Source: a virus. Taken from it: a DNA stretch of 64,000 nucleotides. The notes under the pieces are model-generated. The model saw nothing but the letters and a program-made list of their open reading frames with translations, was not told the DNA's origin and searched no databases. This document shows positions 1 through 64,000 of the stretch, piece by piece. The DNA lies in IMG/VR virus record IMGVR_UViG_3300044825_000904, positions 40,272 to 104,271 of that record. One strand, written 5' to 3'. A program made the position numbers and the translations under genes. The first letter of the stretch is position 1. Each line of letters starts with the position of its first letter.

Positions 1-772
1 TTTCCAGACCATTTATAATTGAATTCCAAAGAGCTCCTCCCCAATTACCTTGCTCTGCTTTTTTCTTATAGTTTGCTACAGCTTTCTTTTTTAATTCAAG
101 ATTTGCTACATCAACCTCACTTGCTTGATTATTAAGTGCCTGAGATCTTTGGTTTAATTCCTCTTGTCTTTTTTGTAAGTCTTTTTGAAGTGTAATTAAT
201 TGGGGATCAGACGGATTAAGTTCAGCTAATTGCTGAAAAGAATTTAAGTCATCTTGAAACGATTTCGAGTCAGCATTAAATGCCTTGATATCAGATGCCA
301 CAAGTTTTGATTTCTCAATGACGCCTTTACTTAAAGCATTAACATCTTGTTTATTTTCTAACCAAGATTTATCTTTTAAATTATATGGTTTTGGTTTTTC
401 TGGTGCACGAAGAAGCTCGCCCTCGGTTGAAGGTAGTTCTTGTTTAGTAGGCTCTTGTGCTAAAAGTTTACTTCCTGATTGACCAAATGATGCCGATGGT
501 CCAGTTACTATCTGACCTTTGGAAACCGAAGAAGGCTTCGTAGTTTCCGAAGGAGTAGCTGAAACCATACCTTGAGTCTGGTCTTTTTTTTTTGACCAAA
601 ACTGGCCTACAAATTCTTGTTCAGATTTTGTATAAAGATTCTGCTCCTTTAAGGTATTATACAATCTCTTCTGTCCATCAGGACTACCGAACTGATTAAC
701 AAACTCATCATAAGATTTGGTATATAATTTGTCCTTACTTAATTGATCGTATAATCTTTTACCGTTATCCAT
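1..772 (-). CDS. Large internal virion/ejection protein, N-terminal part (runs off the window; absent from the ORF track)
   Basis: Manual translation MDNGKRLYDQLSKDKLYTKSYDEF... is open to base 1; twin KRLY..L....LYTKS..EFV.QF repeat; follows other ejection-type genes. Confidence 0.75.
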   Translation of the reverse strand, partial: MDNGKRLYDQLSKDKLYTKSYDEFVNQFGSPDGQKRLYNTLKEQNLYTKSEQEFVGQFWSKKKDQTQGMVSATPSETTKPSSVSKGQIVTGPSASFGQSGSKLLAQEPTKQELPSTEGELLRAPEKPKPYNLKDKSWLENKQDVNALSKGVIEKSKLVASDIKAFNADSKSFQDDLNSFQQLAELNPSDPQLITLQKDLQKRQEELNQRSQALNNQASEVDVANLELKKKAVANYKKKAEQGNWGGALWNSIINGLE

Positions 773-784
773 AAATTCTTGTTA

Positions 785-2236
785 TTATTTATCGTCCAAT
801 AGACCTGGTTTTTTATTCGTACCCTTGTAATCAAATAAGGTTCTGTTAGGATTATTGCCAGCTTGAACCCAATCTCTTTTTGCTGTTTCGGACGTACCAT
901 ATTCCTCGCCCATTCTATTGTCCTTTGTTAATCTTTGGTATATAGCATCTGGGTCTATTCGTATTCTATCATATGTTCCACCCACATTAGATCCCTTTAC
1001 TTTATTTCCGTTTTCGTCTTTTTTAAATATATTAAATCCAATTACATCATTACCACGTTTTAATGGTTCGACTATAACTGAACCTGTTGGGTACAATCCA
1101 GCTATTTCAGATAATACTTGTGGGTTTGTTGGGTCTTTTCTAAATGTTTCGGACATACCTACAGCGTGTCCATATAAATCTCTTCTTTTTGTTACAGCTT
1201 CAGGAGTTTTTTCAGCTTTATCCGGTTTAGGAGGTGCCCACCCAGCAGTCTCACTTTCCTTCTGCCCAACACCTACTTCAATTTGGTCTCTAACATAAGA
1301 CTGTGCTGCTTTCTTTTGAGTATCAGTAAGCACTGGAGTAAGAACCCCATTTACTCTTTCTGCAGAAATAATATTCTCAGCAAGCACTCCATTTGCTATT
1401 AATTGTTTTTTCTCAGCTTCTGTTTCCGCAAATTGGTATCCTCCTGCATAATCCATTAAAACACTAGCGGCTTTAAATGGCGTTACTGTTAATGCATTAA
1501 CTTGAAGTTCAAGTGCATTTTTATATGAAGAATTTTGTCGAGCATTTTCAATAAGTTCAATTCTACCTCCTCCGAGATTTTTAGCAATACCATAATCAGA
1601 TACACGCTTTAAGAATTCGGTAACACCATTATTCAAGTCAACTTTTTCATCAATAATATTATATTGATTAATCATTGACACTGGACTATATACATTAGTT
1701 GGTGCATCAACAAGACCTGTTTTAGGATTTACTTTAGCTCCATAAACACGTAATGTGTCTGGATTAACATAAAGTTTTCCGTCTTTAATATCAAGTTGTT
1801 GACCATATTTTTCTGAACGATATCTACCAAATCCAGACATTTTTCCGCTTGCATTCATTTTTTGAATGCCTTCCATAATCCCTGCATTATTTTTAAGGGC
1901 TTTTGATACATTACCCCAATCAGTCATAAGCGTATTTTTCTTCAGCTTATAATCTGCCATAGTAATGGCACCTTTCTTCAATAAATCGTATTGAGTTTTT
2001 AGTGCATTACGAGCTTCATCTACACCTTTATACAAATATTCATTTGTTGTTTGGTCTGTAGTACTTTCGTATTCACCAATTTTTTGAAAAGTTTCAGAAA
2101 AATCATTTTCAATTTTTTCTTTTTCTGCTTTTCTATCTTCATTTATCTTGTTATACTGATCAAATAACTGCGTACCAATCTTACCCCAATCTGTTGGAGG
2201 AACTTGATTGCCTACATATCCTGCGTATTCTGCCAT
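785..2236 (-). CDS. Putative internal virion (ejection) protein
   Basis: 483 aa, helical N-terminus, position after the nozzle and GNAT genes. Confidence 0.55.
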   Translation of the reverse strand: MAEYAGYVGNQVPPTDWGKIGTQLFDQYNKINEDRKAEKEKIENDFSETFQKIGEYESTTDQTTNEYLYKGVDEARNALKTQYDLLKKGAITMADYKLKKNTLMTDWGNVSKALKNNAGIMEGIQKMNASGKMSGFGRYRSEKYGQQLDIKDGKLYVNPDTLRVYGAKVNPKTGLVDAPTNVYSPVSMINQYNIIDEKVDLNNGVTEFLKRVSDYGIAKNLGGGRIELIENARQNSSYKNALELQVNALTVTPFKAASVLMDYAGGYQFAETEAEKKQLIANGVLAENIISAERVNGVLTPVLTDTQKKAAQSYVRDQIEVGVGQKESETAGWAPPKPDKAEKTPEAVTKRRDLYGHAVGMSETFRKDPTNPQVLSEIAGLYPTGSVIVEPLKRGNDVIGFNIFKKDENGNKVKGSNVGGTYDRIRIDPDAIYQRLTKDNRMGEEYGTSETAKRDWVQAGNNPNRTLFDYKGTNKKPGLLDDK

Positions 2237-2246
2237 GTTTGATTAA

Positions 2247-3158
2247 TTAAAAAGTAGAATTAGCATACCACTCATTGTTAATTGGATTCCATGCATACTG
2301 CTGGTCAAATGCACTTTGTGGTGCACGAAGTCCCGATAATTTAAAAGCATCATATTGTCCTTGAGCAGCTCTTAACCCTTGTAAATTTTGGTTATAATTA
2401 AAATTAGACTTCATTGCACTTTGAGCAGGAGTCATAATTCCTTGCGGCATCATTTTATTTAACTGTGGAGCTAATGCTTGTTGTGCATTAGTGCCAATTT
2501 GTTGAGTCTGCTGATTAGTTAATTGACTTTGATACGGCTTTAAATTAACTCCTGTTGTATCTTGTCCCCATAAAGGTTGGTCTTTCATATATTGACCAGC
2601 AAGATTGCCAGCTGTCTGAGCAATTCCTTGAATCCCCATGTTGATTTGGCTTTGTCCATAAGCAGCCGCAGCTTGAGCTCCTTCTAACCGTTGCTGTTCT
2701 AATCCTGATTTTCTAGCTAAATTTCTTTGTTCTACCCCTTGAGCATTTTGTGCTTGAGCTAAGTCACGTGCATATTGAGCTTGTTGAGCTTGTGCTGCTA
2801 ACTGTAAATCTTCTGCTTGACCTTGTTGGTTTAGTGCAGTAAGACCACCTAATACTCCAGCTGCACCAATATCCCTTAACCCTTGTAGCTGTTGTGCTTG
2901 TCTGGCTTGAACATTTTGTTGAGCCATTTCTAATCCAAGAGTAGGAACTTGCAAACTTTTAAATTTGTCAGCCTCTTGCATTTGGGCTAAAGATTGAGCT
3001 GCTTTGCTTGCTGCATCTTCTGCTTCTCCTTTAGCATTTGATCCTTGAATAATATTTAATGCAGAACCACCAGCAGCTACGGCTCCTGTGACACCAGCTG
3101 CTATTATAGGTGCTGTTAATGCTGTTCCAGCTATTAATGATGCTGTTATTGCTGCCAT
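2247..3158 (-). CDS. Putative ejection/pilot protein
   Basis: Hydrophobic Ala/Gly-rich N-terminus followed by Gln/Ala coiled coil. Confidence 0.6.
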   Translation of the reverse strand: MAAITASLIAGTALTAPIIAAGVTGAVAAGGSALNIIQGSNAKGEAEDAASKAAQSLAQMQEADKFKSLQVPTLGLEMAQQNVQARQAQQLQGLRDIGAAGVLGGLTALNQQGQAEDLQLAAQAQQAQYARDLAQAQNAQGVEQRNLARKSGLEQQRLEGAQAAAAYGQSQINMGIQGIAQTAGNLAGQYMKDQPLWGQDTTGVNLKPYQSQLTNQQTQQIGTNAQQALAPQLNKMMPQGIMTPAQSAMKSNFNYNQNLQGLRAAQGQYDAFKLSGLRAPQSAFDQQYAWNPINNEWYANSTF

Positions 3159-3159
3159 G

Positions 3160-3567
3160 TTATAATAATTTAATCATTTCTGTACAATTGGTATTTGATT
3201 TTGTAAATCCACATTTTTCGTATTTACTAACCAAACTCTTATTAATAAGACAAGTCCAAACAGCTTTATGCCCTGCATCCTTACAAGCCTGAGATATTGT
3301 TTCAATTAATAACTCAATAGCCTCGTGTCTATCCTTATCCTTATATTTAAAATTAGATACTATAAACTCACAAAATGCGATCCCTGAATTAGTGAAATAT
3401 GCAAAACCTGCACAAACATCCACATCTCCTTTTGAAATCATAAAACCACCTAATCCATTGTTGGGTAGCATTTCTTTTGGAGGGGCTTGCCATCTCCAAT
3501 CTTTCCACCATTTTACCAATGTATTATCGTAGTCACTTTCGTTTAGTAACCTAATATTAAATTTCAT
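3160..3567 (-). CDS. GNAT-fold protein of the podovirus tail/ejection module
   Basis: 135 aa, IRLL..SD start, AGFAY strand, YEKCGF near the end; T7 gp13-like position. Confidence 0.6.
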   Translation of the reverse strand: MKFNIRLLNESDYDNTLVKWWKDWRWQAPPKEMLPNNGLGGFMISKGDVDVCAGFAYFTNSGIAFCEFIVSNFKYKDKDRHEAIELLIETISQACKDAGHKAVWTCLINKSLVSKYEKCGFTKSNTNCTEMIKLL

Positions 3568-3571
3568 TCTA

Positions 3572-3579
3572 CAAATATA
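3572..3579 (-). promoter_or_regulatory. Bacteroidota -7 promoter element TATATTTG
   Basis: Matches TAnnTTTG, 4 nt before the ATG at 3567. Confidence 0.6.
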
Positions 3580-3588
3580 ATTAAATTA

Positions 3589-4317
3589 TCAAGGATAACT
3601 CTTGAATACGTCAGAAGTTACCATATACATTTCTGTGTAATCTGTATCGTTATTTGTAAACTCTACGCTCAAGTAAGTTCCCCTTGTTGGGCTAGACTCA
3701 GCTACCGGGCTCTTCTCGTAAAGAATAAAGCTACCATTTGTTGGTGCGGTCCCAGTCACACTCACGGTTACTGTAGTCGCAGTGTGTGCAGTGATTGTTC
3801 CAATTAACGTAAGTACGCCTGCGTTAACCCAATAAAGAACGTCTCCTGTGCTAATTATATCACCAATATTAAACGCAAACGTAAGTACACCTGCCGCATA
3901 CGTAGTCACATTACCTATGCCCTGTACAGATGTCATAGACACATCGCTATGTGTGGCTTCGTTACGTCTGATATAAGCGTACCAAGTACCTTCTTTTAAC
4001 GCATACCAATCTGCATCGATATACCCTTCTCCTTGGTCAGCTAAGATAGCTGTTTCCCAAGCAGTCGTTGAGTTGGTGGCTATTGTTTTAAATGACTTTG
4101 TTTGAGACGGCTCGTTATTAAATATGGTTGTTATTTTAGACGGGTACAATGTCCCATAGTAACTATTTCTAGTCGTATTGGAGTTATGCTTGTATAAATT
4201 ACCGTTCTTAAATGTGTACAAATAATTATTCATAGACACCATCCACTCTGGTAAATATGAGTGGTATGATGTCCATCCTGATAATCTCGGAGAATATGTT
4301 ATTGTATAGTTAGCCAT
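3589..4317 (-). CDS. Tail nozzle/stabilisation protein, C-terminal part as a separate gene
   Basis: YSPRLSGWTSYHSYLPEWM...TFKNGNLYKHN, KSFKTI, RGTYL..EF motifs. Confidence 0.65.
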   Translation of the reverse strand: MANYTITYSPRLSGWTSYHSYLPEWMVSMNNYLYTFKNGNLYKHNSNTTRNSYYGTLYPSKITTIFNNEPSQTKSFKTIATNSTTAWETAILADQGEGYIDADWYALKEGTWYAYIRRNEATHSDVSMTSVQGIGNVTTYAAGVLTFAFNIGDIISTGDVLYWVNAGVLTLIGTITAHTATTVTVSVTGTAPTNGSFILYEKSPVAESSPTRGTYLSVEFTNNDTDYTEMYMVTSDVFKSYP

Positions 4318-4324
4318 ATGCTTA

Positions 4325-4332
4325 CAAATTTA
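4325..4332 (-). promoter_or_regulatory. Bacteroidota -7 promoter element TAAATTTG
   Basis: TAnnTTTG 7 nt before the ATG at 4317. Confidence 0.55.
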
Positions 4333-4344
4333 CTTATTTTAATA

Positions 4345-7300
4345 TTACGGACAACTATAGAACGATGTTATTTGAATTGAACCATTATATCCAGGAGGAA
4401 CAGTAGTTTGTGTTAATGTGGCTCCTGTATAAGTATAGAACTTCTCTGTTGGATATGGCAATACATATCTTCTACCAACTGATCCAGGAACAATCGTAGT
4501 GTATGCATATCCTGTACCAGGAGAGCATTCTGATAACTCATAGTAAGTAGTTAATGTCTCACAACCCGTTTCTCCTGTAGGAGTAATTGCTAATAATGTC
4601 CCACCAGGGTTGTATTCTATTTCACCTGTAATAACATACGTACTACCCCCTGATGTAACTCTGTCATCTATGTTAAATATGCCGGTAGCATAACTTTGAG
4701 AGTTAGCAGTAGAGCTATCAAAGCAGTTAAACAATTGATACCAATAAGCAGCAGGAGTAGGACATCCTTGAAGTCCTGTAGGCTCAACATCTATTAAAAC
4801 TCCTGCAGGCTCTTCATGTAAAACCTCAATGATATTAAATGTAGAATCACCAAAAGTGACACGATCATTAAGTTCATAAGTACCTGCCGCATACTGAATT
4901 GTATATGGAGTACTAAATACATCACAGTTTAATAATTTATACCAATCGTATAATACCTCTTGACTGATATTTAATACTACATCATCAGCACAACTATTTA
5001 TTGTTATGTCTAAATCTCTAGCAGTTGTGGTATTTTCTGTAACTGTAACTGTAATCAATTGATTATTAGAACCAAATCTATCACTTAATGTAACCCAAGT
5101 GTTAGTCGGAACAGTTATCTCCCAATCAGAATTAGACTCAATGTAAAATGTTTTGCTCTGAGCCAAACCATCAAATGATAAAGATGTAGGTGTTACCGAT
5201 AATGAGCAAGTTTTAATTTGTCTATCATTATCTAACGCTAAAACATAATGCTCAAAGTATGGATCAAACATTCCTAGTTTTACTGTATTAGTATCTAAGT
5301 TTGCTTTAAACCAGTTCTTCATTCCTTGGGATGAGACCTCAAATAAACCATTAGGTTGTAATGCCATAACAGCACCACGTCTAGCGTCAGTAAAGAATAA
5401 ATCATTACCCCACTTAGTAAAACTTTCTGGGTTTAAACTAATACCATATTCTCCTTCGTAAGAAATTTGAGTACCCAATACCTCAGGAATAGATGCAACT
5501 ACGCCTCCACCTGTTGAATCACTCAATAAATTCTTACCATAAAGAACTTTAGATATCTTATTCTCTTGCAATACAACTAAATCTGTATCACGAGAGAATA
5601 GTTTTTGGATAGAACCAAAGAATCTATCTAAGTATTTAAAGTTTCCAAGTGATAAGTTAAACTCATTTAATCTATTAATTGCAGATGTCTGAGTATAAAT
5701 ACCGCTGTATGTAAGAGCTTGAACTAAAGTTTGCTGCTCATATCCCTCAATGGTAGAGTTTACACGTGGGCTAAACTGCATTGTTGCAGAATTCCACGCA
5801 TCCCTAATTCTAAAACTTTCAACACCATTACCAAAAGTAAATGCATTAAAATCAGAATTAAAGTCAAGTGTATTTAAATCTATTATCGCCGGAGCCCCCA
5901 ATGCAATATTCTGATTGTCAACATTTCCATAGTGATTGCCATCGATAATAGGATACGTTTGTGAAAGCTCATAGTATATATCTTGGTTAGTGTCAGTTGG
6001 AACAGTCTCAAATAAAGAAGGGAACTCAGATTGTTGTAACGAAAATTCCGTATCAATAGCTGGTTCTGCTCCTCCTTGATAAGAGTAGAAATACATATAC
6101 ACAGGGTAAGCTAAAGATGTCGAACTTATAGTTGATCCTTGCGATATACTTCCTGGTCTTCCCGAAGATAACTGTAAACCTCTTCTAAAACAAACATTTT
6201 TAGGACCAACATTTTCATCACTAGTTCCTAATGCAACCCATTTTTGGTATGCCCCATCCTCAACAAACCATTCTTCAATATTAACATAATCTCTTGTAGA
6301 GATAAATGTCTGGGTAATCCATTGGTCTGTCCCGTTTGTTTCTTTATACTTAAATGTTAATATAGCTCCCGCTTTAACAGGTCTATCTTCATCGTGAGCA
6401 GCAGTAGGGTCCCAATTATTTAATGTAAAGAATACTCCTGGTACAGGAGTATTATAATCTATGTAACCTCCGAATATATTTAAACATACTTCTGCTACAT
6501 TCCCTCTGCAATTAACAACCCAATAATCTTTAAATGTATATCCACTATTAGCCGCAAATCTAATAGAACAAGTTCCACCCGAATAGGTTAATACTTGGTC
6601 TGCAGCAGAGTTAATAGTAATTCCACTAGCAACTAAAACTTTATAATTACCATTTTGAGATGCGTAATATTTAAAAGTAGTTCCTGCAACATTATCAATT
6701 TCTACATAAAATCTAGTATCATTGTCTCCAGTGTATACATTAGATGCACCTGTAGTCATTGTATCTAAACCTGAACCGTAGAATATAGCATTCTCAGCAA
6801 CATTAAATCTATCAAAAACTAAAGTTGTAGCTGAACTAGGGTATCCTCCAACATTATAATCTTTATAATATGTTACAGGAGGTAACTCTGACGCTTCAAT
6901 TTTTAATTTAAAATATACACCTGCAGGCTGAACTGAATCAGCACTGTTTAAGAAGTTGGCATTTTTAGATTCAATATCTAATACTTTATATTGAACATTA
7001 GTATTAGTTGCAGCACTTTTTAAATACAAATAAGAACCAACCGATATTTTATCTTGGTCAGCTTGGTTAATTAAAAACCATTTAAACTGACCATCATTAA
7101 AATAAGTTAATGGGAATACATTATAATAGTCCTGCTTATCCTGCTTAATCATAAAGCGATAATGTGTAGCAAAAGATGGTGGCTGGTAAGTACCATCAAT
7201 TGTGATACGAATATTATTCGCATCAACAGCATTAACAGGAGGTATGTAAATTGTATTAGTATTATCTGTTGGTGTAATCACAGTAGTTGTTCTCCCGTAA

Positions 7301-8463
7301 TCATCCAAGTAGACAATACCAATCTCATAGTCTCTATTGCTTTTAAACGTAGGAGTAGGTGTTCCACTGACTACTGAATTAGATAATAGTGATACTGAGA
7401 AAGCTGGATTAATGGGTTCTTTGTTTTCCTTTAACAAATCAAAGAATTGAGTATAATTACCATATACCAATCTACTTCCAATTAACTCTTGAGACTTCGC
7501 CTTAATAGGCACGTTATCAAACAATCTATTTACTTGCTCAATTGGCAATAATGTAAATACTTTATTGTTTTTAAACTTATATTGATATTCCGAATCGTCG
7601 TCGTAATTATTTAGAGATTTAACTAAATTATCAATCACATAAGTATTAGTACTTAATGTATCTCTAAAAACCAACTGAATCTCTTTTACAGTTTTAGGCC
7701 CAGAGTTGAAAGTTATATCTGCTGTGTTAAAGTTGTTAACCATAGATACGTTCTCTGATACACCATAATCGTATGCATATTCTTTTGGAAAGAATGCTAC
7801 AGGTGAGAATGGAGATAGAGCACTATACTCGTTGTCTAAATATTTATATCTGTAAGAAAAGTATAAAAATTTATTCTCTAAGTTGTTAGCTTCACCCTGT
7901 GAATATAAATTAATTGTTGGTGCCGATAAAGGAGGAGCTAAGATAACATTGATGTCAGCCTCAGTAAATCCATTTACAGCATAATTCTTCGCACGATCAA
8001 TATTAATCCTGCGTGGAGGATTTAGATTGTCAGTCCAAAAAAGCAACCCGTTAATATAGTTGATACCTGTAACAAAAAACTCTTTATTAAAGCCAAGTTT
8101 TGAGGTTGTAGTAGGCGTTTTAGTTGCCTGAATAACAGGTGTTGTTAAATCTAATGTTTCATTGTATTCATAAATAGCATCCAAGTAATCAGATGCTACT
8201 AACCAATAGATACAATTGTTAGCCTCATAAGCAAGTGAACCAATACACATTGCATTGGTTAACTCGTAGTCCGTTCCCTTTAATACGTTACCTAAATAAT
8301 TTTGTGCTACCCCATTATGTGAGCCTTCTTCAGAAACAAATGTTCCATCAGAATCGCCCACAATAATATTGAGTGCATCTCTATATGCACCATCAGGTAA
8401 AAAGTGAGGGTCAAGATCTTTATTCATGACCCCCGAAAGGAAATTTCTTTGAAGTTCTATCAT
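4345..8463 (-). CDS. Tail nozzle/stabilisation protein with C-terminal BACON-like domain and three Cys-bracketed repeats
   Basis: F.SG.MNKDLD..FLP.G.Y.DALN, LFWTD.LNPPRRIN, RLVYGNY, YGIS.NPESF motifs; 1372 aa. Confidence 0.75.
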   Translation of the reverse strand: MIELQRNFLSGVMNKDLDPHFLPDGAYRDALNIIVGDSDGTFVSEEGSHNGVAQNYLGNVLKGTDYELTNAMCIGSLAYEANNCIYWLVASDYLDAIYEYNETLDLTTPVIQATKTPTTTSKLGFNKEFFVTGINYINGLLFWTDNLNPPRRINIDRAKNYAVNGFTEADINVILAPPLSAPTINLYSQGEANNLENKFLYFSYRYKYLDNEYSALSPFSPVAFFPKEYAYDYGVSENVSMVNNFNTADITFNSGPKTVKEIQLVFRDTLSTNTYVIDNLVKSLNNYDDDSEYQYKFKNNKVFTLLPIEQVNRLFDNVPIKAKSQELIGSRLVYGNYTQFFDLLKENKEPINPAFSVSLLSNSVVSGTPTPTFKSNRDYEIGIVYLDDYGRTTTVITPTDNTNTIYIPPVNAVDANNIRITIDGTYQPPSFATHYRFMIKQDKQDYYNVFPLTYFNDGQFKWFLINQADQDKISVGSYLYLKSAATNTNVQYKVLDIESKNANFLNSADSVQPAGVYFKLKIEASELPPVTYYKDYNVGGYPSSATTLVFDRFNVAENAIFYGSGLDTMTTGASNVYTGDNDTRFYVEIDNVAGTTFKYYASQNGNYKVLVASGITINSAADQVLTYSGGTCSIRFAANSGYTFKDYWVVNCRGNVAEVCLNIFGGYIDYNTPVPGVFFTLNNWDPTAAHDEDRPVKAGAILTFKYKETNGTDQWITQTFISTRDYVNIEEWFVEDGAYQKWVALGTSDENVGPKNVCFRRGLQLSSGRPGSISQGSTISSTSLAYPVYMYFYSYQGGAEPAIDTEFSLQQSEFPSLFETVPTDTNQDIYYELSQTYPIIDGNHYGNVDNQNIALGAPAIIDLNTLDFNSDFNAFTFGNGVESFRIRDAWNSATMQFSPRVNSTIEGYEQQTLVQALTYSGIYTQTSAINRLNEFNLSLGNFKYLDRFFGSIQKLFSRDTDLVVLQENKISKVLYGKNLLSDSTGGGVVASIPEVLGTQISYEGEYGISLNPESFTKWGNDLFFTDARRGAVMALQPNGLFEVSSQGMKNWFKANLDTNTVKLGMFDPYFEHYVLALDNDRQIKTCSLSVTPTSLSFDGLAQSKTFYIESNSDWEITVPTNTWVTLSDRFGSNNQLITVTVTENTTTARDLDITINSCADDVVLNISQEVLYDWYKLLNCDVFSTPYTIQYAAGTYELNDRVTFGDSTFNIIEVLHEEPAGVLIDVEPTGLQGCPTPAAYWYQLFNCFDSSTANSQSYATGIFNIDDRVTSGGSTYVITGEIEYNPGGTLLAITPTGETGCETLTTYYELSECSPGTGYAYTTIVPGSVGRRYVLPYPTEKFYTYTGATLTQTTVPPGYNGSIQITSFYSCP

Positions 8464-9360
8464 TTACTTAATCCACTTAGATTGGCCTCTCATGCTCATT
8501 AACAAGCGACCTGGGTGTAAATTACTTAATCTAATCTTTGCGTTTCTCCAATTAGAAACTTTTTCTTTGCGAGCTCGTGAAATAACATACTCAGGCTGGT
8601 TTGCCTTTGTGTTTAAGATAGCCCATTTAATGTATGAGTAAATATACTCTTCTGCTAACTTAGGAATAGTAATCTGAGCGTCGTCACCTGGATACAATCC
8701 GTCTGAAATATATTCTAATACAACAGAGCGATTAAACATACCTGAGCTAAAGTTAATAACTCCAGCTGCTTTGTCTACTCTAAATGTAGGGTTTACGTTT
8801 GCTACTTCAGTATTCAATCCATAAGCAGCACCGAATCCCCAAGTGAAATACCAAAGACCATCTACATACCAACCCCACTGATTATTGAATGGGCATAGCA
8901 TATAGTTCTCTCCATCAATACGAGACAAGTCTAGTTTAGATGTTCCTTGTAGGGCATTGCCTTGGTCATCAAATAAAATCTGATACTCATCATCCTGCAA
9001 AAATTCAATAGATGAATTAGCCTGAGGATTCTCAGTCATTGGGTATAAGTTTCCACCCCAAAATAAAGATACACGAACATAGTTCACGTAATCAGGAGGC
9101 AATATAAACTTAAGGTCATGTCCAACTTCTAACTGCAAAGCATTAATCTGACGATTACCATCGTAGTTTAATTCCTGTACAGCTCTTTTGGCGTGGAATA
9201 ATACCTTGTATCTGTTGATGTTATTCAACAAATCGCCATCATCTGTATACATTAAGATGAAGTTATTTACAACATCGCCTAATGTTACATTCTGATACGT
9301 GCCCCAATTGGCATCGGTAGGGGTGACCCCATCATTGGTATAATATTTCTCCTGATTCAT
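8464..9360 (-). CDS. Tail ring/adaptor (tubular) protein
   Basis: LP.DYVNYVR, LEYISDG, IPKLAEEY motifs; next to the nozzle gene. Confidence 0.65.
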   Translation of the reverse strand: MNQEKYYTNDGVTPTDANWGTYQNVTLGDVVNNFILMYTDDGDLLNNINRYKVLFHAKRAVQELNYDGNRQINALQLEVGHDLKFILPPDYVNYVRVSLFWGGNLYPMTENPQANSSIEFLQDDEYQILFDDQGNALQGTSKLDLSRIDGENYMLCPFNNQWGWYVDGLWYFTWGFGAAYGLNTEVANVNPTFRVDKAAGVINFSSGMFNRSVVLEYISDGLYPGDDAQITIPKLAEEYIYSYIKWAILNTKANQPEYVISRARKEKVSNWRNAKIRLSNLHPGRLLMSMRGQSKWIK

Positions 9361-10052
9361 TATTGTTGTTTTTGATCAGTGTATGCTTCTTCTGCTCTTG
9401 CCGCTTGAACCACATCCATTTCTCTAATGTTAACACCTGCATATTCACAAATCTTAACGACTAACTTAGGGAAGTCAGATATAGCCAACTCGAAATCTTG
9501 GTAGTCATTAGCCGATTGATTAAACAAAGGGCTACCGTTAACTACTGTATAAGTCCATTTAGGATCTAACGGGTATCTAACGTAATAGATATTAATGTTA
9601 TCCGTAATGGTATTCGGGTACACAGTAACTTGATTACCTTGCATAACATACGTAGGGTATGTTTCTGTAGGTGCTGTTAAATTGGAATTAAGCAAATAAT
9701 ATAATTTACCTTGGTCCACATGAGTAACCTCTTTACCATTATAGTATAATACATTTAATAAGAAAAAGTTTGCAGGTAAGTCGAATCTACTATCTCCTGA
9801 ATTGTATACCAAGTCTTCGTTCTTAGAGAAATAGTCAATAGTTTGGTCTATTTGCTTAGTGATATCGGAGTACCCACTGGTCTCCATACCCTTCATATCT
9901 TTTATCTTAGCCTGCTGAAAGTCAAAGAAGTATTGTTGGAACAATTCTAACTGAGCTTGCTTTGCAAAGCTGTTGAATTCTTCTGGTGTAATAAACCCAT
10001 TATTATCCTTATTGATAATATTTAGGACAGTATTTCGTACGGAATTTATCAT
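9360..10052 (-). CDS. Tail ring/adaptor protein (start moved to MINSVRNTV)
   Basis: NKDNNGFITPEEFN..A.QAQL motif; the longer track start crosses a terminator and promoter. Confidence 0.65.
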   Translation of the reverse strand: MINSVRNTVLNIINKDNNGFITPEEFNSFAKQAQLELFQQYFFDFQQAKIKDMKGMETSGYSDITKQIDQTIDYFSKNEDLVYNSGDSRFDLPANFFLLNVLYYNGKEVTHVDQGKLYYLLNSNLTAPTETYPTYVMQGNQVTVYPNTITDNINIYYVRYPLDPKWTYTVVNGSPLFNQSANDYQDFELAISDFPKLVVKICEYAGVNIREMDVVQAARAEEAYTDQKQQ

Positions 10053-10057
10053 AATGA

Positions 10058-10065
10058 CAAAGATA
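10058..10065 (-). promoter_or_regulatory. Bacteroidota -7 promoter element TATCTTTG
   Basis: TAnnTTTG 5 nt before the ATG at 10052. Confidence 0.6.
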
Positions 10066-10067
10066 AT

Positions 10068-10092
10068 AAAAAAAGGGCACTCAGTGTGCCCT
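10068..10092 (-). terminator. Intrinsic terminator
   Basis: AGGGCAC/GTGCCCT stem followed by a T tract on the minus strand. Confidence 0.75.
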
Positions 10093-10098
10093 CTTAAT

Positions 10099-10845
10099 TT
10101 AGCGATATTTTTTAGATAGTAACTCGTAGACATCTAAACCATCATTGCTTTGGAGCCATGACACAAGTAGTTTGGTTGGGTCTTCTCCAAATGGAACGCC
10201 CATTAACTTATTCTTATTGTCAGGCAGGTTAAAGAAGATGTCACGTTTTTTATTCTTCAATACAAACGTACCATCTTGCAATGCCTTAGCTGCGATATCA
10301 TTCAACTTAAGCTCAGGATCATTTAACATGTTCATGAATTCGTAAGGATGGTTACGTGCATATAAAATTAAGTCACGTCTCAATTCCTCTGTAGTTAAAC
10401 GATCAACACGAGCACCTAATAGTACACGTCCTAATGCATCAGCTGTATTGATATCTAAATCACGTGCAGCAAGTTGTGCATCCAATTGAGAGTACATAAC
10501 CTCAATCTGATTGTTTGCATCTCTTTGAGTATCAACCTCTTCGAACAACACACCATTGTCTGGGTGTAATTCTAGGAATTGTTGTAATACCTGGTTGTAT
10601 TTGTTAACAGCTAACAAACCATCTTCAAAGATGATTGGCTCTAAAATGAAGTTACCATCTTGCTCATCTTCAAATGGAGACTTCTGGTTAACTGCATAAC
10701 GTAAAGCTCTATTAAGACCTTTAGAAGCGTCAAAGTATAGTAATGATTTGTTTCTAGTATTTCTACTAGCAAGCATAAAGCTGATAGGGAATGTTTTTCT
10801 TTTAAGGACATAGATCTTGTCCTTTAATTCTTTCTGAGTTGACAT
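10099..10845 (-). CDS. Uncharacterised protein downstream of the capsid gene
   Basis: 248-aa ORF; position only. Confidence 0.6.
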   Translation of the reverse strand: MSTQKELKDKIYVLKRKTFPISFMLASRNTRNKSLLYFDASKGLNRALRYAVNQKSPFEDEQDGNFILEPIIFEDGLLAVNKYNQVLQQFLELHPDNGVLFEEVDTQRDANNQIEVMYSQLDAQLAARDLDINTADALGRVLLGARVDRLTTEELRRDLILYARNHPYEFMNMLNDPELKLNDIAAKALQDGTFVLKNKKRDIFFNLPDNKNKLMGVPFGEDPTKLLVSWLQSNDGLDVYELLSKKYR

Positions 10846-10874
10846 TATATTTGATTTTAAAATTTAAACAAATT

Positions 10875-10901
10875 AAATAAGGGGAGACCGAAGCCTCCCC
10901 C
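10875..10901 (-). terminator. Intrinsic terminator after MCP
   Basis: GGGGAGGC-TTCG-GTCTCCCC then TTATTT on the minus strand. Confidence 0.8.
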
Positions 10902-10909
10902 TAAGTTTA

Positions 10910-12325
10910 CTAGTTCTCGAACAAGAAGAAGTTGTTCGCACCAAGAGTACATAATGCACGCTCAGATAAGAAGTTAACTTCCATTGCATCTAAAGAACTT
11001 GTTTGAGCACCACCAGCAGAACCAGTGATCCAAGTTTTGTAACGACGATCTTCAGTTTCAGAAGCACGGTAACGTACGTGTAAGAACGGACGCTTAGCAT
11101 TCTTTCCTAAGATTTGATCGTATACGTTAGTAGAACCTGCAGGTACCAAGATACCATTGATAGCTCCACCTACGATTCCACCACGAGTAGTTGCATCGTT
11201 TAAGTATTTCCAGTCAGTCTTGTAGAAATCGTATCCACGCTTAAAGCCTGTGAAACCTAAGTTTAACGCCATAGTCTCGCTGTTGTCGAATAAACCGTAA
11301 GAAGTACCACCTGAACCATAAGAGTTTTGTGATGCCAACATATCGTCGATATCAAAACCAAACTTACGGTTTAAGAAGATAACATTCTCTTGGATTGCTC
11401 CTTGCTTATCAAGACGTTGGATGATAGAATCGAAGTCAGACAAAGTAGTTGGGTTACCACCTGCCCATACGTTTCCACGCTCAGCAACAGCATTGAATAA
11501 ACCTTGAGTACCAGCAGCACCAGGTTGTACTTGAGAAGAAGCTACAGTTAAGTAAGTAGCAGCAGCTGAACCAGCTTCTGCAGGAACACCTTCAACCATT
11601 GACATCTCTAAGTAATCTTCGAAACGTAAACGAGTCTCGTGCTCAGACTTGATGTACCATAAGTAACCAGTAGCACCGTTCTCAGAAGTTACTTCAACCC
11701 ATCCGATTTGAGCCATGTCAGAACCAGAAACAGCGTACTTATCTTTGATGATAATTGGCTTGTTTTCGAAGAAGATATCTTGAGACTCTAAAGAACCGTC
11801 CATTCCTAATGAACCTTTAGTGAATTCAGAACCGTAAACGAATGCAGTAGAAGCAGTATCTACAGCGATTGATTGTCCTGAAGCAGCATAGTAAGCTACT
11901 GTGAAAGTGTTAGCAGTTGTATCTACTGCAGTGATAACCGCTTTATCAGAAGCAGAACCAGAGTTTGCAGATAAGAATACAGTTTGGTTAACACGGAAGT
12001 TAACAGTTACATCTGCATCTTCAACAGTCCACACAGCTGTATCTTGTCCTGCAGCAGCTGCTGAAGTACAGTTTACATACTTAGTGTGTAAACGACCTTG
12101 CTCTGCCCATTTGATTAAGTCAGAGTTAGAAGGTAATTCTGCACCTACCATACGTAAGAAAGATGCAATAGAACGATTACCATAACGCTCGAATTCAGCC
12201 TCGTAAGTATCAGGAAGATACTGATTTAAGAAATCGAAGTTAGTAATGTAGTTTGTAGGCAATGTTGCCTTTACCGCTGAGGGCTCTAATTGAAAGCCCG
12301 GGGTAGCTTGAACTGATCCAGCCAT
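10910..12325 (-). CDS. Major capsid protein, phage A
   Basis: 471 aa; WAEQGRLH, W..K.E.ETR.RF.D..E motifs; after the scaffold and before a strong terminator. Confidence 0.85.
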   Translation of the reverse strand: MAGSVQATPGFQLEPSAVKATLPTNYITNFDFLNQYLPDTYEAEFERYGNRSIASFLRMVGAELPSNSDLIKWAEQGRLHTKYVNCTSAAAAGQDTAVWTVEDADVTVNFRVNQTVFLSANSGSASDKAVITAVDTTANTFTVAYYAASGQSIAVDTASTAFVYGSEFTKGSLGMDGSLESQDIFFENKPIIIKDKYAVSGSDMAQIGWVEVTSENGATGYLWYIKSEHETRLRFEDYLEMSMVEGVPAEAGSAAATYLTVASSQVQPGAAGTQGLFNAVAERGNVWAGGNPTTLSDFDSIIQRLDKQGAIQENVIFLNRKFGFDIDDMLASQNSYGSGGTSYGLFDNSETMALNLGFTGFKRGYDFYKTDWKYLNDATTRGGIVGGAINGILVPAGSTNVYDQILGKNAKRPFLHVRYRASETEDRRYKTWITGSAGGAQTSSLDAMEVNFLSERALCTLGANNFFLFEN

Positions 12326-12344
12326 TGTTTTTGTTTTTTTGGTT

Positions 12345-13433
12345 TTAGTTTTTTAAAGATTTAATCTTAAGTCTGTTACCATGGTCACTATCCAATGCTG
12401 TTACTTTAAACCCACCTTTGTCGATATTTTGTGGAGCATTTCTAACGCTCATATCGATGTTCTTGCTTTGACGAACTGAGTCATCAATTGCATCTGCTTT
12501 GCCCATATCATAAAAGAATTTGGCCATCGCATCCGGGTTCATTGCCGCAGCAATTGTTTTGTGATACTGTTTAGCATCCTTAATGTATCCATTTTCATCA
12601 ACGAAATTAGTGAAGAATTTGGAAATGTCTGTTTGTTGAGCTTTCAGCTGCTCTGGAGTTCCAGGTTTATAAGATACTTCCTTATCTCCAACTTTGAAAT
12701 CAAAACCTTTGAATTCATCAGAGAATAATTCATTTGTCTTATTCATAAAGTACTCCGACTTTTTAGCCTGCTCTTGCTGCATAGCAGTAGATTGGCTGAT
12801 ATATTGCTTGTAAGATTCCAAAGCCTCTTTGTCCTCAGCAGGAATAGCAGCTTCCATCCTCGACTCAAGGGGAGCTTTGTATTTTTCCTTTTGTTCTTCA
12901 AAGTACTTTGACGCCTTGCCAAGTTCTTTTTTAAGTGCTAACTTCTTGCGTTTGATTTCTTTTTCGTCATCCATCTCCTCATCGTATCCAAACTTTGATT
13001 CATATTCGAATGCGATATCCTCATCATCAAAATCAGGATTAGTCTCACGCATGTAGTCAGCTAGAAGTCTTTCTGGGTTAACCTTAGAAAAATCTTGGTT
13101 AACACGATAGAAATCTTCTAAACCACGCCCTGTGTCTTTCTTGAATTTTAAGAAAGCATTTACGTCTTCAGGAAGTAATTCCTGTTGTGGTCTCTCTGTA
13201 AATAATTCATCCAAAGAGTTTACCTCCTTGTTGAACTTTGTTTTTAAATATGAAAGAACGTCGTTGTCACCAAATTGCGGCGACTCTACTACAGGTGGCT
13301 CTTCTACATGTGTCTCCTCTACAGGAGCTACATCTTCAGCCATCTTTTGTTCGTGCTGATCAAGCAACTGTTGCTCGATTTCTTGCACAGACTTTTCTTC
13401 AAAGTCTACAAGTTTTACTTGAATATTATCCAT
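12345..13433 (-). CDS. Putative scaffolding protein
   Basis: Acidic coiled-coil 362 aa between portal and MCP. Confidence 0.6.
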   Translation of the reverse strand: MDNIQVKLVDFEEKSVQEIEQQLLDQHEQKMAEDVAPVEETHVEEPPVVESPQFGDNDVLSYLKTKFNKEVNSLDELFTERPQQELLPEDVNAFLKFKKDTGRGLEDFYRVNQDFSKVNPERLLADYMRETNPDFDDEDIAFEYESKFGYDEEMDDEKEIKRKKLALKKELGKASKYFEEQKEKYKAPLESRMEAAIPAEDKEALESYKQYISQSTAMQQEQAKKSEYFMNKTNELFSDEFKGFDFKVGDKEVSYKPGTPEQLKAQQTDISKFFTNFVDENGYIKDAKQYHKTIAAAMNPDAMAKFFYDMGKADAIDDSVRQSKNIDMSVRNAPQNIDKGGFKVTALDSDHGNRLKIKSLKN

Positions 13434-13452
13434 TTAATTAAATTTAGTTGCA

Positions 13453-13460
13453 CAAAAGTA
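13453..13460 (-). promoter_or_regulatory. Bacteroidota -7 promoter element TACTTTTG
   Basis: TAnnTTTG upstream of scaffold-MCP. Confidence 0.55.
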
Positions 13461-13470
13461 ATAATAAAAA

Positions 13471-15903
13471 TTATCTTGGGTTGAATTGCTCTAAATCAAA
13501 GCCATCTAGAGAGTCTTCTTCTGATTCGAAGTTCATCGCTGGAAGGTCTTTTTGACGTTGTTCAATTAACTTAGATTGTTGAGTAGCTTGAAGTTTTGTG
13601 CGATCGTCTTTAGCTTTCTCCTTATCCATATCCAACTGCTTAACCTTCTCTACCTCCATGCCTCTTAATTGCATGTTATAGTTAAATTCAACAGCCATAA
13701 GTTGTTCTTTAATCTGAGCTTCTGCTTGCATGCGTTGAATATCAAACTGCATCTGTGCTTGAGCAATTTGTGCTTTAGCTTGTGCTTCTGCTTGTACTTT
13801 TTGTAATGACGCTTGAGCTGCCGCTTGAGAAGATTGGATATTACCCTGAGTCTGCATTTGAATCTTAGCTTGCTCATTCTCCATATCTTTCTTACCCTTA
13901 TCCTTACGCTTCATCTTAAGCAACTCGTTAGCTAACTTAAGATTCTTCATTTGACGGATATCAATAGCATCCTCAAGAGTAATTTGATCACGCTGTAATG
14001 CCATCTGAATGTTAGCCTCTAATTGAGCCTTCTCTTCTTCGTCAGGAGCAACCTCAATGAAAATACCAAAGTCGTGTAAGTACAAGTCTTTAATCTCCTC
14101 TAGAAGACCAACAGCATACTTACCGATTTGCATCGTAAACTCTTCTTTGAAATCAGAGTATTCTAAGATATCGGCAACACGAAGCGATAACGCTTCAGAT
14201 AATCTACGAGTAATAAATAAACTTCCTTCTAAGATGTGGCGAGTTGCTGTGTTTGAATTTAATGCAGCAAGTTTCTGTACGCCAACTAATGCATCAGGAT
14301 TAGGAGTAGAAGCATCACGAGCTTCATTCAATCCTGTTACATCACGTATCATGCTCATGTACTGATTGTATGCATTAATCAATGCAGTAATCTTACCTTG
14401 ACCACTATTAGTATTAAGTTCTTGAATAGGAATACGACCATGGTTTAAATCACCATCGGTAGTCATACTACGTCCAATAACACTACCAGTTTGGAAATAC
14501 AAACGAAGAGCATCTTCAGGATTGTAAGCACCACCAGTTCCTAAGTCAACCTCATTGATACCATCAGCATCGATGAACACACCATCCGGCACAACACGTT
14601 GTAGAACTTGTTGTAATTTAAGGTGGGTCATTTGAATTAAGTCAGCAAAAGGAATCATACGACGAGTCAATGACTCGATGATACCTTTGTACATTCTTGG
14701 TGCTACAGCGATGTAGTTTGGTAACGCATACTGAGAAGCAGACTTAGGGCGAACCATATTGCGAGCAAGCTCCCACTTAAGTAAATAAGGAGATCCAGGT
14801 ACCATAATACCTTCGTACCATACATCAATTCTCTTTTCAATTCTCTCGAATCTTTCTTCAGTTCCTTCAGGAGGGTTGAAATTTTCATCTTTTTGGATTA
14901 CACGAACGCCATTGTTCTCAAGGTATTTCTTCTTGTAAACAAACGTCTTGTCAGTTTTATAATTAAAATATAATAACGTAACTACATCTCTGTTAAAGAT
15001 GTCGCTACGATAAGGACGCATAATTCCATAATAATTGTACCACGCTGTTCCTAATTGTTGAATCTCTGCCAACTCCTCTTTTGTAATGTCTGGCTTAATC
15101 TTAATTAGTTCAGTGATTGGTACTTGCTTTACTTCTCCCCAATAGAAACAATCGTCAAATGTTGGAGATTCAGTGTAACTATAAACAATGTTAGCGGGGT
15201 CAACATACTCAACACGAACTCCTGTTCCTGGTACAAATGAGTGCTTTACTACTCCGATACCGATTGTTGTGATGTCGTAGTCGACCCTTTTACGAACGTC
15301 TTGATAATGATTTAAATCTAAGATAGTATTGATTGCCTCCTCTTCAGCAATCTCAATTGCAGGCTTATAATTAAGCTGCATATATAACGATAACTCTTGG
15401 TCGTTCTCTGGTAAATCTTCCTCAGGAACATTAAATGCATCAATACCAAACTCTTGCTTAGTTTGAACTAATAGGTCTTTAGCAATCATATCTGCCTCAA
15501 CCATCTCTTGAAACTTAGAGCGTTTGTTTGATGACATAGCATCTTGTGCATATGCTTTAACCTCAAATAATCGGTCATGCATACCGTTAACAACGATGTC
15601 AACAAACTTAGGGATGATTGGTACAGGAGTCCAGTCTAGGTTAATGTGCGACATGTCGCCATCAACTTCTAATTGGCTTTTATATTTAGCTACTGGTTGT
15701 TCACCACGAGCATAAAGTCTAACTCTATGGAAATCAATCCATTGTGAATAGTATCGGCAACTGTTGCCTGTCTTTGCAAACCATTCATATGAAATGCTTT
15801 GCCCAATTCTTAAGCCATATTCCCATGATGCCTTTTCCTGATCAGTCGCTAACTGCGAAGGGAATTGGGTATCTGGCATTAATATTCCAAGAGGTTTGTT
15901 CAT
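13471..15903 (-). CDS. Portal protein, phage A
   Basis: 810 aa; PIIPKFVDIVV, YVDPAN, TGLNEARD motifs; Gln-rich C-terminal barrel. Confidence 0.88.
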   Translation of the reverse strand: MNKPLGILMPDTQFPSQLATDQEKASWEYGLRIGQSISYEWFAKTGNSCRYYSQWIDFHRVRLYARGEQPVAKYKSQLEVDGDMSHINLDWTPVPIIPKFVDIVVNGMHDRLFEVKAYAQDAMSSNKRSKFQEMVEADMIAKDLLVQTKQEFGIDAFNVPEEDLPENDQELSLYMQLNYKPAIEIAEEEAINTILDLNHYQDVRKRVDYDITTIGIGVVKHSFVPGTGVRVEYVDPANIVYSYTESPTFDDCFYWGEVKQVPITELIKIKPDITKEELAEIQQLGTAWYNYYGIMRPYRSDIFNRDVVTLLYFNYKTDKTFVYKKKYLENNGVRVIQKDENFNPPEGTEERFERIEKRIDVWYEGIMVPGSPYLLKWELARNMVRPKSASQYALPNYIAVAPRMYKGIIESLTRRMIPFADLIQMTHLKLQQVLQRVVPDGVFIDADGINEVDLGTGGAYNPEDALRLYFQTGSVIGRSMTTDGDLNHGRIPIQELNTNSGQGKITALINAYNQYMSMIRDVTGLNEARDASTPNPDALVGVQKLAALNSNTATRHILEGSLFITRRLSEALSLRVADILEYSDFKEEFTMQIGKYAVGLLEEIKDLYLHDFGIFIEVAPDEEEKAQLEANIQMALQRDQITLEDAIDIRQMKNLKLANELLKMKRKDKGKKDMENEQAKIQMQTQGNIQSSQAAAQASLQKVQAEAQAKAQIAQAQMQFDIQRMQAEAQIKEQLMAVEFNYNMQLRGMEVEKVKQLDMDKEKAKDDRTKLQATQQSKLIEQRQKDLPAMNFESEEDSLDGFDLEQFNPR

Positions 15904-18113
15904 ATCTTGTTAATTCTACTGAAGGAACCAGTGTTATCGTAAGTTGCAAATTTAATGCTTATTTTTGACTCTTTTTTCTCAGGCAAATATACGTGCTTTT
16001 GATTTGCCATAATAGCATATCCTGAACTAATTGACGCATCAAATTTAGTTCTGTCGTTTACGTCGAATCTAGCCCAGTCCTGAAGTGTCTTATTGAACGG
16101 CATATCGCCTATTTCATCAGGCTGACGGTAGTTACCCTCCATATCTAATCCCACAAAACGCTCTATGTATGTCTCGATTGCTGTGGCGTGTGCTTGCTTA
16201 ATATCTTCACTTGATGACGGTATACCACCAATCTCTCTTTCTGTGAATGACAGTTTGTGTGCGTGCTTATCAGGACGGTTCATTGAGAACCCACGGTAGC
16301 CTCTATTCTTAAAGTGATAAAGTAGACGTGCTTTGTTGTTCTCACAAAGAATAGGCATGCCATAGAATACGCAAGCCATCAGCACCTCTTCGAAGAATAT
16401 CTCTGCTGTCTGTGGACGAGCAATATATTCTAAAAAGAATTGGTTGGATGGTGCACCTGTCATATTAAACTTGGTTAACCCATGGAGCGAACCGTTTGAT
16501 CCACCAAAGGTCGCACCTGAGATGTCGTAGGGGTCACAGCCAAACGCACCAATATGCTCATTACCCGGATATCTATTCCCATTCTTAGTAATATAATTAT
16601 TGTTGATGCCTGGTCCAGGTATCCAAGATACTAGGAACCGACCATTCTTATCGGGTGTCCAAACAACCTTGGTGTCCTTCTCTCCGTTAGCCCAGTGAAA
16701 ATAGCCACGTGTTACGACGTGGTCTTGTACCAAACTGTCATTGTAGTCTATCTGCTGATAGATTTTAGTCAAGTTAAACAGAGATGACTTGGTCTCATCA
16801 CGGAAAGCGTGTGACTCTGTTCTAGGGAACTGACGATAGAATTCATTCAGTGCATCAGGGTTAGCCTTTAACGATGCCACCTCATTGTTCCAATACTCAA
16901 TTACGCCTTGTGTTATCCAAGTACCCTCTGCTGAACGCACAGGCTTCTCAGGACGTTCTAATACTGCGTGACCGTACTCGTCAATATATCCCTCAAAGTT
17001 ATACTCCATTGGAATAAAGAGCGAATATAGACCCGATATAGTCTGACCATTCTGGTTTCTTTTCCTGACGTTCGAGTCATAATAAATACGTTTATAGTTT
17101 TCTCCACCTTTATCTAGTGCATTAGATGTTGATCCCATCATACACTTACCGATAATCCTAGCACCTAGACGAAGACAAGTTTTTCTGACACGCCAACCGT
17201 TCTCTATGTTCATAGGACGCTCTAACTTAGCGGCCTCATCTTCAACCAAATATAATAATTTTTCTCCATCATAGGAGTTGTCTGCTGTGTTACGCCAGTC
17301 AATCGTTGTATCCAATCCATCAATCTCTTCCTCGTTCTCCTCGTGCATATTCTTACGAGTAATCTTAGAAGCTGGTACACGGAATGCAAGTTCAGTCTTT
17401 GGTGTGGTCATACCATCACGCACTGGTTGAAAAAAGAATGGATAGTTATTTGCAATCGGAACTACCTTATCGGTAAACATCTTTTTAGCATCGGGACCTG
17501 TCTTAGATGTTAAACCTATACGAGCATCTTTAGCTAAAGTTGCAATGTTAACAGCTTCTGATGATGCCATAAAAGAGAAACCTGAACGACGGTTCTTAAG
17601 GTAGCACATACCAAAGCATCTACTATCAGCCTTGCATGCTTCCCAAAATATAAAGAATACTCTGTTTGATTCACGGAAGTCAGGATGACCTACGTCGGTC
17701 TTTGACCATTGCAGATACATATAATGTGCACCTGTGATGTAAGTCTTCTCGCCATTGTTAATAAACCAATAGCCAAGCTCACGTCTGTCAAACTCTTTTT
17801 CGATGTAGTCTACCCATTGAGACTTAAATGAATTGTCACGACGGTTCCAATCAAAGATGGTCTTGATACGAGATAATTCTTTTGGGAGCTCGGTGGCTTT
17901 CCACTTGTTGCCATCGTAGTCAACCTTATCAGGAGCTAGTGGCAGAGCAACTCTTAGACCGCTGATATTGTACACCTCTCCAATCGTGCCATCTTTTGAC
18001 ACTACCACAAAGTCATACTCAGGATCCCATCCATACTCCCAATCTTTCTTTGCATTTCTTTTTGCAAGGATTTTTTCAGGAACATTAGAATCTTCAATGT
18101 AGAATAAACTCAT
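15900..18113 (-). CDS. terL: Terminase large subunit, phage A
   Basis: KNRRSGFS Walker-A-like, LVEDE Walker B, FGCDPYD nuclease motif. Confidence 0.9.
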   Translation of the reverse strand: MSLFYIEDSNVPEKILAKRNAKKDWEYGWDPEYDFVVVSKDGTIGEVYNISGLRVALPLAPDKVDYDGNKWKATELPKELSRIKTIFDWNRRDNSFKSQWVDYIEKEFDRRELGYWFINNGEKTYITGAHYMYLQWSKTDVGHPDFRESNRVFFIFWEACKADSRCFGMCYLKNRRSGFSFMASSEAVNIATLAKDARIGLTSKTGPDAKKMFTDKVVPIANNYPFFFQPVRDGMTTPKTELAFRVPASKITRKNMHEENEEEIDGLDTTIDWRNTADNSYDGEKLLYLVEDEAAKLERPMNIENGWRVRKTCLRLGARIIGKCMMGSTSNALDKGGENYKRIYYDSNVRKRNQNGQTISGLYSLFIPMEYNFEGYIDEYGHAVLERPEKPVRSAEGTWITQGVIEYWNNEVASLKANPDALNEFYRQFPRTESHAFRDETKSSLFNLTKIYQQIDYNDSLVQDHVVTRGYFHWANGEKDTKVVWTPDKNGRFLVSWIPGPGINNNYITKNGNRYPGNEHIGAFGCDPYDISGATFGGSNGSLHGLTKFNMTGAPSNQFFLEYIARPQTAEIFFEEVLMACVFYGMPILCENNKARLLYHFKNRGYRGFSMNRPDKHAHKLSFTEREIGGIPSSSEDIKQAHATAIETYIERFVGLDMEGNYRQPDEIGDMPFNKTLQDWARFDVNDRTKFDASISSGYAIMANQKHVYLPEKKESKISIKFATYDNTGSFSRINKI

Positions 18114-18571
18114 ATCTTTTTTAAGAATGCAACCTGTATAATTCTAGAATATTCTCCTTGCCCATAGTTATCAAAAATATTTCTTGAGTGAAGAATTGTA
18201 GAATCAAATATAAATAGTCTATTAAACTTTGCGTTGGTAATTAGTATCTTATTATAAGATTCGTCATACAATGTAGTGCCGTCATCTTTAGGTGGATTCT
18301 TTGTTAGATATAATATGGCAGTCAAATCTCCCATCATCTCATCCGTATGAATGAAGTTTGGCTCTATTTGGCCATAAGGAGATAGACGAATAAAGTTATG
18401 AGCAATCTCATAATCAGGATACATATTAAGTAGCAATTGAGCTACCTCATCCCCATCCCTAGGTTGTATGCCTTTGAAGACTTTATGTCCATCGGGCACA
18501 TCATAGAATTGACCACTTAAAACATTCTTTAAGTGATGGTCAGGATTCGGTAAAAAATTATCTACTACCAT
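18110..18571 (-). CDS. 2OG-Fe(II) oxygenase (DUF6445-like)
   Basis: VVDNFLPNP, IHTD (HxD), AILYL, DGTTLY, FNRL..FD...LHS, distal R. Confidence 0.8.
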   Translation of the reverse strand: MVVDNFLPNPDHHLKNVLSGQFYDVPDGHKVFKGIQPRDGDEVAQLLLNMYPDYEIAHNFIRLSPYGQIEPNFIHTDEMMGDLTAILYLTKNPPKDDGTTLYDESYNKILITNAKFNRLFIFDSTILHSRNIFDNYGQGEYSRIIQVAFLKKI

Positions 18572-18852
18572 TATTTACCTTTTGCTCTTTGTTCTGCAAA
18601 CCCACGGTTAGTAGGTGCAGAGTTTCCAACTACTCCCTCAATAATATTATTCTCCTCCTCGACTCTTTTAAGAATCTCAAAAGCATCCATGATGGCTAAC
18701 TTCTTTGCTGCGGCTGCGTTCTTTAATTTGTCTGCAGACAAGTCATCATCCATGTGGGTAACAATCTTCTCCTCAGCAACTTTAATCAACTCTTCAACGG
18801 CTTTATATCCAGAGTCAATGATGCGTTTCTTTAACTCAGTTATTTTGTTCAT
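18571..18852 (-). CDS. Possible terminase small subunit
   Basis: 93-aa helical protein upstream of TerL; positional inference. Confidence 0.45.
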   Translation of the reverse strand: MNKITELKKRIIDSGYKAVEELIKVAEEKIVTHMDDDLSADKLKNAAAAKKLAIMDAFEILKRVEEENNIIEGVVGNSAPTNRGFAEQRAKGK

Positions 18853-19399
18853 CTAATTTAATTGTTAAATTCTTAGTATACATACGATACACTTTCTCAC
18901 CATCAATATAGAATGGATACTCGCTCTCAGGCTCAAACGTGACCGTGTCACCCTCTTTTAATCCTAGTGCTAGTACTTCTTCGTTTGGATACTTTATCGT
19001 GCCTACAAGAGGCTTCTCTGCGTCCGCAGTAAGTATGCCTGTGCTATAGTTCTCTACCGGAGAGATGAACACGTAGCGACCAATACCAATCCAATCGGAC
19101 CCTGGCTTCTTGTATGCATACGGATCATCAATAAAGTACAAGTCATCTCGGAAGTAATTCCAAGCAGACTTCTCTCTACCACGCATATCGTAATACAACC
19201 TAAAAGTATTGTGATGCACAATGACCGTGTCGCCTGGTTCAACAGGACCCTCGTATCCAATAGGCGTAGAGATAACAACAGCCTCACGCATAGTGGCAAG
19301 GTGGTCTTCTTTCGATGTAGAAATAATAAGCTCTCCCCTCGTGTTGTCATATCTCTTGCCATCACGGGGTTGCACTATAAAGTAAAATGGGGACTTCAT
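18836..19399 (-). CDS. Tandem GroES-like co-chaperonin
   Basis: Two GroES-like halves: AVVISTP...VEPGDTVIV and GTIKY...GLKEGDTVTF...IDGEKVYRM. Confidence 0.65.
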   Translation of the reverse strand: MKSPFYFIVQPRDGKRYDNTRGELIISTSKEDHLATMREAVVISTPIGYEGPVEPGDTVIVHHNTFRLYYDMRGREKSAWNYFRDDLYFIDDPYAYKKPGSDWIGIGRYVFISPVENYSTGILTADAEKPLVGTIKYPNEEVLALGLKEGDTVTFEPESEYPFYIDGEKVYRMYTKNLTIKLDEQNN

Positions 19400-19400
19400 A

Positions 19401-19619
19401 TTAGAAATCTATATTATATTCAATTAAGAATGGCATATTGCCATTAATCTTTTTCCATAAGACCACCTCATCGTTAGCCTCAATGAAGATTTCAATATCT
19501 CCTGCTTCGGTCTGACGAATCAAATGAATCTTGTAGTTTCCTTGGAGTACAGATTGATTATGCATATAATTCATTGCATTCTTATAATCTGCACCAACTG
19601 ATATTTTACGAATTACCAT
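19401..19619 (-). CDS. Hypothetical protein (start moved to MVIRKISVG)
   Basis: ATG overlaps the end of the upstream gene. Confidence 0.6.
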   Translation of the reverse strand: MVIRKISVGADYKNAMNYMHNQSVLQGNYKIHLIRQTEAGDIEIFIEANDEVVLWKKINGNMPFLIEYNIDF

Positions 19620-19860
19620 CTTTGTTCTTGATTTCTCCAGTCGCAAAGTCAATCGTGATATCTCCGTACTTAGCGTGTAGTTCTTGTTGGATAGCAACGT
19701 GTGTTGTACCAGCTGTATCTAACTGAGCTAAAATAGATTGTTTCTCTACTTTGGAATTGTGAATTGATATCTCAGCATCTGCTAATGCGTTGCGAAGATT
19801 TCTGATTTCTGTATGAGCGGCTCTGAAACGATCCAACTCGTCTTGTGTTAATTTATCCAT
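19606..19860 (-). CDS. Small coiled-coil protein
   Basis: 84 aa ending KYGDITIDFATGEIK. Confidence 0.65.
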   Translation of the reverse strand: MDKLTQDELDRFRAAHTEIRNLRNALADAEISIHNSKVEKQSILAQLDTAGTTHVAIQQELHAKYGDITIDFATGEIKNKDGNS

Positions 19861-19909
19861 TGTATTATATTTTTTTGTAAAAGTACTAATTATATTTTAA
19901 TTTTAGCAT

Positions 19910-21937
19910 ATGAAGCTACTATACTTAATTCCACATTGCTCAACTGGAGGGATGCCCGGTTTTGTTTTAAAGAGTGTTCAAACTCTTTATAAGACATTTG
20001 AGATTGAGGTAGTAGAATATCAATGCCATAGCTTAGACTATGTCGTGCAACGAAATGCTATCAAGGAGCTAGTTTCTTTTCATACTTTGCACGAGGACAA
20101 GATGGAGTTGTTCAACATCATCGCAAAATTCAATCCCGACATTGTTCACATTCACGAGCCATCTGAGCGATTTAATCGTGATATGATTTCTGAGTTATAT
20201 CGGGAAGACCGAAACTATCGAATCGTGGAGACGTGCCATGACGTGTCATTTAAACATGACATAGAAAAGATATTTCACCCTGATGCGTATTACTTCTGCA
20301 CGCCATATCACTTAGAGACATTCGCTTCATCTCCATCTTACAAAGAAGTGATTGAGTTTCCTATTGATGACAGGACTAGTGAGACGTATGAGAATCCTTT
20401 TTATACAAACAAAATAAACATAGTAAACGTAGGTCTTTGGACTCCTGGTAAGAATCAAGCTGAGGGGATTGAGATAGCTAGAAAGTATCCCGAGATGGAC
20501 TTTCATTTTGTCGGAAACCAAGCTATAAATTTCAAGCATTACTGGGAGCCATTAATGAAGGATTTGCCATCTAATGTTCACGTGTGGTTGGAGAGAAATG
20601 ATGCACATAGGTTCATTAAGATGGCAGATATCTTTATGTTCAATTCTACGTGGGAGTGTAACCCACTAGTATTACGTGAGGCAATATCTTTTGGTAAACC
20701 AATCATTGCCCACAACCTGCCACAGTACGGCTCGATGTTTGATAAGTATATTCAGCCTATCGACACCGATCTAAATACTATTAAATGTAATTACAATGTA
20801 CCTACAGATAATACATCAGTTAAATTCTGGGACAAGCAAAAGGCATTCTACAACAAAGTAATGACGCTAGACAAACAAGAACAAGATGTTAAAATCATCC
20901 AACACTTTGTTGGTCAGCCATACCTAGAGATTAAGTCAGGACTGAAAGCCGACTTTAAGGTACAATACTTTGATGCTGACAAGTTAGTCTATGAGAATAC
21001 TATCGGATCAAACTGTTGGGTCAAACTTAATAGACAATACTATACTAAGTGGCATAGTAAAGTCTATATGGATGGTAGACTAATACACGATAACGTACTT
21101 GACCTAGAAGGCAAGCGTGTGTATATCGCTTTATCTAGTAAGTCATTAGGCGATACAATTGCCTGGGCACCATATGCTGAAGAGTTTCAGAAGAAACATA
21201 AGTGTAAGGTAATATTATCTACATTCTTAAATAAGATATTATTTATGCCTGAGATAGAGTTAGTGGAACCTGGAACGGTTGTGCCTAATATCTATGCTCA
21301 GTATAACATTGGTTGGTTCTATGATTCAAACAAGGAGCCTGAGTTACCAAATACTATTAAACTACAAGAGGCAGCTACCAAGATTCTTGGTCTTGAGTTC
21401 AAAGAGATTAAGCCAACAATAATATATCCATACAAAAAAGTAATAAACGACACTAAGTATGTGACCATTGCTACCAACTCTACATCAGGGTGTAAGTTTT
21501 GGACAAAGGAAGGTTGGCAAGGAGTAATTAACTATTTACACGAGAAAGGCTATAAAGTAATTAACGTATCGCTTGAAGAGAATCCGTTCGATAATTGTGA
21601 GCAGATTATTAATCACAACATCTTTGATACGATGGCGTTGATCGACCACAGTGAATTCTTTATTGGATTGGGAAGTGGTGTGAGTTGGCTTGCTTGGGCT
21701 CTAGGTAAAGAAGTAGTTATGATAAATAACTTCGCTGAAGAGGACCACGAGTTTGAGTGTATACGCATCACAAATAAAAATGTTTGCAATGGGTGCTGGA
21801 ACAATCAGAACTTTAAATTTGACAAATCGTGGGACTGGTGCCCTATATACAAAAATACTCCTCGACAATTTGAATGTCAGAGGAGTATAACTGCTGATGA
21901 TGTAATTAATAGACTAGTCCTTCTTAAAAACATTTAA
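19910..21937 (+). CDS. GT4-like glycosyltransferase fused to an Aah/TibC-type protein O-heptosyltransferase
   Basis: N-half PHCSTGG, KNQ, ECNPLVLREA; C-half SKSLGDTIAW, FFIGLGSGVSWLAWA, C-x2-C...C...C iron finger. Confidence 0.85.
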   Translation: MKLLYLIPHCSTGGMPGFVLKSVQTLYKTFEIEVVEYQCHSLDYVVQRNAIKELVSFHTLHEDKMELFNIIAKFNPDIVHIHEPSERFNRDMISELYREDRNYRIVETCHDVSFKHDIEKIFHPDAYYFCTPYHLETFASSPSYKEVIEFPIDDRTSETYENPFYTNKINIVNVGLWTPGKNQAEGIEIARKYPEMDFHFVGNQAINFKHYWEPLMKDLPSNVHVWLERNDAHRFIKMADIFMFNSTWECNPLVLREAISFGKPIIAHNLPQYGSMFDKYIQPIDTDLNTIKCNYNVPTDNTSVKFWDKQKAFYNKVMTLDKQEQDVKIIQHFVGQPYLEIKSGLKADFKVQYFDADKLVYENTIGSNCWVKLNRQYYTKWHSKVYMDGRLIHDNVLDLEGKRVYIALSSKSLGDTIAWAPYAEEFQKKHKCKVILSTFLNKILFMPEIELVEPGTVVPNIYAQYNIGWFYDSNKEPELPNTIKLQEAATKILGLEFKEIKPTIIYPYKKVINDTKYVTIATNSTSGCKFWTKEGWQGVINYLHEKGYKVINVSLEENPFDNCEQIINHNIFDTMALIDHSEFFIGLGSGVSWLAWALGKEVVMINNFAEEDHEFECIRITNKNVCNGCWNNQNFKFDKSWDWCPIYKNTPRQFECQRSITADDVINRLVLLKNI

Positions 21938-22183
21938 GAATTGAGCCTTAGCTAAGATAGTAACAGTCTCGCTATCTTTAATAAAGGTCTTAAGAGTCTC
22001 TTGGTCAGATGAGTCTAGGTCAAGGATATCGCCTTTGTTTAAAGCAAGAGCCCATTCCCAATACTTCACAGCATCACCTTTGGTTTGCTGAATAAGTGTG
22101 TTAGCTAATAACTTTCCTGCATTAGCACCTTCTAGTTCTTTACCGTCTAAATCGGTTAGATTAAAATTAAAATTAAGTTTCAT
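21914..22183 (-). CDS. Small fibre-associated protein, homolog of 61224-61520
   Basis: MKLNFNFNLTDL.GKEL shared with the phage B copy. Confidence 0.75.
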   Translation of the reverse strand: MKLNFNFNLTDLDGKELEGANAGKLLANTLIQQTKGDAVKYWEWALALNKGDILDLDSSDQETLKTFIKDSETVTILAKAQFLNVFKKD

Positions 22184-22203
22184 AATATATTTTTTTTGTA
22201 AAG

Positions 22204-22539
22204 TTACACAATAGGTTCTTCAACTACAACTTCTTCTTCTACAATTGGCTCAGGAGGTACTGGAGGAACATATTCTCCTGTAATAACTAGGTTTAATTGA
22301 CCTGCAATCCAATCCCAAGCATAAGTATCTTGTGACCATTCTGCATAAGCCTCTCCTGTCATAGACAGATTACCTTGAGCAACTTGCACTCCTACATTGC
22401 CATCTTCGGTTGTAGTAAATAATCCGTACCAAAAAGTAGCAGATGTATTTAAAGTTACATTTACTGCATAAGAGTTAAGGATAGTCGCTTGTTGTACTGT
22501 ACCATTGTCCCAAATTGAGACTGCTTCGATAGTTTTCAT
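22204..22539 (-). CDS. Fibre-associated protein/possible fibre chaperone, homolog of 61557-61883
   Basis: MK.IE.VSIW.NG...A.ILN.YAVNVTL..SATF shared. Confidence 0.7.
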   Translation of the reverse strand: MKTIEAVSIWDNGTVQQATILNSYAVNVTLNTSATFWYGLFTTTEDGNVGVQVAQGNLSMTGEAYAEWSQDTYAWDWIAGQLNLVITGEYVPPVPPEPIVEEEVVVEEPIV

Positions 22540-22568
22540 TTATATATTTTTTTTAAAATTACTAAAAA

Positions 22569-23003
22569 TTAAGGACAAAAAAGTTGTCCTGATACAATTT
22601 GTATCGATCCGTTATATCCAGCAGGTAATGTAGTTTGAAATATTCCATTGTAATAATAGAACACAGGACTACCACTTGGTAGTACATAACGCTGACCCAA
22701 TCCCAATACAGGAGTAATCTTAGTCCACGCAGCAGGTCCACCTGAGCAATGATTAAGTTGATAATAAGTGTAAGAAGATGCTACTAAATTGCTTTTAACT
22801 ACTAATTGATTATCAGTCTTACCCGATAAAGGAGAAGTCTGAATATCCACTGTTGTTAAAGCACCTAGCTTAGTAACTTCCCTATTACTAGGTATACCTG
22901 GAGGAGGTATAGTTCCAATCTGTATAAATACATTATTATTTACCGCATCCTGAAGATTAGCCCAACTCACACATTGATTACTTGCTATTCCTGCCCAAGA
23001 CAT
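22569..23003 (-). CDS. Fibre-associated protein with C-terminal Cys domain, homolog of 61902-62345
   Basis: Ends YYQL..C...GQRYVLP...GYNGSIQ...CP. Confidence 0.7.
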   Translation of the reverse strand: MSWAGIASNQCVSWANLQDAVNNNVFIQIGTIPPPGIPSNREVTKLGALTTVDIQTSPLSGKTDNQLVVKSNLVASSYTYYQLNHCSGGPAAWTKITPVLGLGQRYVLPSGSPVFYYYNGIFQTTLPAGYNGSIQIVSGQLFCP

Positions 23004-23004
23004 A

Positions 23005-26000
23005 TTAGTTTAAGTTTAATAATTGTTCTAATTCTGATACACGTTTCTCTAATCTTGCAATCTTTGCTGTATGCACCTCACGATAAGAAAGACTCAGTAA
23101 TCCGTCTGTTCCTTTGCTAACTGCACTTGGTAATATTTCTTGTACATCTTGTGCAAAGTATCCAAGTTCTTCTTTACCATTCTTAATATACAACTTAGCT
23201 ATAATAGATTCAATACCTTTAGTTTGATAATTATCTTCAATTAAAGTCTTAATAGTTTTATCTGAAGATTCAAAGAAACTTGCAGCTGTTACAGCACCAC
23301 CATTTGTCATTGTTAATAATGCTGTACTATTTCTTCCAATCGCAAATTTATCTGTTCCGACAGAACAAACACCAATCCCAATATCCCAATACATATCTGC
23401 AGCCGCATTTCCTGCCATTCTAAGCATTGCACCATATGTAGTTCCTGTATATCCATTAACCCCATTTTGAGTGTATGATACGTGAGGATTAATGTGCATC
23501 ACCCATCTATCATTAGAACTTCCATATAATGTTGGATATGATGCACTTCCTGCCCAAGATGCTTGTACTCCTCCTAATATCGCCTTAAATGAACCGGTAT
23601 CCATTGCAATTTGTCCATTTACATAAACATTGTATCCTGCATCTGTATTAGTGTTTATTAAAATATTTCCATTTGTATTGATTTTTAAATATTGAGTACC
23701 ACTAACATTGAATGATTGGTAATTATATGTTCTAACAATTAACGCTGAACTATTCCATGTTTCCAAATATCCAATTCCTGATTCATAACCCAACGAAAGA
23801 CCACCTGTTGATGTTGCATTTATAGTCCTACCAATTGCTTTTATTGATCCATTTACTTCAAATTTTTCACCCGGCGAATTCGTTCCAATTCCTACGTTTC
23901 CTGCAAAATATGACTTAGCGGCATTCCCTGAATAAATAGAATAATCATTTGTAGCAGTACCCGAATTTGGTCCATCAACAAACAATGCATAACGATTAGT
24001 AACAGAAGTTCCACTAGATAAAGATATATAAATACCATATAAATTAGTAATTGTATTGCCAAAAGTTGGATTGAATACCGCACCAAATTGACTAGTACCA
24101 CTTGTAAATGCAGTACCACTTACTTGCATCATTCTATCAGATGATAATGTACCAAAGCCAACATTTAATTCTCCTTGAGTTGTAACACTACTCGAAAACG
24201 TGGCTGCTCCTGATGTTGCTATTGTTAAATTAGCACTACCACTTTGCCCAATATAAATTGGTTGAGAATAAGATGTAATTAATAAAGGTCTACTACCACT
24301 TTCAATTCGATTATTTACTGAATCCCAATAACCAATTGTCATTCCGGGTAACCCTAAACGATAATCAGATGTTAATTGTCCACTAAACCTTCCCGTACCA
24401 CTTACATCAAGTTGATATCCATTATTAGTTGTCTGATTAATACCTATTTTACCATCACTAAAAATCTTTAAGGCTCCACCACCAACACCAGGTCTATCAA
24501 AATTCACGACACCTGGGGCAACAGATAAAACTGTATTTCCAACGTGATCAGCACCTCCACCAATTCGAACTTGACCTGTACCAAAATAAGTATTTGAATA
24601 TGCAATACCTGCATCTCCGGTTGTTAAATACTGATCGCCTGCTGATGATGGTGTAACTCTAATTCCTACATTGCCATTTGTTTGCAATGTGCTAGAAAAT
24701 AAACCGCCACCATTTGCCGCAATTGTTAAATCAGCCGTATTTCCGCTTCCTCTTAATTCTAAATTATTTGTTGAATGGTTATAAACTATTCCTGCCTCAT
24801 TCATTGTAGTGGCATCTGAAAAATAAATTGAACTATAATTTAATCCCTTGATTTGAATTGCAGCCTCTCCGTTTTCCTCAACAATTAATTGCCCAAAATA
24901 AGTACCTCCAACTGATGATGTTTTAATTGTTAATGCTCCACTAAATCTACTTGTTCCGTTTACATCAAATTTATATCCTGAATTTGTTGGTGTTCCAATC
25001 ATTACATTGCCACCCTCCGGATTAATTGCTAATGAAGCCCAAGAATTTAATGCAGAATTATGACCGCCAATTGTCGGCCCTAAATAATTACCTATTACGA
25101 CTTTATCGGCATTGCCTGTACCTGCAAATGTTCCGCTAATCCAACTTCCTGATGTTGCAGCAACTTGCAATCTAACCGCATTTACATTGGATGTTGTCGC
25201 AATCGAAATTGCATCTCCGTGATCATAAATTAAACTATTGCCCAATGCACTTGCTGATGTCCATTTTGGCAAATAATTTGTTCCACCTGATCCTGTGACT
25301 AATCCTGATAATGTTGAAACCGATCCATCAGCCATCAAATATTGTGATGATGTGCCACCCGATTTGATAAAAGATGCCGATGTCAATGTTCCGGTATTTA
25401 TCGCATTACCCGATGGTGTTATTTGGAATTTTGTTACACCGGCTGTTTGGTCATAAATATAAAAATACCCTGAATCAACAAATAATGTGTAATCCGGATT
25501 ATTATCTGTATCGGTGAAATATAACTTTGGTGCAATTCCGCTGATTGTCATATCTCCTGTGAATACAGGGTTGGCCGCATCCGCTTTTAAAGCAAGTTTT
25601 GCCAACACCGCATTTGAATTTGGATATTCCGTATCACTAGCCAATAAATTCGACACCATTTTATCCTTTCTTTGATAAATGGTAGCAGCATCAGTAGTAT
25701 TTAAGTATGTACTATTATCATAAGTGATAGTAGTACCAGAAGCTTTTACAAATCCAGTTCCATCTAATTTAGCTTGAGCACCTAAACTTGTTAAAGTTTG
25801 GTCTCCTGTATTTGTACCACTCAAATTAGATGCACTAATTGTACCAGTAACTGTAAGATTACCAGTATTGGTTAATGATAATCTTCTAGCACCATTCCAC
25901 TGAATTACAAAATCAGCACCAGCAGAAGCACCTGACCTAGTCATACCAAGTCTCCAATGGTCATCATACCAACCATATTCGTGACCAGAAACTAAGTCAT

Positions 26001-28152
26001 CTGTAGTATATGTAGATGCCATATACACTTTTACTTCTCTGCCTTCAGAAGCAGTTACAGTTATTGGGGTAGAAGTTGTAGCACCTCTTGCTGTAACTGA
26101 AGCTAATGTATCAGTTTCTGTATAAGAAGTTAAATATGTATTACTATCTACACTACCATCCGCTTTTAAGAATTGAGAAGCTGTACCTCCTGACTTAGCA
26201 ATACTACCTACTATTACATCTCCAGGAAAAGTTGATACACCTAAGTTAGTAATATAGAATCTACTAACTGTATTAGTTTGATCATAGATTCTAAAATATC
26301 CATCATCATTACCTATGAAGTAATCTGGATTATTATCAGTGTCAGTTAAGTATAACTTAGGACTAGCACTGCTAATAGTCATATTACCAGTAAAGGTAGG
26401 ACTAGCTGCATCCGCTTTAAGGGCTAAGGCTGCTAACACTGCATTACTATTAGGATACTCCGTATCACTAGCTAATAAGTTGGAAACCATCTTATCTAAC
26501 CTTTGATAGGTAGAAGCAGCAGTTGCACTTAAAAGATAATTGCTTAATGAACCAGAAGTCACATAAGTATTAGCATCTACAGTTCCATCTGCTTTAAGGA
26601 ATTCCGTAGATAAACCACCAGATTTAGCAATAGAGCCTACAACTACACTGCCTGGGAATGTAGAAACACCTAAGTTAGTAATGTAAAATCTACTAGCTGT
26701 ATTAGTCTGATCGTAAATTCTAAAGTATCCATCGTCATTTCCAATAAAATAATCAGGATTATTATCGCTATCGGTTAAGTAAATCTTAGGATAAGCCCCA
26801 CCTACTGTCATTGACCCTGTAAACTCAGGGTTTAAAGCATTAGCTTTAAGTGCTAAAGCAGCTAAAACAGCATTAGAGTTAGGGTATTCAGTATCACTTG
26901 CAAGCAAGTTAGATACCATTTTATCTAATCTTTGGTATGTAGAAGCTGCAACTCCTGTAGATAAGTAAGTTGTAGTGTCTAATTCCCAAGTATTAGCTCC
27001 AGTTTTCTTTAGTATACCAGTTGTACCTGCTAAAGCTCCAATAGCTGTTAAGTCTCCATCTAATGGCTGATAAGAACTATTGTCATAGCTTATCGTAGAG
27101 CCATCAATTTTAACAAAACCTGTTCCACTAAGGGCTGCTTGTTTTGCGTTAAATGTAGCCCAATCTGTGCTATTTAAAAGACCTCTCTTAGTTGCGGAGG
27201 CTGTAGGTAGATTGATTGTATGTGTATCATCACTAGAAACTATAGCAGCATCACTACCAGCATTTCCTATTGCAATGAATTGTACTTGCTTAGTTAAACC
27301 ATTAATGGCTGTTAAACCATTAGCAAATGTAGTTCCTACAGAAGCTAAGTGTGAATCTTGAGTATGGAAGTTTACAGTTCTGTTGCCATCTGTATCTACA
27401 AAGATTCTAATAGCTATTCTATCAGTAATCAACAAAGTAGTATCAGGTATTGTAACTGTAGTAGTATAGTAGTCAATAGCTACACCATTGCTAATAACTT
27501 CAGCAGAAGCTACACTAGAACCTAAAAGAGTAAATACACCTGTATTAGAATACTTGTATATTTCAGCGTAGAACTTAGGGCTACCACTATTATCAGAAGC
27601 TGAAAAATAGAAGCCTAAAGGCCATGCTCCAGGAGGAATCTTTAATAATGATGGGTCTCCTGCATCTGTAACGAATTGAGCAATGTTTTCAAATCCTGTA
27701 GTATTAATCTTAAAGAAGTCTACCATAGCTCCTTGTACAGGAGTTTTACTCATTTCATAATAAGTAGAACCATCTAAAACACCTTGAGATGTTCCACCAT
27801 TAAGATAATAAGTTACACCACCACCTGCATTGATAGAAGTGCCTCCACTACCAACTGCTACGATCATATTCATAACCACAGAGTTAATAGAAGGAGAATC
27901 AGGATAAACTCTAACTACACGAGTATAACTAGGATTCCATGGGCTACCATGAGTTCTAATCCAAACATAAAAGTCAGTCATTGTATTGACTGCTACATCA
28001 ATGTTGGGATCATCTGTTTGATAAGAACTAGGCTGTGTCTCTGGGAATGAATTACCTATTGTAATTCCATAGTCAATATTGCCTTGTGATGGCATAGGAA
28101 CGTACCCATCAGATGTATATTCAGCAAATACTCGTATCGTTTTAATAGCCAT
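23005..28152 (-). CDS. Long mosaic tail fibre with C-terminal intramolecular chaperone (peptidase S74); probably chimeric across the phage junction
   Basis: GNVGIGT-type repeats, three internal repeats, FFESSDKTIK, G..AQDVQ..LP.AV, coiled-coil end. Confidence 0.85.
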   Translation of the reverse strand: MAIKTIRVFAEYTSDGYVPMPSQGNIDYGITIGNSFPETQPSSYQTDDPNIDVAVNTMTDFYVWIRTHGSPWNPSYTRVVRVYPDSPSINSVVMNMIVAVGSGGTSINAGGGVTYYLNGGTSQGVLDGSTYYEMSKTPVQGAMVDFFKINTTGFENIAQFVTDAGDPSLLKIPPGAWPLGFYFSASDNSGSPKFYAEIYKYSNTGVFTLLGSSVASAEVISNGVAIDYYTTTVTIPDTTLLITDRIAIRIFVDTDGNRTVNFHTQDSHLASVGTTFANGLTAINGLTKQVQFIAIGNAGSDAAIVSSDDTHTINLPTASATKRGLLNSTDWATFNAKQAALSGTGFVKIDGSTISYDNSSYQPLDGDLTAIGALAGTTGILKKTGANTWELDTTTYLSTGVAASTYQRLDKMVSNLLASDTEYPNSNAVLAALALKANALNPEFTGSMTVGGAYPKIYLTDSDNNPDYFIGNDDGYFRIYDQTNTASRFYITNLGVSTFPGSVVVGSIAKSGGLSTEFLKADGTVDANTYVTSGSLSNYLLSATAASTYQRLDKMVSNLLASDTEYPNSNAVLAALALKADAASPTFTGNMTISSASPKLYLTDTDNNPDYFIGNDDGYFRIYDQTNTVSRFYITNLGVSTFPGDVIVGSIAKSGGTASQFLKADGSVDSNTYLTSYTETDTLASVTARGATTSTPITVTASEGREVKVYMASTYTTDDLVSGHEYGWYDDHWRLGMTRSGASAGADFVIQWNGARRLSLTNTGNLTVTGTISASNLSGTNTGDQTLTSLGAQAKLDGTGFVKASGTTITYDNSTYLNTTDAATIYQRKDKMVSNLLASDTEYPNSNAVLAKLALKADAANPVFTGDMTISGIAPKLYFTDTDNNPDYTLFVDSGYFYIYDQTAGVTKFQITPSGNAINTGTLTSASFIKSGGTSSQYLMADGSVSTLSGLVTGSGGTNYLPKWTSASALGNSLIYDHGDAISIATTSNVNAVRLQVAATSGSWISGTFAGTGNADKVVIGNYLGPTIGGHNSALNSWASLAINPEGGNVMIGTPTNSGYKFDVNGTSRFSGALTIKTSSVGGTYFGQLIVEENGEAAIQIKGLNYSSIYFSDATTMNEAGIVYNHSTNNLELRGSGNTADLTIAANGGGLFSSTLQTNGNVGIRVTPSSAGDQYLTTGDAGIAYSNTYFGTGQVRIGGGADHVGNTVLSVAPGVVNFDRPGVGGGALKIFSDGKIGINQTTNNGYQLDVSGTGRFSGQLTSDYRLGLPGMTIGYWDSVNNRIESGSRPLLITSYSQPIYIGQSGSANLTIATSGAATFSSSVTTQGELNVGFGTLSSDRMMQVSGTAFTSGTSQFGAVFNPTFGNTITNLYGIYISLSSGTSVTNRYALFVDGPNSGTATNDYSIYSGNAAKSYFAGNVGIGTNSPGEKFEVNGSIKAIGRTINATSTGGLSLGYESGIGYLETWNSSALIVRTYNYQSFNVSGTQYLKINTNGNILINTNTDAGYNVYVNGQIAMDTGSFKAILGGVQASWAGSASYPTLYGSSNDRWVMHINPHVSYTQNGVNGYTGTTYGAMLRMAGNAAADMYWDIGIGVCSVGTDKFAIGRNSTALLTMTNGGAVTAASFFESSDKTIKTLIEDNYQTKGIESIIAKLYIKNGKEELGYFAQDVQEILPSAVSKGTDGLLSLSYREVHTAKIARLEKRVSELEQLLNLN
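23663..23787. repeat. 125-bp exact repeat, copy 1 (copy 2 at 63005-63129)
   Basis: Base-by-base comparison; offset 39,342. Confidence 0.9.
24535..24661. repeat. Exact repeat of at least 127 bp, copy 1 (copy 2 at 63874-64000)
   Basis: Base-by-base comparison; offset 39,339; copy 2 reaches the window edge. Confidence 0.92.
25320..26949 (-). repeat. Three ~125-143-aa internal fibre repeats starting at 26949, 26520 and 25689
   Basis: YQR.DKMVSNLLASDTEYPNSNAVLA.LALKA...TD.DNNPDY...YDQT...KSGG....L.ADG.V three times. Confidence 0.9.
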
Positions 28153-28154
28153 TT

Positions 28155-28736
28155 TTATCCTTCTTTTTGCCCATTAGGGCTAACATAACACTCCTCTGTT
28201 TTTACTCTTGTAAAGTAAGCCAAATTTACATTATCTGAACCACTACTACAACTCAAATATTTATACTGATTATTCCACCCAGAAGTTATACCTGTAAATG
28301 AACCTATTTCTGTCCAAGTAACATAAGTTGCATCTAAGTTATCAAGATTAAGAGAATAACTGATTGTTAAATCTCCACCTAGGTTATTAATTCTTAACCA
28401 TATTTCATCATTCCTAGGAATATCAGTAGTGGAGACAATAGTTAAATTATCTCCTCTATTAATTCTACGAATGATTCTGATTTTATTATCACCACAAACA
28501 AAGACTGCAATAAAGGCCGAATCTGACTTGGCCATAGTCCTAAGCATCAATCCAGCTTTTGCATCGCTTGTAGTGCCATTAAATAGCTTTAGATGGGCTG
28601 TTAGTGTGTATTGTCCTAACTTATTCTCCCATCCATAAACGTAACCGCTATCTTCTTTGTCGGTAAACAAGCCACTTCCATATAATTCTATGGAAGAACG
28701 TGACTTGTATTTAAAATATCCTATCTCTCTAGCCAT
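28155..28736 (-). CDS. Tail protein with ConA/DUF1349-like beta-sandwich (start MAREIGYF)
   Basis: AKAGLMLR, IWLRI, WTEIG motifs; between hub and fibre. Confidence 0.55.
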   Translation of the reverse strand: MAREIGYFKYKSRSSIELYGSGLFTDKEDSGYVYGWENKLGQYTLTAHLKLFNGTTSDAKAGLMLRTMAKSDSAFIAVFVCGDNKIRIIRRINRGDNLTIVSTTDIPRNDEIWLRINNLGGDLTISYSLNLDNLDATYVTWTEIGSFTGITSGWNNQYKYLSCSSGSDNVNLAYFTRVKTEECYVSPNGQKEG

Positions 28737-28820
28737 ATCAAGGTACAAAATCGTCTAAGTAGAACACTGTGAATGTATCAAATATAGTTCCCTCTTTACC
28801 AGCTTGGCCTAAATCAGTAC

Positions 28821-30899
28821 CTATCCCGTTAGAGTTTTTTTTTTAGATGCCGTAACATCGGCTGTAATTAGAAGTCCATTTTCATCGTATCTTGACCGAG
28901 TAAGCTGTCCGTAGATTTCATTGGAAGTTAATTCCATAAATACCACTTCGGCTGTACACTCAAAGTCATTTAGCTTCATTGACAATGGCCAGAACTTTTT
29001 ACCACCTAATGGTCCTTGATTAGGGAACTCATAAATAGCTCCATATTGTAAATCTATACCAATTAATGTACCAACAAAGATGTTTCTGTAGTCTGAATAT
29101 TGGTTTAGAATGTTTCTAGCACAATACTCTAAGATTGTAAATCTATCATCTTCTTCTCTTTCTCTCCACGATCCTTTTATTTCACCTGTAAGCACATCAG
29201 TGTAATAAGATTGCATAGGCCAGTAATCACTACCAGACTTATACAAGAATGCTGAAGGCTCTTGGATATCGTATAAAGCAAATTCTTTTTGATTAAAGTT
29301 ATCACCACAATAAACCATTTTCTTTTCAGGAATAATGGATGTATACTTTATGTTATCAACATGAAATACTTCTCTTGTAGGCAATTGCTTACCAAGGTAA
29401 GTTAATGGCTTAGGACCATTAATAATGATATCAGAATACCAAGATTCATAAGTTGCAGTAGTGCCTATTTTCTTACCAGCATACATTACTAAGTAAACCG
29501 AATAAGATTCATATTGATAGATATCCCAATCGTCTAAAATATTAGGGAATGGGAATTGTTGTGAGAATGAATTAATAGTATCTACATCTGGATAATCAGA
29601 AGACTTTTGGTAATAATGTGGTGAGTTTTTCCAAGTTCCTGATTGAAAATCATAATAATACTCAGCCACACCTGTTATATAAGGTATTTGAGCTATTAAA
29701 GAAAATGTAGGGTTATTTGTAGGGCATTGAACCGACAAAGTAAATCCTTCACCCCATCTAATGTCTACCTTACCAGTTGTAAAGTAATTTAAAGCATTAT
29801 GAGGGTCTCCTGCAGTTAAACCAAGCTTATACTTATTCTCTAATTGACTATACAATAAATAAGAATTTACTGAAGCTCCTTTATTAAAGAACTTAAATTC
29901 AGTTTGTGCTTGTGTAGTTCCTGCTAATGAAGTTGTATCAGTTAATAAAATCTCATTAGGATTATCACCCCAAATGGTACAATCACCATTAATAAACTTA
30001 TTTGTAGCTCCTTGATACTCTACTTCAGTGTATTTATAAAATCTTCTAATTCTACGCTTAGGCTCTGCTAAGATTTTAAAGTCTTCGCCATGAATTAATG
30101 TAGGAATGTTCTTTTTAGATGTTGTATTTAAAGTTCCATCTAATGCAAACTTACTTGCATCCCTAACACCAAAAATTAAGTCCTTAGGCTTTACATAATA
30201 CCACTCACCATAGTTTTGGTATACGAAGGCATTAAACACTTGGCAAATGTCAAGCAATAGCTCCAAATCACTTCTAAACTCAAAGTTATTATCCTTTAAT
30301 GAAGGAGTATAAACATAAGTTTGCTCTAATGGAGTAGAATAATCTGTCTTAACTTGAGCTTCATGCCACATCTTGCACAATACGTTTAAAGGATACTCAT
30401 ATCCAATTCCGTTTAATGCTCCTTGCAAAACCTTCAACAAATTAAGAATACCAGGAGGCATCTTGCCATCAATATCAAGCTTATTCTTCTTTAATGTACT
30501 TAACCCATCAATTGTCTTAAATTCAATTGCGGGGTACTTTAAAAATACATCTTCATCACATAATTCTGGGCTTACAAAACCTCTCCAGAATAAATTACCA
30601 GCTCTATAATATTCAATGATGTATTCCTTTTCATCTTCACTAATAAGTGAATCCATATTGATTACACCACCCAATACTTTGAATGTAAGAGACGATCCCT
30701 TCAATGGATAGAAGATATCATCATCTGCTGTAGGATAATCAATTATAACTGGTCCTACTTGCCCATGGGGGATATCAGTAATTGTACCAGTGTAGTCTTT
30801 TTTAAGAATAAGTATCTTATTGTTGCTAACAAGCATCTCGTTAAATGGATTACAAAACCCATCAAACTCAAAGCGATATAGTATTCCGTATCCTGTCAT
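28821..30899 (-). CDS. Distal tail/hub protein
   Basis: Follows TMP; FWRGFV, DGL..LK, YQNYGEWY motifs; ends at an A10 run. Confidence 0.65.
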   Translation of the reverse strand: MTGYGILYRFEFDGFCNPFNEMLVSNNKILILKKDYTGTITDIPHGQVGPVIIDYPTADDDIFYPLKGSSLTFKVLGGVINMDSLISEDEKEYIIEYYRAGNLFWRGFVSPELCDEDVFLKYPAIEFKTIDGLSTLKKNKLDIDGKMPPGILNLLKVLQGALNGIGYEYPLNVLCKMWHEAQVKTDYSTPLEQTYVYTPSLKDNNFEFRSDLELLLDICQVFNAFVYQNYGEWYYVKPKDLIFGVRDASKFALDGTLNTTSKKNIPTLIHGEDFKILAEPKRRIRRFYKYTEVEYQGATNKFINGDCTIWGDNPNEILLTDTTSLAGTTQAQTEFKFFNKGASVNSYLLYSQLENKYKLGLTAGDPHNALNYFTTGKVDIRWGEGFTLSVQCPTNNPTFSLIAQIPYITGVAEYYYDFQSGTWKNSPHYYQKSSDYPDVDTINSFSQQFPFPNILDDWDIYQYESYSVYLVMYAGKKIGTTATYESWYSDIIINGPKPLTYLGKQLPTREVFHVDNIKYTSIIPEKKMVYCGDNFNQKEFALYDIQEPSAFLYKSGSDYWPMQSYYTDVLTGEIKGSWREREEDDRFTILEYCARNILNQYSDYRNIFVGTLIGIDLQYGAIYEFPNQGPLGGKKFWPLSMKLNDFECTAEVVFMELTSNEIYGQLTRSRYDENGLLITADVTASKKKTLTG

Positions 30900-33115
30900 T
30901 ATCTTCCAGTTATTCTAAGAGTTGTTTCCATTGACTTATTGATAGCGTAGCCAGTAGCAGTCTGAGTAATTGAACCAGTCAAATCTACGAATAATCTTAC
31001 AGATTGTTGAACATTGCTCATATTTCCGTAAGAATAAGTGCTACCAGATATTCTTGATGAAGCTCCTGTTCCACCAGATGCTATAGATTTGCCATCTGTG
31101 GACTTATTTTTATCCATTGAAGATGTAACCTTACCTGCAAGTCCTTTAAGGGCTGTACCGACAGATACTGCAGCAATACCTGCTACAATTGCTGATTCAG
31201 GTGATGCAAATCCAGCAGTTAAAGCATTCTTCAATACTGTATTAACTACACCAAATGTAATTGCTGCTCCACCGACTTTAATCAAGTAATCTCCCAACAT
31301 ATTAAGGATTAAAGCTCCAAGAGATTTAAAAGCATCTCCTACAGTCAATTCACCTAACATAATTGATCCTGCAATCTCTCCTAAACCACCAGCAATGTTT
31401 TCTGATAAACCTCTAGCTGCATCATAATAAGATTTACCTAAATTTTGGAATGAATCAATTTGGTTATTAATAACTGATTGATCCCAACCTTCTGTAATCT
31501 TACTTATAGGATTTTGTAATCTAAAATTATCAAATGTACTTACAGGCTTAATCAACTTCATAATAGCAGCATTCTTTTCTGCTTGTATTTGTTGAGCTAA
31601 TAATGATATTTCTGATAAATTCTTGAATTCAATAGCCGTAGAATCAACTCCAGCCTTCTTCATCTCAGCCATTAACTTAGCATGAGATAATTTTAAATCA
31701 GCTAATTTTCTTTCATTAGCCGATAACCCAAGTTGTCTAATTTCAGTTCCAGCATCTTTCTCCATCTGGATTAATGCCTTAATTCTTTCGCCTTGAGCCT
31801 TTGTAATAAAATCAGTACCTGCTATAGTCTCAACCCCCTCTTTTTTTTCAGGCTTAGGTTTACCTCCACCTGCACCACCTGACATTTTCTTGAACATTGC
31901 TAACCACTTTTGGTAGTCAGTGATTTTTCTGGTAAGTGAGTTTTTCATTTGTTTTTCAATAGAAAAACCTTCTTTACCAAAATTATTCAAATAGTCTAAA
32001 AGCTGCTTAAAGTTATTTTGAGCAGTTTTACCAAAGAAGCCTGCTAACTTAATTGATGTTTCATCAAGCCAGTTAGAAAAATTACTTAATTTATCATTAT
32101 CAAATACATATTCAATAGCACTACCTAATAATTTTACACCCTTTATAACAACATCTAATGTTAGTGCTAAGAAATCTAAAGCTCCCTTTAATGCACCACT
32201 CCAAAATGTTGATTTAGCCATTTCATCATTTGTAGACTCAAAGTTTTTAGCAAGTTGAGTAGCAAGGAATGAAACGTGTGTAAGTAAACCAGATATATCA
32301 AATGTTTTATTTAAGTTTTCTCCTATGGTAGATAATGTGAAAGTAATACTTTCACTCATTTTATTGTAAGCACCACTAAGAGTTTCTGATTGCTTTTCAG
32401 CATTTCTAAAGAATCTACCTCCTTCAGAAGTTGCAAATATAAATGCTTGAGCTACTTCTGAAACACTAATTTTCCCCTCTCGCATCCTTGAACTAAGGGA
32501 TGCCATTGATTCTCCTGTTTTTTCAGAAATTGCTTGTAATGGGTTAAATCCAGCATTAATCATTTGACGAGTTTCTTGACCCATCAATCTACCTGCTGCA
32601 TTTACTTGCCCAAAAGCTAAAGAAAGTCTTGAAAATCTATCAGCATTACCTCCTGAAACATCTCCAAGCATTTTGGTTAAAGGAATAACTTGCTCTGCAG
32701 TTAATCCATATCCTAATAATGTTTGAGCACCTTTTGCAATATCTTGAAATTGCATAGGTGAAGATAATGCTTGAGATTTTAACTCAGCAAGCATATTCTT
32801 TGCTGTCTCAGCATTACCAGTAAATACTTCGAATGATACTGAAATTTGTTCTAATTCTGCAGCAGTCTTTAATGCAGCCTTACCAATTCCAATAATTCCA
32901 CCAACAATACCAACTGTTGTTAAAGCAAGCCCCATTGATGAGAATGCTGCTGAAATTACATTAGATGTGCTAGTCATGCTATTGCTAATTTGACTACCAC
33001 TTCTTTGGGTACTAGATGCTAATGATGATAATTTGCCTGATAAAGCACCAAGCTTATTCATAGCCTCATCTACATCAGCCCCAATTTTTATATAAAACTC
33101 ATTAGTTTCTGCCAT
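30899..33115 (-). CDS. Tape measure protein
   Basis: LGDVSGG...AFGQV.A.GRL.GQE..Q...AG tape-measure domain; follows the TAC genes. Confidence 0.92.
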   Translation of the reverse strand: MAETNEFYIKIGADVDEAMNKLGALSGKLSSLASSTQRSGSQISNSMTSTSNVISAAFSSMGLALTTVGIVGGIIGIGKAALKTAAELEQISVSFEVFTGNAETAKNMLAELKSQALSSPMQFQDIAKGAQTLLGYGLTAEQVIPLTKMLGDVSGGNADRFSRLSLAFGQVNAAGRLMGQETRQMINAGFNPLQAISEKTGESMASLSSRMREGKISVSEVAQAFIFATSEGGRFFRNAEKQSETLSGAYNKMSESITFTLSTIGENLNKTFDISGLLTHVSFLATQLAKNFESTNDEMAKSTFWSGALKGALDFLALTLDVVIKGVKLLGSAIEYVFDNDKLSNFSNWLDETSIKLAGFFGKTAQNNFKQLLDYLNNFGKEGFSIEKQMKNSLTRKITDYQKWLAMFKKMSGGAGGGKPKPEKKEGVETIAGTDFITKAQGERIKALIQMEKDAGTEIRQLGLSANERKLADLKLSHAKLMAEMKKAGVDSTAIEFKNLSEISLLAQQIQAEKNAAIMKLIKPVSTFDNFRLQNPISKITEGWDQSVINNQIDSFQNLGKSYYDAARGLSENIAGGLGEIAGSIMLGELTVGDAFKSLGALILNMLGDYLIKVGGAAITFGVVNTVLKNALTAGFASPESAIVAGIAAVSVGTALKGLAGKVTSSMDKNKSTDGKSIASGGTGASSRISGSTYSYGNMSNVQQSVRLFVDLTGSITQTATGYAINKSMETTLRITGR

Positions 33116-33800
33116 TATTCTATAGAATTAACCCAATTTTTCACTATATCATCCGAAAGATACTCTTTTTCTTTTGGTTTTTCTAAAACTTTTCCTAGGT
33201 TATCTGTCCACAATGGAACTAAATCTTGAGCTTTTGGTGCATCCTTTCCTCCCATGGCAGCTAATGAAGCCCACATTATTTTTCTAGTCCTTTCCCACTC
33301 ATAAGCCCTTCTAAACTCAAAGCCATGTTCATAGTCCAGAAATTCCCCGAAAGTCATTCTTTTCCATTCCCATGGCTTCAACCCTGTAATATATATTCTT
33401 GTAAGAACTTTACCCCAAGTAATTACCTCTTTTTTTTTGTGGCATTACCTATTTTTGGCTGGTCTAAATCACTTGGCATTAAATCAGCAGTAATCCATTC
33501 TACAACATTAATAACTTGAGCACTAATTAACCATTTAGTGGCTAACATTCTTGATCCTCTAAGTTTACTTAAAATAGATTCAGCTTCTTCATCATGGCCA
33601 TTTAAGAATAACCAATAAATATGTCCACTAAGGAGCATATCTCTAGTTATATCTAATAATTTAGAAGGGTTATCTTGATAATCTTGCATACTTACAAGAT
33701 CATTAAATTGCCCTCCAAGCTCTCTTACATATACATCGTTGATGCAACCTAAGGAAAAATCAAAGTTAATTTTCTTGCCTTCAAATGTAATACTACGCAT
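33115..33800 (-). CDS. Tail assembly chaperone G (33423-33800) and GT fusion via -1 frameshift
   Basis: A AAA AAG at ~33429-33435; the -1 frame reads KEVITWGKVLTRIYITGLKPWEW into the 33115 ORF. Confidence 0.88.
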
Positions 33801-33828
33801 TGTGTGTGTGTTTTGTGTGTATTTAACC

Positions 33829-33864
33829 AAAAAGGGTAGAGATTATATCCCTACCCCAAATGTA
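33829..33864 (-). terminator. Terminator after the tail tube gene, overlapping a TACATTTG element (33857-33864)
   Basis: GGGTAG...CTACCC stem plus T tract on the minus strand. Confidence 0.65.
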
Positions 33865-33882
33865 AACAAAAATTTTTAAATA

Positions 33883-34293
33883 TTAAGCTTGAGTAGTCTT
33901 TGTTAATGGACCATTACCTTTCAACTTAATATCTACTGTAGCAATCTCTTGATCACCACCTTTTACTGGTACTGACTCAACATAAGCTAAACCAGTTAAT
34001 ACTGTAGCTCCTGTAGCAGCAGTTTTGAATGAAACAGTTAATTCTGTTTGATCCATCCAAGCAGCTAATAGTTCATCATAAGTGTAGTTTGCACCACCAT
34101 CTGCATAATCTAATTGAGCTGTAGCTGATAGATTCCAAGCTTTACGACCTGGAATTGCAGTTTCCCATACACCTGAATCCTTGGATGAAGTATCAATCAT
34201 TGTAGTTGATAATTCGATATCACAAGTTGTTTCGTTTGCTATAACCTTAGTACCTACGAAGATACGCAAGTCTGTTCCTTTTACTAATGCCAT
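33883..34293 (-). CDS. Major tail tube protein (TP901-1 type)
   Basis: IDTSSKDSG.W...IPG.K.W, G.AYVES, LKGNGPL motifs. Confidence 0.9.
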   Translation of the reverse strand: MALVKGTDLRIFVGTKVIANETTCDIELSTTMIDTSSKDSGVWETAIPGRKAWNLSATAQLDYADGGANYTYDELLAAWMDQTELTVSFKTAATGATVLTGLAYVESVPVKGGDQEIATVDIKLKGNGPLTKTTQA

Positions 34294-34300
34294 TTTATTT

Positions 34301-34744
34301 CTAATTTAATTGTTCTAATAATTGACTAAATGTTACGATAATTTCTACTTGCCATCCTGTTGGCAATTGTGAAGTTAATGTATTTGTTTGATATTCACAA
34401 TTCAAAACCTGCCAATTAGTTAGGTGTGAACTAATACCAAAATTGCTTGGTCCTAAAAGGACTTTATTTGCAATTTGATTAACAATATCATTAGCTACTT
34501 TTTTGCCTCCTGTATCAGAAACAAACTTAGTAATGACGTGAATATCAATAATCTCATCACGAATAAATCTATCTTTATTGCCATCATTTCTACCTGTCTG
34601 TTGCATAAATACAATAGCAGGGTATGCTGCCGTACTAGGAACTATTTCATCGAAAACTTCAACAGGCTGACCATTGCTAGTAATATTGGTCAAAGTCTCA
34701 AAATAAGCCTTTCTTAAATCAAATTGTGGGTCTTTTGCTACCAT
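34301..34744 (-). CDS. Tail terminator (DUF3168-like)
   Basis: VFDEIVP..A.YP.IV, IDIHV; synteny. Confidence 0.75.
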   Translation of the reverse strand: MVAKDPQFDLRKAYFETLTNITSNGQPVEVFDEIVPSTAAYPAIVFMQQTGRNDGNKDRFIRDEIIDIHVITKFVSDTGGKKVANDIVNQIANKVLLGPSNFGISSHLTNWQVLNCEYQTNTLTSQLPTGWQVEIIVTFSQLLEQLN

Positions 34745-34748
34745 CTTA

Positions 34749-35189
34749 TTAAGTTTTCATAATGTTTTTAAATCTAGTCCTAGCTTTTCTAGTAATTCTT
34801 CTGGTAGTAATCACATAATGATGAAATAAGAACTTTCTAGCCCTTAAACCTTTATGATTCTGATTAGCTCCTTTAAAGCCAGCAATATAATCTTGGTATG
34901 GAGATAAAGTTCCTGTTAAATTAAATTTCTTACCTGTACCAAAATCCTGATAAGGGGCATAATGAGCTCTAAATCCAATTGTAGCAGTTACTTTATTTCT
35001 ACCTTCTTGTTTTTTAAAATAATGACTATTTCTAAGTTTTCCAGTCTTTACAGGTGCTAATGATTTAGATTGACTTGAAAGTGCTTCAGCTTCTTGCATA
35101 ACCATTTCTGTTATGTCTTTGGCTCTATTTTGTGCACGTTCAAATCTATTAATTAAAATCTTTAAGCCCTCAAACTTAACTTTAATCAT
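34749..35189 (-). CDS. HK97 gp10-like neck protein
   Basis: LAPVKTGKLRNS, YAPYQDFGT. Confidence 0.85.
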   Translation of the reverse strand: MIKVKFEGLKILINRFERAQNRAKDITEMVMQEAEALSSQSKSLAPVKTGKLRNSHYFKKQEGRNKVTATIGFRAHYAPYQDFGTGKKFNLTGTLSPYQDYIAGFKGANQNHKGLRARKFLFHHYVITTRRITRKARTRFKNIMKT

Positions 35190-35532
35190 TTCTTACAGTT
35201 GCTTTAAAAGTTATCCACTTATTCTTAAAATCAACATTAGTGATATCAGAAAGTGCATATCTTTTATTCTTAAAAACCATTACAGTAGTGGTTTTAAATT
35301 CATATTGACTATTGTATCTGACCATACATTCAAATGATTGATCAGTACCAATTTGACCACCTTCTTCATTTCTGACACCACCATAGTTGCCATAAAATGA
35401 ACTTGTAGACTTAATATGCACATTACAGCTATACCCTTGACGAGAAGCTGCAGTAACACCTCCAGCACCATCTGGTATTTGTTCTACCATGGTTTGAAAG
35501 TTAGCCGTAAATCTGCTAAGTTTATTATACAT
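35182..35532 (-). CDS. Head closure protein (SPP1 gp16-like)
   Basis: PDGAGG, VRY, RY.LSDI..VD; synteny. Confidence 0.7.
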   Translation of the reverse strand: MYNKLSRFTANFQTMVEQIPDGAGGVTAASRQGYSCNVHIKSTSSFYGNYGGVRNEEGGQIGTDQSFECMVRYNSQYEFKTTTVMVFKNKRYALSDITNVDFKNKWITFKATVRND

Positions 35533-36061
35533 AGATAGGTCTGTAATGTCTAATACGTTCTTTAATAGCTCTAATTGCCAATTTCTTGTCTTCTACCGCC
35601 TGATCATAATCAACTGCTATAATATCTAATACAGCATTTTGAATATCAAAAGGCAATGGAAGATACCCTCCAATGTAAGTAACTACCATACCACCTGAAG
35701 AATAAGCAGAAATCTTTTGGTTTAATTCACTAACAGTGTGAGACAAATCAACTCCAGCAGCATCTTTTACAGACTCAATATCAGTCACTGGGCCATAATA
35801 CAAATCAATTGTACCATTTACCTCAATGTAAGACTGAATCATACGCTTTGGCTTTAGATTCTTTTGGATATATGTCTCAACCTCGTGAATAGCAGAATAC
35901 CTTAAATCACTAAGCTTTTGATTATCGTCATTATTAGAAATTTCAATATTCAAGTGTCGCTTAACTTGGTCTAAAGTTACTACTTCAGCTAAAGGGGTGA
36001 TTTCCTCAACCATTTTAATTTCTAAACCCCTTGTTTTAACTACTTCAGGTATGTAAGCCAT
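35525..36061 (-). CDS. Head-tail adaptor (HK97 gp6-like)
   Basis: VTLDQVKRHLNI, VTY.GGY..LP.DI..AVL. Confidence 0.85.
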   Translation of the reverse strand: MAYIPEVVKTRGLEIKMVEEITPLAEVVTLDQVKRHLNIEISNNDDNQKLSDLRYSAIHEVETYIQKNLKPKRMIQSYIEVNGTIDLYYGPVTDIESVKDAAGVDLSHTVSELNQKISAYSSGGMVVTYIGGYLPLPFDIQNAVLDIIAVDYDQAVEDKKLAIRAIKERIRHYRPIYV

Positions 36062-36264
36062 TATTTCTTCTTAGAAGGTTTTACAACTTTATTTTGAGGA
36101 GGATTAACTGGATCAGTTTCTTCTTCCATTTCTACAACAATTACTAAACCTTTCGATTCTAGCATTTTTGCTCTGTCATTACTTGTTTTGAATGAATCAC
36201 CTACCATACGAGGATGATTAGCTTCCATATCGAAAAAGTGTTGTTCACAAGTTACCTTTGCCAT
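36061..36264 (-). CDS. Small head-associated protein
   Basis: 67 aa with GDSF....RA..L...GL, directly after MCP. Confidence 0.6.
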   Translation of the reverse strand: MAKVTCEQHFFDMEANHPRMVGDSFKTSNDRAKMLESKGLVIVVEMEEETDPVNPPQNKVVKPSKKK

Positions 36265-36283
36265 TTTATTTAAGTTTAAGGTT

Positions 36284-36321
36284 TAAAAATAAGCCTACTG
36301 TTCTTATGGGAAGTAGGCTTA
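36284..36321 (-). terminator. Terminator after phage B MCP
   Basis: TAAGCCTACT/AGTAGGCTTA inverted repeat plus T tract on the minus strand. Confidence 0.7.
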
Positions 36322-36349
36322 CATAATAACACTAAAATAAGAAAGGTGA

Positions 36350-37534
36350 TTATGCTACCACAAAAGTACCTTTTGTCATTGCACTACCGAAGTAGATTGG
36401 CAAAGCAATAGATTCTTCTGCTCTCACAGTAACCAAGTTCTTAGTAAAGTTGTCCCCATCTTCGTAAGCGAATTCAACCATTACGTTGTCTTCGAATAAC
36501 AATTCAGCAGCCTTATTCATATCTGCTACGAAGAAAGTGTTAACAGGGATGATATCAGTTGAAATAACTGGCACACCAGCAATTGTTAAACCAGTTCCAG
36601 ATAATAAAGATGGGTGAGAATAACCAGCACCTGATTCTTTATTAATCAACAACTCCATCTCATCAATTGGGTTTACCAAGATGATAGAAGGACGGAAACG
36701 AGCAGCTTTTTTCTGAGCAATAGCGTTAGCTAATTTATCCCAACGGTTTGAACCTGCAACTACTGATCCAGATGGAGAGTAAGCTGAAGCAGCTTCGTAT
36801 AAACCTGTGAATTCACCAGTTCCTGCATAATCAAATAACTTAGTATCTTCTTGCTCTAACAAATCATTAACCATTTGTGTAGAAACGAAGTTTTGTAACC
36901 AAGATAAACGAGATAACATCTGCTTAGAGATTTTGCTGTATGCAGCAATAGTCTTAGGAGTTACCTCAGTGATTGTGAAGTCATAATCAACTTGAGCCTT
37001 AGAAGCACCTTCAGTTTGAACTGCTGGAGCACCTTCGCCACCTGATTTCTTAGCGAATTTAAATACACCATTCTGCTCAATTACAGAAGAACGCATCAAA
37101 TCACGCAAGTGAACTGAACGGAAAGGATCAGTTAAGATTACGTTAGATAAACCAGCAATCTTAGAAGCCCAATCAGAACCGATGTTAGCAGTTAAGTTCA
37201 TATCACCTACTGCTTTCAATTCCATTGCAACTGAAGAACGAGAAGTAGTCATAGACTTGAATTCTTGCTCACGAGCTTCGAATTTTTTCGCTAAGAAATC
37301 TTCTTTCTTAGTTGGCTCTACAGACTTAGCTTTCAAATCTAAGATAGCATCAGATACAGATTTTGATAAACCTTCCACCTTACCTTCTACCTCTTGTAAT
37401 TTAACACCTGCATTTTTAGTTTGCTCGATCAAATCAGATAAGCCTAAGCCTTCCATTTCACGACCAACACCTTTTTGAATCATTTCGTTGATGTCGCTTT
37501 TTACTTCATCAACAATTTTTTTAATATCTTCCAT
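36350..37534 (-). CDS. Major capsid protein, HK97 family
   Basis: Delta-domain coiled coil, EGASK, TIAAY..IS.QML, F.KNLVTVRAE. Confidence 0.93.
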   Translation of the reverse strand: MEDIKKIVDEVKSDINEMIQKGVGREMEGLGLSDLIEQTKNAGVKLQEVEGKVEGLSKSVSDAILDLKAKSVEPTKKEDFLAKKFEAREQEFKSMTTSRSSVAMELKAVGDMNLTANIGSDWASKIAGLSNVILTDPFRSVHLRDLMRSSVIEQNGVFKFAKKSGGEGAPAVQTEGASKAQVDYDFTITEVTPKTIAAYSKISKQMLSRLSWLQNFVSTQMVNDLLEQEDTKLFDYAGTGEFTGLYEAASAYSPSGSVVAGSNRWDKLANAIAQKKAARFRPSIILVNPIDEMELLINKESGAGYSHPSLLSGTGLTIAGVPVISTDIIPVNTFFVADMNKAAELLFEDNVMVEFAYEDGDNFTKNLVTVRAEESIALPIYFGSAMTKGTFVVA

Positions 37535-38265
37535 TACTTAAAAGAGTTTTTTAATTGTTTTAAAAATTCGATTTGCACTTGTCTTTGTAATTCTTCTGGA
37601 TTAATCATCTCAGGAGTGGACTTAACCGACTCCTTGTCATTAATTAGTTTGAACAACTCCGATTTTATAAAGTTATACTCAATTTCAATCAATTCATAAG
37701 TTTCGTCCTTTAAATTTCCACTACGCAATTGCTTGTATAGTTTATCAAAACGATCTTGCAATCCTTTAGCATCCATAGATTTTAAACCTACAAATGGTGT
37801 TTCAGGATTAGCTCCCCATAGAACTGACGAAAATTCGTACAATTTTACTTCTTGAATCTGATAATACGGCTTTTGATTTGTATTAGCATCTGGTTCTACT
37901 CTTGTTTCCTTAATTGTAGAGAATCCAATTGAATGCTGGTTAATTAAACCATTGTCATACAACTTAAGGATATCCTCGCCAATCTCAGTGTCAATAATAG
38001 CAGCCTCAAAATATAAACCATAATTATCTTCTTTCAATACTGATGGCTTACCAAGTGGGCTATCTGAGCTATGATTGTGTAAAAACCATATTTCATTCTT
38101 TCCCCCTGGACCACGTTCTTGAATAGTCTTGGTAAATGCACCTGGCATAATCATATCGCCATGCAAGTCAATATTACCAAACTTAGCAGCATAACCCATT
38201 ACAGTCCGTTTTGCAACATCGACTTCAGTTATCTCCCCTTCAGATTTTATCTTATAATCTCTCAT
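37534..38265 (-). CDS. HK97-family prohead protease
   Basis: GYAAKFGNID..GD.I.PGAF, FLHNH, HSIGF, LYEFSSV..GAN. Confidence 0.95.
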   Translation of the reverse strand: MRDYKIKSEGEITEVDVAKRTVMGYAAKFGNIDLHGDMIMPGAFTKTIQERGPGGKNEIWFLHNHSSDSPLGKPSVLKEDNYGLYFEAAIIDTEIGEDILKLYDNGLINQHSIGFSTIKETRVEPDANTNQKPYYQIQEVKLYEFSSVLWGANPETPFVGLKSMDAKGLQDRFDKLYKQLRSGNLKDETYELIEIEYNFIKSELFKLINDKESVKSTPEMINPEELQRQVQIEFLKQLKNSFK

Positions 38266-38284
38266 ATTTTCTATCTATTGCTTG

Positions 38285-38292
38285 CAAATATA
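38285..38292 (-). promoter_or_regulatory. Bacteroidota -7 promoter element TATATTTG
   Basis: TAnnTTTG upstream of protease-MCP. Confidence 0.6.
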
Positions 38293-38316
38293 ATAAAAAT
38301 AACTAAATACAAAATT

Positions 38317-39057
38317 TTAAATATATCTAACCCCACATCTGCAATTAACAATCTCGCTTGCAGGGGCAGAACCATCTCCAGGATAGGCCATTGGATAGCC
38401 TCCTACAATAAACTTTTCATTTAAAGCAATTGCAGGATATCCATCCATATCGTGATGAGATTTACGTTCTTTGCCATCCAAAATAACCATCCATTTCTTC
38501 TTGGTAATCTTAGGCTGTAAAGAAGCCCATAAATCGCTTGCTAGATTCATTATTTTAGTCACTTCAGTCCTAGCTATCGTCTGACTACGAATTATGTTCT
38601 TCTGGGCCAAATAAACGCTTAATAGGGTAATGATAGCGGAGGCAGGGATGCCTTGTTTTAGTTTATCGTCTACAAACTTTTGTATATCGTACTTAATTGT
38701 GGCAATAATGCCTAGTACAACTATAAATTGAGTGATATCTCTAAAACGCAATAACAAAAGTAGTAACCATGCCTCATTAAAGTTGTCTTCTTCTTCTTCC
38801 TCTTTCTTCTTGTATCTATTGAGAAACTCGGATTGTTTAAGGCCAAACTTTTGATAAGCATCTTTTAAGATGTCCATCATCCATTTTTCGCTAAAATGGT
38901 TAGTAATATGAAATGTATTGGGGTTTCTGCCTTCTAGTGTAGCTAGGTATGCCCTAGTTTCTGCACCAAGCTTAGTTCTAACAAAAGCAAATAAGGCACG
39001 TTCATTGATGTCGTGCCTTCTTCGCCAAGCAACTTTATACATTTCGTCACTTACCAT
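38317..39057 (-). CDS. Minor head protein (SPP1 gp7/MuF family)
   Basis: IARTE, KKW....D...R..H, YPGD......VNCRC. Confidence 0.9.
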   Translation of the reverse strand: MVSDEMYKVAWRRRHDINERALFAFVRTKLGAETRAYLATLEGRNPNTFHITNHFSEKWMMDILKDAYQKFGLKQSEFLNRYKKKEEEEEDNFNEAWLLLLLLRFRDITQFIVVLGIIATIKYDIQKFVDDKLKQGIPASAIITLLSVYLAQKNIIRSQTIARTEVTKIMNLASDLWASLQPKITKKKWMVILDGKERKSHHDMDGYPAIALNEKFIVGGYPMAYPGDGSAPASEIVNCRCGVRYI

Positions 39058-39191
39058 TTTTTATCCTTAAAAAGTTTTTCTACCTTCTTCTTTTCCGCTT
39101 TCTTAATAAAACCTTCATACCATAGGAAAAACCCAAACCAAAATGAACTGGTTAATGAAACGGAAATTACTATGATATGAAAGTTTTCCAT
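39051..39191 (-). CDS. Unlisted 46-aa single-TM protein
   Basis: MENFHIIVISVSLTSSFWFGFFLWYEGFIKKAEKKKVEKLFKDKKW fills the portal-MuF gap. Confidence 0.6.
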   Translation of the reverse strand: MENFHIIVISVSLTSSFWFGFFLWYEGFIKKAEKKKVEKLFKDKKW

Positions 39192-39193
39192 AA

Positions 39194-40552
39194 TTACTCA
39201 TTCATAGACCCTAATGTCGTAGGATCAATGTTTAAACTGCTTACAGGCACTTGATTTGAACGGATGTATACTTGTTGCATCGAAGGATCATAAGTAGGCT
39301 CAAAATCCATAAACACACGCTTCTCATCTTGAGAAAGCACACCATCCAACTTATCAATAATGTTAGCAGCATCTAAGAAGTTCTGCTTCATTTCTGGATA
39401 AGCATCTGTATCAAAGCGTAAAACGTATTGAGATGGGTTAATTCCCATTGAAGGAGCTAAAAACTCCAACAATCCTTCGCAAATACGAGATTGCATAGGA
39501 ATAACACAGTTAATAATCATTCTACGAATAAATTCAGCCAAGTTACTCTCTGTTAAGTTATCAGCATTCAATAAAACGTATGGGTAATGCCATAATCTAC
39601 AAAGTTGCTCCGTAGATAACTTACTCATAGCTCTTAAATCCAAGTCAATGTTAGTTGTTGATAACTTTGTGTAACCAACTTTAGCATTAGACCATTGAAC
39701 ACGACCTTTAGAAGCAGAATTGTAGATTTTATCATACATTCTATCTTCAAAAGCACCTTGTTGTTCTGGATCAAGGTCATCTACGTTTAAATCATCCTTA
39801 TAAACAAAACCTACAGCTCCACGAGTCTCAAAGTTTTCAATACCCACTTCTTCTGCAGCATTAGCCTTTTGTAACACACGAGAACCAGCAGTCAATGGAG
39901 AGAATCCACGAGCAATAGTCTTTTGGTCATTAAAGCTAGGGTTAAATGATCTAAACGATAAGAACCATTCTGGTGCTACATCTTGGTTTAAAGATGTAAT
40001 GTTGTAACCAGTTATAACCCTAAAGCCATCAGTGTAGATTTGGTAATCCCAAGGTGCAATAACGTGTAGTCTAGCAATCTTACCAGGTTTCAATGGGTCT
40101 TCTTCTGCCCAAATACCTACATCCTTTAATAAAAGGTCATAAGAGAACAAAGTATCGAAGAATTGCTTCTGAGTTTGATAACCATTAGGTTTTTTAAGCA
40201 AATCAAGGATTGGATTAGCTTCAATCTCTTTTAAAGATGCTTTACGAATCTGACTTGCCTCCACTAAACTTCTTTGAGTAGGTCTTGTATTTAAAGCCTT
40301 GTATTTAGCTAATTGTTTAGTTTGAGTCTTGTTATTAGCCTGGTACATTTCTAAAGGTACTTCAACTGCTCTTGATGCTATATCAGCCACAATTGAATAC
40401 ACATCCACGTTCATCTCATAGCCCTTTTCTATAGCTTCACGATAATCAGTCTTATACATAGAATAAGCCTGGCCACCAATAACTTTCCAAGGAATTGAGT
40501 TTTTAACCATAGTCATGGCTTTTTTGCCACTAAAAAAATCGAATAAGCCCAT
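39194..40552 (-). CDS. Portal protein, HK97 family
   Basis: N..VYS.V..IA, LLKKPN.YQT...F, GFSPL. Confidence 0.92.
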   Translation of the reverse strand: MGLFDFFSGKKAMTMVKNSIPWKVIGGQAYSMYKTDYREAIEKGYEMNVDVYSIVADIASRAVEVPLEMYQANNKTQTKQLAKYKALNTRPTQRSLVEASQIRKASLKEIEANPILDLLKKPNGYQTQKQFFDTLFSYDLLLKDVGIWAEEDPLKPGKIARLHVIAPWDYQIYTDGFRVITGYNITSLNQDVAPEWFLSFRSFNPSFNDQKTIARGFSPLTAGSRVLQKANAAEEVGIENFETRGAVGFVYKDDLNVDDLDPEQQGAFEDRMYDKIYNSASKGRVQWSNAKVGYTKLSTTNIDLDLRAMSKLSTEQLCRLWHYPYVLLNADNLTESNLAEFIRRMIINCVIPMQSRICEGLLEFLAPSMGINPSQYVLRFDTDAYPEMKQNFLDAANIIDKLDGVLSQDEKRVFMDFEPTYDPSMQQVYIRSNQVPVSSLNIDPTTLGSMNE

Positions 40553-40554
40553 TT

Positions 40555-41940
40555 TTAGAATATTAAGAGTTTTTTCTTTGAATACTTGGTATATACCCCA
40601 TATCTAATAGCATCTAAAGCGTGATTGAAGTCATCAATTGGTTTATTAATCGGTTTACCACCCACTGTTATCCATTGATAGTTATCAATCTCCTTTTTGA
40701 TGTTCTTTGATCTCCGAGTATAATATACCTCGTATTCACGCAACTTACTTATTCCAGCATTAACAGAGTCATTTCCTTTAACCGCTTTCACGACCTTAAT
40801 CCCTGCTCTCTTTAATTCCTCAATACTTTTAGGATCAGCACTATCAGCATAAATCTCATTCAATTTATCTGGATACATCTTAATCTTCTTAATTAAATCG
40901 GAATTCGTTAATCCCTTCTCATAAATTACCTCGTCAAGGTATAACTTATTTCCGAGTTTTGCAATTCTAATCAGTGAAGTAGGGTCATTAGAGAATCCAA
41001 AGTCAAGTCCGCTAAAGATAACATCAGCATCCTTAGGAAACAGCTCACAAGGCTGCCAATCGTGATAAATTAAGCTTTCTGAACTCGGTTTAGGTGATTG
41101 TTGATATAAAGATTCGAAAGTAAATGGCTCATTCTTCTTAACTCTTAATAATTTCTCCAAGGAATGCTTCTCAGGCCATAAAGCTTCACCAAACTCCCTT
41201 TCATCATAATCATTCTCGGCTTTCTCTCGAATAGCAGGAAATTCAATGATTGTCCAATCGTTATCCCTTTCAAGTAACCTACCAGCTAAATCATCATCAT
41301 ACCACCGAGTTTGGATAAGAACTTGTGCACTATCGTTATGCAAACGAGTTTCCCACACATCGGTATACCAGTTCCATAATTGCTCTTTAATGATAATACT
41401 TTGAGCTTCTTGTCTATCCTTTAGCGGATCATCAATGATTCCAATATCAACAGCAGTACCTGTAAGTGAGCCTCCACGACCTACAGCCCTTAAATAACCC
41501 CTTCTGCCAACAGTTTGAAAGAATTCAGCAGTCTTAACTGCCTCACCCTTCTTCTCCCCTATCCTACTATCTGGATATAACATCTTAAACTCCTCACTAA
41601 GCATCCTACGCTGTATCTCCGTAGAAAATTGTTCAGCTAATGTAGCATTATAAGAAGCCAAGGCTAATTTCAAATCGGGGTTTCTACCAAGCAAGTAAGC
41701 AGGGAAGCTACGAGTAGATAATTCAGACTTTCCGTGTTGCGGAGGCACAAATATCATCAACTTCTTAATCTTACCTGCATATACCAAGTCCAAGTGATCA
41801 GCAATCACCTTGTGAAACCACCTCATATCATAATCAGGCTTGATATAAGAAACAAAACTACTAAACGACCTCCTCGAAAGTTCCCTCGTCAATATTTCTC
41901 TCTCTAATTTCGCTAAGTCGTTGTCTAATTTGGTCATCAC
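40555..41940 (-). CDS. terL: Terminase large subunit, phage B
   Basis: PPQHGKS, IIDDP.K, GLDFGFSNDP, HALDAIRY. Confidence 0.95.
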   Translation of the reverse strand: MMTKLDNDLAKLEREILTRELSRRSFSSFVSYIKPDYDMRWFHKVIADHLDLVYAGKIKKLMIFVPPQHGKSELSTRSFPAYLLGRNPDLKLALASYNATLAEQFSTEIQRRMLSEEFKMLYPDSRIGEKKGEAVKTAEFFQTVGRRGYLRAVGRGGSLTGTAVDIGIIDDPLKDRQEAQSIIIKEQLWNWYTDVWETRLHNDSAQVLIQTRWYDDDLAGRLLERDNDWTIIEFPAIREKAENDYDEREFGEALWPEKHSLEKLLRVKKNEPFTFESLYQQSPKPSSESLIYHDWQPCELFPKDADVIFSGLDFGFSNDPTSLIRIAKLGNKLYLDEVIYEKGLTNSDLIKKIKMYPDKLNEIYADSADPKSIEELKRAGIKVVKAVKGNDSVNAGISKLREYEVYYTRRSKNIKKEIDNYQWITVGGKPINKPIDDFNHALDAIRYGVYTKYSKKKLLIF

Positions 41941-42358
41941 TTAATAATTTAGGATTAACAGTATCATTATGAATACTCAAGTCTTGCTCAATACGTTGTG
42001 TGCTCTTACCATGCTCAAACTCCAACATAAAAGCAGTATTCTTTAACTCACCATTGTTTATGTCACCCAAGATAGATGAAGCCATTACAGCCATAAACCC
42101 AGGAGTATTACTATCAGCAACTAAACGCTTTAAATCAGCAACACTCAAGCTACTAATGTAAGTCATCACCTTAACCACCTCAGGTTTACTCATCCTTAAA
42201 CGATATTGCTCGTCTAAGTTCTTCATTACCTCCTTAATTACACTCTTTGGCCTACCATAAGGATTCCTAACCTCTCCAGGCTTAATGGAGTATTGTCTAA
42301 TGTTTTCGTAATTACCCCTAGGCTTCGTTTCAACTAAAGGTTGTTCTTCAGCTTCCAT
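41861..42358 (-). CDS. terS: Terminase small subunit
   Basis: KPGE..NP.GRPK motif, overlaps TerL. Confidence 0.75.
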   Translation of the reverse strand: MEAEEQPLVETKPRGNYENIRQYSIKPGEVRNPYGRPKSVIKEVMKNLDEQYRLRMSKPEVVKVMTYISSLSVADLKRLVADSNTPGFMAVMASSILGDINNGELKNTAFMLEFEHGKSTQRIEQDLSIHNDTVNPKLLSDDQIRQRLSEIRERNIDEGTFEEVV

Positions 42359-42503
42359 AATTGTAGTAGTTTATATTAACCCCAAAAAAACTTAGAATTT
42401 TTTTAGGCACTTTTTAAAATCATTTCAATAAACAAAAATCACTTTCACCATTATTATACTTATTATACTAAGAGTATACTTAATATATAATATATATCTT
42501 TTC

Positions 42504-42526
42504 TTATTTATAATCATTCTAAATAA
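42504..42526. promoter_or_regulatory. 23-bp operator-like palindrome 1 (Fur-box-like)
   Basis: TTATTTATAA-TCA-TTCTAAATAA. Confidence 0.7.
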
Positions 42527-42581
42527 TACTTAACTTCTTAATAACCAACACGTTATTGATTAAATTCCGCCCCGATTTACC

Positions 42582-42604
42582 CTATTTAGAACCATTCTTA
42601 ATAG
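42582..42604. promoter_or_regulatory. 23-bp palindrome 2
   Basis: CTATTTAGAA-CCA-TTCTTAATAG. Confidence 0.65.
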
Positions 42605-43160
42605 AAAGATTGTGTAAACATAAACATTAAACTCTCTCTAAACAACCATATTCTCTTTTTATTACAATATTCAAATACCATTTGTAAACAACTATTAACC
42701 AAATTTTGCTAGGATTTTTTTGGAGGGTTACCAGGAAAAACTACCCCCTCCCCCTTTTGCTACCCAGCTTTTTACCCTTGTACCCCTCTTTTACCCCTGT
42801 ATACCCCTATAATAAGGGCCTAACAGGGTATAAACGTAGGAAACAAAGGGTATACCAGTAGAAAGAGGTGACAGGCCGAGGGTAGCCACCCTACAAAATC
42901 CACCTTTTACCCTTGTTTCCTTGCCTTGTTACTGTTCATATATACACAAAGGGAATACAGCCCTATTATAACAGCGTTAATACCTTGCGTTTAAACCCTT
43001 ATTATTATTGAAGGTATACAAACATACTACCACTGGGTAAACACGTTAATACAAGGCAATACAAGGGCCTAAACAAAGCGTTTAATTAATTAGGTTTAAT
43101 GATCTTATATAGTGGCTATCTAAACCACCTGTTTACCTTGCTTAACTAAGTGTTTATACA

Positions 43161-43183
43161 TTATCTGTAATGATTATAAATAA
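43161..43183. promoter_or_regulatory. 23-bp palindrome 3 (degenerate)
   Basis: TTATCTGTAA-TGA-TTATAAATAA. Confidence 0.5.
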
Positions 43184-43299
43184 GGATTAAAGAAAGAAAT
43201 AAAAGAAAAAGAAAGTAAGCAAAGAAAAAGAAATACAAAGAAAGAAAAGAGAGTTACTTTTAAGTATACTATATAATATACTTAATGATATAATATAAG

Positions 43300-43353
43300 A
43301 GTATACTTAAGGGTATACTAAGGAGTATATTATATAGTATACTTAAGGGTATA
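43300..43353. repeat. 18-bp direct repeat AGTATACTTAAGGGTATA x2 in a GTATAC cluster
   Basis: Copies at 43300-43317 and 43336-43353. Confidence 0.8.
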
Positions 43354-43461
43354 ATATTTGTAATTGGTAAAAAAAGGAAAAAATTGAAATAAAAAAGCAT
43401 TTATTAAAATATATTTTTATTCCCTTATTCGGTTAAATAAGCCTATTTATACTGTTATCAG

Positions 43462-43484
43462 TAATTTATAATCATTCTAAATAA
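43462..43484. promoter_or_regulatory. 23-bp palindrome 4
   Basis: TAATTTATAA-TCA-TTCTAAATAA. Confidence 0.7.
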
Positions 43485-43547
43485 GGTGTATATTCTTATT
43501 ATACAGCGTTTAAACCTACATTTTACCCTGTTTTATATCTTATATCC

Positions 43548-43570
43548 TTATTTAGAACCGTTATAAATTA
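43548..43570. promoter_or_regulatory. 23-bp palindrome 5, adjacent to the early promoter
   Basis: TTATTTAGAA-CCG-TTATAAATTA. Confidence 0.65.
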
Positions 43571-43579
43571 GCATTAATA

Positions 43580-43611
43580 TTTGTTTACATTAATTAACTG
43601 CATTAAGTTTG
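43580..43611 (+). promoter_or_regulatory. Early promoter (-33 TTTG, -7 TAAGTTTG)
   Basis: Both Bacteroidota elements, 20-nt spacer. Confidence 0.75.
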
Positions 43612-43634
43612 TCTCAACAAAAACGGTAAACGAT

Positions 43635-43799
43635 ATGAAAAATACAGAAAAAACACAATTGTTTTGGGTAGCAGGTGATCACGTTAAAGGCTTTAAAATT
43701 CACACTAAGCAGCCCCGCCATAAATTTGTAAGAGAGCCTTTTAGCTCTCGCGAAGCTTGCCAAAGATTTATTGCATTGGAATATTTATTAAACGCTTAA
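43635..43799 (+). CDS. First early protein (start MKNTEKTQ)
   Basis: ATG just downstream of the promoter. Confidence 0.6.
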   Translation: MKNTEKTQLFWVAGDHVKGFKIHTKQPRHKFVREPFSSREACQRFIALEYLLNA

Positions 43800-43817
43800 C
43801 TAAACAAAATTACTAAT

Positions 43818-43928
43818 ATGAAAAATTACAAACCTTTTGAAATTGTTTTGATCTATTCTTTTGCGGCTGTTGCCTTTTTTATGGTTATCGCTGCAGCTTC
43901 ACAAATTCTTAACATTTTAAACTTTTAA
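43818..43928 (+). CDS. Unlisted 36-aa membrane peptide
   Basis: MKNYKPFEIVLIYSFAAVAFFMVIAAASQILNILNF. Confidence 0.55.
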   Translation: MKNYKPFEIVLIYSFAAVAFFMVIAAASQILNILNF

Positions 43929-43932
43929 TCTT

Positions 43933-44058
43933 ATGAAATTCTTATCAAACTTATTAACGGCCCTTTCAGGTGAACCAATGGAGGCCCAAACAAACGAAAT
44001 GCTTTTCGCTTCGCTTACTGTATTTATTACTTTATTAATCCTTTCTATAAACTTTTAA
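43933..44058 (+). CDS. Unlisted 41-aa membrane peptide
   Basis: MKFLSNLLTALSGEPMEAQTNEMLFASLTVFITLLILSINF. Confidence 0.55.
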   Translation: MKFLSNLLTALSGEPMEAQTNEMLFASLTVFITLLILSINF

Positions 44059-44069
44059 AATTTACAGCT

Positions 44070-44513
44070 ATGAACAATTTCAATAAATACGGATACATTG
44101 AGGACTTACAAGACCTTTTATTACAGGCTATTTTAGACAATGATTTAGATAGAGCCGATTATATTGGTGATCATATTGCAGCGGACCTAGACAATCAAGT
44201 AATATATTATCAAGATTGCTTTGAGATTGCTGAAGCCTTAAGCCTTACAAGTTTTACAGGCTATGAACTGGGAGACGCTACCAATATTTCACAATTAGCC
44301 TATTTCGGTTTATACGAGTTTATTAATGAGGAACTAGACTATAATTTTATAGAAAACGCAATAAATGCAAAGGAGGATTTTGATATCTGGGCCGCTTCTG
44401 ATAATTGCATAAACATACCAGGGGGATTGACTCAAACCCAGTGCACCCAATACGGCAAAAATTTCACCTTTTTAGAATTATTTAAATATTACTTACAAGA
44501 ATACGCAAATTAA
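44070..44513 (+). CDS. Ocr-like acidic DNA-mimic anti-restriction protein
   Basis: Very acidic; DHIAADLDNQVIYYQDCFEI resembles T7 Ocr [21 protein letters not shown]; early position. Confidence 0.65.
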   Translation: MNNFNKYGYIEDLQDLLLQAILDNDLDRADYIGDHIAADLDNQVIYYQDCFEIAEALSLTSFTGYELGDATNISQLAYFGLYEFINEELDYNFIENAINAKEDFDIWAASDNCINIPGGLTQTQCTQYGKNFTFLELFKYYLQEYAN

Positions 44514-44558
44514 CATTTTAACAAACCTTTATTTTATCACACTTAACACACAAAAAAA

Positions 44559-45122
44559 ATGAAAGCATTAAACCTTATTTGCAGCAAAAACGAGCCATTT
44601 CGTCCACAAATGGAATACATTAGACTATTAAACGGTAATTTTTACGCTACGGACGCTATTATCTTAATTAAAGTACCTTTTTACGAGGTGATCCCGAGGC
44701 CATTATTTGACGAACTTACGGCCCATTTTGGCGACGAAATGTATTTCAGTGCTCAAAATTGGAAAGATGCAAAAGTAGAAAAGGGCTGTATTTTTAAATT
44801 TAAGCCTGAATGTGATTTAATTGAAATTTTCGACAATAAAAAAAGCCTGGGATTTTTACAGGTTCATAAATCTAGCGATTTTGAGAAATTATACAGCCGT
44901 TTTCCTAATTGTGACCAGGTCCTACACACAAGCGAAGCACAAACAGAAAGTTTAGAAAGTGTTTCTATTAATCCTGATAAATTAGGGGCTTTATATAGTG
45001 CCATGGGCAAAAAAGATATTAAACTAACTTTTTACGGCCCAGGTAAGGCTATAAAGGCTAATTTTAGAGAAAGCGAAGCCCAGGCCGTAATTATGCCCAT
45101 TACATTAAATAATTTCGAATAA
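44559..45122 (+). CDS. Truncated beta sliding-clamp-like protein
   Basis: RP.M..I...YATD..IL, RFPN.DQV, IN...L, terminal AVIMPI; 187 aa. Confidence 0.7.
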   Translation: MKALNLICSKNEPFRPQMEYIRLLNGNFYATDAIILIKVPFYEVIPRPLFDELTAHFGDEMYFSAQNWKDAKVEKGCIFKFKPECDLIEIFDNKKSLGFLQVHKSSDFEKLYSRFPNCDQVLHTSEAQTESLESVSINPDKLGALYSAMGKKDIKLTFYGPGKAIKANFRESEAQAVIMPITLNNFE

Positions 45123-45350
45123 ATGCAGCGTTTCACAGTAAGGCCCAGCGATCAAATTATAGTAATTTGTCGCTACAGGGGGGAGATTATAGACAAAAAC
45201 CGTTATTTTGGCTATAAATCCATAACAGAAATAAAAGAAAGCTTTTTAGCTTGCCTACCTGTAGAATTCAAGAATACAGGTAAAAGAATAGAATTAACCT
45301 TTTTTAATGTTAATCGAACAGTTACAAAATACGTAAATACATTTAGTTAA
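45123..45350 (+). CDS. Hypothetical early protein
   Basis: Abuts the previous stop; followed by a terminator. Confidence 0.6.
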   Translation: MQRFTVRPSDQIIVICRYRGEIIDKNRYFGYKSITEIKESFLACLPVEFKNTGKRIELTFFNVNRTVTKYVNTFS

Positions 45351-45354
45351 AATT

Positions 45355-45377
45355 AGGGCCTCTTTGGCCCTTTTTTT
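45355..45377 (+). terminator. Early operon terminator
   Basis: AGGGCC-TCTTT-GGCCCT followed by a T run. Confidence 0.75.
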
Positions 45378-45727
45378 ATAGACTCTATTTTATTGCAGTT
45401 TATTAAGGCCCTTTTAGGGCTTTATTTATTTAGGCCCTGTTTAGGGCTTTTTACGTTTCTGGGGTATTCCTATTACTGCCCAGGTTTAAACCCTGCAGGA
45501 TCAAAGGAAAGAGCCCAGGACAAACCAATTAAACCAGGATAAACCCTGGACCAATTGCAAGGTATTACCAGGGCTTCAATACTTTGAATTTAAGGCCCTA
45601 AAATACACTAGCCTAATAAATTACACGTTAAAAACATTTTAAACGCTTACAAGCAAAATAAACCCTGTTAGGGGGCAAAATTTAGATTAATATGAGAGAA
45701 TACAAAACCAGTACAGGACCAAAATCA

Positions 45728-45750
45728 CTATTTAGAATGTTTCTAAATAA
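45728..45750. promoter_or_regulatory. 23-bp palindrome 6
   Basis: CTATTTAGAA-TGT-TTCTAAATAA. Confidence 0.75.
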
Positions 45751-45965
45751 GCAAAAAATGACAAGTCATAATTCTCAGGGAATTGGGGAAAAAGTGGGCG
45801 AACTCCCGAGAGCAAAAAAAGCTGATAGTCCTGGCCGAAATTTGGAGCAAATCGGTTTTTCCCTGGTGATTTTTGTGATCGCCTTGGTGGGAACTTTCAT
45901 TTTTGTTTGGTATACAGCTCTTAAACGCAATCTTTGAAAATCTTTTTAAAAATAACGAATAAATG

Positions 45966-45998
45966 TTTGCAACTATGAATAATAAATGTTTACATTTG
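45966..45998 (+). promoter_or_regulatory. Promoter (-33 TTTG, -7 TACATTTG)
   Basis: Both elements, 21-nt spacer. Confidence 0.7.
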
Positions 45999-46019
45999 TC
46001 AAATCAAAATGACAACAAA

Positions 46020-46205
46020 ATGCCAAGAATAAAAACAGTAGAAAATAAGAGAAAAGCTGGGAGACCAAAACTAGCTCCTTCGACCACAGTTTCCTTCAGA
46101 ATTCCGATTCATTTAAAGAATCAAGTTGAGAATAGATATGGGAAACATTGGCCACAAATTTTCAAAGACTTTATAGCCGTTTTATTGGCTGAAGATAAGG
46201 GTTAA
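46020..46205 (+). CDS. Ribbon-helix-helix-like DNA-binding protein (start MPRIKT)
   Basis: AGRPK then TTVSFRIP..LK strand-helix pattern. Confidence 0.6.
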   Translation: MPRIKTVENKRKAGRPKLAPSTTVSFRIPIHLKNQVENRYGKHWPQIFKDFIAVLLAEDKG

Positions 46206-46301
46206 AAACAGTGATTAATAAAGGTGTAGTGCAGTAAAATTTGAAAATTTTTTTTTCCTATTTTCTAAATTTATCACTTTTTGGAAATTTTATTTTTGGG
46301 T

Positions 46302-46646
46302 ATGAAACAAATAATCTATGGCCAAGTGCCAAGTAAGTCTAATGGTTACAGAATGTCTGGACACTTTATGTACAAGAAGAAAGCTGTAATTGATTACGAA
46401 GAATCGTTTTACTTGCAATGTGTGCAATACCGAGACTTAGAGCACAAAGGATTTTTTGAGTTATACCTAGATGTGTACTTCCAAAGCAATAGAAGCGATA
46501 TAGATGGTAGTTTAAAGATTATCCTAGATACACTTCAAAAGAAGGTAAAAGCCTTTAAGAATGACAACAAATGCGTTTTACTCCACGTTAGAAAAGGAGT
46601 TGATAAAATTACCCCAAGAATAGAATTTGAATTGAAGTTTTTATAA
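46302..46646 (+). CDS. rusA: RusA-like Holliday junction resolvase (start MKQIIYG)
   Basis: PSKSN, DIDG.LK..LD.L, NDN, PRIE; TATTTTTG 3 nt upstream of the ATG. Confidence 0.85.
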   Translation: MKQIIYGQVPSKSNGYRMSGHFMYKKKAVIDYEESFYLQCVQYRDLEHKGFFELYLDVYFQSNRSDIDGSLKIILDTLQKKVKAFKNDNKCVLLHVRKGVDKITPRIEFELKFL

Positions 46647-46777
46647 TATTAAAGAATTTACTTGTTTAAATATACGACTGTAAATATTGGCATTGAGGTT
46701 CTTAGTCGTATAACCCTCGGTACACGGTTTGCCACTGCAAGGCCACAAGTAATGACAGCTGGAAAGACAGCATATTT

Positions 46778-46851
46778 GGACTTATAGCTCAGATGGTTAG
46801 AGCAGGTCGCTCATAACGACAAGGTCACAGGTTCGACTCCTGTTTGGTCCA
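46778..46851 (+). tRNA. tRNA with CAT anticodon (Ile2-like, alternatively Met)
   Basis: TAGCTCAGATGGTTAGAGC D arm, GTCG-CTCATAA-CGAC, ACAGG-TTCGACT-CCTGT T arm; CCA not encoded. Confidence 0.9.
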
Positions 46852-46874
46852 CTAACAATTAATTTTTAACAACT

Positions 46875-47261
46875 ATGATGACAAAAGAGCAATCACACAA
46901 TTACCTAACTTATTATGCCCTATGCAACTTCATGACCGACTTCGTTGATGAGAAATGGGTACACAGTTCCTACAATGTTAGGAAGGTTAAGCTATTAACA
47001 AACCAGTTAAAGCAAGAATTAGAAAAATCAGTTGATCACGTTTTTACCAATAAAAATACCGATGGTGTTGATATGGGTAATGTATTGGAGCAATTTGTAA
47101 ATGCTGCTAATGTTATGCACTTCTTCTTTAAAATTGGTTTATTCCTAGATGAAATGCCATACGATAAGAAGCATGAGCTTAATAAGCGAATCAATGATTT
47201 ATTATTAGAGTATAACATAATTTTAACAACAGATATTAATACAAATGGACTCAATAGTTAG
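46875..47261 (+). CDS. Hypothetical protein
   Basis: 128-aa ORF in operon. Confidence 0.65.
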   Translation: MMTKEQSHNYLTYYALCNFMTDFVDEKWVHSSYNVRKVKLLTNQLKQELEKSVDHVFTNKNTDGVDMGNVLEQFVNAANVMHFFFKIGLFLDEMPYDKKHELNKRINDLLLEYNIILTTDINTNGLNS

Positions 47262-47604
47262 TGAAATTATTCAGCAATATCAGATTAGAGCTGAATTTGG
47301 TGAGAAAAAATATGGTGTTACTCTTGATAGAGAGGATTTATCCATAGAAGATTGGATAGAACACGCTAAACAAGAAGCAATGGACTTTACATTGTACCTA
47401 GAAAAGTTGAAGAAAGTGCTTGCTTCTGGTAATTATCCAGAATTAGGTAATATCGAAGCATCACATGAGACTAAAAATAGAATTATCTATAATCTTAACA
47501 GGGTTATAATGTCTCAAGAAGATGAAATTAAAGGCTTAAAAGCCGAAATTGACGAATTAAAAAAGGAATTACACAACAAAACTAAACGTGCTTGGCATCA
47601 TTAA
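47245..47604 (+). CDS. Helical phage protein, possible MazG-like NTP pyrophosphatase
   Basis: G.KKYG.TL.R.DL....W..HA.QE.MD...Y. Confidence 0.5.
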   Translation: MDSIVSEIIQQYQIRAEFGEKKYGVTLDREDLSIEDWIEHAKQEAMDFTLYLEKLKKVLASGNYPELGNIEASHETKNRIIYNLNRVIMSQEDEIKGLKAEIDELKKELHNKTKRAWHH

Positions 47605-47605
47605 T

Positions 47606-48037
47606 ATGGAAACAGTATTTAAAAAAGGTGATAGAGTATATGATGCCATGTTAGGTTGGGGAGAAATTATTGATTTTAATTATTTAAAGCGTTATTTTAA
47701 TGTTTTATTTGACACAGGAACAAGTATTTATTATTGTGAAGATGGAGCATTATACGATTATGAAAATAGAAATCAATTTAAACCTACCTTATCCTTCACC
47801 GAATACACACTTGAAGGATTTAGTCAAGAATGGCCAGAAGAATTACCTAATATAGGTGATGTAGTTTGGGTAAGAGATCACGATAAAGATTTTTGGATTG
47901 TATCCCATTTTATAAAAAAAGTAGATAATAAATATATAGTTTCTAATAACAATCCATTTACATATAGCTATACAGAATATGATGAATGGAATTTTATGAC
48001 AACAAAAAACCCTTATACAAATGAAGGCAGCATTTAG
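47606..48037 (+). CDS. Hypothetical protein (start METVFKKG)
   Basis: Two GD.V-type beta modules. Confidence 0.6.
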   Translation: METVFKKGDRVYDAMLGWGEIIDFNYLKRYFNVLFDTGTSIYYCEDGALYDYENRNQFKPTLSFTEYTLEGFSQEWPEELPNIGDVVWVRDHDKDFWIVSHFIKKVDNKYIVSNNNPFTYSYTEYDEWNFMTTKNPYTNEGSI

Positions 48038-48203
48038 ACAGTATTTAGAAGATTTAGAAGGTGGTAAAGTGCGATCAGAGGATTATTACCTTGAGTTAGA
48101 AGAAGAAATTATTAATATCGCTTACGATGCTGGTTTTAGGGATGGAATAAGCCCTGCAGAAGAATTTAATAACGATTACTTTAACTCAAATTATTTAGAG
48201 TAA
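48021..48203 (+). CDS. Small acidic protein
   Basis: Overlap-coupled ORF with I..AY.AG motif. Confidence 0.6.
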   Translation: MKAAFRQYLEDLEGGKVRSEDYYLELEEEIINIAYDAGFRDGISPAEEFNNDYFNSNYLE

Positions 48204-48213
48204 TTCTAAATAA
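48191..48213. promoter_or_regulatory. 23-bp palindrome 7, upstream of the promoter TACATTTG (48267-48274)
   Basis: TTATTTAGAG-TAA-TTCTAAATAA. Confidence 0.75.
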
Positions 48214-48296
48214 CATTAATTTTTGAAAATATTTTTAAATATTATTGTAAACAATAAATAACATACTACATTTGTATCACACAAAACAAAAATATT

Positions 48297-48527
48297 ATGG
48301 AAGAAAACTTAAAATTATTTAACTGGGAGTTAGAACGTATTGGTATAACCAAGGAAGACTTCTGGATTTTATCTATTTGGAAGAATCAGCCAGCAACTGC
48401 ACAGGCTGAATATAGGGCTTCCCTAGCAGTAAAATTTATTAAATGTGGATATAATAGTAGGGTTAATCCTAGTGGTTCTGTCACTTTTACTCATCCTCAA
48501 AACAAGTTTGAATTTACATTATCCTAA
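48297..48527 (+). CDS. Hypothetical protein
   Basis: First gene after a promoter. Confidence 0.6.
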   Translation: MEENLKLFNWELERIGITKEDFWILSIWKNQPATAQAEYRASLAVKFIKCGYNSRVNPSGSVTFTHPQNKFEFTLS

Positions 48528-48539
48528 ACAATAATTATT

Positions 48540-48776
48540 ATGGGAAGACCTAAAAAACCAGTAATTCCTACTGTAGACCCAAAGGAAGTTATTTATTATT
48601 ATGCTTCATCCGAAGCGATTTTAAATTCTCATGATGAGATTTATCCAGAACCTACTATTGATAAAGCAATAAGCTATTTAAGAGAGCAAGAAGATGAATT
48701 AGACCATGTTTTTATATTTGAAATAAAAATGAAAGGTCATTATAAAACTACATTTACTTTAGAAGAAATTAAATAA
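48540..48776 (+). CDS. Hypothetical protein
   Basis: MGRPKK start. Confidence 0.6.
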   Translation: MGRPKKPVIPTVDPKEVIYYYASSEAILNSHDEIYPEPTIDKAISYLREQEDELDHVFIFEIKMKGHYKTTFTLEEIK

Positions 48777-48787
48777 ACAATAAAATT

Positions 48788-49426
48788 ATGGCAATTATCG
48801 CAAAATCAAGTGGATCAAATTATCCAAAACAAGTTACACCTGCAGGCTCTCACGTTGCTAGATGCTACGGAATGATTGAAGTAGGTACAGAAGAAACAGA
48901 ATACAAAGGTGAGAAGAAAGTAGGACACAAAGTGATTGTAGACTTTGAATTACCTTTAGAAACTGCTGTATTTCGTGAAGGAGAGGCTGAGAAGCCCTTT
49001 GTTATCTCTAAGGAGTATAATCTATCATTCCACGAAAAAGCTACGCTTAGATTGCATTTAGAAGCTTGGAGAGGAGCAACATTTACAGATGAGGAGGCTA
49101 AGAACTTTGACATTACTAGATTAGTGGGCAAAGCTTGTATGCTTAACATTACTCACAAGAAGTCTGCCGATGGCACTAAGACTTATGCTAACATTAACAG
49201 TATTTCTCCTATTCCTAAGGGTTTAACTTGTCCTGATCAGGTAAATCCTACAAGAATCTTATCTTATTCAGATTGGAATCAAGAAGTTTTTATGGGTTTA
49301 CCCGAATGGTTAGCTAAAAAGATTACTGCAACTCCAGAATTTAATGAGAAGTTTGGTGTTTTACCTGATAATTCACCTAATCTTGATTTAGTAGCTGAAG
49401 ACCCAAGTGATGCACTTCCATTCTAA
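48788..49426 (+). CDS. SSB-like/NGO0469-family replication protein
   Basis: PAG.HVARC...I..GT, EKA.LR..LE.WRG, acidic tail ending LPF. Confidence 0.8.
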   Translation: MAIIAKSSGSNYPKQVTPAGSHVARCYGMIEVGTEETEYKGEKKVGHKVIVDFELPLETAVFREGEAEKPFVISKEYNLSFHEKATLRLHLEAWRGATFTDEEAKNFDITRLVGKACMLNITHKKSADGTKTYANINSISPIPKGLTCPDQVNPTRILSYSDWNQEVFMGLPEWLAKKITATPEFNEKFGVLPDNSPNLDLVAEDPSDALPF

Positions 49427-49713
49427 TGAAAAGAGAGACTAATTTTCTCCTAAGAGTAGTTCAAAAGAATCTAAATAGGAGAGCCTTAATTACCTATAAG
49501 CTAGGTAAAGGTTTAGAAAGCATAGAAGCTGTAGTTTTAGGATATACAGATTCATTAATTTGTTTGAGAATTAAGCATCCAAAGCCTTTTATTAATAATT
49601 CTTTGATGATTATAGAAGAAAATCCTGTAACAAAGAAAAAAGAAAGACTTCCTAAGCTTGTACAGGAGATGCTCATTCCAATAAGTAACATAACTGAATT
49701 TATATTATTATGA
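49426..49713 (+). CDS. Hypothetical protein
   Basis: TAATG-coupled ORF. Confidence 0.6.
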   Translation: MKRETNFLLRVVQKNLNRRALITYKLGKGLESIEAVVLGYTDSLICLRIKHPKPFINNSLMIIEENPVTKKKERLPKLVQEMLIPISNITEFILL

Positions 49714-49916
49714 TAGATATAGAATTATCAAGGGGTGAAACCCTTACAGAAGTCTATCAAAATATAGCAGATAGGCTTAATGAAAAAGGAAAGATTCCAT
49801 TTAGAGCACGAAAATATACTCAAGCTATAGTTCATAGCCATGTGTACAAAAGAATCTTTGACAATCAAATAGAAGAAGAAATAAACATAATTAAAGATGA
49901 ACGAAGAAATAATTGA
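49710..49916 (+). CDS. Small possible HTH protein
   Basis: YQNIADRLNEKG pattern. Confidence 0.5.
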   Translation: MIDIELSRGETLTEVYQNIADRLNEKGKIPFRARKYTQAIVHSHVYKRIFDNQIEEEINIIKDERRNN

Positions 49917-50094
49917 TAAGGAGTTTTGGGAATCACATCAACTAATGCTTTCTAGTCATTACTGGGATTACACCTTTGCAATGCTTGAGTTTATGATGAA
50001 TGATGTTTATCCTTCTGATTTTAGGGAATTTTCTCCCGATGGAGTAGTAAAAGATTATTTTAAGAATAAGTTTAAAATTACAGCAAGACAATGA
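49897..50094 (+). CDS. Hypothetical protein
   Basis: Overlap-coupled ORF. Confidence 0.55.
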   Translation: MNEEIIDKEFWESHQLMLSSHYWDYTFAMLEFMMNDVYPSDFREFSPDGVVKDYFKNKFKITARQ

Positions 50095-50330
50095 CACCTA
50101 AAGAAAAAGCTGAACAATTGTTTAATAAATTTAACAGTGCGTTAATTGATGAAATTAAACATAATGCTGCTAGAAATTTTGCATCATTTAATTGTGCTTT
50201 AATTGCAGTAGATGAGATATTGTTTTCTGGAGTACACAAGGATAACTATTATTTAGATAAATCTCTTGGCTATACAATTACTTTTCAAGAGTATTATCAA
50301 GAAGTTAAACAAGAATTAATAAAACTATGA
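50091..50330 (+). CDS. Small Bacteroidota phage protein
   Basis: MTPKEKA..L...CALIAVDEI...YQEVKQE pattern. Confidence 0.7.
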   Translation: MTPKEKAEQLFNKFNSALIDEIKHNAARNFASFNCALIAVDEILFSGVHKDNYYLDKSLGYTITFQEYYQEVKQELIKL

Positions 50331-51067
50331 CACACGATCAAATCATACAAGCGTTAAAAGATGACAATGAATATTATAATGGCTTAGGTAGAAGCTACTT
50401 GTCTAATTCTGACATTGGAGTTTTACTTAATAACCCTGTAATGTTTAAGAAGAAGTCTGAAAAGACTTTAGCAATGCTACAAGGAAGTTATTTTCATACA
50501 GCTTGCTTAGAGCCTCACAAACTAAAATCATTCCCTTTAGTTGATGCCTCCACAAGAACTACTAACATTTACAAGGATGCTTGCAAAGAATGCAATGAGC
50601 CTTTTATGTTATTGCTTAGGGAAGCTGAAGAAGTAGATGAAATGGTTAAAGCACTAAGAGCTAATACTGATTTATCTAAGCTAGTTTGGGATAGTGGTAT
50701 TAAATACGAAGTGCCAGCAATTGGTGAAATTGAAGGTTTACTTTGGAAAGGTAAGGCTGATATCATTAATGGAGACTTTATCTACGATTTAAAGACTACA
50801 ACTTCATTAGATGACTTTAAGTATTCCGCTAAGAAGTATAATTACGATTCTCAAGCATTTATCTACAATCATCTATTTGGTAAGGAATTAGCCTTTATTG
50901 TTATTGAAAAAGGCTCTAATCGCTTAGGTTTCTTTGAATGTTCCGATGAATTTATGGAATCTGGAAGAATGAAAGTAGAACACGCTATGGGTATGTATCA
51001 TTTATACCATGGTCCTAATGCTACAAGAGATGTTAATCAATATTATGTATCTAAAGTTTTATTCTAA
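50327..51067 (+). CDS. PD-(D/E)XK exonuclease (RecE/ExoVIII, DUF3799-like)
   Basis: LSNSDI, G..FH...LEP, KGKAD, YDLKTT, YDSQA.IY. Confidence 0.9.
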   Translation: MTHDQIIQALKDDNEYYNGLGRSYLSNSDIGVLLNNPVMFKKKSEKTLAMLQGSYFHTACLEPHKLKSFPLVDASTRTTNIYKDACKECNEPFMLLLREAEEVDEMVKALRANTDLSKLVWDSGIKYEVPAIGEIEGLLWKGKADIINGDFIYDLKTTTSLDDFKYSAKKYNYDSQAFIYNHLFGKELAFIVIEKGSNRLGFFECSDEFMESGRMKVEHAMGMYHLYHGPNATRDVNQYYVSKVLF

Positions 51068-51249
51068 TGGCACAAATTATTCACGCTGATGGCTCAATTA
51101 TTGACCAAGATCAAAAACGTAATGAATTGGGTTATACAATCCAAGAAGCCTGGACACACCAAGCTAAAATGTTAAAAGAGGCTTACAGATTTTTAAAACT
51201 AACCAATGCAGAGAAAAGCAATAAAAACAGACAGAACAGAGTGTCCTAA
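51067..51249 (+). CDS. Hypothetical protein
   Basis: TAATG-coupled ORF. Confidence 0.55.
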   Translation: MAQIIHADGSIIDQDQKRNELGYTIQEAWTHQAKMLKEAYRFLKLTNAEKSNKNRQNRVS

Positions 51250-51442
51250 ATGTGGACACAAACATCCTGTACAGCAATTATGGGATTACTTTGATCAAAG
51301 TTTAGCCGAATATTCTGTAATGTACAGATGTATGTCTTGTGATCAGAAAATTAAGATGGAAGTAAATGTAAATGGGTTTTTAGTATTAAGAAATGATAGG
51401 CCAAGGAAAAAACCAAGCATTTTACAACCAGAAAGCTGTTGA
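51206..51442 (+). CDS. Zinc-ribbon protein
   Basis: CPKC and CMSC. Confidence 0.65.
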   Translation: MQRKAIKTDRTECPKCGHKHPVQQLWDYFDQSLAEYSVMYRCMSCDQKIKMEVNVNGFLVLRNDRPRKKPSILQPESC

Positions 51443-51629
51443 ATGGGTAGATGAGTTTATGAAGAATAATGAGCCATTGATTGACTTTATTTCTTTTGAT
51501 GGCCACATTATTCATAACTCTCACTACACATTAGAACTCTGGAAAACCAGATTATTAAATAACAAAGGAGCTGAAGAAAGAGCAGCGTTTATAAGAATTA
51601 AGAAATTTAAAGATTGGTATAATGGGTAA
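51393..51629 (+). CDS. Hypothetical protein
   Basis: Overlap-coupled ORF. Confidence 0.55.
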   Translation: MIGQGKNQAFYNQKAVEWVDEFMKNNEPLIDFISFDGHIIHNSHYTLELWKTRLLNNKGAEERAAFIRIKKFKDWYNG

Positions 51630-51837
51630 AATCATAATTAAGAACAATACAGATATATCTGATATTAGTGTTTTAGAATGCGTAAAAGATGTTATAAATG
51701 CTGGAAGAATTTCCAACAATGATACTCAATATTGTTACTTAACTGTATTTAAGATTAATGGTATAGAGCATCATATTGTAACTGATTTGCGTAAATGTTC
51801 TGATGTTTTTACTTTTTACAAAAGCTCACATAAATAA
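51622..51837 (+). CDS. Hypothetical protein
   Basis: GRISN...QYCY.T.F. Confidence 0.6.
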   Translation: MGKIIIKNNTDISDISVLECVKDVINAGRISNNDTQYCYLTVFKINGIEHHIVTDLRKCSDVFTFYKSSHK

Positions 51838-51838
51838 T

Positions 51839-52204
51839 ATGGAAAAAGAATTTGTAACATACGAGCAAGCATTAGCCTTAAAGGAATTAGGGTTTGATCA
51901 AGAATGTTGTGGGGGATACAAGAAATCATTCCCTTATGATAATGAATGGAAATTTTACATTGATGATATATATTGTCAAATTCAAGCCCCACTTAAACAA
52001 CAAGTATTTAGATGGTTTGATAAAAAGTATAATTTATTTGGATACATAGAAAGGTTTCAAGGTGGCAGATATGAAGATGTAATTTCTGGCAATTTTATGG
52101 AAGAATATGATGATGGAATATTTTTTGATACAATTGAGGATGCAGAAAATAATTGCATTAACAGATTAATTGAATTAGCTAAACAACAAGACAATGGAAA
52201 ATGA
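51839..52204 (+). CDS. Bacteroidota phage protein (start MEKEFV)
   Basis: YEQALALKELGFD..C, AP..QQ.FRWF. Confidence 0.7.
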   Translation: MEKEFVTYEQALALKELGFDQECCGGYKKSFPYDNEWKFYIDDIYCQIQAPLKQQVFRWFDKKYNLFGYIERFQGGRYEDVISGNFMEEYDDGIFFDTIEDAENNCINRLIELAKQQDNGK

Positions 52205-52328
52205 AATGCGTGAAGACATTAAGAAAGCACTTAAATTTGTAGAATATGCTGTATTTTCAGCTCTAATCATAGGTTTAGTGCTAGGTGGTGTAATTGGTGG
52301 TTTAACAGTATTTGCTTTAATGAGATGA
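52194..52328 (+). CDS. Unlisted 44-aa membrane protein
   Basis: MENEMREDIKKALKFVEYAVFSALIIGLVLGGVIGGLTVFALMR; ATGA overlap with the next gene. Confidence 0.6.
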   Translation: MENEMREDIKKALKFVEYAVFSALIIGLVLGGVIGGLTVFALMR

Positions 52329-52801
52329 GAAATAAGATGCTAGGATTAGGTGATTTCTTTCAAGAAGTTCTATCTAATATGAATTTAGTGATCAGAGATG
52401 AAGAATTATTAGCTTCATTGAATCAAACTAAGCTTACAGGAACTCCTGGTTTAGAAATTCTATACACTAAGACTAAAGAATTAGAGCCATTAGCTATTCC
52501 TATGGTTAATTCTCAAGATATTTTAGAAGATGTAGAGAAGAAAGAAGCTAAATTCTTAGAGTTTTGGAATACATACAATAAGAAAACAGGTCAAATTAAA
52601 GCAAAACCTAGATTCCTAAAGCTTACTTGGAAAGAAATTGATGCTATATTTGCAACCCTTCCACACTATTTAAAGGCAACTCCAGATGTAAAGTTTAGAA
52701 AAGACCCTTTTACTTACTTAAATCAAAGGACTTGGGAAGATGAAATGTACTTACCAAAAGCCCAAGAAGCTAAAAAGAATATAGTATTTAGATTCGATTA
52801 A
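52325..52801 (+). CDS. Replisome organiser/initiator C-terminal-like protein
   Basis: F.EFW..Y.KK.G...A...F.KL, P.TYLNQR.WEDE; upstream of dnaB. Confidence 0.7.
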   Translation: MRNKMLGLGDFFQEVLSNMNLVIRDEELLASLNQTKLTGTPGLEILYTKTKELEPLAIPMVNSQDILEDVEKKEAKFLEFWNTYNKKTGQIKAKPRFLKLTWKEIDAIFATLPHYLKATPDVKFRKDPFTYLNQRTWEDEMYLPKAQEAKKNIVFRFD

Positions 52802-52818
52802 AATTAAGAGTTACAACT

Positions 52819-54171
52819 ATGAAAGCTAAAGAGAAAATATCATTTACCGATTTAGATGCGGAAAAGGAAGTTATATCACTAATCACTTCTAATCCTTCTG
52901 CATTTAAACAAGTGCAAAAAATAATCAAACCAAACATATTTCACTTCGAACAAACTAGAAGTGTATTTTTGGCTTGTGCTGAGTTATTTTCTGAAAAGGG
53001 TAACTATACCTTAACCGATGTAGTATTGAGGCTTAAATCAAGCGGAAACAATGATTGGGCTACCTTATTAGCCTCCACAACTACTCATTCATCTACAAGT
53101 ACCAATGAATTACTCATTTACCTAGCTGAATTGAAGGGTAAGAGAGATTTAATGGACTTATCAAGACAAATCACTAATGATTTAGCTAACGGATCAGATT
53201 ACTTTTCTTTGGTAGACAAGGTAAACTACATTACTAATCAAGAGATGTTTAAGGATGACGATAAGGAGATTGTAGATATGAAATCTGCCTTAGTGGATGC
53301 CTTAAATAATCTAGGAGATGTAATGACTAATGGACAAACTGCAGGAGTTCCTACAGGTTATCCTAAGTTAGATGATATTACAGGTGGGTGGCTAAAAGGT
53401 AATGTTATCCTATTTGCTGCAAGGCCAGGACAAGGTAAAACCATTTGCCTACTAGAACACGCTAGGAATGCCTCCGCTATGGGGCATAATGTATTATTCT
53501 TATCCCTAGAGATGCCTGTGATATCTTTGATTTACCGAATGATTTCTGGAACATTGGATAGTTATACCCCTTACTCCAAAATAAAGACAGGAAGGATAAA
53601 TATTGACCAATTTTCGGCTATTCAAAAGGATGCTATAGCTAAACTAGAAAAGCTACCTATTACTTGGTATGATGGAGCTAATAGAGATATCAATTATTTG
53701 TCGGCTTTAATACAAAAGATTGTAAGAGAGAAAGATATTAAAATGGTGGTTATTGATTATATGCAATTGATAACTGATTCTAACATTAAGAGTAATGATG
53801 AAACAGCCGTAGTGGGATCAGTATCCAAGAAGATACAACAGTTATCTAAGAAGTTAGATATTCCTTTCTTATGTGCTGCCCAATTAAATAGACAATCAGA
53901 AGGAAGAAGCTCACATAGGCCAAAACTATCAGATTTACGTTCTTCTGGACAAATTGAACAAGATGCTTCCGTAGTTATTGGATTATATAGAGATGACTAT
54001 TATAAGTATGAGAGAGCTAAAGAAGAAGGTAATAACAATGTAGAGTTTGATAATACCATTGAATACATCTTTATGAAGAATAGAGATGGACTAACTGCAA
54101 CCCACGAAATGTTCATTGATGTAGCCACATCTAAAATAAAAGAACATAACTTTATAGGGAACAAATTTTGA
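52819..54171 (+). CDS. dnaB: Replicative DNA helicase
   Basis: AARPGQGKT, SLEM, IDYMQL, AQLNR, LSDLRSSGQIEQDA. Confidence 0.97.
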   Translation: MKAKEKISFTDLDAEKEVISLITSNPSAFKQVQKIIKPNIFHFEQTRSVFLACAELFSEKGNYTLTDVVLRLKSSGNNDWATLLASTTTHSSTSTNELLIYLAELKGKRDLMDLSRQITNDLANGSDYFSLVDKVNYITNQEMFKDDDKEIVDMKSALVDALNNLGDVMTNGQTAGVPTGYPKLDDITGGWLKGNVILFAARPGQGKTICLLEHARNASAMGHNVLFLSLEMPVISLIYRMISGTLDSYTPYSKIKTGRINIDQFSAIQKDAIAKLEKLPITWYDGANRDINYLSALIQKIVREKDIKMVVIDYMQLITDSNIKSNDETAVVGSVSKKIQQLSKKLDIPFLCAAQLNRQSEGRSSHRPKLSDLRSSGQIEQDASVVIGLYRDDYYKYERAKEEGNNNVEFDNTIEYIFMKNRDGLTATHEMFIDVATSKIKEHNFIGNKF

Positions 54172-54201
54172 GTAAGTTAATTTTTTTCATAGTTGTAAAT
54201 T

Positions 54202-54270
54202 AATCCCCTTGGTTATTGACCTTGGGGATTTTCGTTTATAACGCAAAAAGGAGGATAAAATCCCCCTAAT
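54202..54270. terminator. Terminators between convergent operons
   Basis: AATCCCC...GGGGATT plus T run on the plus strand; weaker hairpin next to AAAAA for the minus strand. Confidence 0.6.
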
Positions 54271-54327
54271 TGCACACACAATCCAAATCACACAAAACGT
54301 ACTGCAATTTAGGAATTAATATTAGAA

Positions 54328-55560
54328 CTATAAATTCACTTTAGTTCCTATCATTCCCATATATGTTTGGGGTACTATTGGGTTTGTATTGAATGATGTT
54401 TTTAATGCAAAATTGAACTTAAATCGTTTAGTAAACGCAATATCGAAATTAAATCCAGTCATTACACCAATATCATCACCAGTTACAAAAACTTTTTGAT
54501 CAGTTAGATACCCAGTTGAGCTACCAGATAGATAAACATCTGGGCTAATAGTAAGTCTTTTGCTCACTTTTACAGGAATAGTATAAAATAATAAGATGTT
54601 ATTTGACAAATTAAGGCCATTATCAGCTCCTGCTACACTAAATGTATAGTTAGCACCACTAACACCATATTTACCTAATGGATAGATATAAGCTGCAGTA
54701 GCAAAGCCTAGCACACTTCCACCTAGATAAACTCCAGTAATACCATAGTTGCTTATGGATTGTAGCTTACCCTCATTGAAGTTCATTAAGGTATATCTAC
54801 CACTTAAAGCAAACTGATCAAATGTAGACCAAATCATTGAAGATATACCCCAAGAAGTGTTTCCCATTAAAGAAGATTGAGACATTCCTACGGAAGCTAT
54901 AATAGATACCACATCCGTAGTAGGGGCAATAGTGAAGTCACTAGAATAAATAATAGGATTAACTTTAGCTACACTCTTAGAAGAAGATTTCTTTTCTGAT
55001 TTACTTTCTGATTTAGATTCTTCTTTCTTTTCCTCACTCTTAGATTCAGAGCTACTTTCACTCTTTTCTTCACTCTTGGACTCCGTTTTAGTTTCTGATT
55101 TAGTTTCAGTCTTAGGAGTTTCAGAAGATGATGAAGAAGAACTAGAAGTTGTAGAAGGTGCTGGAGTAGATACAGGAGGAGGGCTAGAAACAGCAGCAGA
55201 AGTAGCAGCACTAGCTGCAGCACTTGTAGCAGAAGAAGTTGCTTGAGATGTAGCAGCACTTGTAGCTTGAGCTACTGCTTGTTGTACTGCTTTAGCTACT
55301 GTTTGTGTTACAGCAACTTCAGCCTGTGGGCAAGGAAAATTTACAGTTAAGTTATTAATCCAGGCTTGTAATTCACCTGTAGTGATATCATTTGCTGTTA
55401 CTACCCGATATTTGCCACGATACACTATGGTAGTTTTTCCATTTGCAATAGGTACTGTAACCACTACTACCTGACCAGAACAAGGGTCTACAAAAGTTTG
55501 TGTCAGAACTTGTGCTTGGGTTAATAAAGGAAGGAATAGTAGTAGTAATAACCATTTCAC
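54328..55560 (-). CDS. Secreted protein with Ala/Ser/Glu/Lys linker and C-terminal outer-membrane beta-barrel
   Basis: Signal peptide ending TQA-Q; two-Cys N-domain; alternating strands ending GTKVNL. Confidence 0.7.
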   Translation of the reverse strand: MKWLLLLLFLPLLTQAQVLTQTFVDPCSGQVVVVTVPIANGKTTIVYRGKYRVVTANDITTGELQAWINNLTVNFPCPQAEVAVTQTVAKAVQQAVAQATSAATSQATSSATSAAASAATSAAVSSPPPVSTPAPSTTSSSSSSSSETPKTETKSETKTESKSEEKSESSSESKSEEKKEESKSESKSEKKSSSKSVAKVNPIIYSSDFTIAPTTDVVSIIASVGMSQSSLMGNTSWGISSMIWSTFDQFALSGRYTLMNFNEGKLQSISNYGITGVYLGGSVLGFATAAYIYPLGKYGVSGANYTFSVAGADNGLNLSNNILLFYTIPVKVSKRLTISPDVYLSGSSTGYLTDQKVFVTGDDIGVMTGFNFDIAFTKRFKFNFALKTSFNTNPIVPQTYMGMIGTKVNL

Positions 55561-56267
55561 TATTTGAAGATTTTTTTCTTGATCATTCTAACAATAATCT
55601 TACTTGCAGCACCCTCAAGAGCTTTCTTCGTAGAAGCTCCAATAGTTGATTGATTGAACTTTATCTCACTAAAGTTATTATCGTTCATTAGAGTAGCCTC
55701 TCTAGTAGTCTTAGCATCACCTAAACCACTTCCTGTAAAGTATTCTCCTGTTTCAGCATTAACAAACTTAACTTGTAAGCCTAAACGAGTAACTACAGTT
55801 TGCTTTACCCCATCCTTTAAAGAAATAGATTCGTCTTCACTAACACTAAAGTCGTAAACCTCAATGTAGACAAAGTATTGAGCTAATTTAATCTTACCTC
55901 TACCATCTAGTTTATTCTCGGTAATACCTGATTGAGATGCTTGAAATTGCTTAACCATTCGATTTTTAATTTCAGCTTTTTCTTCAGTAAAGGTAAAACG
56001 ATTAGTTTCTTCTAGGAATTCGACAACAATGTTAGTTACACCTAGTCCTACACGCTTATCTTTTAATTCTGGATAAGCAGCGTATACTTCATCATTAATG
56101 CCTAATGATAGAATTTGGATAGGAATCTTAGGTCCATCATAATCCATCAAAGAATCAATGTTTATCTTTTTTTCAAAAGAAGCCACATAAGCCTCCGTTT
56201 TAGTGGAAGCTATCTGTGACAACCCTACAAAAGAAATAAACAAAAAAGGAATTAGGTATTTTACCAT
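55560..56267 (-). CDS. CsgG/HfaB-like protein
   Basis: Y.GPK.PI, L.ETNRF...E, AQY.V...V.DF, L.VKFVNAETGE...SG.G. Confidence 0.75.
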   Translation of the reverse strand: MVKYLIPFLFISFVGLSQIASTKTEAYVASFEKKINIDSLMDYDGPKIPIQILSLGINDEVYAAYPELKDKRVGLGVTNIVVEFLEETNRFTFTEEKAEIKNRMVKQFQASQSGITENKLDGRGKIKLAQYFVYIEVYDFSVSEDESISLKDGVKQTVVTRLGLQVKFVNAETGEYFTGSGLGDAKTTREATLMNDNNFSEIKFNQSTIGASTKKALEGAASKIIVRMIKKKIFK

Positions 56268-56578
56268 TTTGGGTCTTCAGCTAAAGCTTCCTTTTCAGTT
56301 TTAGGCTTAGGTTTTTCAGCAGCAGGTTTCTCTACTACTCTTTCAATAACCTTAGTGCCTCCACCGGAAGCTTGTTTTTGTTGTTGAGTATTGTTTGTAG
56401 TAATGTTAATTACAGGTGCAGGAGCACTTGTTTGAGCAGGAGTATCATCCTTTTCTTCACCACCACCAAATAATTGTGAGCCGATGTAAGCTCCACCTGC
56501 AGTAACAATAGTTCCTACAGTTCCTAGGACAGTCTTTAACAATCCTGACATCGTTCCATCATTGTGTTCTTCTGACAT
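56261..56578 (-). CDS. Small membrane-anchored low-complexity protein
   Basis: Gly/Thr-rich hydrophobic segment, then VINITTNNTQQQ and a Pro/Lys/Glu tail. Confidence 0.65.
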   Translation of the reverse strand: MSEEHNDGTMSGLLKTVLGTVGTIVTAGGAYIGSQLFGGGEEKDDTPAQTSAPAPVINITTNNTQQQKQASGGGTKVIERVVEKPAAEKPKPKTEKEALAEDPKW

Positions 56579-56579
56579 A

Positions 56580-56936
56580 TTAATTTAAAATTAAAGGTTT
56601 TTTATCCGTATTACCTGAAATATCCGTTAAAGATATATCGTAAATGCCACTAGGAATTGTCTTAAACTCAAGAATCATTCTAGTAGTATCCATATTTGCT
56701 GTAAATCCCCTAGTATCTATGGGATCAAGTACACCAAACTTAAATAATTGTAAGCTATACTTAGCTCCAGGAGTTGTTTTAGCCATCACTGTGGCCTTAT
56801 TTCCTTCTGTCTTGATAGAAATTATATTAGCTGTCGTAGAAGTAGCTCCTAGCTCAATTATAGGGGTTTGTTCTACTTCGAACTTTTCGCAAGACAAAAG
56901 AAATACTATTGATATAAATGCTATTACCTTTTTCAT
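56580..56936 (-). CDS. Lipoprotein with Ig-like fold
   Basis: Lipobox FLLS-C; PSGIY.I.L.D..GN. Confidence 0.75.
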   Translation of the reverse strand: MKKVIAFISIVFLLSCEKFEVEQTPIIELGATSTTANIISIKTEGNKATVMAKTTPGAKYSLQLFKFGVLDPIDTRGFTANMDTTRMILEFKTIPSGIYDISLTDISGNTDKKPLILN

Positions 56937-58700
56937 CTAAAAGTTATTATAACCTGTCAATTTAATGACATCAGTGGATAAATTAATACCTAATTGATAA
57001 CCTGTTTTAGAGCTTGCATCCATATTCGGTGTTACACGAATAAATGAATTAATATCTAATCCACTTGCTAAGGTACTAAACTTCAGCTTAAAAGGAATAA
57101 TATTTCCTGTAACAGGATTCTTTATATCCTTATCTATACTTCCAAATTTAACCTTACCATCCTTATTATCTACGAATGTATACCAAGTATTAGGCAAATC
57201 ATTAGAAATACTCTCAAACTTTAATTTAGTAGCATCATAAGCAAACTCAAATTGTAATGCACTAACACTAACTTCACCAGCTTCTACCTTTACAGGTATC
57301 TCAATGCCATTAGAAGTAACTGTAACATTCTTTAGATTAACATTGATGCTAGGAACAAACTGTGGGGTATTAATCAATAAGTTAGCTGTCTTAGCTAAAC
57401 TTTTCTTTAAGCTAGGTACAGCATTAGTAGCAATAGCATTATTAATTAATACTTGAGAGCTATGTGATCGGTTAATATCACCAGGAATAACAAAACGTAA
57501 CTTTAAAGGGAGATTCTTGCCTATAACGCTTGTTTTAAATCTAACGTAATTCTTATCCAAGTCTTTCCAATTAGCTTGTGTAAGGCCATTAAATGTAGAA
57601 TCAGTAAACGTAGGAGCACTCATATACATATCAGTACCTGCTACATAGTTTTGTGGCAATGTAACTAAGTTTTCTACACCAGTCACTTGAGCAAATAGCT
57701 TAACTAAGTCTCCCCCATCAAAGAGTTTATTCCTATTGACATCTGCAGCATAATACCCAGCTCCTGTAATAATATTTTGATTCTTAAAAGTGCCATCAAG
57801 GTTTTGAGTAACAAATTCAGCTTGAGCTGTAGTATAATCAGAAACAGTTACCGCAGCAGTTGATAATTCCTTAATAGAATCCATATTAAACAATACTCTC
57901 ACATGGTATACTGTATTAGGTGAAAATCTAGTCTGATCAACAGGAATAGTTCCATCTGATAAAGCATCTACTAAATAAGTAGTATTAGCTACAGAATCAG
58001 TAAATGCTACCCTATGAAGTGATAAATCACCTACATTAGAATTAACCATTAAACTAGGATTAATGTATCTACTAGCCGTAGGGTCTAGCATAATTACATT
58101 GTTTAATGGAGTTGTCATTAATGTTGAACCATTTGAGCCATCTTGGTTATATGCTGCAGCAAAGTTCATCTTAATAGCATCCCAAGCATAACCAGGTGCT
58201 GTAGTCTTTAACTTAAAGTGTAGTTTAAGCAAAGTGTCCTTACCTAAGCCTCCATTAGCTATTGACCAGTTTAAATAAACACGAAGAATAGATTTTGCTC
58301 CACCAGCAGTGTAACTATATTGAGCATAATTATACTTTACATTGCCATCTGCGACATTATTATACTGGGTAGTAACATAATTGTATCCTGGGTAATTTTG
58401 ATAGCTCATAGAGATTTGTGAGCCATAAGGAATAATACCACCATTACCACCAGTTCCTGTGTGGTCTACACCTAATAGCTCAAAAGCAGTATTAGTGTAT
58501 TCAAAGTCAAAGTAAAGTGCTCTAACAGTGGTATTGTTATTGCCATCAGCACTAACTAATACATCAAAGGAATCTCCCTTGTTAATAACATTACCAGCTA
58601 GGTTAGTATTGGTAGAATCGTTATTAAAGTATAGTTTGACAATTTGAGCTTGAGATACAAAGCTCATTAGCACGAATGCTAAAGTATATAGATTTTTCAC
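56937..58700 (-). CDS. Secreted cohesin-dockerin-cohesin-like protein
   Basis: Signal peptide SQA-Q; GDSFDV.V...ALYFDFEY....FEL; ADVNRNKLFDGGD; IPVKV...SALQFEFAYD.TKLKF. Confidence 0.7.
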   Translation of the reverse strand: MKNLYTLAFVLMSFVSQAQIVKLYFNNDSTNTNLAGNVINKGDSFDVLVSADGNNNTTVRALYFDFEYTNTAFELLGVDHTGTGGNGGIIPYGSQISMSYQNYPGYNYVTTQYNNVADGNVKYNYAQYSYTAGGAKSILRVYLNWSIANGGLGKDTLLKLHFKLKTTAPGYAWDAIKMNFAAAYNQDGSNGSTLMTTPLNNVIMLDPTASRYINPSLMVNSNVGDLSLHRVAFTDSVANTTYLVDALSDGTIPVDQTRFSPNTVYHVRVLFNMDSIKELSTAAVTVSDYTTAQAEFVTQNLDGTFKNQNIITGAGYYAADVNRNKLFDGGDLVKLFAQVTGVENLVTLPQNYVAGTDMYMSAPTFTDSTFNGLTQANWKDLDKNYVRFKTSVIGKNLPLKLRFVIPGDINRSHSSQVLINNAIATNAVPSLKKSLAKTANLLINTPQFVPSINVNLKNVTVTSNGIEIPVKVEAGEVSVSALQFEFAYDATKLKFESISNDLPNTWYTFVDNKDGKVKFGSIDKDIKNPVTGNIIPFKLKFSTLASGLDINSFIRVTPNMDASSKTGYQLGINLSTDVIKLTGYNNF

Positions 58701-59209
58701 AATAGCTTATTAATTAAAGAATTACACGATTTTTTTAAAGCACTAGAAAGATTTTGTTGATTAAAGTTACCTCCTTCATCAACTAAAAGTGTAGACATTG
58801 AGACTTCTTCAGCAGATTCTTCTACAATAGCCTTCTTAACCACTTTGCCATTATCATACAATGTACCTCTAAGTCTAATTACAACTGCTTCAGTTGCCCC
58901 ATGAAATACGGATAAATTAGCCTCACGCTTAAATACATCAAGATATAATATTTCTACTTTAATTACCTGCTTAGAATCGTCAGATAAATCGTATTCCTTA
59001 ACTACCAAGTATTCTTCTAGTATATTCTTTACACCAAAAGCTAGGTTTCTATTACCTGCAAGTGCTCCTATTTGTACTTTATTCTCCACTGGAGCTACTG
59101 TAATAGGCTCTGTAGGGAAGAAGTGCTTATAAAGAAAAAAGGATTGAACTGTGAAGCTCACTCCTATGATCACTGAAACAATCCAAGCAGTAATAGTAAA
59201 TAATTTCAT
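58697..59209 (-). CDS. Membrane-anchored CsgG/LptE-like protein
   Basis: N-terminal TM; LAFGVKNILEEYL and SSALKKSC parallel LGVTNIVVEFL and ASTKKAL of the 235-aa protein. Confidence 0.5.
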   Translation of the reverse strand: MKLFTITAWIVSVIIGVSFTVQSFFLYKHFFPTEPITVAPVENKVQIGALAGNRNLAFGVKNILEEYLVVKEYDLSDDSKQVIKVEILYLDVFKREANLSVFHGATEAVVIRLRGTLYDNGKVVKKAIVEESAEEVSMSTLLVDEGGNFNQQNLSSALKKSCNSLINKLL

Positions 59210-59331
59210 CCTTGTCCTCTTGAGGGTTTAGGTTTTTCTTGATATTTAGAATAAGACTTCTTAGCCTTACCCTTTCTTCTAGTTCCAAAAGTAATCTTCT
59301 TAGTTTCTGCTGATTTAGTAGCTTTTGCCAT
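59206..59331 (-). CDS. Unlisted 41-aa basic protein
   Basis: MAKATKSAETKKITFGTRRKGKAKKSYSKYQEKPKPSRGQG; TAATG and ATGA overlaps at both ends. Confidence 0.75.
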   Translation of the reverse strand: MAKATKSAETKKITFGTRRKGKAKKSYSKYQEKPKPSRGQG

Positions 59332-60185
59332 TATGAAAGTAGTTTATAGTATTCAGTAAAGTGTTTTTGTCTGTCAGCTAAACCAATAGTACCACCATTA
59401 ACTCTTTTAGTTACAGCAGTTACTACATCAGGAGTTGCACCTCTATCACATATAGCCCACAAATTGTTTCTCTTAAAGAAGAATGCTGCGGAGGCTAAAG
59501 GATATTTACTAGCAACTAAATCAGGCATATCAAGAATACTTTCAGGTACAGTAGCATCAAATAAAGAGTAATTGTCTTTTCCTGTAAGCTGTATATACCC
59601 ACGACCTCTAAACTTATAGCCATCACCAGAAGATTCTGGACCATTACCCATTCTACTAGCATACACCTTATTAGCAATCTTTTCAGGTTTTCTTTCATAT
59701 TGTAATGCAATAGTTACACTAGGGAAATACTTTCTAAATATTCCACACAATCCTTTAGCAGAATAATTAAGATTCTCACTAACAGCTCTAAAGCCTCCAC
59801 TTTCGTGTCCACATTGAGCTAAGAAGTGTGCTAGTCTAAGAGTATTAGTTATTCCATATCTGCTAGCAGTGTCAGGTATCTGGTCTATAACTGCTTGTGG
59901 AATATGCCCTTTTAAATTGTCAAGAAGTTTAAAACCACTTTGTATGTGATTAATAACGACTTCAGGAGCTACGATAACAGGAGCAATAGGAGTTTCTACC
60001 ACAGGAGCAAATAACTTAGCCCATGTAGCATCTCCTACAATACCATCTGGAGTTAATCCGTGAGCTGTTTGCCAACCTTTTACAGCAGCTTCAGTCTTAG
60101 GACCAAACTTACCAATAGGATCAACTCCAAGTTTAATTTGAAGTTTAACTACATCGTCTCCTGTTGAACCAACTTTTAAAAGCAT
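59331..60185 (-). CDS. Endolysin: peptidoglycan-binding domain plus GH19
   Basis: G.FGP.TE.AV..WQ...GL..DGIVG..TW; HFLAQ..HES; RGRG.IQLTG..NY. Confidence 0.93.
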   Translation of the reverse strand: MLLKVGSTGDDVVKLQIKLGVDPIGKFGPKTEAAVKGWQTAHGLTPDGIVGDATWAKLFAPVVETPIAPVIVAPEVVINHIQSGFKLLDNLKGHIPQAVIDQIPDTASRYGITNTLRLAHFLAQCGHESGGFRAVSENLNYSAKGLCGIFRKYFPSVTIALQYERKPEKIANKVYASRMGNGPESSGDGYKFRGRGYIQLTGKDNYSLFDATVPESILDMPDLVASKYPLASAAFFFKRNNLWAICDRGATPDVVTAVTKRVNGGTIGLADRQKHFTEYYKLLS

Positions 60186-60187
60186 AA

Positions 60188-60793
60188 CTATTTAATTTTG
60201 GTGTAATACCCAAACCCATAAAGAGGCTTGCCATCTAAGTCTACAGAAGCTTTAATGTTAAATAAAGCATCTTTCTTAGTCTTATAAAGCAATCCAGCTT
60301 CAATTCCTCTTATGCCTAAAGAATTACTTGTATTAATTCCACCACCCACGAATAAGTTTCTTGTCGGTGGGGAATACTTAGTAATAGTCTTTGTTTCTTT
60401 GACAATAGGAATTTGATAATTCTCACGAGTTTTTCTACTTGTTAATTTATTCTCATTAATGGTATCTAATACAGCTATATAACCATAAGTACCTATTCTA
60501 ATAGTATCAGAATAAATAACCTTATTTAAATAGAGTTGTAATAGTGCCATATACTGTCTTTTAAGGGTAGCATAATTAGTATCAGGCAGCATCTCAGGTT
60601 TGGATGCTACCTCTACAATTACTTCCTTTAAAACAGGTACTTTTTTGACTATGATGGAATCGTGAATACTCCAAGATGTATCGTGTACAACTAGAGTATC
60701 ATTTGGTCTAGCCTCTCCAGCTTGAACGTGTTTAGTGTAAGCATAGAATATAGCTATGATACAACAAACAAAAAGGGCTATATTAACCTTCAT
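60188..60793 (-). CDS. Putative spanin-like lysis protein
   Basis: N-terminal TM, DT.V.. repeats, C-terminal amphipathic strands; in the lysis cassette. Confidence 0.55.
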   Translation of the reverse strand: MKVNIALFVCCIIAIFYAYTKHVQAGEARPNDTLVVHDTSWSIHDSIIVKKVPVLKEVIVEVASKPEMLPDTNYATLKRQYMALLQLYLNKVIYSDTIRIGTYGYIAVLDTINENKLTSRKTRENYQIPIVKETKTITKYSPPTRNLFVGGGINTSNSLGIRGIEAGLLYKTKKDALFNIKASVDLDGKPLYGFGYYTKIK

Positions 60794-61070
60794 CTTCTGG
60801 TAGTGGGTCTAAGCCACCTGGTAGATTCTTTTCTCTTTCAGCATCAGTCTTTCTGTTTTGTGTTTTCTCAAAAGCAGAGATACCAAAACAAGCTGCTGTA
60901 AGTCCAGCGAATACTTCTAGGATAATAGGCTCAATAACAAATGTTTGTTGCTCTAATCCTGTAATAACATCAGCAATTCCATAAACTGCTAAGATAGCAA
61001 ATGAAGCGAATCCTAATACGGATTTCTCATTGATATCATTGTCATCCTTAAAAATGTCTAGTAATGCCAT
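60783..61070 (-). CDS. Holin-like two-TM protein (start MALLDIFK)
   Basis: Two hydrophobic helices, charged tail. Confidence 0.6.
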   Translation of the reverse strand: MALLDIFKDDNDINEKSVLGFASFAILAVYGIADVITGLEQQTFVIEPIILEVFAGLTAACFGISAFEKTQNRKTDAEREKNLPGGLDPLPEDEG

Positions 61071-61074
61071 TGTT

Positions 61075-61224
61075 TTACTTTTTATGTAGTTTATACCATT
61101 TGTGCAAGGTATAACCAATGGTAGCGATTAAAAGGAGAATCTTCAAAGATTGCTCCAAGCTAGTAAATGATAAGCTAAATGCTATCATATTGAAGATTCC
61201 CACTTTTAAATCGTCTTGATCCAT
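61075..61224 (-). CDS. Unlisted 49-aa holin-like membrane protein
   Basis: MDQDDLKVGIFNMIAFSLSFTSLEQSLKILLLIATIGYTLHKWYKLHKK; TAATG coupling. Confidence 0.7.
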   Translation of the reverse strand: MDQDDLKVGIFNMIAFSLSFTSLEQSLKILLLIATIGYTLHKWYKLHKK

Positions 61225-61520
61225 TATTTCTTGTCTTGCACTTTAGTGAATACTTGTAATAATGGTCCTTTAGCTAAGATGATGATTGCTTCGCTATCCT
61301 TGATAAATCCTTTCAATACATCTTGGTCAGAAGTATCTAAGTCAAGAATTTCTCCTTTGTTAAGAGCTAAAGCCCATTCAAAGTATTTAATAGCATCACC
61401 TTTAGTTTGTTGAACCAAAGAGTTTGCAAGTAACTTACCTGCGTTTACTTTTGAACCATCTCTTTCAAGAAGTTCTTTTCCCTCTAAATCTGTAAGATTA
61501 AAGTTAAAGTTTAATTTCAT
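61224..61520 (-). CDS. Small fibre-associated protein, homolog of 21914-22183
   Basis: NAGKLLAN.L.QQTKGDA.KY.EWALALNKG shared. Confidence 0.75.
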   Translation of the reverse strand: MKLNFNFNLTDLEGKELLERDGSKVNAGKLLANSLVQQTKGDAIKYFEWALALNKGEILDLDTSDQDVLKGFIKDSEAIIILAKGPLLQVFTKVQDKK

Positions 61521-61556
61521 TGTTTTGTGTGTTTGATTATATCGTAAAGTTAATAA

Positions 61557-61883
61557 TTATTCTGATATTTCCTCATTCACAATTGTTTCCTCTACAACAG
61601 GCACAGGAGCTACATAATCACCAGTGATAGTTAAGTTTAACTTAGCTGCAATAAACTCCCAAGCAGCAGTATCTTCTTGCCATGTAGGATAATCATTACC
61701 ATCCATAGTTACATTTCCTTGTGCTAATACATCACCTATATTTCCATCTTCTTTAATTGAGTTTAAAGAATAAAAAAATGTAGCTGATTTGTCTAAAGTA
61801 ACATTAACTGCATAAGCATTTAAAATAGAAGCTTCATTAGCTTGACCATTATTCCAAATTGATACTGATTCGATTAATTTCAT
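61557..61883 (-). CDS. Fibre-associated protein, homolog of 22204-22539
   Basis: Direct protein alignment. Confidence 0.7.
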   Translation of the reverse strand: MKLIESVSIWNNGQANEASILNAYAVNVTLDKSATFFYSLNSIKEDGNIGDVLAQGNVTMDGNDYPTWQEDTAAWEFIAAKLNLTITGDYVAPVPVVEETIVNEEISE

Positions 61884-61901
61884 TTTATTTATTATTTAAG
61901 T

Positions 61902-62345
61902 TTAAGGACAATAATATTGATTTTCAACTCTTTGGATACTTCCGTTGTATCCAGAAGGAATAGTTGTTTGTGGACCAACAGAAGTACCATTGTAATAATA
62001 ATAGCTTGGGCTATAACTAGGTAATATATAACGCTGACCAGTACCTAAAGTAGGATTAATTCTAGTCCAAGCTACAGTTCCACCACCACAAGGAGTTAAT
62101 TGATAATAAGTATATTGAACTGCAACTATTTTGCTTTTCGCTACAGTTTGATTAGCAGCAGTTCCACTTAAAGGAGCTGATTGTATTTCTACATAAGATT
62201 GCACTTGATCGCCTCTAATACACTTCTTAGCTGAAACTCCCGAAGGAGGCATAGGTAATAATTGTAGAAATGTACCATTATCACAAGCCTCCTTTAGGTT
62301 TTCAAAAGTAATTTGTTGGTTAGATGGAATAGATGACCACAACAT
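61902..62345 (-). CDS. Fibre-associated Cys-domain protein, homolog of 22569-23003
   Basis: Ends GQRYILP...GYNGSIQ...CP. Confidence 0.7.
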   Translation of the reverse strand: MLWSSIPSNQQITFENLKEACDNGTFLQLLPMPPSGVSAKKCIRGDQVQSYVEIQSAPLSGTAANQTVAKSKIVAVQYTYYQLTPCGGGTVAWTRINPTLGTGQRYILPSYSPSYYYYNGTSVGPQTTIPSGYNGSIQRVENQYYCP

Positions 62346-62346
62346 A

Positions 62347-64000
62347 TTAAGCTACATTTAATTGTTTCTTTAATTGCTCTACTTCTCTTTCTAATCTAGC
62401 AATCTTAACTGTATGTACTTCACGATAAGATAAATTTAAATATCCATCTTCGTTTTTGGTTACAACACTTGGCATATATGATTCTGCTTCTTGTGCAAAA
62501 TATCCATATTCTTGTCTACCATTTTTAATGTAAAGCTTAGCTTTTAAGTTTTCAATGTTTTTAACATTAACATCATCTTCTAATAATTCCTTCAATCTGC
62601 TATCTGATGATTCAAAAAATGCTGCTGCTGTTACATTACCGCCATTTGAAATTGTAACCAATGCCGTTGAATTTCGGCCAATCGCAAATAAATCTGTCCC
62701 AACATTACAGACTCCAATACCTAAATCCCAATACATTGATGCTGTTGGATTCCCTGCCATTCTTAACATTGCCCCATACGTTGTTCCTGTATATCCATTA
62801 ACCCCATTTTGAGTATATGAAATATGTGGATTAATGTGCATTACCCATCTGTCATTAGAACTTCCGTATAAAGTAGGATATGCTGTACCTCCACCCCATG
62901 ATGCCTGAATACTTCCTAAAATACCTTTAAATGAACCGGTATCCATTGCAATCTGTCCATTTACATATACGTTATATCCCGGATCTGTATTTGTGTTTAC
63001 TAATATATTTCCATTTGTATTGATTTTTAAATATTGAGTACCACTAACATTGAATGATTGGTAATTATATGTTCTAACAATTAACGCTGAACTATTCCAT
63101 GTTTCCAAATATCCAATTCCTGATTCATACCCCAATGTTAAACCACCTGTTGATGTTGCTAAAACCGTTCTGCCAATTGCTTTTATTGATCCATTTACTT
63201 CAAATTTTTCCCCCGGTGTTGTCGTTCCGATGCCTACATTCCCCCCGCTAGTAATCCGCATACGTTCGGTATCGTTAGTGCCAAATAACAATGGAATTGC
63301 ACTTTGAGAATAAATTAAATAATATGAATCAGTTGCGGCAATTAATCCTCTTTTAACATCCGCGACTTTATTATCTATACGAGATACTGAAGTAGCATTT
63401 ATAGTTAAAGAAGTGTGATTAGTTATTGATTCTGGCGAAGTCGTTCCGATTCCTACGTTGCCATTGTTTAAAATAGATAGAGCAGATGTATAAGTTGCAT
63501 TTATCTCTGCAGTATTATTTGCAGTTACTAAAAAGTTAAATCCTACACCACCTATTGCAGCATCTCTTAAAGGTTGCACCTTAGAACCACCACTTACAGT
63601 TGTTCTAATAAATTCAATGCCTCCTGTAAATACACTAGATGAGGTAGTAGAAATTATTTTAATTCCATCTGTACTATTTGCTCCATCATTTATAATTGCA
63701 TTTAATGCTCTTAAACTTCCACTAAATCTACCTGTACCATTTACATCAAGTTTGTATCCTGAATTTGTTGTCTGATTAATACCAATGTTGCCATCACTAA
63801 AAATCTTTAATGCTCCACCACCAACACCCGGTCTATCAAAATTTACAACACCCGGTGCAACAGATAAAACAACATTTCCAACGTGATCAGCACCTCCACC
63901 AATTCGAACTTGACCTGTACCAAAATAAGTATTTGAATATGCAATACCTGCATCTCCGGTTGTTAAATACTGATCGCCTGCTGATGATGGTGTAACTCTA
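62347..64000 (-). CDS. Tail fibre C-terminal part with S74 chaperone (5' end beyond the window)
   Basis: Frame open to 63999 (RVTPSSAGDQYLTT...); FFESSDSRLK. Confidence 0.88.
   Translation of the reverse strand, partial: RVTPSSAGDQYLTTGDAGIAYSNTYFGTGQVRIGGGADHVGNVVLSVAPGVVNFDRPGVGGGALKIFSDGNIGINQTTNSGYKLDVNGTGRFSGSLRALNAIINDGANSTDGIKIISTTSSSVFTGGIEFIRTTVSGGSKVQPLRDAAIGGVGFNFLVTANNTAEINATYTSALSILNNGNVGIGTTSPESITNHTSLTINATSVSRIDNKVADVKRGLIAATDSYYLIYSQSAIPLLFGTNDTERMRITSGGNVGIGTTTPGEKFEVNGSIKAIGRTVLATSTGGLTLGYESGIGYLETWNSSALIVRTYNYQSFNVSGTQYLKINTNGNILVNTNTDPGYNVYVNGQIAMDTGSFKGILGSIQASWGGGTAYPTLYGSSNDRWVMHINPHISYTQNGVNGYTGTTYGAMLRMAGNPTASMYWDLGIGVCNVGTDLFAIGRNSTALVTISNGGNVTAAAFFESSDSRLKELLEDDVNVKNIENLKAKLYIKNGRQEYGYFAQEAESYMPSVVTKNEDGYLNLSYREVHTVKIARLEREVEQLKKQLNVA
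63005..63129. repeat. 125-bp exact repeat, copy 2
   Basis: Identical to 23663-23787. Confidence 0.9.
63874..64000. repeat. Exact repeat of at least 127 bp, copy 2
   Basis: Identical to 24535-24661. Confidence 0.92.

What the first reader, a model, noticed from the sequence alone, without database searches (positions are those of the whole stretch)
468..772. Hidden -1 frame behind an A10 run in the ejection protein gene encodes an aromatic beta-strand tail
Seen: after 60 codons the gene reads TCA AAA AAA AAA GAC (A10 at 584-593). The -1 frame stays open for 38 codons (RPDSRYGFSYSFGNYEAFFGFQRSDSNWTIGIIWSIRK, stop 468-470), while frame 0 over the same bases is Ser/Thr/Pro low-complexity with several TCG/ACG codons, as expected for dual coding. 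Inference: a programmed slip makes a 101-aa isoform with the same N-terminal repeat domain and an amphipathic Gly/aromatic tail, possibly an outer-membrane-inserting part of the ejection channel.
Basis: partly seen in the sequence, partly recalled or inferred. Interest (0 to 1): 0.7.

Follow-up and report, generated by a model that had tools for sequence, protein, structure and literature searches.

The report
Poly-A slip site hides phage protein
A run of ten A's near the start of a giant virion-protein gene of a freshwater Bacteroidota phage is a deeply conserved slip site that most likely lets the phage also make a hidden ~100-residue protein with an aromatic beta-sheet tail. It is a new, well-supported example of a known recoding trick, and it can be tested in cultured phages.

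Summary
A10 lies at 584-593 on the minus strand, at codons 60-64 of a 2115-aa gene. The -1 frame is open for 38 codons to TAA at 468-470.

In this one genome that is barely beyond chance. Comparison with relatives makes it compelling:
- All 66 distinct homologous giant genes, down to about 20% identity, carry an uninterrupted A9-A12 run at this spot (A10 in 53).
- Elsewhere in the same genes Lys codons are 51% AAA, and none of 140 other KKK triplets is all-AAA.
- The -1 frame behind the run encodes a conserved cationic tail of 2-3 aromatic-Gly-aromatic units. This tail has no start codon of its own.
- Synonymous shuffling of frame 0 destroys the tail (2.09 versus 0.07 motifs per tail).
- AlphaFold2 predicts a three-stranded beta-meander for the tail.

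Cultured phages share the site: Cellulophaga phi38:1, Flavobacterium elemoF and Tenacibaculum Gundel_1.

The best reading is programmed slippage. RNA-polymerase stuttering is favoured and a ribosomal -1 slip is possible. Either would give a ~100-aa isoform beside the giant, polyvalent-type protein.

No RNA or protein data could be obtained, and the tail's function is inferred only. This scan has found A10 slip sites in other phage gene families, but not in this one.

The parts
584..593 (-). A10 slip site (T10 on the template strand), codons 60-64: TCA AAA AAA AAA GAC
   Evidence: Read directly. An A9-A12 run sits at the same spot in 66 of 66 distinct homologs. There was no indel here in contigs from 4 sequencing runs.
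468..584 (-). Hidden -1 frame ORF of 38 codons plus TAA (470-468). It encodes a cationic aromatic/Gly tail with YGF, FGF and IGI units.
   Evidence: The tail is conserved in alignment A3, with invariant G9 and G22 and F20 in over 90% of sequences. No ATG is available in the -1 frame in any of 66 genes. AlphaFold2 gives three strands at pLDDT 75.8.
594..772 (-). Shared N-terminal domain (codons 1-60), made of two tandem ~30-aa helix-loop-helix repeats (LYTKSY-EF type). It would be common to both isoforms.
   Evidence: AlphaFold2 model of a natural short-isoform protein (P0079, a close N-terminal relative) shows four helices at pLDDT 81-88.
2..583 (-). Frame-0 continuation of the 2115-aa giant virion protein. 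A Ser/Thr/Pro linker overlies the hidden ORF, and a coiled, K/E-rich region follows. The gene continues beyond the window to genome position 34696.
   Evidence: There are 70 homologs of 1163-3702 aa. Some homologs carry LPD23, LPD38, ART-PolyVal or GNAT domains.

Best explanation
The A10 run is a programmed slippage site at the boundary between a small N-terminal four-helix domain and the rest of a giant virion protein of the polyvalent type.

Most products are the full 2115-aa protein. A set fraction shifts into the -1 frame. That fraction ends after 38 more codons as a 101-aa isoform, made of the same N-terminal domain, a Lys hinge, and a cationic three-stranded beta-meander. Conserved glycines, flanked by aromatic residues, line up across the three strands.

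The slip is most likely made by the host RNA polymerase stuttering on the T10 template run. Adding one A puts ribosomes into the tail frame. I put this at about 60:40 over ribosomal -1 slipping or sliding on the A-run. Both routes give the identical protein.

Shown here:
- conservation of the run at the nucleotide level;
- coding constraint on the -1 frame;
- absence of an independent start codon for the tail;
- presence of the same site in cultured phages.

Inferred:
- that the isoform is actually made;
- which machine slips;
- what the tail does. My best guess, at about 35%, is that the tail oligomerises or binds the host envelope or the virion, and that the short isoform partners with the giant protein through the shared N-terminal domain.
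For: (1) Conservation of the run.
- 66 of 66 distinct homologs have a run: A10 in 53, A12 in 5, A11 in 4 and A9 in 4.
- Outside the run, Lys codons are AAA 8461 to AAG 7988.
- 0 of 140 other KKK triplets are all-AAA, and there is no other A run of 9 or more in 500 kb of these genes.
- About 79 of 86 A/T runs of 9 or more in 1.66 Mb of related loci are this site.

(2) Length is kept across codon phases and peptides. VKKK, EKKK (GAA AAA AAA AAG), EKKN, QKKN and KKKN all give A10-A11. Selection therefore acts on the nucleotides, not on the lysines.

(3) The -1 frame is coding.
- Aromatic-Gly-aromatic motifs number 140 in the -1 frame, 3 in +1 and 0 in frame 0.
- After synonymous shuffling of frame 0, motifs fall from 2.09 to 0.07 per tail, open length from 31 to 14 codons, and tails with two or more motifs from 85% to 0.3%.
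- TCG and ACG make up 27-31% of Ser and Thr codons in the overlap, against 6-7% elsewhere.
- In alignment A3, G9 and G22 are invariant.
- In independent pairs, 28 substitutions are synonymous only in -1 and 21 only in frame 0, although fewer such sites are available in -1 (688 versus 878).

(4) The tail frame has no ATG in any of 66 genes, and any ATG/GTG/TTG in only 4.

(5) Structure.
- AlphaFold2 gives a three-strand meander at pLDDT 75.8, and four helices plus the meander in a whole short isoform.
- Gly-to-Gly spacings are 9, 11 or 13. Odd spacings are what cross-strand pairing in two-residue-turn hairpins requires.

(6) 24 public proteins of 67-115 aa have exactly the predicted architecture. 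Searches for the tail profile found it in no other protein family: 5.8 billion clusters were screened through a word index, and 1.84 billion representatives were read exhaustively.

(7) The same site and tail occur in Cellulophaga phage phi38:1 gp101, where it is the only A/T run of 9 or more in the 72.5-kb genome. They also occur in Flavobacterium phage elemoF gp18 and Tenacibaculum phage Gundel_1 gp074.

(8) Favouring RNA polymerase.
- No downstream RNA structure is conserved: z is -0.51 against -0.44 in controls, p = 0.71.
- The run is kept at 9 or more, far longer than a heptamer needs.
- Bacterial RNA polymerase slips efficiently on 9 A/T, mostly adding bases, and its RNA-DNA hybrid is 9-10 bp (Atkins et al. 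2016, PMC5009743, read).
Against: - There is no direct evidence of expression. No RNA run holding this stretch was listed, and only assembled contigs could be laid on it, which cannot show minority transcripts.
- In the single genome the A10 run and the 38-codon frame are near chance levels.
- The count of synonymous versus nonsynonymous changes is small and shows constraint on both frames rather than a clean signal.
- One clade (L006, L007) has a -1 frame with weak or absent motifs.
- The window's own 90 nt behind the run fold unusually well (z = -3.07). That could serve a ribosomal mechanism here.
- The short-isoform proteins in the databases are singletons. They may be homopolymer sequencing errors rather than biology.
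- The structural models are of moderate confidence and match no known fold.
Confidence: 0.82

Rival explanations
1. The same isoform is made purely by ribosomes, through -1 programmed frameshifting or sliding of tRNA-Lys on the A-run (A_AAA_AAA or A_AAA_AAG), with homogeneous mRNA.
For: Every run contains a correctly phased A_AAA_AAN heptamer. The window's downstream 90 nt fold with z = -3.07. The G/GT chaperone site of the second phage on this contig uses A_AAA_AAG. From my own knowledge, ribosome sliding on poly-A has been described (Koutmou et al. 2015).
Against: A heptamer would be enough, yet the run is always 9 or more and mostly 10, in all three phases. No downstream structure is conserved across the family. 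From general knowledge, Shine-Dalgarno-type stimulators are not expected in Bacteroidota. Most runs end in AAA-G rather than the AAG codon that is favoured in the E. coli dnaX case.
Confidence: 0.3
2. DNA-level phase variation: replication slippage changes the run length, so subpopulations of genomes encode either the giant protein or the short one.
For: Run-length variants of +1 and -2 exist in assembled contigs and yield the short isoform as an ordinary ORF. The deposited genome of Maribacter phage Panino has A9, so its N-terminal domain is out of frame with the giant ORF.
Against: All 66 full loci and four independent runs of this phage, including a strain that differs at about 10% of positions, have the in-frame length with no indel. 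The variants are singletons and may be homopolymer errors. A genome locked in the short form would lack a 2000-aa virion protein that is conserved throughout the family.
Confidence: 0.06
3. The run is only an attenuator that throttles output of the very large protein, through stalling or abortive frameshifting. The -1 peptide would be a by-product with no function.
For: A-runs of 9 or more are strictly avoided elsewhere in these genes. This shows that such runs are costly to expression.
Against: This does not explain the conserved aromatic-Gly motifs, the invariant glycines, the rare TCG and ACG codons, or the 30-fold motif excess over synonymous shuffles. The +1 frame, which is equally available as a sink, is not conserved.
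Confidence: 0.05
4. There is no recoding. KKK is a protein-level motif, and the -1 conservation merely echoes a conserved frame-0 linker.
For: Frame 0 has a loosely conserved K-K-K-[DEN] and Pro-Ser-rich pattern.
Against: EKKN and QKKN variants keep A10 with only two lysines. AAA makes up 51% of Lys codons elsewhere, and 0 of 140 other KKK triplets are all-AAA. Synonymous shuffles that keep the frame-0 protein destroy the -1 features.
Confidence: 0.03

Closest known systems
Thermus thermophilus dnaX tau/gamma (transcriptional slippage on an A9 run; Larsen et al. 2000, as summarised in Atkins et al. 2016, PMC5009743)
   Same: A homopolymeric A/T run of 9 or more lies inside a long ORF. The full-length product is in frame 0 and a shorter product comes from transcripts with extra A's. 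No downstream stimulator is needed.
   Different: Gamma ends within a few codons of the slip. Here the shifted frame encodes a conserved 16-61-codon module. The gene is a giant phage virion protein, not a replication factor, and the slip lies at codon ~60 of ~2100.
Potyvirus P3N-PIPO (polymerase slippage at GA6 into a start-less overlapping ORF) - from my own knowledge
   Same: A hidden overlapping ORF without a start codon is reached only by slippage. It is detectable through suppressed synonymous variation and gives an N-terminal domain plus a new C-terminal module.
   Different: That case is a eukaryotic RNA virus with a viral RdRp and a shorter run. Nothing links the proteins.
Phage tail-assembly chaperone G/GT -1 frameshift (Xu, Hendrix and Duda 2004) and T7 capsid 10A/10B
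   Same: Phage structural-module recoding sets a fixed ratio of two proteins that share an N-terminus. A canonical G/GT site sits on this same contig at 33430-33438.
   Different: G/GT and 10B extend a short protein. This site truncates a giant one. It is not upstream of a tape-measure gene, and its run is longer than a heptamer with no stimulator.
Citrobacter rodentium tssM transcriptional frameshifting on a poly-A run (Gueguen et al. 2014, PMC4256274; title and abstract seen)
   Same: A bacterial RNA polymerase slips on an A-run and produces two length variants of a large envelope-machine protein.
   Different: There the slippage rescues an interrupted gene. Here frame 0 is intact and the alternative frame carries its own conserved domain.
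Polyvalent proteins of phages and conjugative elements (Iyer et al. 2017, PMC5512222)
   Same: These are giant multidomain phage proteins. Homologs of this gene carry LPD23, LPD38, ART-PolyVal and GNAT domains.
   Different: That paper mentions no frameshift, slippage or N-terminal repeat. The window's own protein has no recognisable Pfam, PHROG, NCBIfam or PDB domain.

Membership tests
Programmed transcriptional slippage sites (dnaX-Thermus / IS-element type) | Homopolymeric A or T run of about 9 or more, matching the RNA-DNA hybrid length | tested here: met
   A10 at 584-593. A9-A12 in 66 of 66 homologs.
Programmed transcriptional slippage sites (dnaX-Thermus / IS-element type) | The run is conserved at the nucleotide level, beyond codon bias, among diverged homologs | tested here: met
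   AAA is 51% of Lys codons elsewhere. 0 of 140 other KKK triplets are all-AAA. Length is kept in three codon phases.
Programmed transcriptional slippage sites (dnaX-Thermus / IS-element type) | mRNA population heterogeneous in run length while the DNA is homogeneous | not testable with these tools
   No RNA holder was listed. Only contigs could be laid, and they cannot show minority variants.
-1 programmed ribosomal frameshifting (X_XXY_YYZ plus stimulator) | Slippery heptamer in the correct phase | tested here: met
   Any run of 9 or more A's contains A_AAA_AAN in phase.
-1 programmed ribosomal frameshifting (X_XXY_YYZ plus stimulator) | Conserved downstream RNA structure (or upstream SD-like stimulator) | tested here: not met
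   For 66 genes the mean z is -0.51, against -0.44 in controls, p = 0.71. Only the window itself reaches z = -3.07. An upstream SD-like stimulator was not tested.
Start-less overlapping ORF reached only by frameshift (PIPO-like logic) | No initiation codon available for the alternative frame | tested here: met
   0 of 66 genes have an ATG, and 4 of 66 have any ATG/GTG/TTG, between the upstream -1 stop and the first motif.
Start-less overlapping ORF reached only by frameshift (PIPO-like logic) | Coding constraint on the alternative frame visible in the synonymous sites of frame 0 | tested here: met
   Shuffle control and excess of TCG and ACG codons. Motif counts of 140, 3 and 0 in the three frames.
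Phage G/GT tail-assembly chaperone frameshift | Located in the gene pair immediately upstream of the tape-measure gene, with the shift extending the protein | tested here: not met
   The gene follows the muzzle-like protein of a podovirus module. The shift truncates the protein. A true G/GT site lies elsewhere, at 33430-33438.
Polyvalent proteins (Iyer et al. 2017) | Giant protein carrying LPD or effector domains | tested here: inconclusive
   P0001 itself has no significant domain. Homologs P0039, P0060, P0045 and P0043 carry LPD23, LPD38, ART-PolyVal and GNAT; the LPD38 and ART-PolyVal scores fall below Pfam's curated cut-offs.
Polyvalent proteins (Iyer et al. 2017) | Packaged in the virion and delivered to the host | not tested
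   phi38:1 gp101 and elemoF gp18 are annotated 'structural protein' in their records. Delivery to the host is not addressed.

The most novel reading that the evidence does not exclude
The hidden tail is a new, database-invisible protein module: a cationic, glycine-striped aromatic beta-meander. It would be made only by polymerase stuttering and would oligomerise into the envelope-piercing or envelope-anchoring part of the ejection apparatus of a large group of Bacteroidota podophages. The shared N-terminal domain would dock the giant polyvalent effector protein onto it. Slippage efficiency would then set the stoichiometry of conduit to cargo.
Probability: 0.2. Interest if true: 0.85.

Novelty: new member of a known kind. 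Interest (0 to 1): 0.64.

Why it matters
- It adds an unannotated protein to every phage of a widespread marine and freshwater group. The group includes Pervagoviridae, Pachyviridae, Elemovirus and many uncultured relatives.
- The tail of that protein is absent from protein databases because gene callers cannot see it.
- It shows that these phages tolerate a single long A-run in their genes and purge all others. That is a strong natural signature of slippage-prone expression in Bacteroidota hosts.
- It links recoding to the giant 'polyvalent' virion proteins, whose packaging and delivery are poorly understood.
- Because phi38:1, elemoF and Gundel_1 are in culture, the prediction can be tested directly.
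- It also explains mis-annotations such as the truncated start of the giant gene in Maribacter phage Panino.

Tried and rejected
- blastn and tblastn of the gene against the phage collection gave no match.
- Pfam, PHROGs, NCBIfam and PDB sequence searches of the 2115-aa protein gave nothing significant.
The closer alignment A2 worked.
- Expression evidence: no RNA holder was listed. The four runs laid were contigs only. They show the A10 without an indel but cannot show transcripts.
I therefore could not tell whether the short-isoform ORFs in the databases come from DNA or from cDNA.
- Fold searches of the tail and of the whole short isoform gave no match at E <= 0.001. The Atlas look-alikes were below the recognition level. 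One cluster with PagP fragments is only a weak lead.
- A conserved frameshift-stimulating RNA structure was rejected.
- Independent initiation of the tail ORF was rejected.
- An equivalent site in Crassvirales was not found. The only A9 in phi14:2 is in a region of removed small ORFs. crAss001 has many A-runs, which I did not analyse. NC_024711 is not in the collection.

Full report
WHAT IS THERE

On the minus strand an ORF starts at ATG 772. After 59 codons it reads TCA AAA AAA AAA GAC, so an A10 run occupies 593-584. The -1 frame from 584 stays open for 38 codons to TAA at 470-468.

The ORF leaves the window. The window is positions 40272-104271 of a 104,271-bp IMG/VR virus record, and there the gene is 2115 aa long.

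Within this one genome the features are close to chance:
- Shuffles give about 2.5 A/T runs of 10 or more per genome, and 2 are seen.
- A -1 frame open for 38 or more codons starts at 1.1% of codon positions of the gene. It arises in 3.7% of synonymous shuffles of codons 64-113.

WHAT THE GENE IS

The neighbours are a virion module:
- a 1372-aa protein matching PHROG 14478;
- a separate 242-aa ORF with the crassvirus muzzle C-terminal domain;
- three smaller ORFs, followed by the giant gene.

By tblastn, the nearest cultured phages are Cellulophaga phi38:1 and phi40:1, Calle, Flavobacterium 'elemo' phages, Tenacibaculum Gundel_1 and Maribacter Panino. In phi38:1 the same gene order ends in gp101, which is annotated as a structural protein.

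The 2115-aa protein itself has no recognisable domain. It has 70 homologs of 1163-3702 aa. Some of these carry LPD23, LPD38, ART-PolyVal or GNAT domains, although the LPD38 and ART-PolyVal hits score below Pfam's cut-offs. That suggests a giant 'polyvalent' virion protein (Iyer et al. 2017, PMC5512222). That paper mentions no frameshift.

THE RUN IS CONSERVED AS NUCLEOTIDES

Eighty related loci were fetched. In 66 distinct genes, with identities to the window protein down to about 20%, the first Lys-rich motif after the variable N-terminal repeats is always an unbroken A-run: A10 in 53, A12 in 5, A11 in 4 and A9 in 4.

Elsewhere in the same genes:
- AAA and AAG are used 51:49;
- none of 140 other KKK triplets is all-AAA;
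- no other A run of 9 or more exists in 500 kb.

About 79 of the 86 A/T runs of 9 or more in 1.66 Mb of these loci are this site.

The run starts at codon position 1, 2 or 3. It spells VKKK, EKKK, EKKN, QKKN or KKKN, yet it stays about 10 long. Selection is therefore on the run, not on lysine.

THE -1 FRAME IS A HIDDEN CODING REGION

Behind the run the -1 frame encodes a cationic tail of 16-61 residues, with a mean net charge of +4.5. The tail is built from two or three units of the type [WY]-F-[FIY]-G-[IF]-x-[FI].

- Such motifs occur 140 times in the -1 frame, 3 times in +1 and never in frame 0.
- An alignment of 40 tails has two invariant glycines and one phenylalanine conserved in over 90% of sequences.
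- A control re-drew synonymous codons while keeping the frame-0 protein. Motifs fell from 2.09 to 0.07 per tail, open length from 31 to 14 codons, and tails with two or more motifs from 85% to 0.3%.
- The rare codons TCG and ACG are needed to spell F-G and Y-G in the -1 frame. They make up 27-31% of Ser and Thr codons in the overlap, against 6-7% elsewhere.
- In independent sequence pairs, changes silent only in -1 (28) outnumber changes silent only in frame 0 (21), although fewer such sites exist (688 versus 878). This signal is small.
- The one difference from a 99%-identical contig is Ser to Leu in frame 0 and silent in -1.
- The tail frame has no ATG in any of the 66 genes, so it can only be entered from frame 0.
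- The +1 frame shows no conservation.
- Frame 0 over the overlap is a low-complexity Ser/Thr/Pro linker. This is the kind of sequence that can bear a second code.

STRUCTURE

AlphaFold2, run on the tail alignment, gives three strands (6-14, 17-26 and 29-38) joined by two-residue turns, at mean pLDDT 75.8.

In that model the conserved glycines (9, 22 and 33) are cross-strand neighbours. Independently, the Gly-to-Gly spacings in the family are 9, 11 or 13. Only odd values allow such pairing.

One face of each strand is aromatic or aliphatic. The other is Gly/Ser/Thr.

A natural short-isoform protein (P0079) folds as four helices (pLDDT 81-88) followed by the meander (pLDDT 57-68).

No fold search gave a significant match.

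THE PREDICTED ISOFORM EXISTS AS AN ORF IN PUBLIC DATA

A profile of the tail finds only short proteins of 67-115 aa with the architecture 'N-terminal repeats, then KK(K)(K), then the tail'. They have several different repeat types. Ten came from the 5.8-billion-cluster set and 14 of the 16 hits from the exhaustive 1.84-billion set.

They correspond to run lengths of +1 or -2, and the ten whose clusters I looked up are singletons.

The tail occurs in no other protein family.

In Maribacter phage Panino the deposited run is A9. Its N-terminal domain is therefore out of frame, and the giant gene was annotated from a GTG just after the run.

CULTURED PHAGES

The following all have an A10 at codons 33-57 and an aromatic-Gly tail in the -1 frame:
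- phi38:1 gp101;
- elemoF gp18 (3694 aa);
- Gundel_1 gp074 (2482 aa).

In phi38:1 it is the only A/T run of 9 or more in 72.5 kb.

The crassvirus phi14:2 has no such site.

MECHANISM

Both polymerase and ribosome slippage would give the same protein. I favour RNA polymerase, at about 60:40, for three reasons:
- The run is kept at 9-12 nt in every codon phase, although a heptamer would serve the ribosome.
- No downstream RNA structure is conserved. The window alone folds well there.
- Bacterial RNA polymerase slips efficiently on 9 A/T and mainly adds bases, and its hybrid is 9-10 bp (Atkins et al. 2016, PMC5009743). Adding one A is exactly what opens the conserved frame.

No RNA data could be obtained. 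DNA contigs of four runs, from independent studies, keep A10 without an indel.

FUNCTION (INFERRED)

The two products share a small helical domain. One product carries about 2000 residues of presumed virion cargo or effector. The other carries a cationic amphipathic sheet that probably needs partners.

I think a structural partnership is most likely, in which the tail oligomerises or binds the virion or the host envelope.

COMPARISON AND NOVELTY

The logic matches Thermus dnaX and tssM (a poly-A run giving two lengths) and potyvirus PIPO (a start-less overlapping ORF). It is not the G/GT chaperone shift; a canonical example of that lies at 33430-33438 on this contig.

I found no description of this site:
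- in papers on these phages;
- in the polyvalent-protein paper;
- in the part of the recoding review that is held (the first 300,000 of 449,034 characters), which names no Cellulophaga, Flavobacteria or Bacteroidetes.

Earlier agents of this scan reported conserved A10 slip sites in other phage gene families on other genomes, but none on this sequence. The kind is therefore known, and this family-wide member, with its hidden tail module, is new.

Noticed in passing
window 28835-28844 (-), ORF 28821-30899 (-): A second A10 (TCT AAA AAA AAA ACT) lies four codons before the stop of a 692-aa virion gene next to the tape-measure gene. The -1 frame continues for 32 codons. Six related contigs keep the same arrangement. 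One relative (L092, 86% identical) also has an A10 (GAA AAA AAA AAG) but carries the homologous extension in frame 0, giving 720 aa. This is probably a second slippage site, of the C-terminal-extension type.
   Followed up: partly
window 33430-33438 (-), ORF 33423-33830 (-): An A9 (ACA AAA AAA AAG AGG TAA) ends a 135-aa ORF. The -1 frame runs 105 codons and stops at 33115-33117, exactly at the start of the tape-measure gene (30899-33115). This is a canonical G/GT tail-assembly-chaperone frameshift.
   Followed up: partly
window 1-19400 versus 22200-42400: The contig carries two complete-looking virion modules. One is podovirus-like with a muzzle protein, as in Pervagoviridae. The other is siphovirus-like with a tape measure. 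Relatives of the podovirus part are 60-73 kb long, so the 104-kb record may be a join of two phages.
   Followed up: no
L087:26530-26900 (Maribacter phage Panino, PP540027.1): The deposited genome has A9 where relatives have A10. The KYPEY-repeat N-terminal domain is out of frame with the giant ORF. CDS0069 was annotated as a 'tRNA methyltransferase' starting at a GTG behind the run, and a small ORF was called on the opposite strand. This is either a homopolymer error or a genome that needs slippage to make the full protein.
   Followed up: partly
window 494-583 (-): The 90 nt behind the A10 fold with -28.2 kcal/mol, z = -3.07. The family as a whole shows no such tendency. The fold may be a by-product of the repeated TTCGG and GAAAC words that encode the F-G units.
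   Followed up: partly
L004-L083, first 25-90 codons of the giant genes: The N-terminal domain in front of the run is modular. At least six unrelated types of two-copy repeat (LYTKSY-EF, DELPDF, KYPEY, SGKY-FPEL, GY-KS and QYGILD types) precede the same run and tail. This suggests exchange of the N-terminal module around a fixed slip site.
   Followed up: no

Follow-up and report, generated by a model that had tools for sequence, protein, structure and literature searches.

A conserved array of Fur-box-like palindromes at the promoters of a Bacteroidota phage

The window analysed here, 64,000 nucleotides covering positions 40,272 to 104,271 of virus record IMGVR_UViG_3300044825_000904 (104,271 bp), carries the control regions of a 39-kb Bacteroidota phage. 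The contig is chimeric, with a second, different phage also present in the record. The late operon runs on the minus strand, and terL has its nearest cultured relatives in Parabacteroides and Flavobacterium phages, among others; at the DNA level, a tRNA was the sole match to cultured phages. On the plus strand lie three promoters, the last of which (P3) precedes genes that include a DUF3799 nuclease and a DnaB helicase. The genes and promoters are as follows.

40555-41940, minus strand: terL, next after the 'terS' reading frame in the late operon
41861-42358, minus strand: first open reading frame of the late operon, called 'terS' from position only
42615-42645, minus strand: predicted late promoter towards terS, from a promoter scan; -7 box TATGTTTA at 42622-42615, weak -33 box
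43581-43611, plus strand: early promoter P1, TTG-N20-TAAGTTTG, a perfect Bacteroidota consensus, kept in relatives
45967-45998, plus strand: P2, promoter of the small RHH-like gene, TTG-N21-TACATTTG, kept in relatives
46020-46205, plus strand: 61-aa basic protein with a KKAGRP...SxRIP motif, the only visible candidate DNA binder of the phage
48245-48274, plus strand: P3, promoter of the replication/recombination operon, TTG-N19-TACATTTG, perfect

Between these features, an earlier note had described seven Fur-box-like palindromes, and each of them was found. The unit is 23 bp long (TTATTTAGAA-N3-TTCTAAATAA) and occurs in seven copies, all within 42504-48213, with 1-4 mismatches each when scored over its 20 specified positions. 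The sites are listed without strand.

42504-42526: site 1, 1 mismatch; second box within the late (terS) operon leader, position kept in relatives
42582-42604: site 2, 3 mismatches; begins 10 nt downstream of the late-promoter -7 box, at about +5 to +30
43161-43183: site 3, 4 mismatches; degenerate central palindrome, with better copies at the equivalent position in relatives
43462-43484: site 4, 2 mismatches; distal box of the early pair, centre at about -143 from the P1 start
43548-43570: site 5, 2 mismatches; proximal box of the early pair, core starting 31 bp before the P1 -33 TTG, centre at about -56
45728-45750: site 6, 1 mismatch over the 23-bp pattern; perfect 19-bp core
48191-48213: site 7, 1 mismatch; core starting 52 bp before the P3 -33 TTG, centre at about -77

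Over the 16 specified positions of the 19-bp core (ATTTAGAA-N3-TTCTAAAT), site 6 has no mismatch, sites 1, 2, 4, 5 and 7 have one each, and site 3 has four. The T-N-A spacer (AAT-N-ATT, the centre of a 7-1-7 arrangement) is complete in just three of the seven window sites. Six palindromes with ≤3 mismatches compare with 0.06 expected from shuffled sequence, and none further was found at ≤4 mismatches elsewhere in the entire 104,271-bp record, which extends the earlier remark that no full copy lies elsewhere. A second repeat family, of AGTATACTTAAGGGTATACT type, is also found in the intergenic region.

The two late sites lie upstream of the 'terS' start, site 1 by 146 bp and site 2 by 224 bp, as had been proposed for a gene whose name rests on position. 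The late transcription start was inferred by sequence scan; the -7 box of this promoter is kept as TA.GTTTG in relatives, and in 15 aligned relatives the order of TAnGTTTG, then 10-12 nt, then the palindrome is conserved. At the early promoter, site 5 ends 9 nt before the TTTG of P1 (43580-43583), the distance originally claimed; relatives keep both the 86-bp spacing between sites 4 and 5 and a block at site 5 that reads TCCTTATTTAGA..T.TAAATTA. Site 7 does precede the replication-operon promoter, ending 31 nt before the P3 -33 box. An in-frame ATG (45758), in a reading frame for a small membrane protein, comes 7 nt after site 6, which lies 237 bp before P2; in two relatives (L015 and L021) the equivalent box lies ~52 bp before the P2 -33 box. 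Relative to the predicted promoters, sites 5 and 7, together with the site before the RHH-like gene's promoter in relatives, are helix-phased upstream of the -33 box, which is an activator layout. Site 2 is the sole site in a predicted repressor position, just downstream of the conserved late promoter.

These positions also bear on whether the palindromes are RNA hairpins, pac sites, replication-origin elements or chance AT-rich repeats. A late leader transcript would include sites 1 and 2, these two sites are near terS, a frequent place of pac sites, and other repeats are present in the intergenic region. However, sites 4, 5 and 7 lie upstream of the predicted P1 and P3 starts and are therefore untranscribed from those promoters, the deviations in the arms among relatives are not compensatory, and none of the sites matched Rfam (which returned tRNA-Met only), so a structured RNA was rejected. 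Chance was rejected by the 0.06 palindromes expected and by the lack of others in 104 kb, and the fixed promoter offsets in unrelated phages (below) do not fit pac or origin elements. We give this group of explanations very little credence.

Conservation in related phages, which had been put forward as a check, was pronounced: column identity was 92-93% in the palindrome arms, 70-73% in the spacer and 64-70% in other intergenic columns. The box also extends well beyond close kin. In five further complete phages (GC 31-45%), 2-4 boxes per genome lie in intergenic DNA, compared with 0 for a control pattern; these phages share with this one terL and one 79-aa reading frame only, or nothing. Among at least 117 viral loci listed, chosen by exact match and in some cases kin to each other, offsets of 30-59 account for 40 of 62 box-promoter pairs, with peaks at 31, 41 and 52-53, the last being the commonest among the viral matches listed. 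In ~30 viral contigs among the matches listed, a perfect Bacteroidota promoter follows the box at a distance of 31, 41 or 52 bp, as expected of an upstream activator site, and in this phage site 5 (before P1) and site 7 (before P3) have such offsets. Where the box occurs in records of cultured phages, 80 of 91 infect Flavobacterium, Polaribacter, Cellulophaga, Leeuwenhoekiella or Prevotella; three boxes are present in Polaribacter phage Freya_1. The predicted layout of box and promoter is thus common to many other Bacteroidota phages rather than special to this one, and our literature search found no published description of such phage box arrays.

A regulator encoded by the phage, either the 61-aa protein or another small early protein, might bind these sites, with the likeness to Fur arising from coincidence or mimicry. 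All five complete close relatives encode the 61-aa protein, in which 16 residues are invariant, among them S25 and R27 in a predicted strand; the box of L015 and L021 sits ~52 bp before its promoter, and 23-bp palindromes would suit dimeric or tetrameric phage repressors. That this small basic protein with its invariant Ser and Arg could bind the same sites weighs against a role for Fur. The RHH identity assigned to it in the earlier note did not hold up: searches of Pfam, PHROGs, PDB-sequence profiles and Foldseek gave zero matches, and the AlphaFold model, of moderate confidence (strand-strand-long helix, pLDDT 76), lends the label no support, so that the protein remains a rival binder because of its conservation only. 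Against it, a DNA-binding fold is unsupported by these database and structure searches, and the protein has diverged to 34-52% identity across relatives while the operator is fixed. Nor is the box confined to phages that encode this candidate, since the protein was absent (E ≤ 1, with a positive control detected) from the five unrelated complete phages that carry boxes and share almost no proteins with this one. Phage-specific operators usually diversify, whereas this box does not vary among phages that infect several host genera and is equal to host iron-regulon sites; the AGTATACTTAAGGGTATACT-type repeats, moreover, offer the 61-aa protein a target of its own. A phage-encoded binder seems improbable.

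Other phage regulators were also sought. As the earlier note had surmised, no CI-type repressor or integrase was found in this phage, nor in its five complete relatives; the whole record has no tyrosine integrase, and its single XRE-type HTH match (HTH_3) belongs to the other phage of the chimeric contig. No gene in the whole record matched the FUR domain (PF01475) at E ≤ 10, with positive controls detected.

In bacteria, by contrast with the clustered phage sites, the box is sparse, with ~2.5 copies per 2-5 Mb host genome compared with six strong sites in 5.7 kb of phage. Among the genomic contigs searched, the perfect core was intergenic in 72 of 80 loci. Its neighbours at Bacteroidota loci were hemA (9), AraC (8), cytochrome c (5) and TonB receptors (4), and further sufS/SufBD/Fe-S, Fe-SOD and NqrA; in five flavobacterial genomes the box adjoins sufS, nuoA, cytochrome c and TonB receptors. 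It lies beside sufS in Flavobacterium sp. AED (G006) and in G007, with an identical perfect sequence in at least 11 of the 41 genomes of the former's genus. Across these 41 genomes near-consensus sites numbered 101, compared with 45 for a reversed-pattern control (only ~2-fold, which weighs against the Fur reading), while at ≤2 mismatches five genomes showed no enrichment over control, host-genome scans being informative at ≤1 mismatch only. Offsets from box to promoter in hosts were 41-42 and 53 at cytochrome c and nrdD genes, and at a TonB receptor gene and sufS the box lies over the promoter or leader. Exactly one Fur-family gene was present in each of two Flavobacterium genomes searched. 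No box adjoins a fur gene in five genomes, and autoregulation of host fur through it was rejected on that basis.

The flanks (T, T/A) and spacer (T-N-A) of the viral sites agree with Bacteroidota host sites and not with alphaproteobacterial ones, the T-N-A spacer being present in 80% of 123 viral sites among the matches listed and in 57% of host sites. Flanks and spacer jointly give what would be the 7-1-7 form of a Fur-family box, the shape seen in the Fur, PerR and Zur boxes of B. subtilis. Another host factor (a global regulator, a nucleoid protein or RNA polymerase alpha) could instead recognise the box, which would then enhance promoters across the phylum independently of iron. Any upstream activator or UP-like element would be expected to show such strict helical phasing ahead of strong promoters, and the link from Fur to the motif in this phage's host is drawn from sequence. 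We nevertheless regard such a factor as unlikely, since host copies adjoin iron, haem and Fe-S genes and not strong promoters generally, the motif would have the 7-1-7 shape, the alphaproteobacterial Irr, itself of the Fur family, binds an identical core (PMC1698941), and box-containing promoters of Riemerella anatipestifer are shifted by Fur (PMC5609570).

Identity with host iron-regulon sites, the lack of a phage Fur and the presence of the box in unrelated phages without the RHH-like protein argue for a Fur-family box rather than a phage-specific operator. The observations are the sites themselves, how well they are conserved, how they are placed, and that they are identical to iron-regulon sites of hosts; from these we infer the binder, the sign of regulation and the trigger. 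The palindromes would be operators of a host-encoded Fur-family metalloregulator, the Bacteroidota Fur, with the box T-TAGAAT-N-ATTCTA-A, and the phage, having no Fur of its own, would borrow the host protein. Boxes ~56 and ~77 bp upstream of the P1 and P3 starts (and of P2 in relatives) would share one helix face. From there, metal-loaded Fur most likely stimulates these promoters, as it does from sites upstream of -35 at iron-using genes, while site 2, with site 1 78 bp further on, most likely blocks the terS/terL-virion operon for as long as Fur is bound; holo-Fur from the host would therefore decide whether early genes are on and late genes off. The late operon could be released once replicating phage DNA titrates Fur, or when cellular iron drops. 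We put the probability that host Fur activates the early promoters and restrains the late operon, with the predicted binding and iron response, at roughly 0.6. With seven host-type boxes at early and late promoters, the gene programme of the phage is probably tied to a host regulator and the iron state of the cell.

The suggestion that host Fur acts as a repressor survives in part: the identity of the boxes with host iron-regulon sites favours Fur, but most sites are placed as for an activator and only site 2 as for a repressor. Weighing against activation, P1-P3 are already perfect promoter matches and might work without an activator. It is also surprising that virion genes should be kept off in iron-replete cells, unless titration or an anti-repression step intervenes.

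More tentatively, and with considerable doubt on our part, Fur boxes may be a general control element of Bacteroidota phages that here forms a copy-number timer. On entry, excess holo-Fur would boost the early promoters and block the virion operon. Each replicated genome would then add six strong boxes, compared with two or three per host chromosome, until Fur is soaked up and the late operon opens; host iron-uptake and Fe-S assembly genes would be derepressed, benefiting the phage. In iron-starved cells the programme would be altered or deferred.

Flavobacteria and their kin play a major part in breaking down the carbon of algal blooms, in waters that are often poor in iron. If these phages respond directly to the host's iron sensor, the timing of infection and the burst would hinge on iron supply, and phage DNA could rewire host iron uptake during infection; through a timer, if real, phage production in lakes and oceans would become coupled to iron supply. 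Since the box is present in cultured pairs (Polaribacter phage Freya, Flavobacterium vB_FspS and Cellulophaga phages), the idea is directly testable. If true, it would also supply Bacteroidota genetics with a compact promoter module that is portable and responds to iron.

Several known systems resemble this array. The Fur box that the earlier note had quoted for Riemerella anatipestifer agrees with the published Flavobacteriales box, ATTTAGAATTATTCTAAAT, whose promoter fragments are shifted by Fur (PMC5609570); that box was predicted with RegPredict, whole promoter fragments served as EMSA probes, and the abstract instead quotes the E. coli consensus. Against this 19-mer the match counts were as quoted (17/19 for sites 1, 4 and 6; 18/19 for site 7, on the other strand). 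The phage sites share the 19-bp inverted repeat and spacing of this box (at most 1 of 16 specified positions differs in six of the seven) and have the flank and spacer preferences of Bacteroidota genomes, but they are clustered and lie mostly upstream of promoters rather than over them. In Alphaproteobacteria, the ICE bound by Irr (TTTAGAA-N3-TTCTAAA) has a 17-bp core identical to that of the phage box, and Irr acts positively or negatively by ICE position (PMC1698941). By contrast, position -1 is T/A in the phage and G in the ICE, the phage promoters are of Bacteroidota type, and most cultured carriers of the box infect Bacteroidota; an alphaproteobacterial host with Irr was rejected by the TTG/TAnnTTTG promoters, the Bacteroidota flanks, the cultured carriers and the terL relatives.

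Fur is both activator and repressor in Caulobacter crescentus, where this has been demonstrated experimentally, and in Neisseria meningitidis: binding upstream of -35 activates iron-using genes such as nuoA, sdhC and acnA, while binding over or downstream of the polymerase site represses uptake genes (PMC2724300). The Bacteroidota host sites, with boxes ahead of cytochrome c and nrdD promoters but over the promoter or leader at a TonB receptor and sufS, follow this dual logic. The phage boxes show both placements too, albeit in another phylum, with another box sequence and promoter type (-33/-7), and the roles of the phage boxes are predicted from geometry. Phages are also known to co-opt host regulators, through Spo0A sites in phi29, CtrA sites in alphaproteobacterial phages and LexA boxes in GIL01 and others (PMC9437464, PMC4551915). 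As in those phages, several intergenic, promoter-associated sites are conserved here in related phages without a gene for the regulator; unlike them, this phage would rely on the iron sensor Fur in Bacteroidota hosts, and its sites are mainly helix-phased upstream in an activator-like manner rather than promoter-occluding. If this is true, Fur and an activator-type layout would join Spo0A, CtrA and LexA on the short list of what virulent phages have co-opted.

The seven-palindrome array described in the earlier note is real. The motif TTATTTAGAA-N3-TTCTAAATAA occurs with 1–3 mismatches at 42504, 42582, 43462, 43548, 45728 and 48191 (six matches versus 0.06 expected from dinucleotide-preserving shuffles), and a seventh copy at 43161 has 4 mismatches; in order of position these are sites 1–7. 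As claimed, no full copy lies elsewhere in the window (bases 40272–104271 of a 104,271-bp IMG/VR record), and no further site at ≤4 mismatches was found across that entire record. The note's counts against a Riemerella anatipestifer Fur box, the 19-mer ATTTAGAATTATTCTAAAT, were also right, with sites 1, 4 and 6 matching at 17/19 and site 7 at 18/19 on the other strand. That box has been published, as a RegPredict prediction that Guo et al. 2017 made from Fur-regulated R. anatipestifer genes; in the same study, Fur shifted four R. anatipestifer promoter fragments, not isolated boxes (PMC5609570). In its abstract, the paper presents the E. coli Fur consensus as that of R. anatipestifer; the 19-mer stands in its results and discussion, and a later paper (PMC7976709) repeats the abstract version. 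Conservation in related phages, which had been named as a check, was likewise observed: all relatives covering the region have the same site pairs at the same positions, and in most cases both the central and the distal site too. Among de-duplicated relatives, column identity was 92–93% in the arms, 70–73% in the spacers and 64–70% in other intergenic sequence. Deviations in one arm were not mirrored in the opposite arm, which fits a pair of protein half-sites and does not fit an RNA stem.

The record itself is best read as a composite. Relatives of terL (40555–41940) at 82–100% identity sit on contigs of 35–39 kb, five of which were rated 100% complete, two of these with terminal repeats. Complete relatives of the palindrome-bearing part measure 36.9–39.4 kb, and window positions 42300–62000 are collinear with one of them (39,434 bp). 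A fibre gene contains both record ends and matches stretches of the 1715-aa fibre gene at 23005–28152 with 81–95% identity. Because the ends lie in a homologue of that gene and the complete relatives are so short, the 104-kb record is best interpreted as two phages joined via a shared fibre gene, with the palindromes belonging to a ~39 kb phage at roughly window 21,900–61,200. The second phage's part (window 1–22000 and 61200–64000) is palindrome-free. The statement that no CI-type repressor or integrase is visible held, in that no integrase was found in the whole record and no XRE-type HTH in this ~39 kb phage or five complete relatives. The closest cultured terL relatives (35–44% identity) include Parabacteroides and Flavobacterium phages, as well as phages of unrelated hosts, and the phage's own promoters follow the Bacteroidota TTG/TAnnTTTG pattern.

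Between the leftward late operon (a terS-like ORF, terL and virion genes) and the rightward early genes lies a 1.28-kb intergenic region without genes. Promoters and the tRNA gene are listed below, with transcription starts throughout taken from the promoter consensus.

Predicted promoters and tRNA gene around the palindromes
42622–42615, leftward: late promoter -7 box, TATGTTTA; kept as TA.GTTTG, with a poor -33, in 15 aligned relatives
43581–43611, rightward early side: P1, early promoter; perfect TTG-N20-TAAGTTTG
45967–45998: P2, promoter of the gene for a 61-aa basic protein (46020–46205)
46778–46852: tRNA-Met (CAT), between a RusA-like gene and the next early genes
48245–48274: P3, perfect promoter preceding the replication operon with DUF3799 nuclease and DnaB genes

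At P1, the site 5 core begins 31 bp before the TTG and site 4 lies another 86 bp upstream; at P3, the site 7 core begins 52 bp before the TTG. For P2, the distance to the upstream site 6 is 237 bp, and that site immediately precedes a small membrane-protein ORF; in two relatives that lack this ORF (L015 and L021), its equivalent is ~52 bp before the P2 -33 box. On the late side, the order in the 15 aligned relatives is -7 box, 10–12 nt, site 2 and then, after 78 bp, site 1. Given this short distance from the conserved -7 box, site 2 would cover roughly ~+5 to +30 of the late transcript, whose start is predicted from the consensus.

Other elements share this region. GTATAC-centred palindromes (AGTATACTTAAGGGTATACT type, at least four copies) form a second repeat family at 42456–42497 and 43255–43357, where they flank site 1 and occupy the middle part of the intergenic region. 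A 15-mer of this family, TAAGAGTATACTTAA, is present in exactly two copies at a distance of 827 bp, and relatives have related TATA-rich repeats after site 1; the GTATAC-centred palindromes may serve as the operator for a phage-encoded protein, for example the 61-aa protein. At least six copies of a C-rich direct repeat (TTTTACCCTTGT type), found at 42740–42925, 43121–43143 and 43512–43534 in otherwise AT-rich intergenic sequence, gave no Rfam match and might be iterons of an origin or a further binding array. At 45355–45449, the first early operon ends in three successive terminator-like GC hairpins with T tails, and a 300-bp gene-poor stretch separates them from site 6; five terminator-like hairpins were found versus 0.5 expected from shuffles. 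In a 7-kb query (42000–49000), the tRNA-Met gene was the sole DNA similarity to cultured phages, including those of Cellulophaga and Bacteroides.

An exact scan for ATTTAGAA-N3-TTCTAAAT was conducted on one genome per prokaryote species. Among the matches listed, loci were mostly from Bacteroidota, with Alphaproteobacteria as the second group, the latter explained by Irr, a Fur-family protein whose iron control element, TTTAGAA-N3-TTCTAAA, has a positive or negative effect by position (PMC1698941). Within the same matches, 72 of 80 sites were intergenic, and the commonest of 79 Bacteroidota flanking genes were hemA (glutamyl-tRNA reductase; 9), AraC regulators (8), multihaem or c-type cytochromes (5) and TonB-dependent receptors (4), with sufS, SufBD and Fe-S assembly, Fe/Mn superoxide dismutase and NqrA as further families. 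Five flavobacterial genomes have sites with 0–1 mismatches upstream of sufS, nuoA, a multihaem cytochrome and two TonB receptors. Across 41 genomes from the genus of Flavobacterium sp. AED (G006), 101 sites were found at ≤1 mismatch versus 45 for a reversed control pattern, and the perfect box sequence beside sufS in this genome and in a second genome (G007) recurs in at least 11 of the 41. These flanking genes, the sufS recurrence and the flavobacterial neighbours indicate that the box marks an iron, haem and Fe-S regulon in cells. Its shape, TTAGAAT-N-ATTCTAA, resembles the 7-1-7 of Fur-family operators; the B. subtilis PerR box is TTATAAT-N-ATTATAA. Two Flavobacterium genomes were searched for Fur-family genes and each has a single one, with Fur as the sole family member available.

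The box with its flanks was also found in many other IMG/VR viral contigs. Five complete or near-complete box-bearing phages (30–40 kb, 31–45% GC) carry 2–4 boxes each, all intergenic, and no copy of the control pattern. By all-against-all BLASTP, three of these share only terL with the palindrome-bearing phage (44–48%), two of the three adding one 79-aa ORF, and the remaining two share no protein with it. Flavobacterium, Polaribacter, Cellulophaga, Leeuwenhoekiella or Prevotella are the hosts for 80 of 91 cultured-phage records with the box, and Polaribacter phage Freya_1 has three copies; Flavobacterium vB_FspS phages are among the other carriers. The phenomenon is phylum-wide and not peculiar to the phage described here. 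Near-identical leaders (e.g. GTCAAGTATTAACATTTAAACATTTAGTTAT) follow box-served promoters in otherwise different phages (L218, L264 and L271; L172 and L215; L162 and L190), which points to a conserved start of transcription, or a small RNA, downstream of a box-promoter cassette.

The 61-aa basic protein stays a candidate binder because it is conserved in close relatives (34–52% identity, 16 invariant residues), but its profile, which matched all five close relatives at 1e-19 to 1e-36, had no match at E≤1 in the five other box-bearing phages. Its earlier label, RHH, found no backing in Pfam, PHROGs, PDB sequences or Foldseek, and its model has two short strands and one long helix (pLDDT 76). 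Since the box is common to phages that lack this protein and share few or no proteins, the common binder is most simply a host protein. Outside the search-fixed positions, T at -2 occurs in 67% of viral versus 64% of Bacteroidota host sites and a T-N-A spacer in 80% versus 57%, though this spacer is complete in three of the seven sites here; T/A at -1 is common to both, whereas alphaproteobacterial sites favour G there. A domain search with positive controls found no FUR-domain gene in the phage record. We consider a host Fur-family regulator the best candidate, at a probability of about 0.6.

To assess geometry, 117 viral loci chosen solely by a perfect core (among the matches listed) were paired with perfect TTG-N17-22-TAnnTTTG promoters within -150 to +160 of the box. 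The offset from box core start to the -33 TTG was 30–59 in 40 of 62 pairings versus ~6 under a uniform spread, with peaks at 30–32, 38–43 and 52–53, one helical turn apart. These pairings came from ~30 contigs with differing intervening sequences, and window P1 (offset 31) and P3 (offset 52) fall in these classes. By placement, most of the phage sites resemble upstream activator sites and one resembles a repressor site. The earlier note's interpretation, with host Fur as the phage's repressor or timer, is partly supported: likeness to host sites, the lack of a phage FUR gene and recurrence in phages without the 61-aa protein favour a host Fur-family binder, and most sites are not in positions suited to repression.

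From site positions and counts, we infer a mechanism in which host holo-Fur would bind all seven boxes, stimulate P1 and P3 from ~-56 and ~-77 (and P2 in relatives), and block the terS/terL-virion operon from ~+5 to +30 and ~+85 to +105 of the late leader. As the phage genome carries six boxes at ≤1 core mismatch in 5.7 kb versus two to four per 2–5 Mb host genome, its replication could titrate Fur, such that the late operon opens and host iron uptake is derepressed. Weak points are that P1–P3 are consensus promoters already, and that a block on virion genes in iron-replete cells makes sense only with a release step.

A literature search found no paper linking Fur to Bacteroidota phages. Phages are known to co-opt host regulators, with LexA boxes, Spo0A sites in virulent phi29 and CtrA sites in alphaproteobacterial phages as examples (PMC9437464, PMC4551915). 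In a small sample of host sites, the offsets at two cytochrome c genes and nrdD are 41–42 and 53; the box overlaps the -7 region at a TonB receptor gene and precedes the sufS start codon by 6 nt. These placements follow the dual logic of Caulobacter Fur, for which experiments showed that sites upstream of -35 activate nuoA, sdhC and acnA, and that uptake genes are repressed from sites which overlap the polymerase site or lie downstream of it (PMC2724300).
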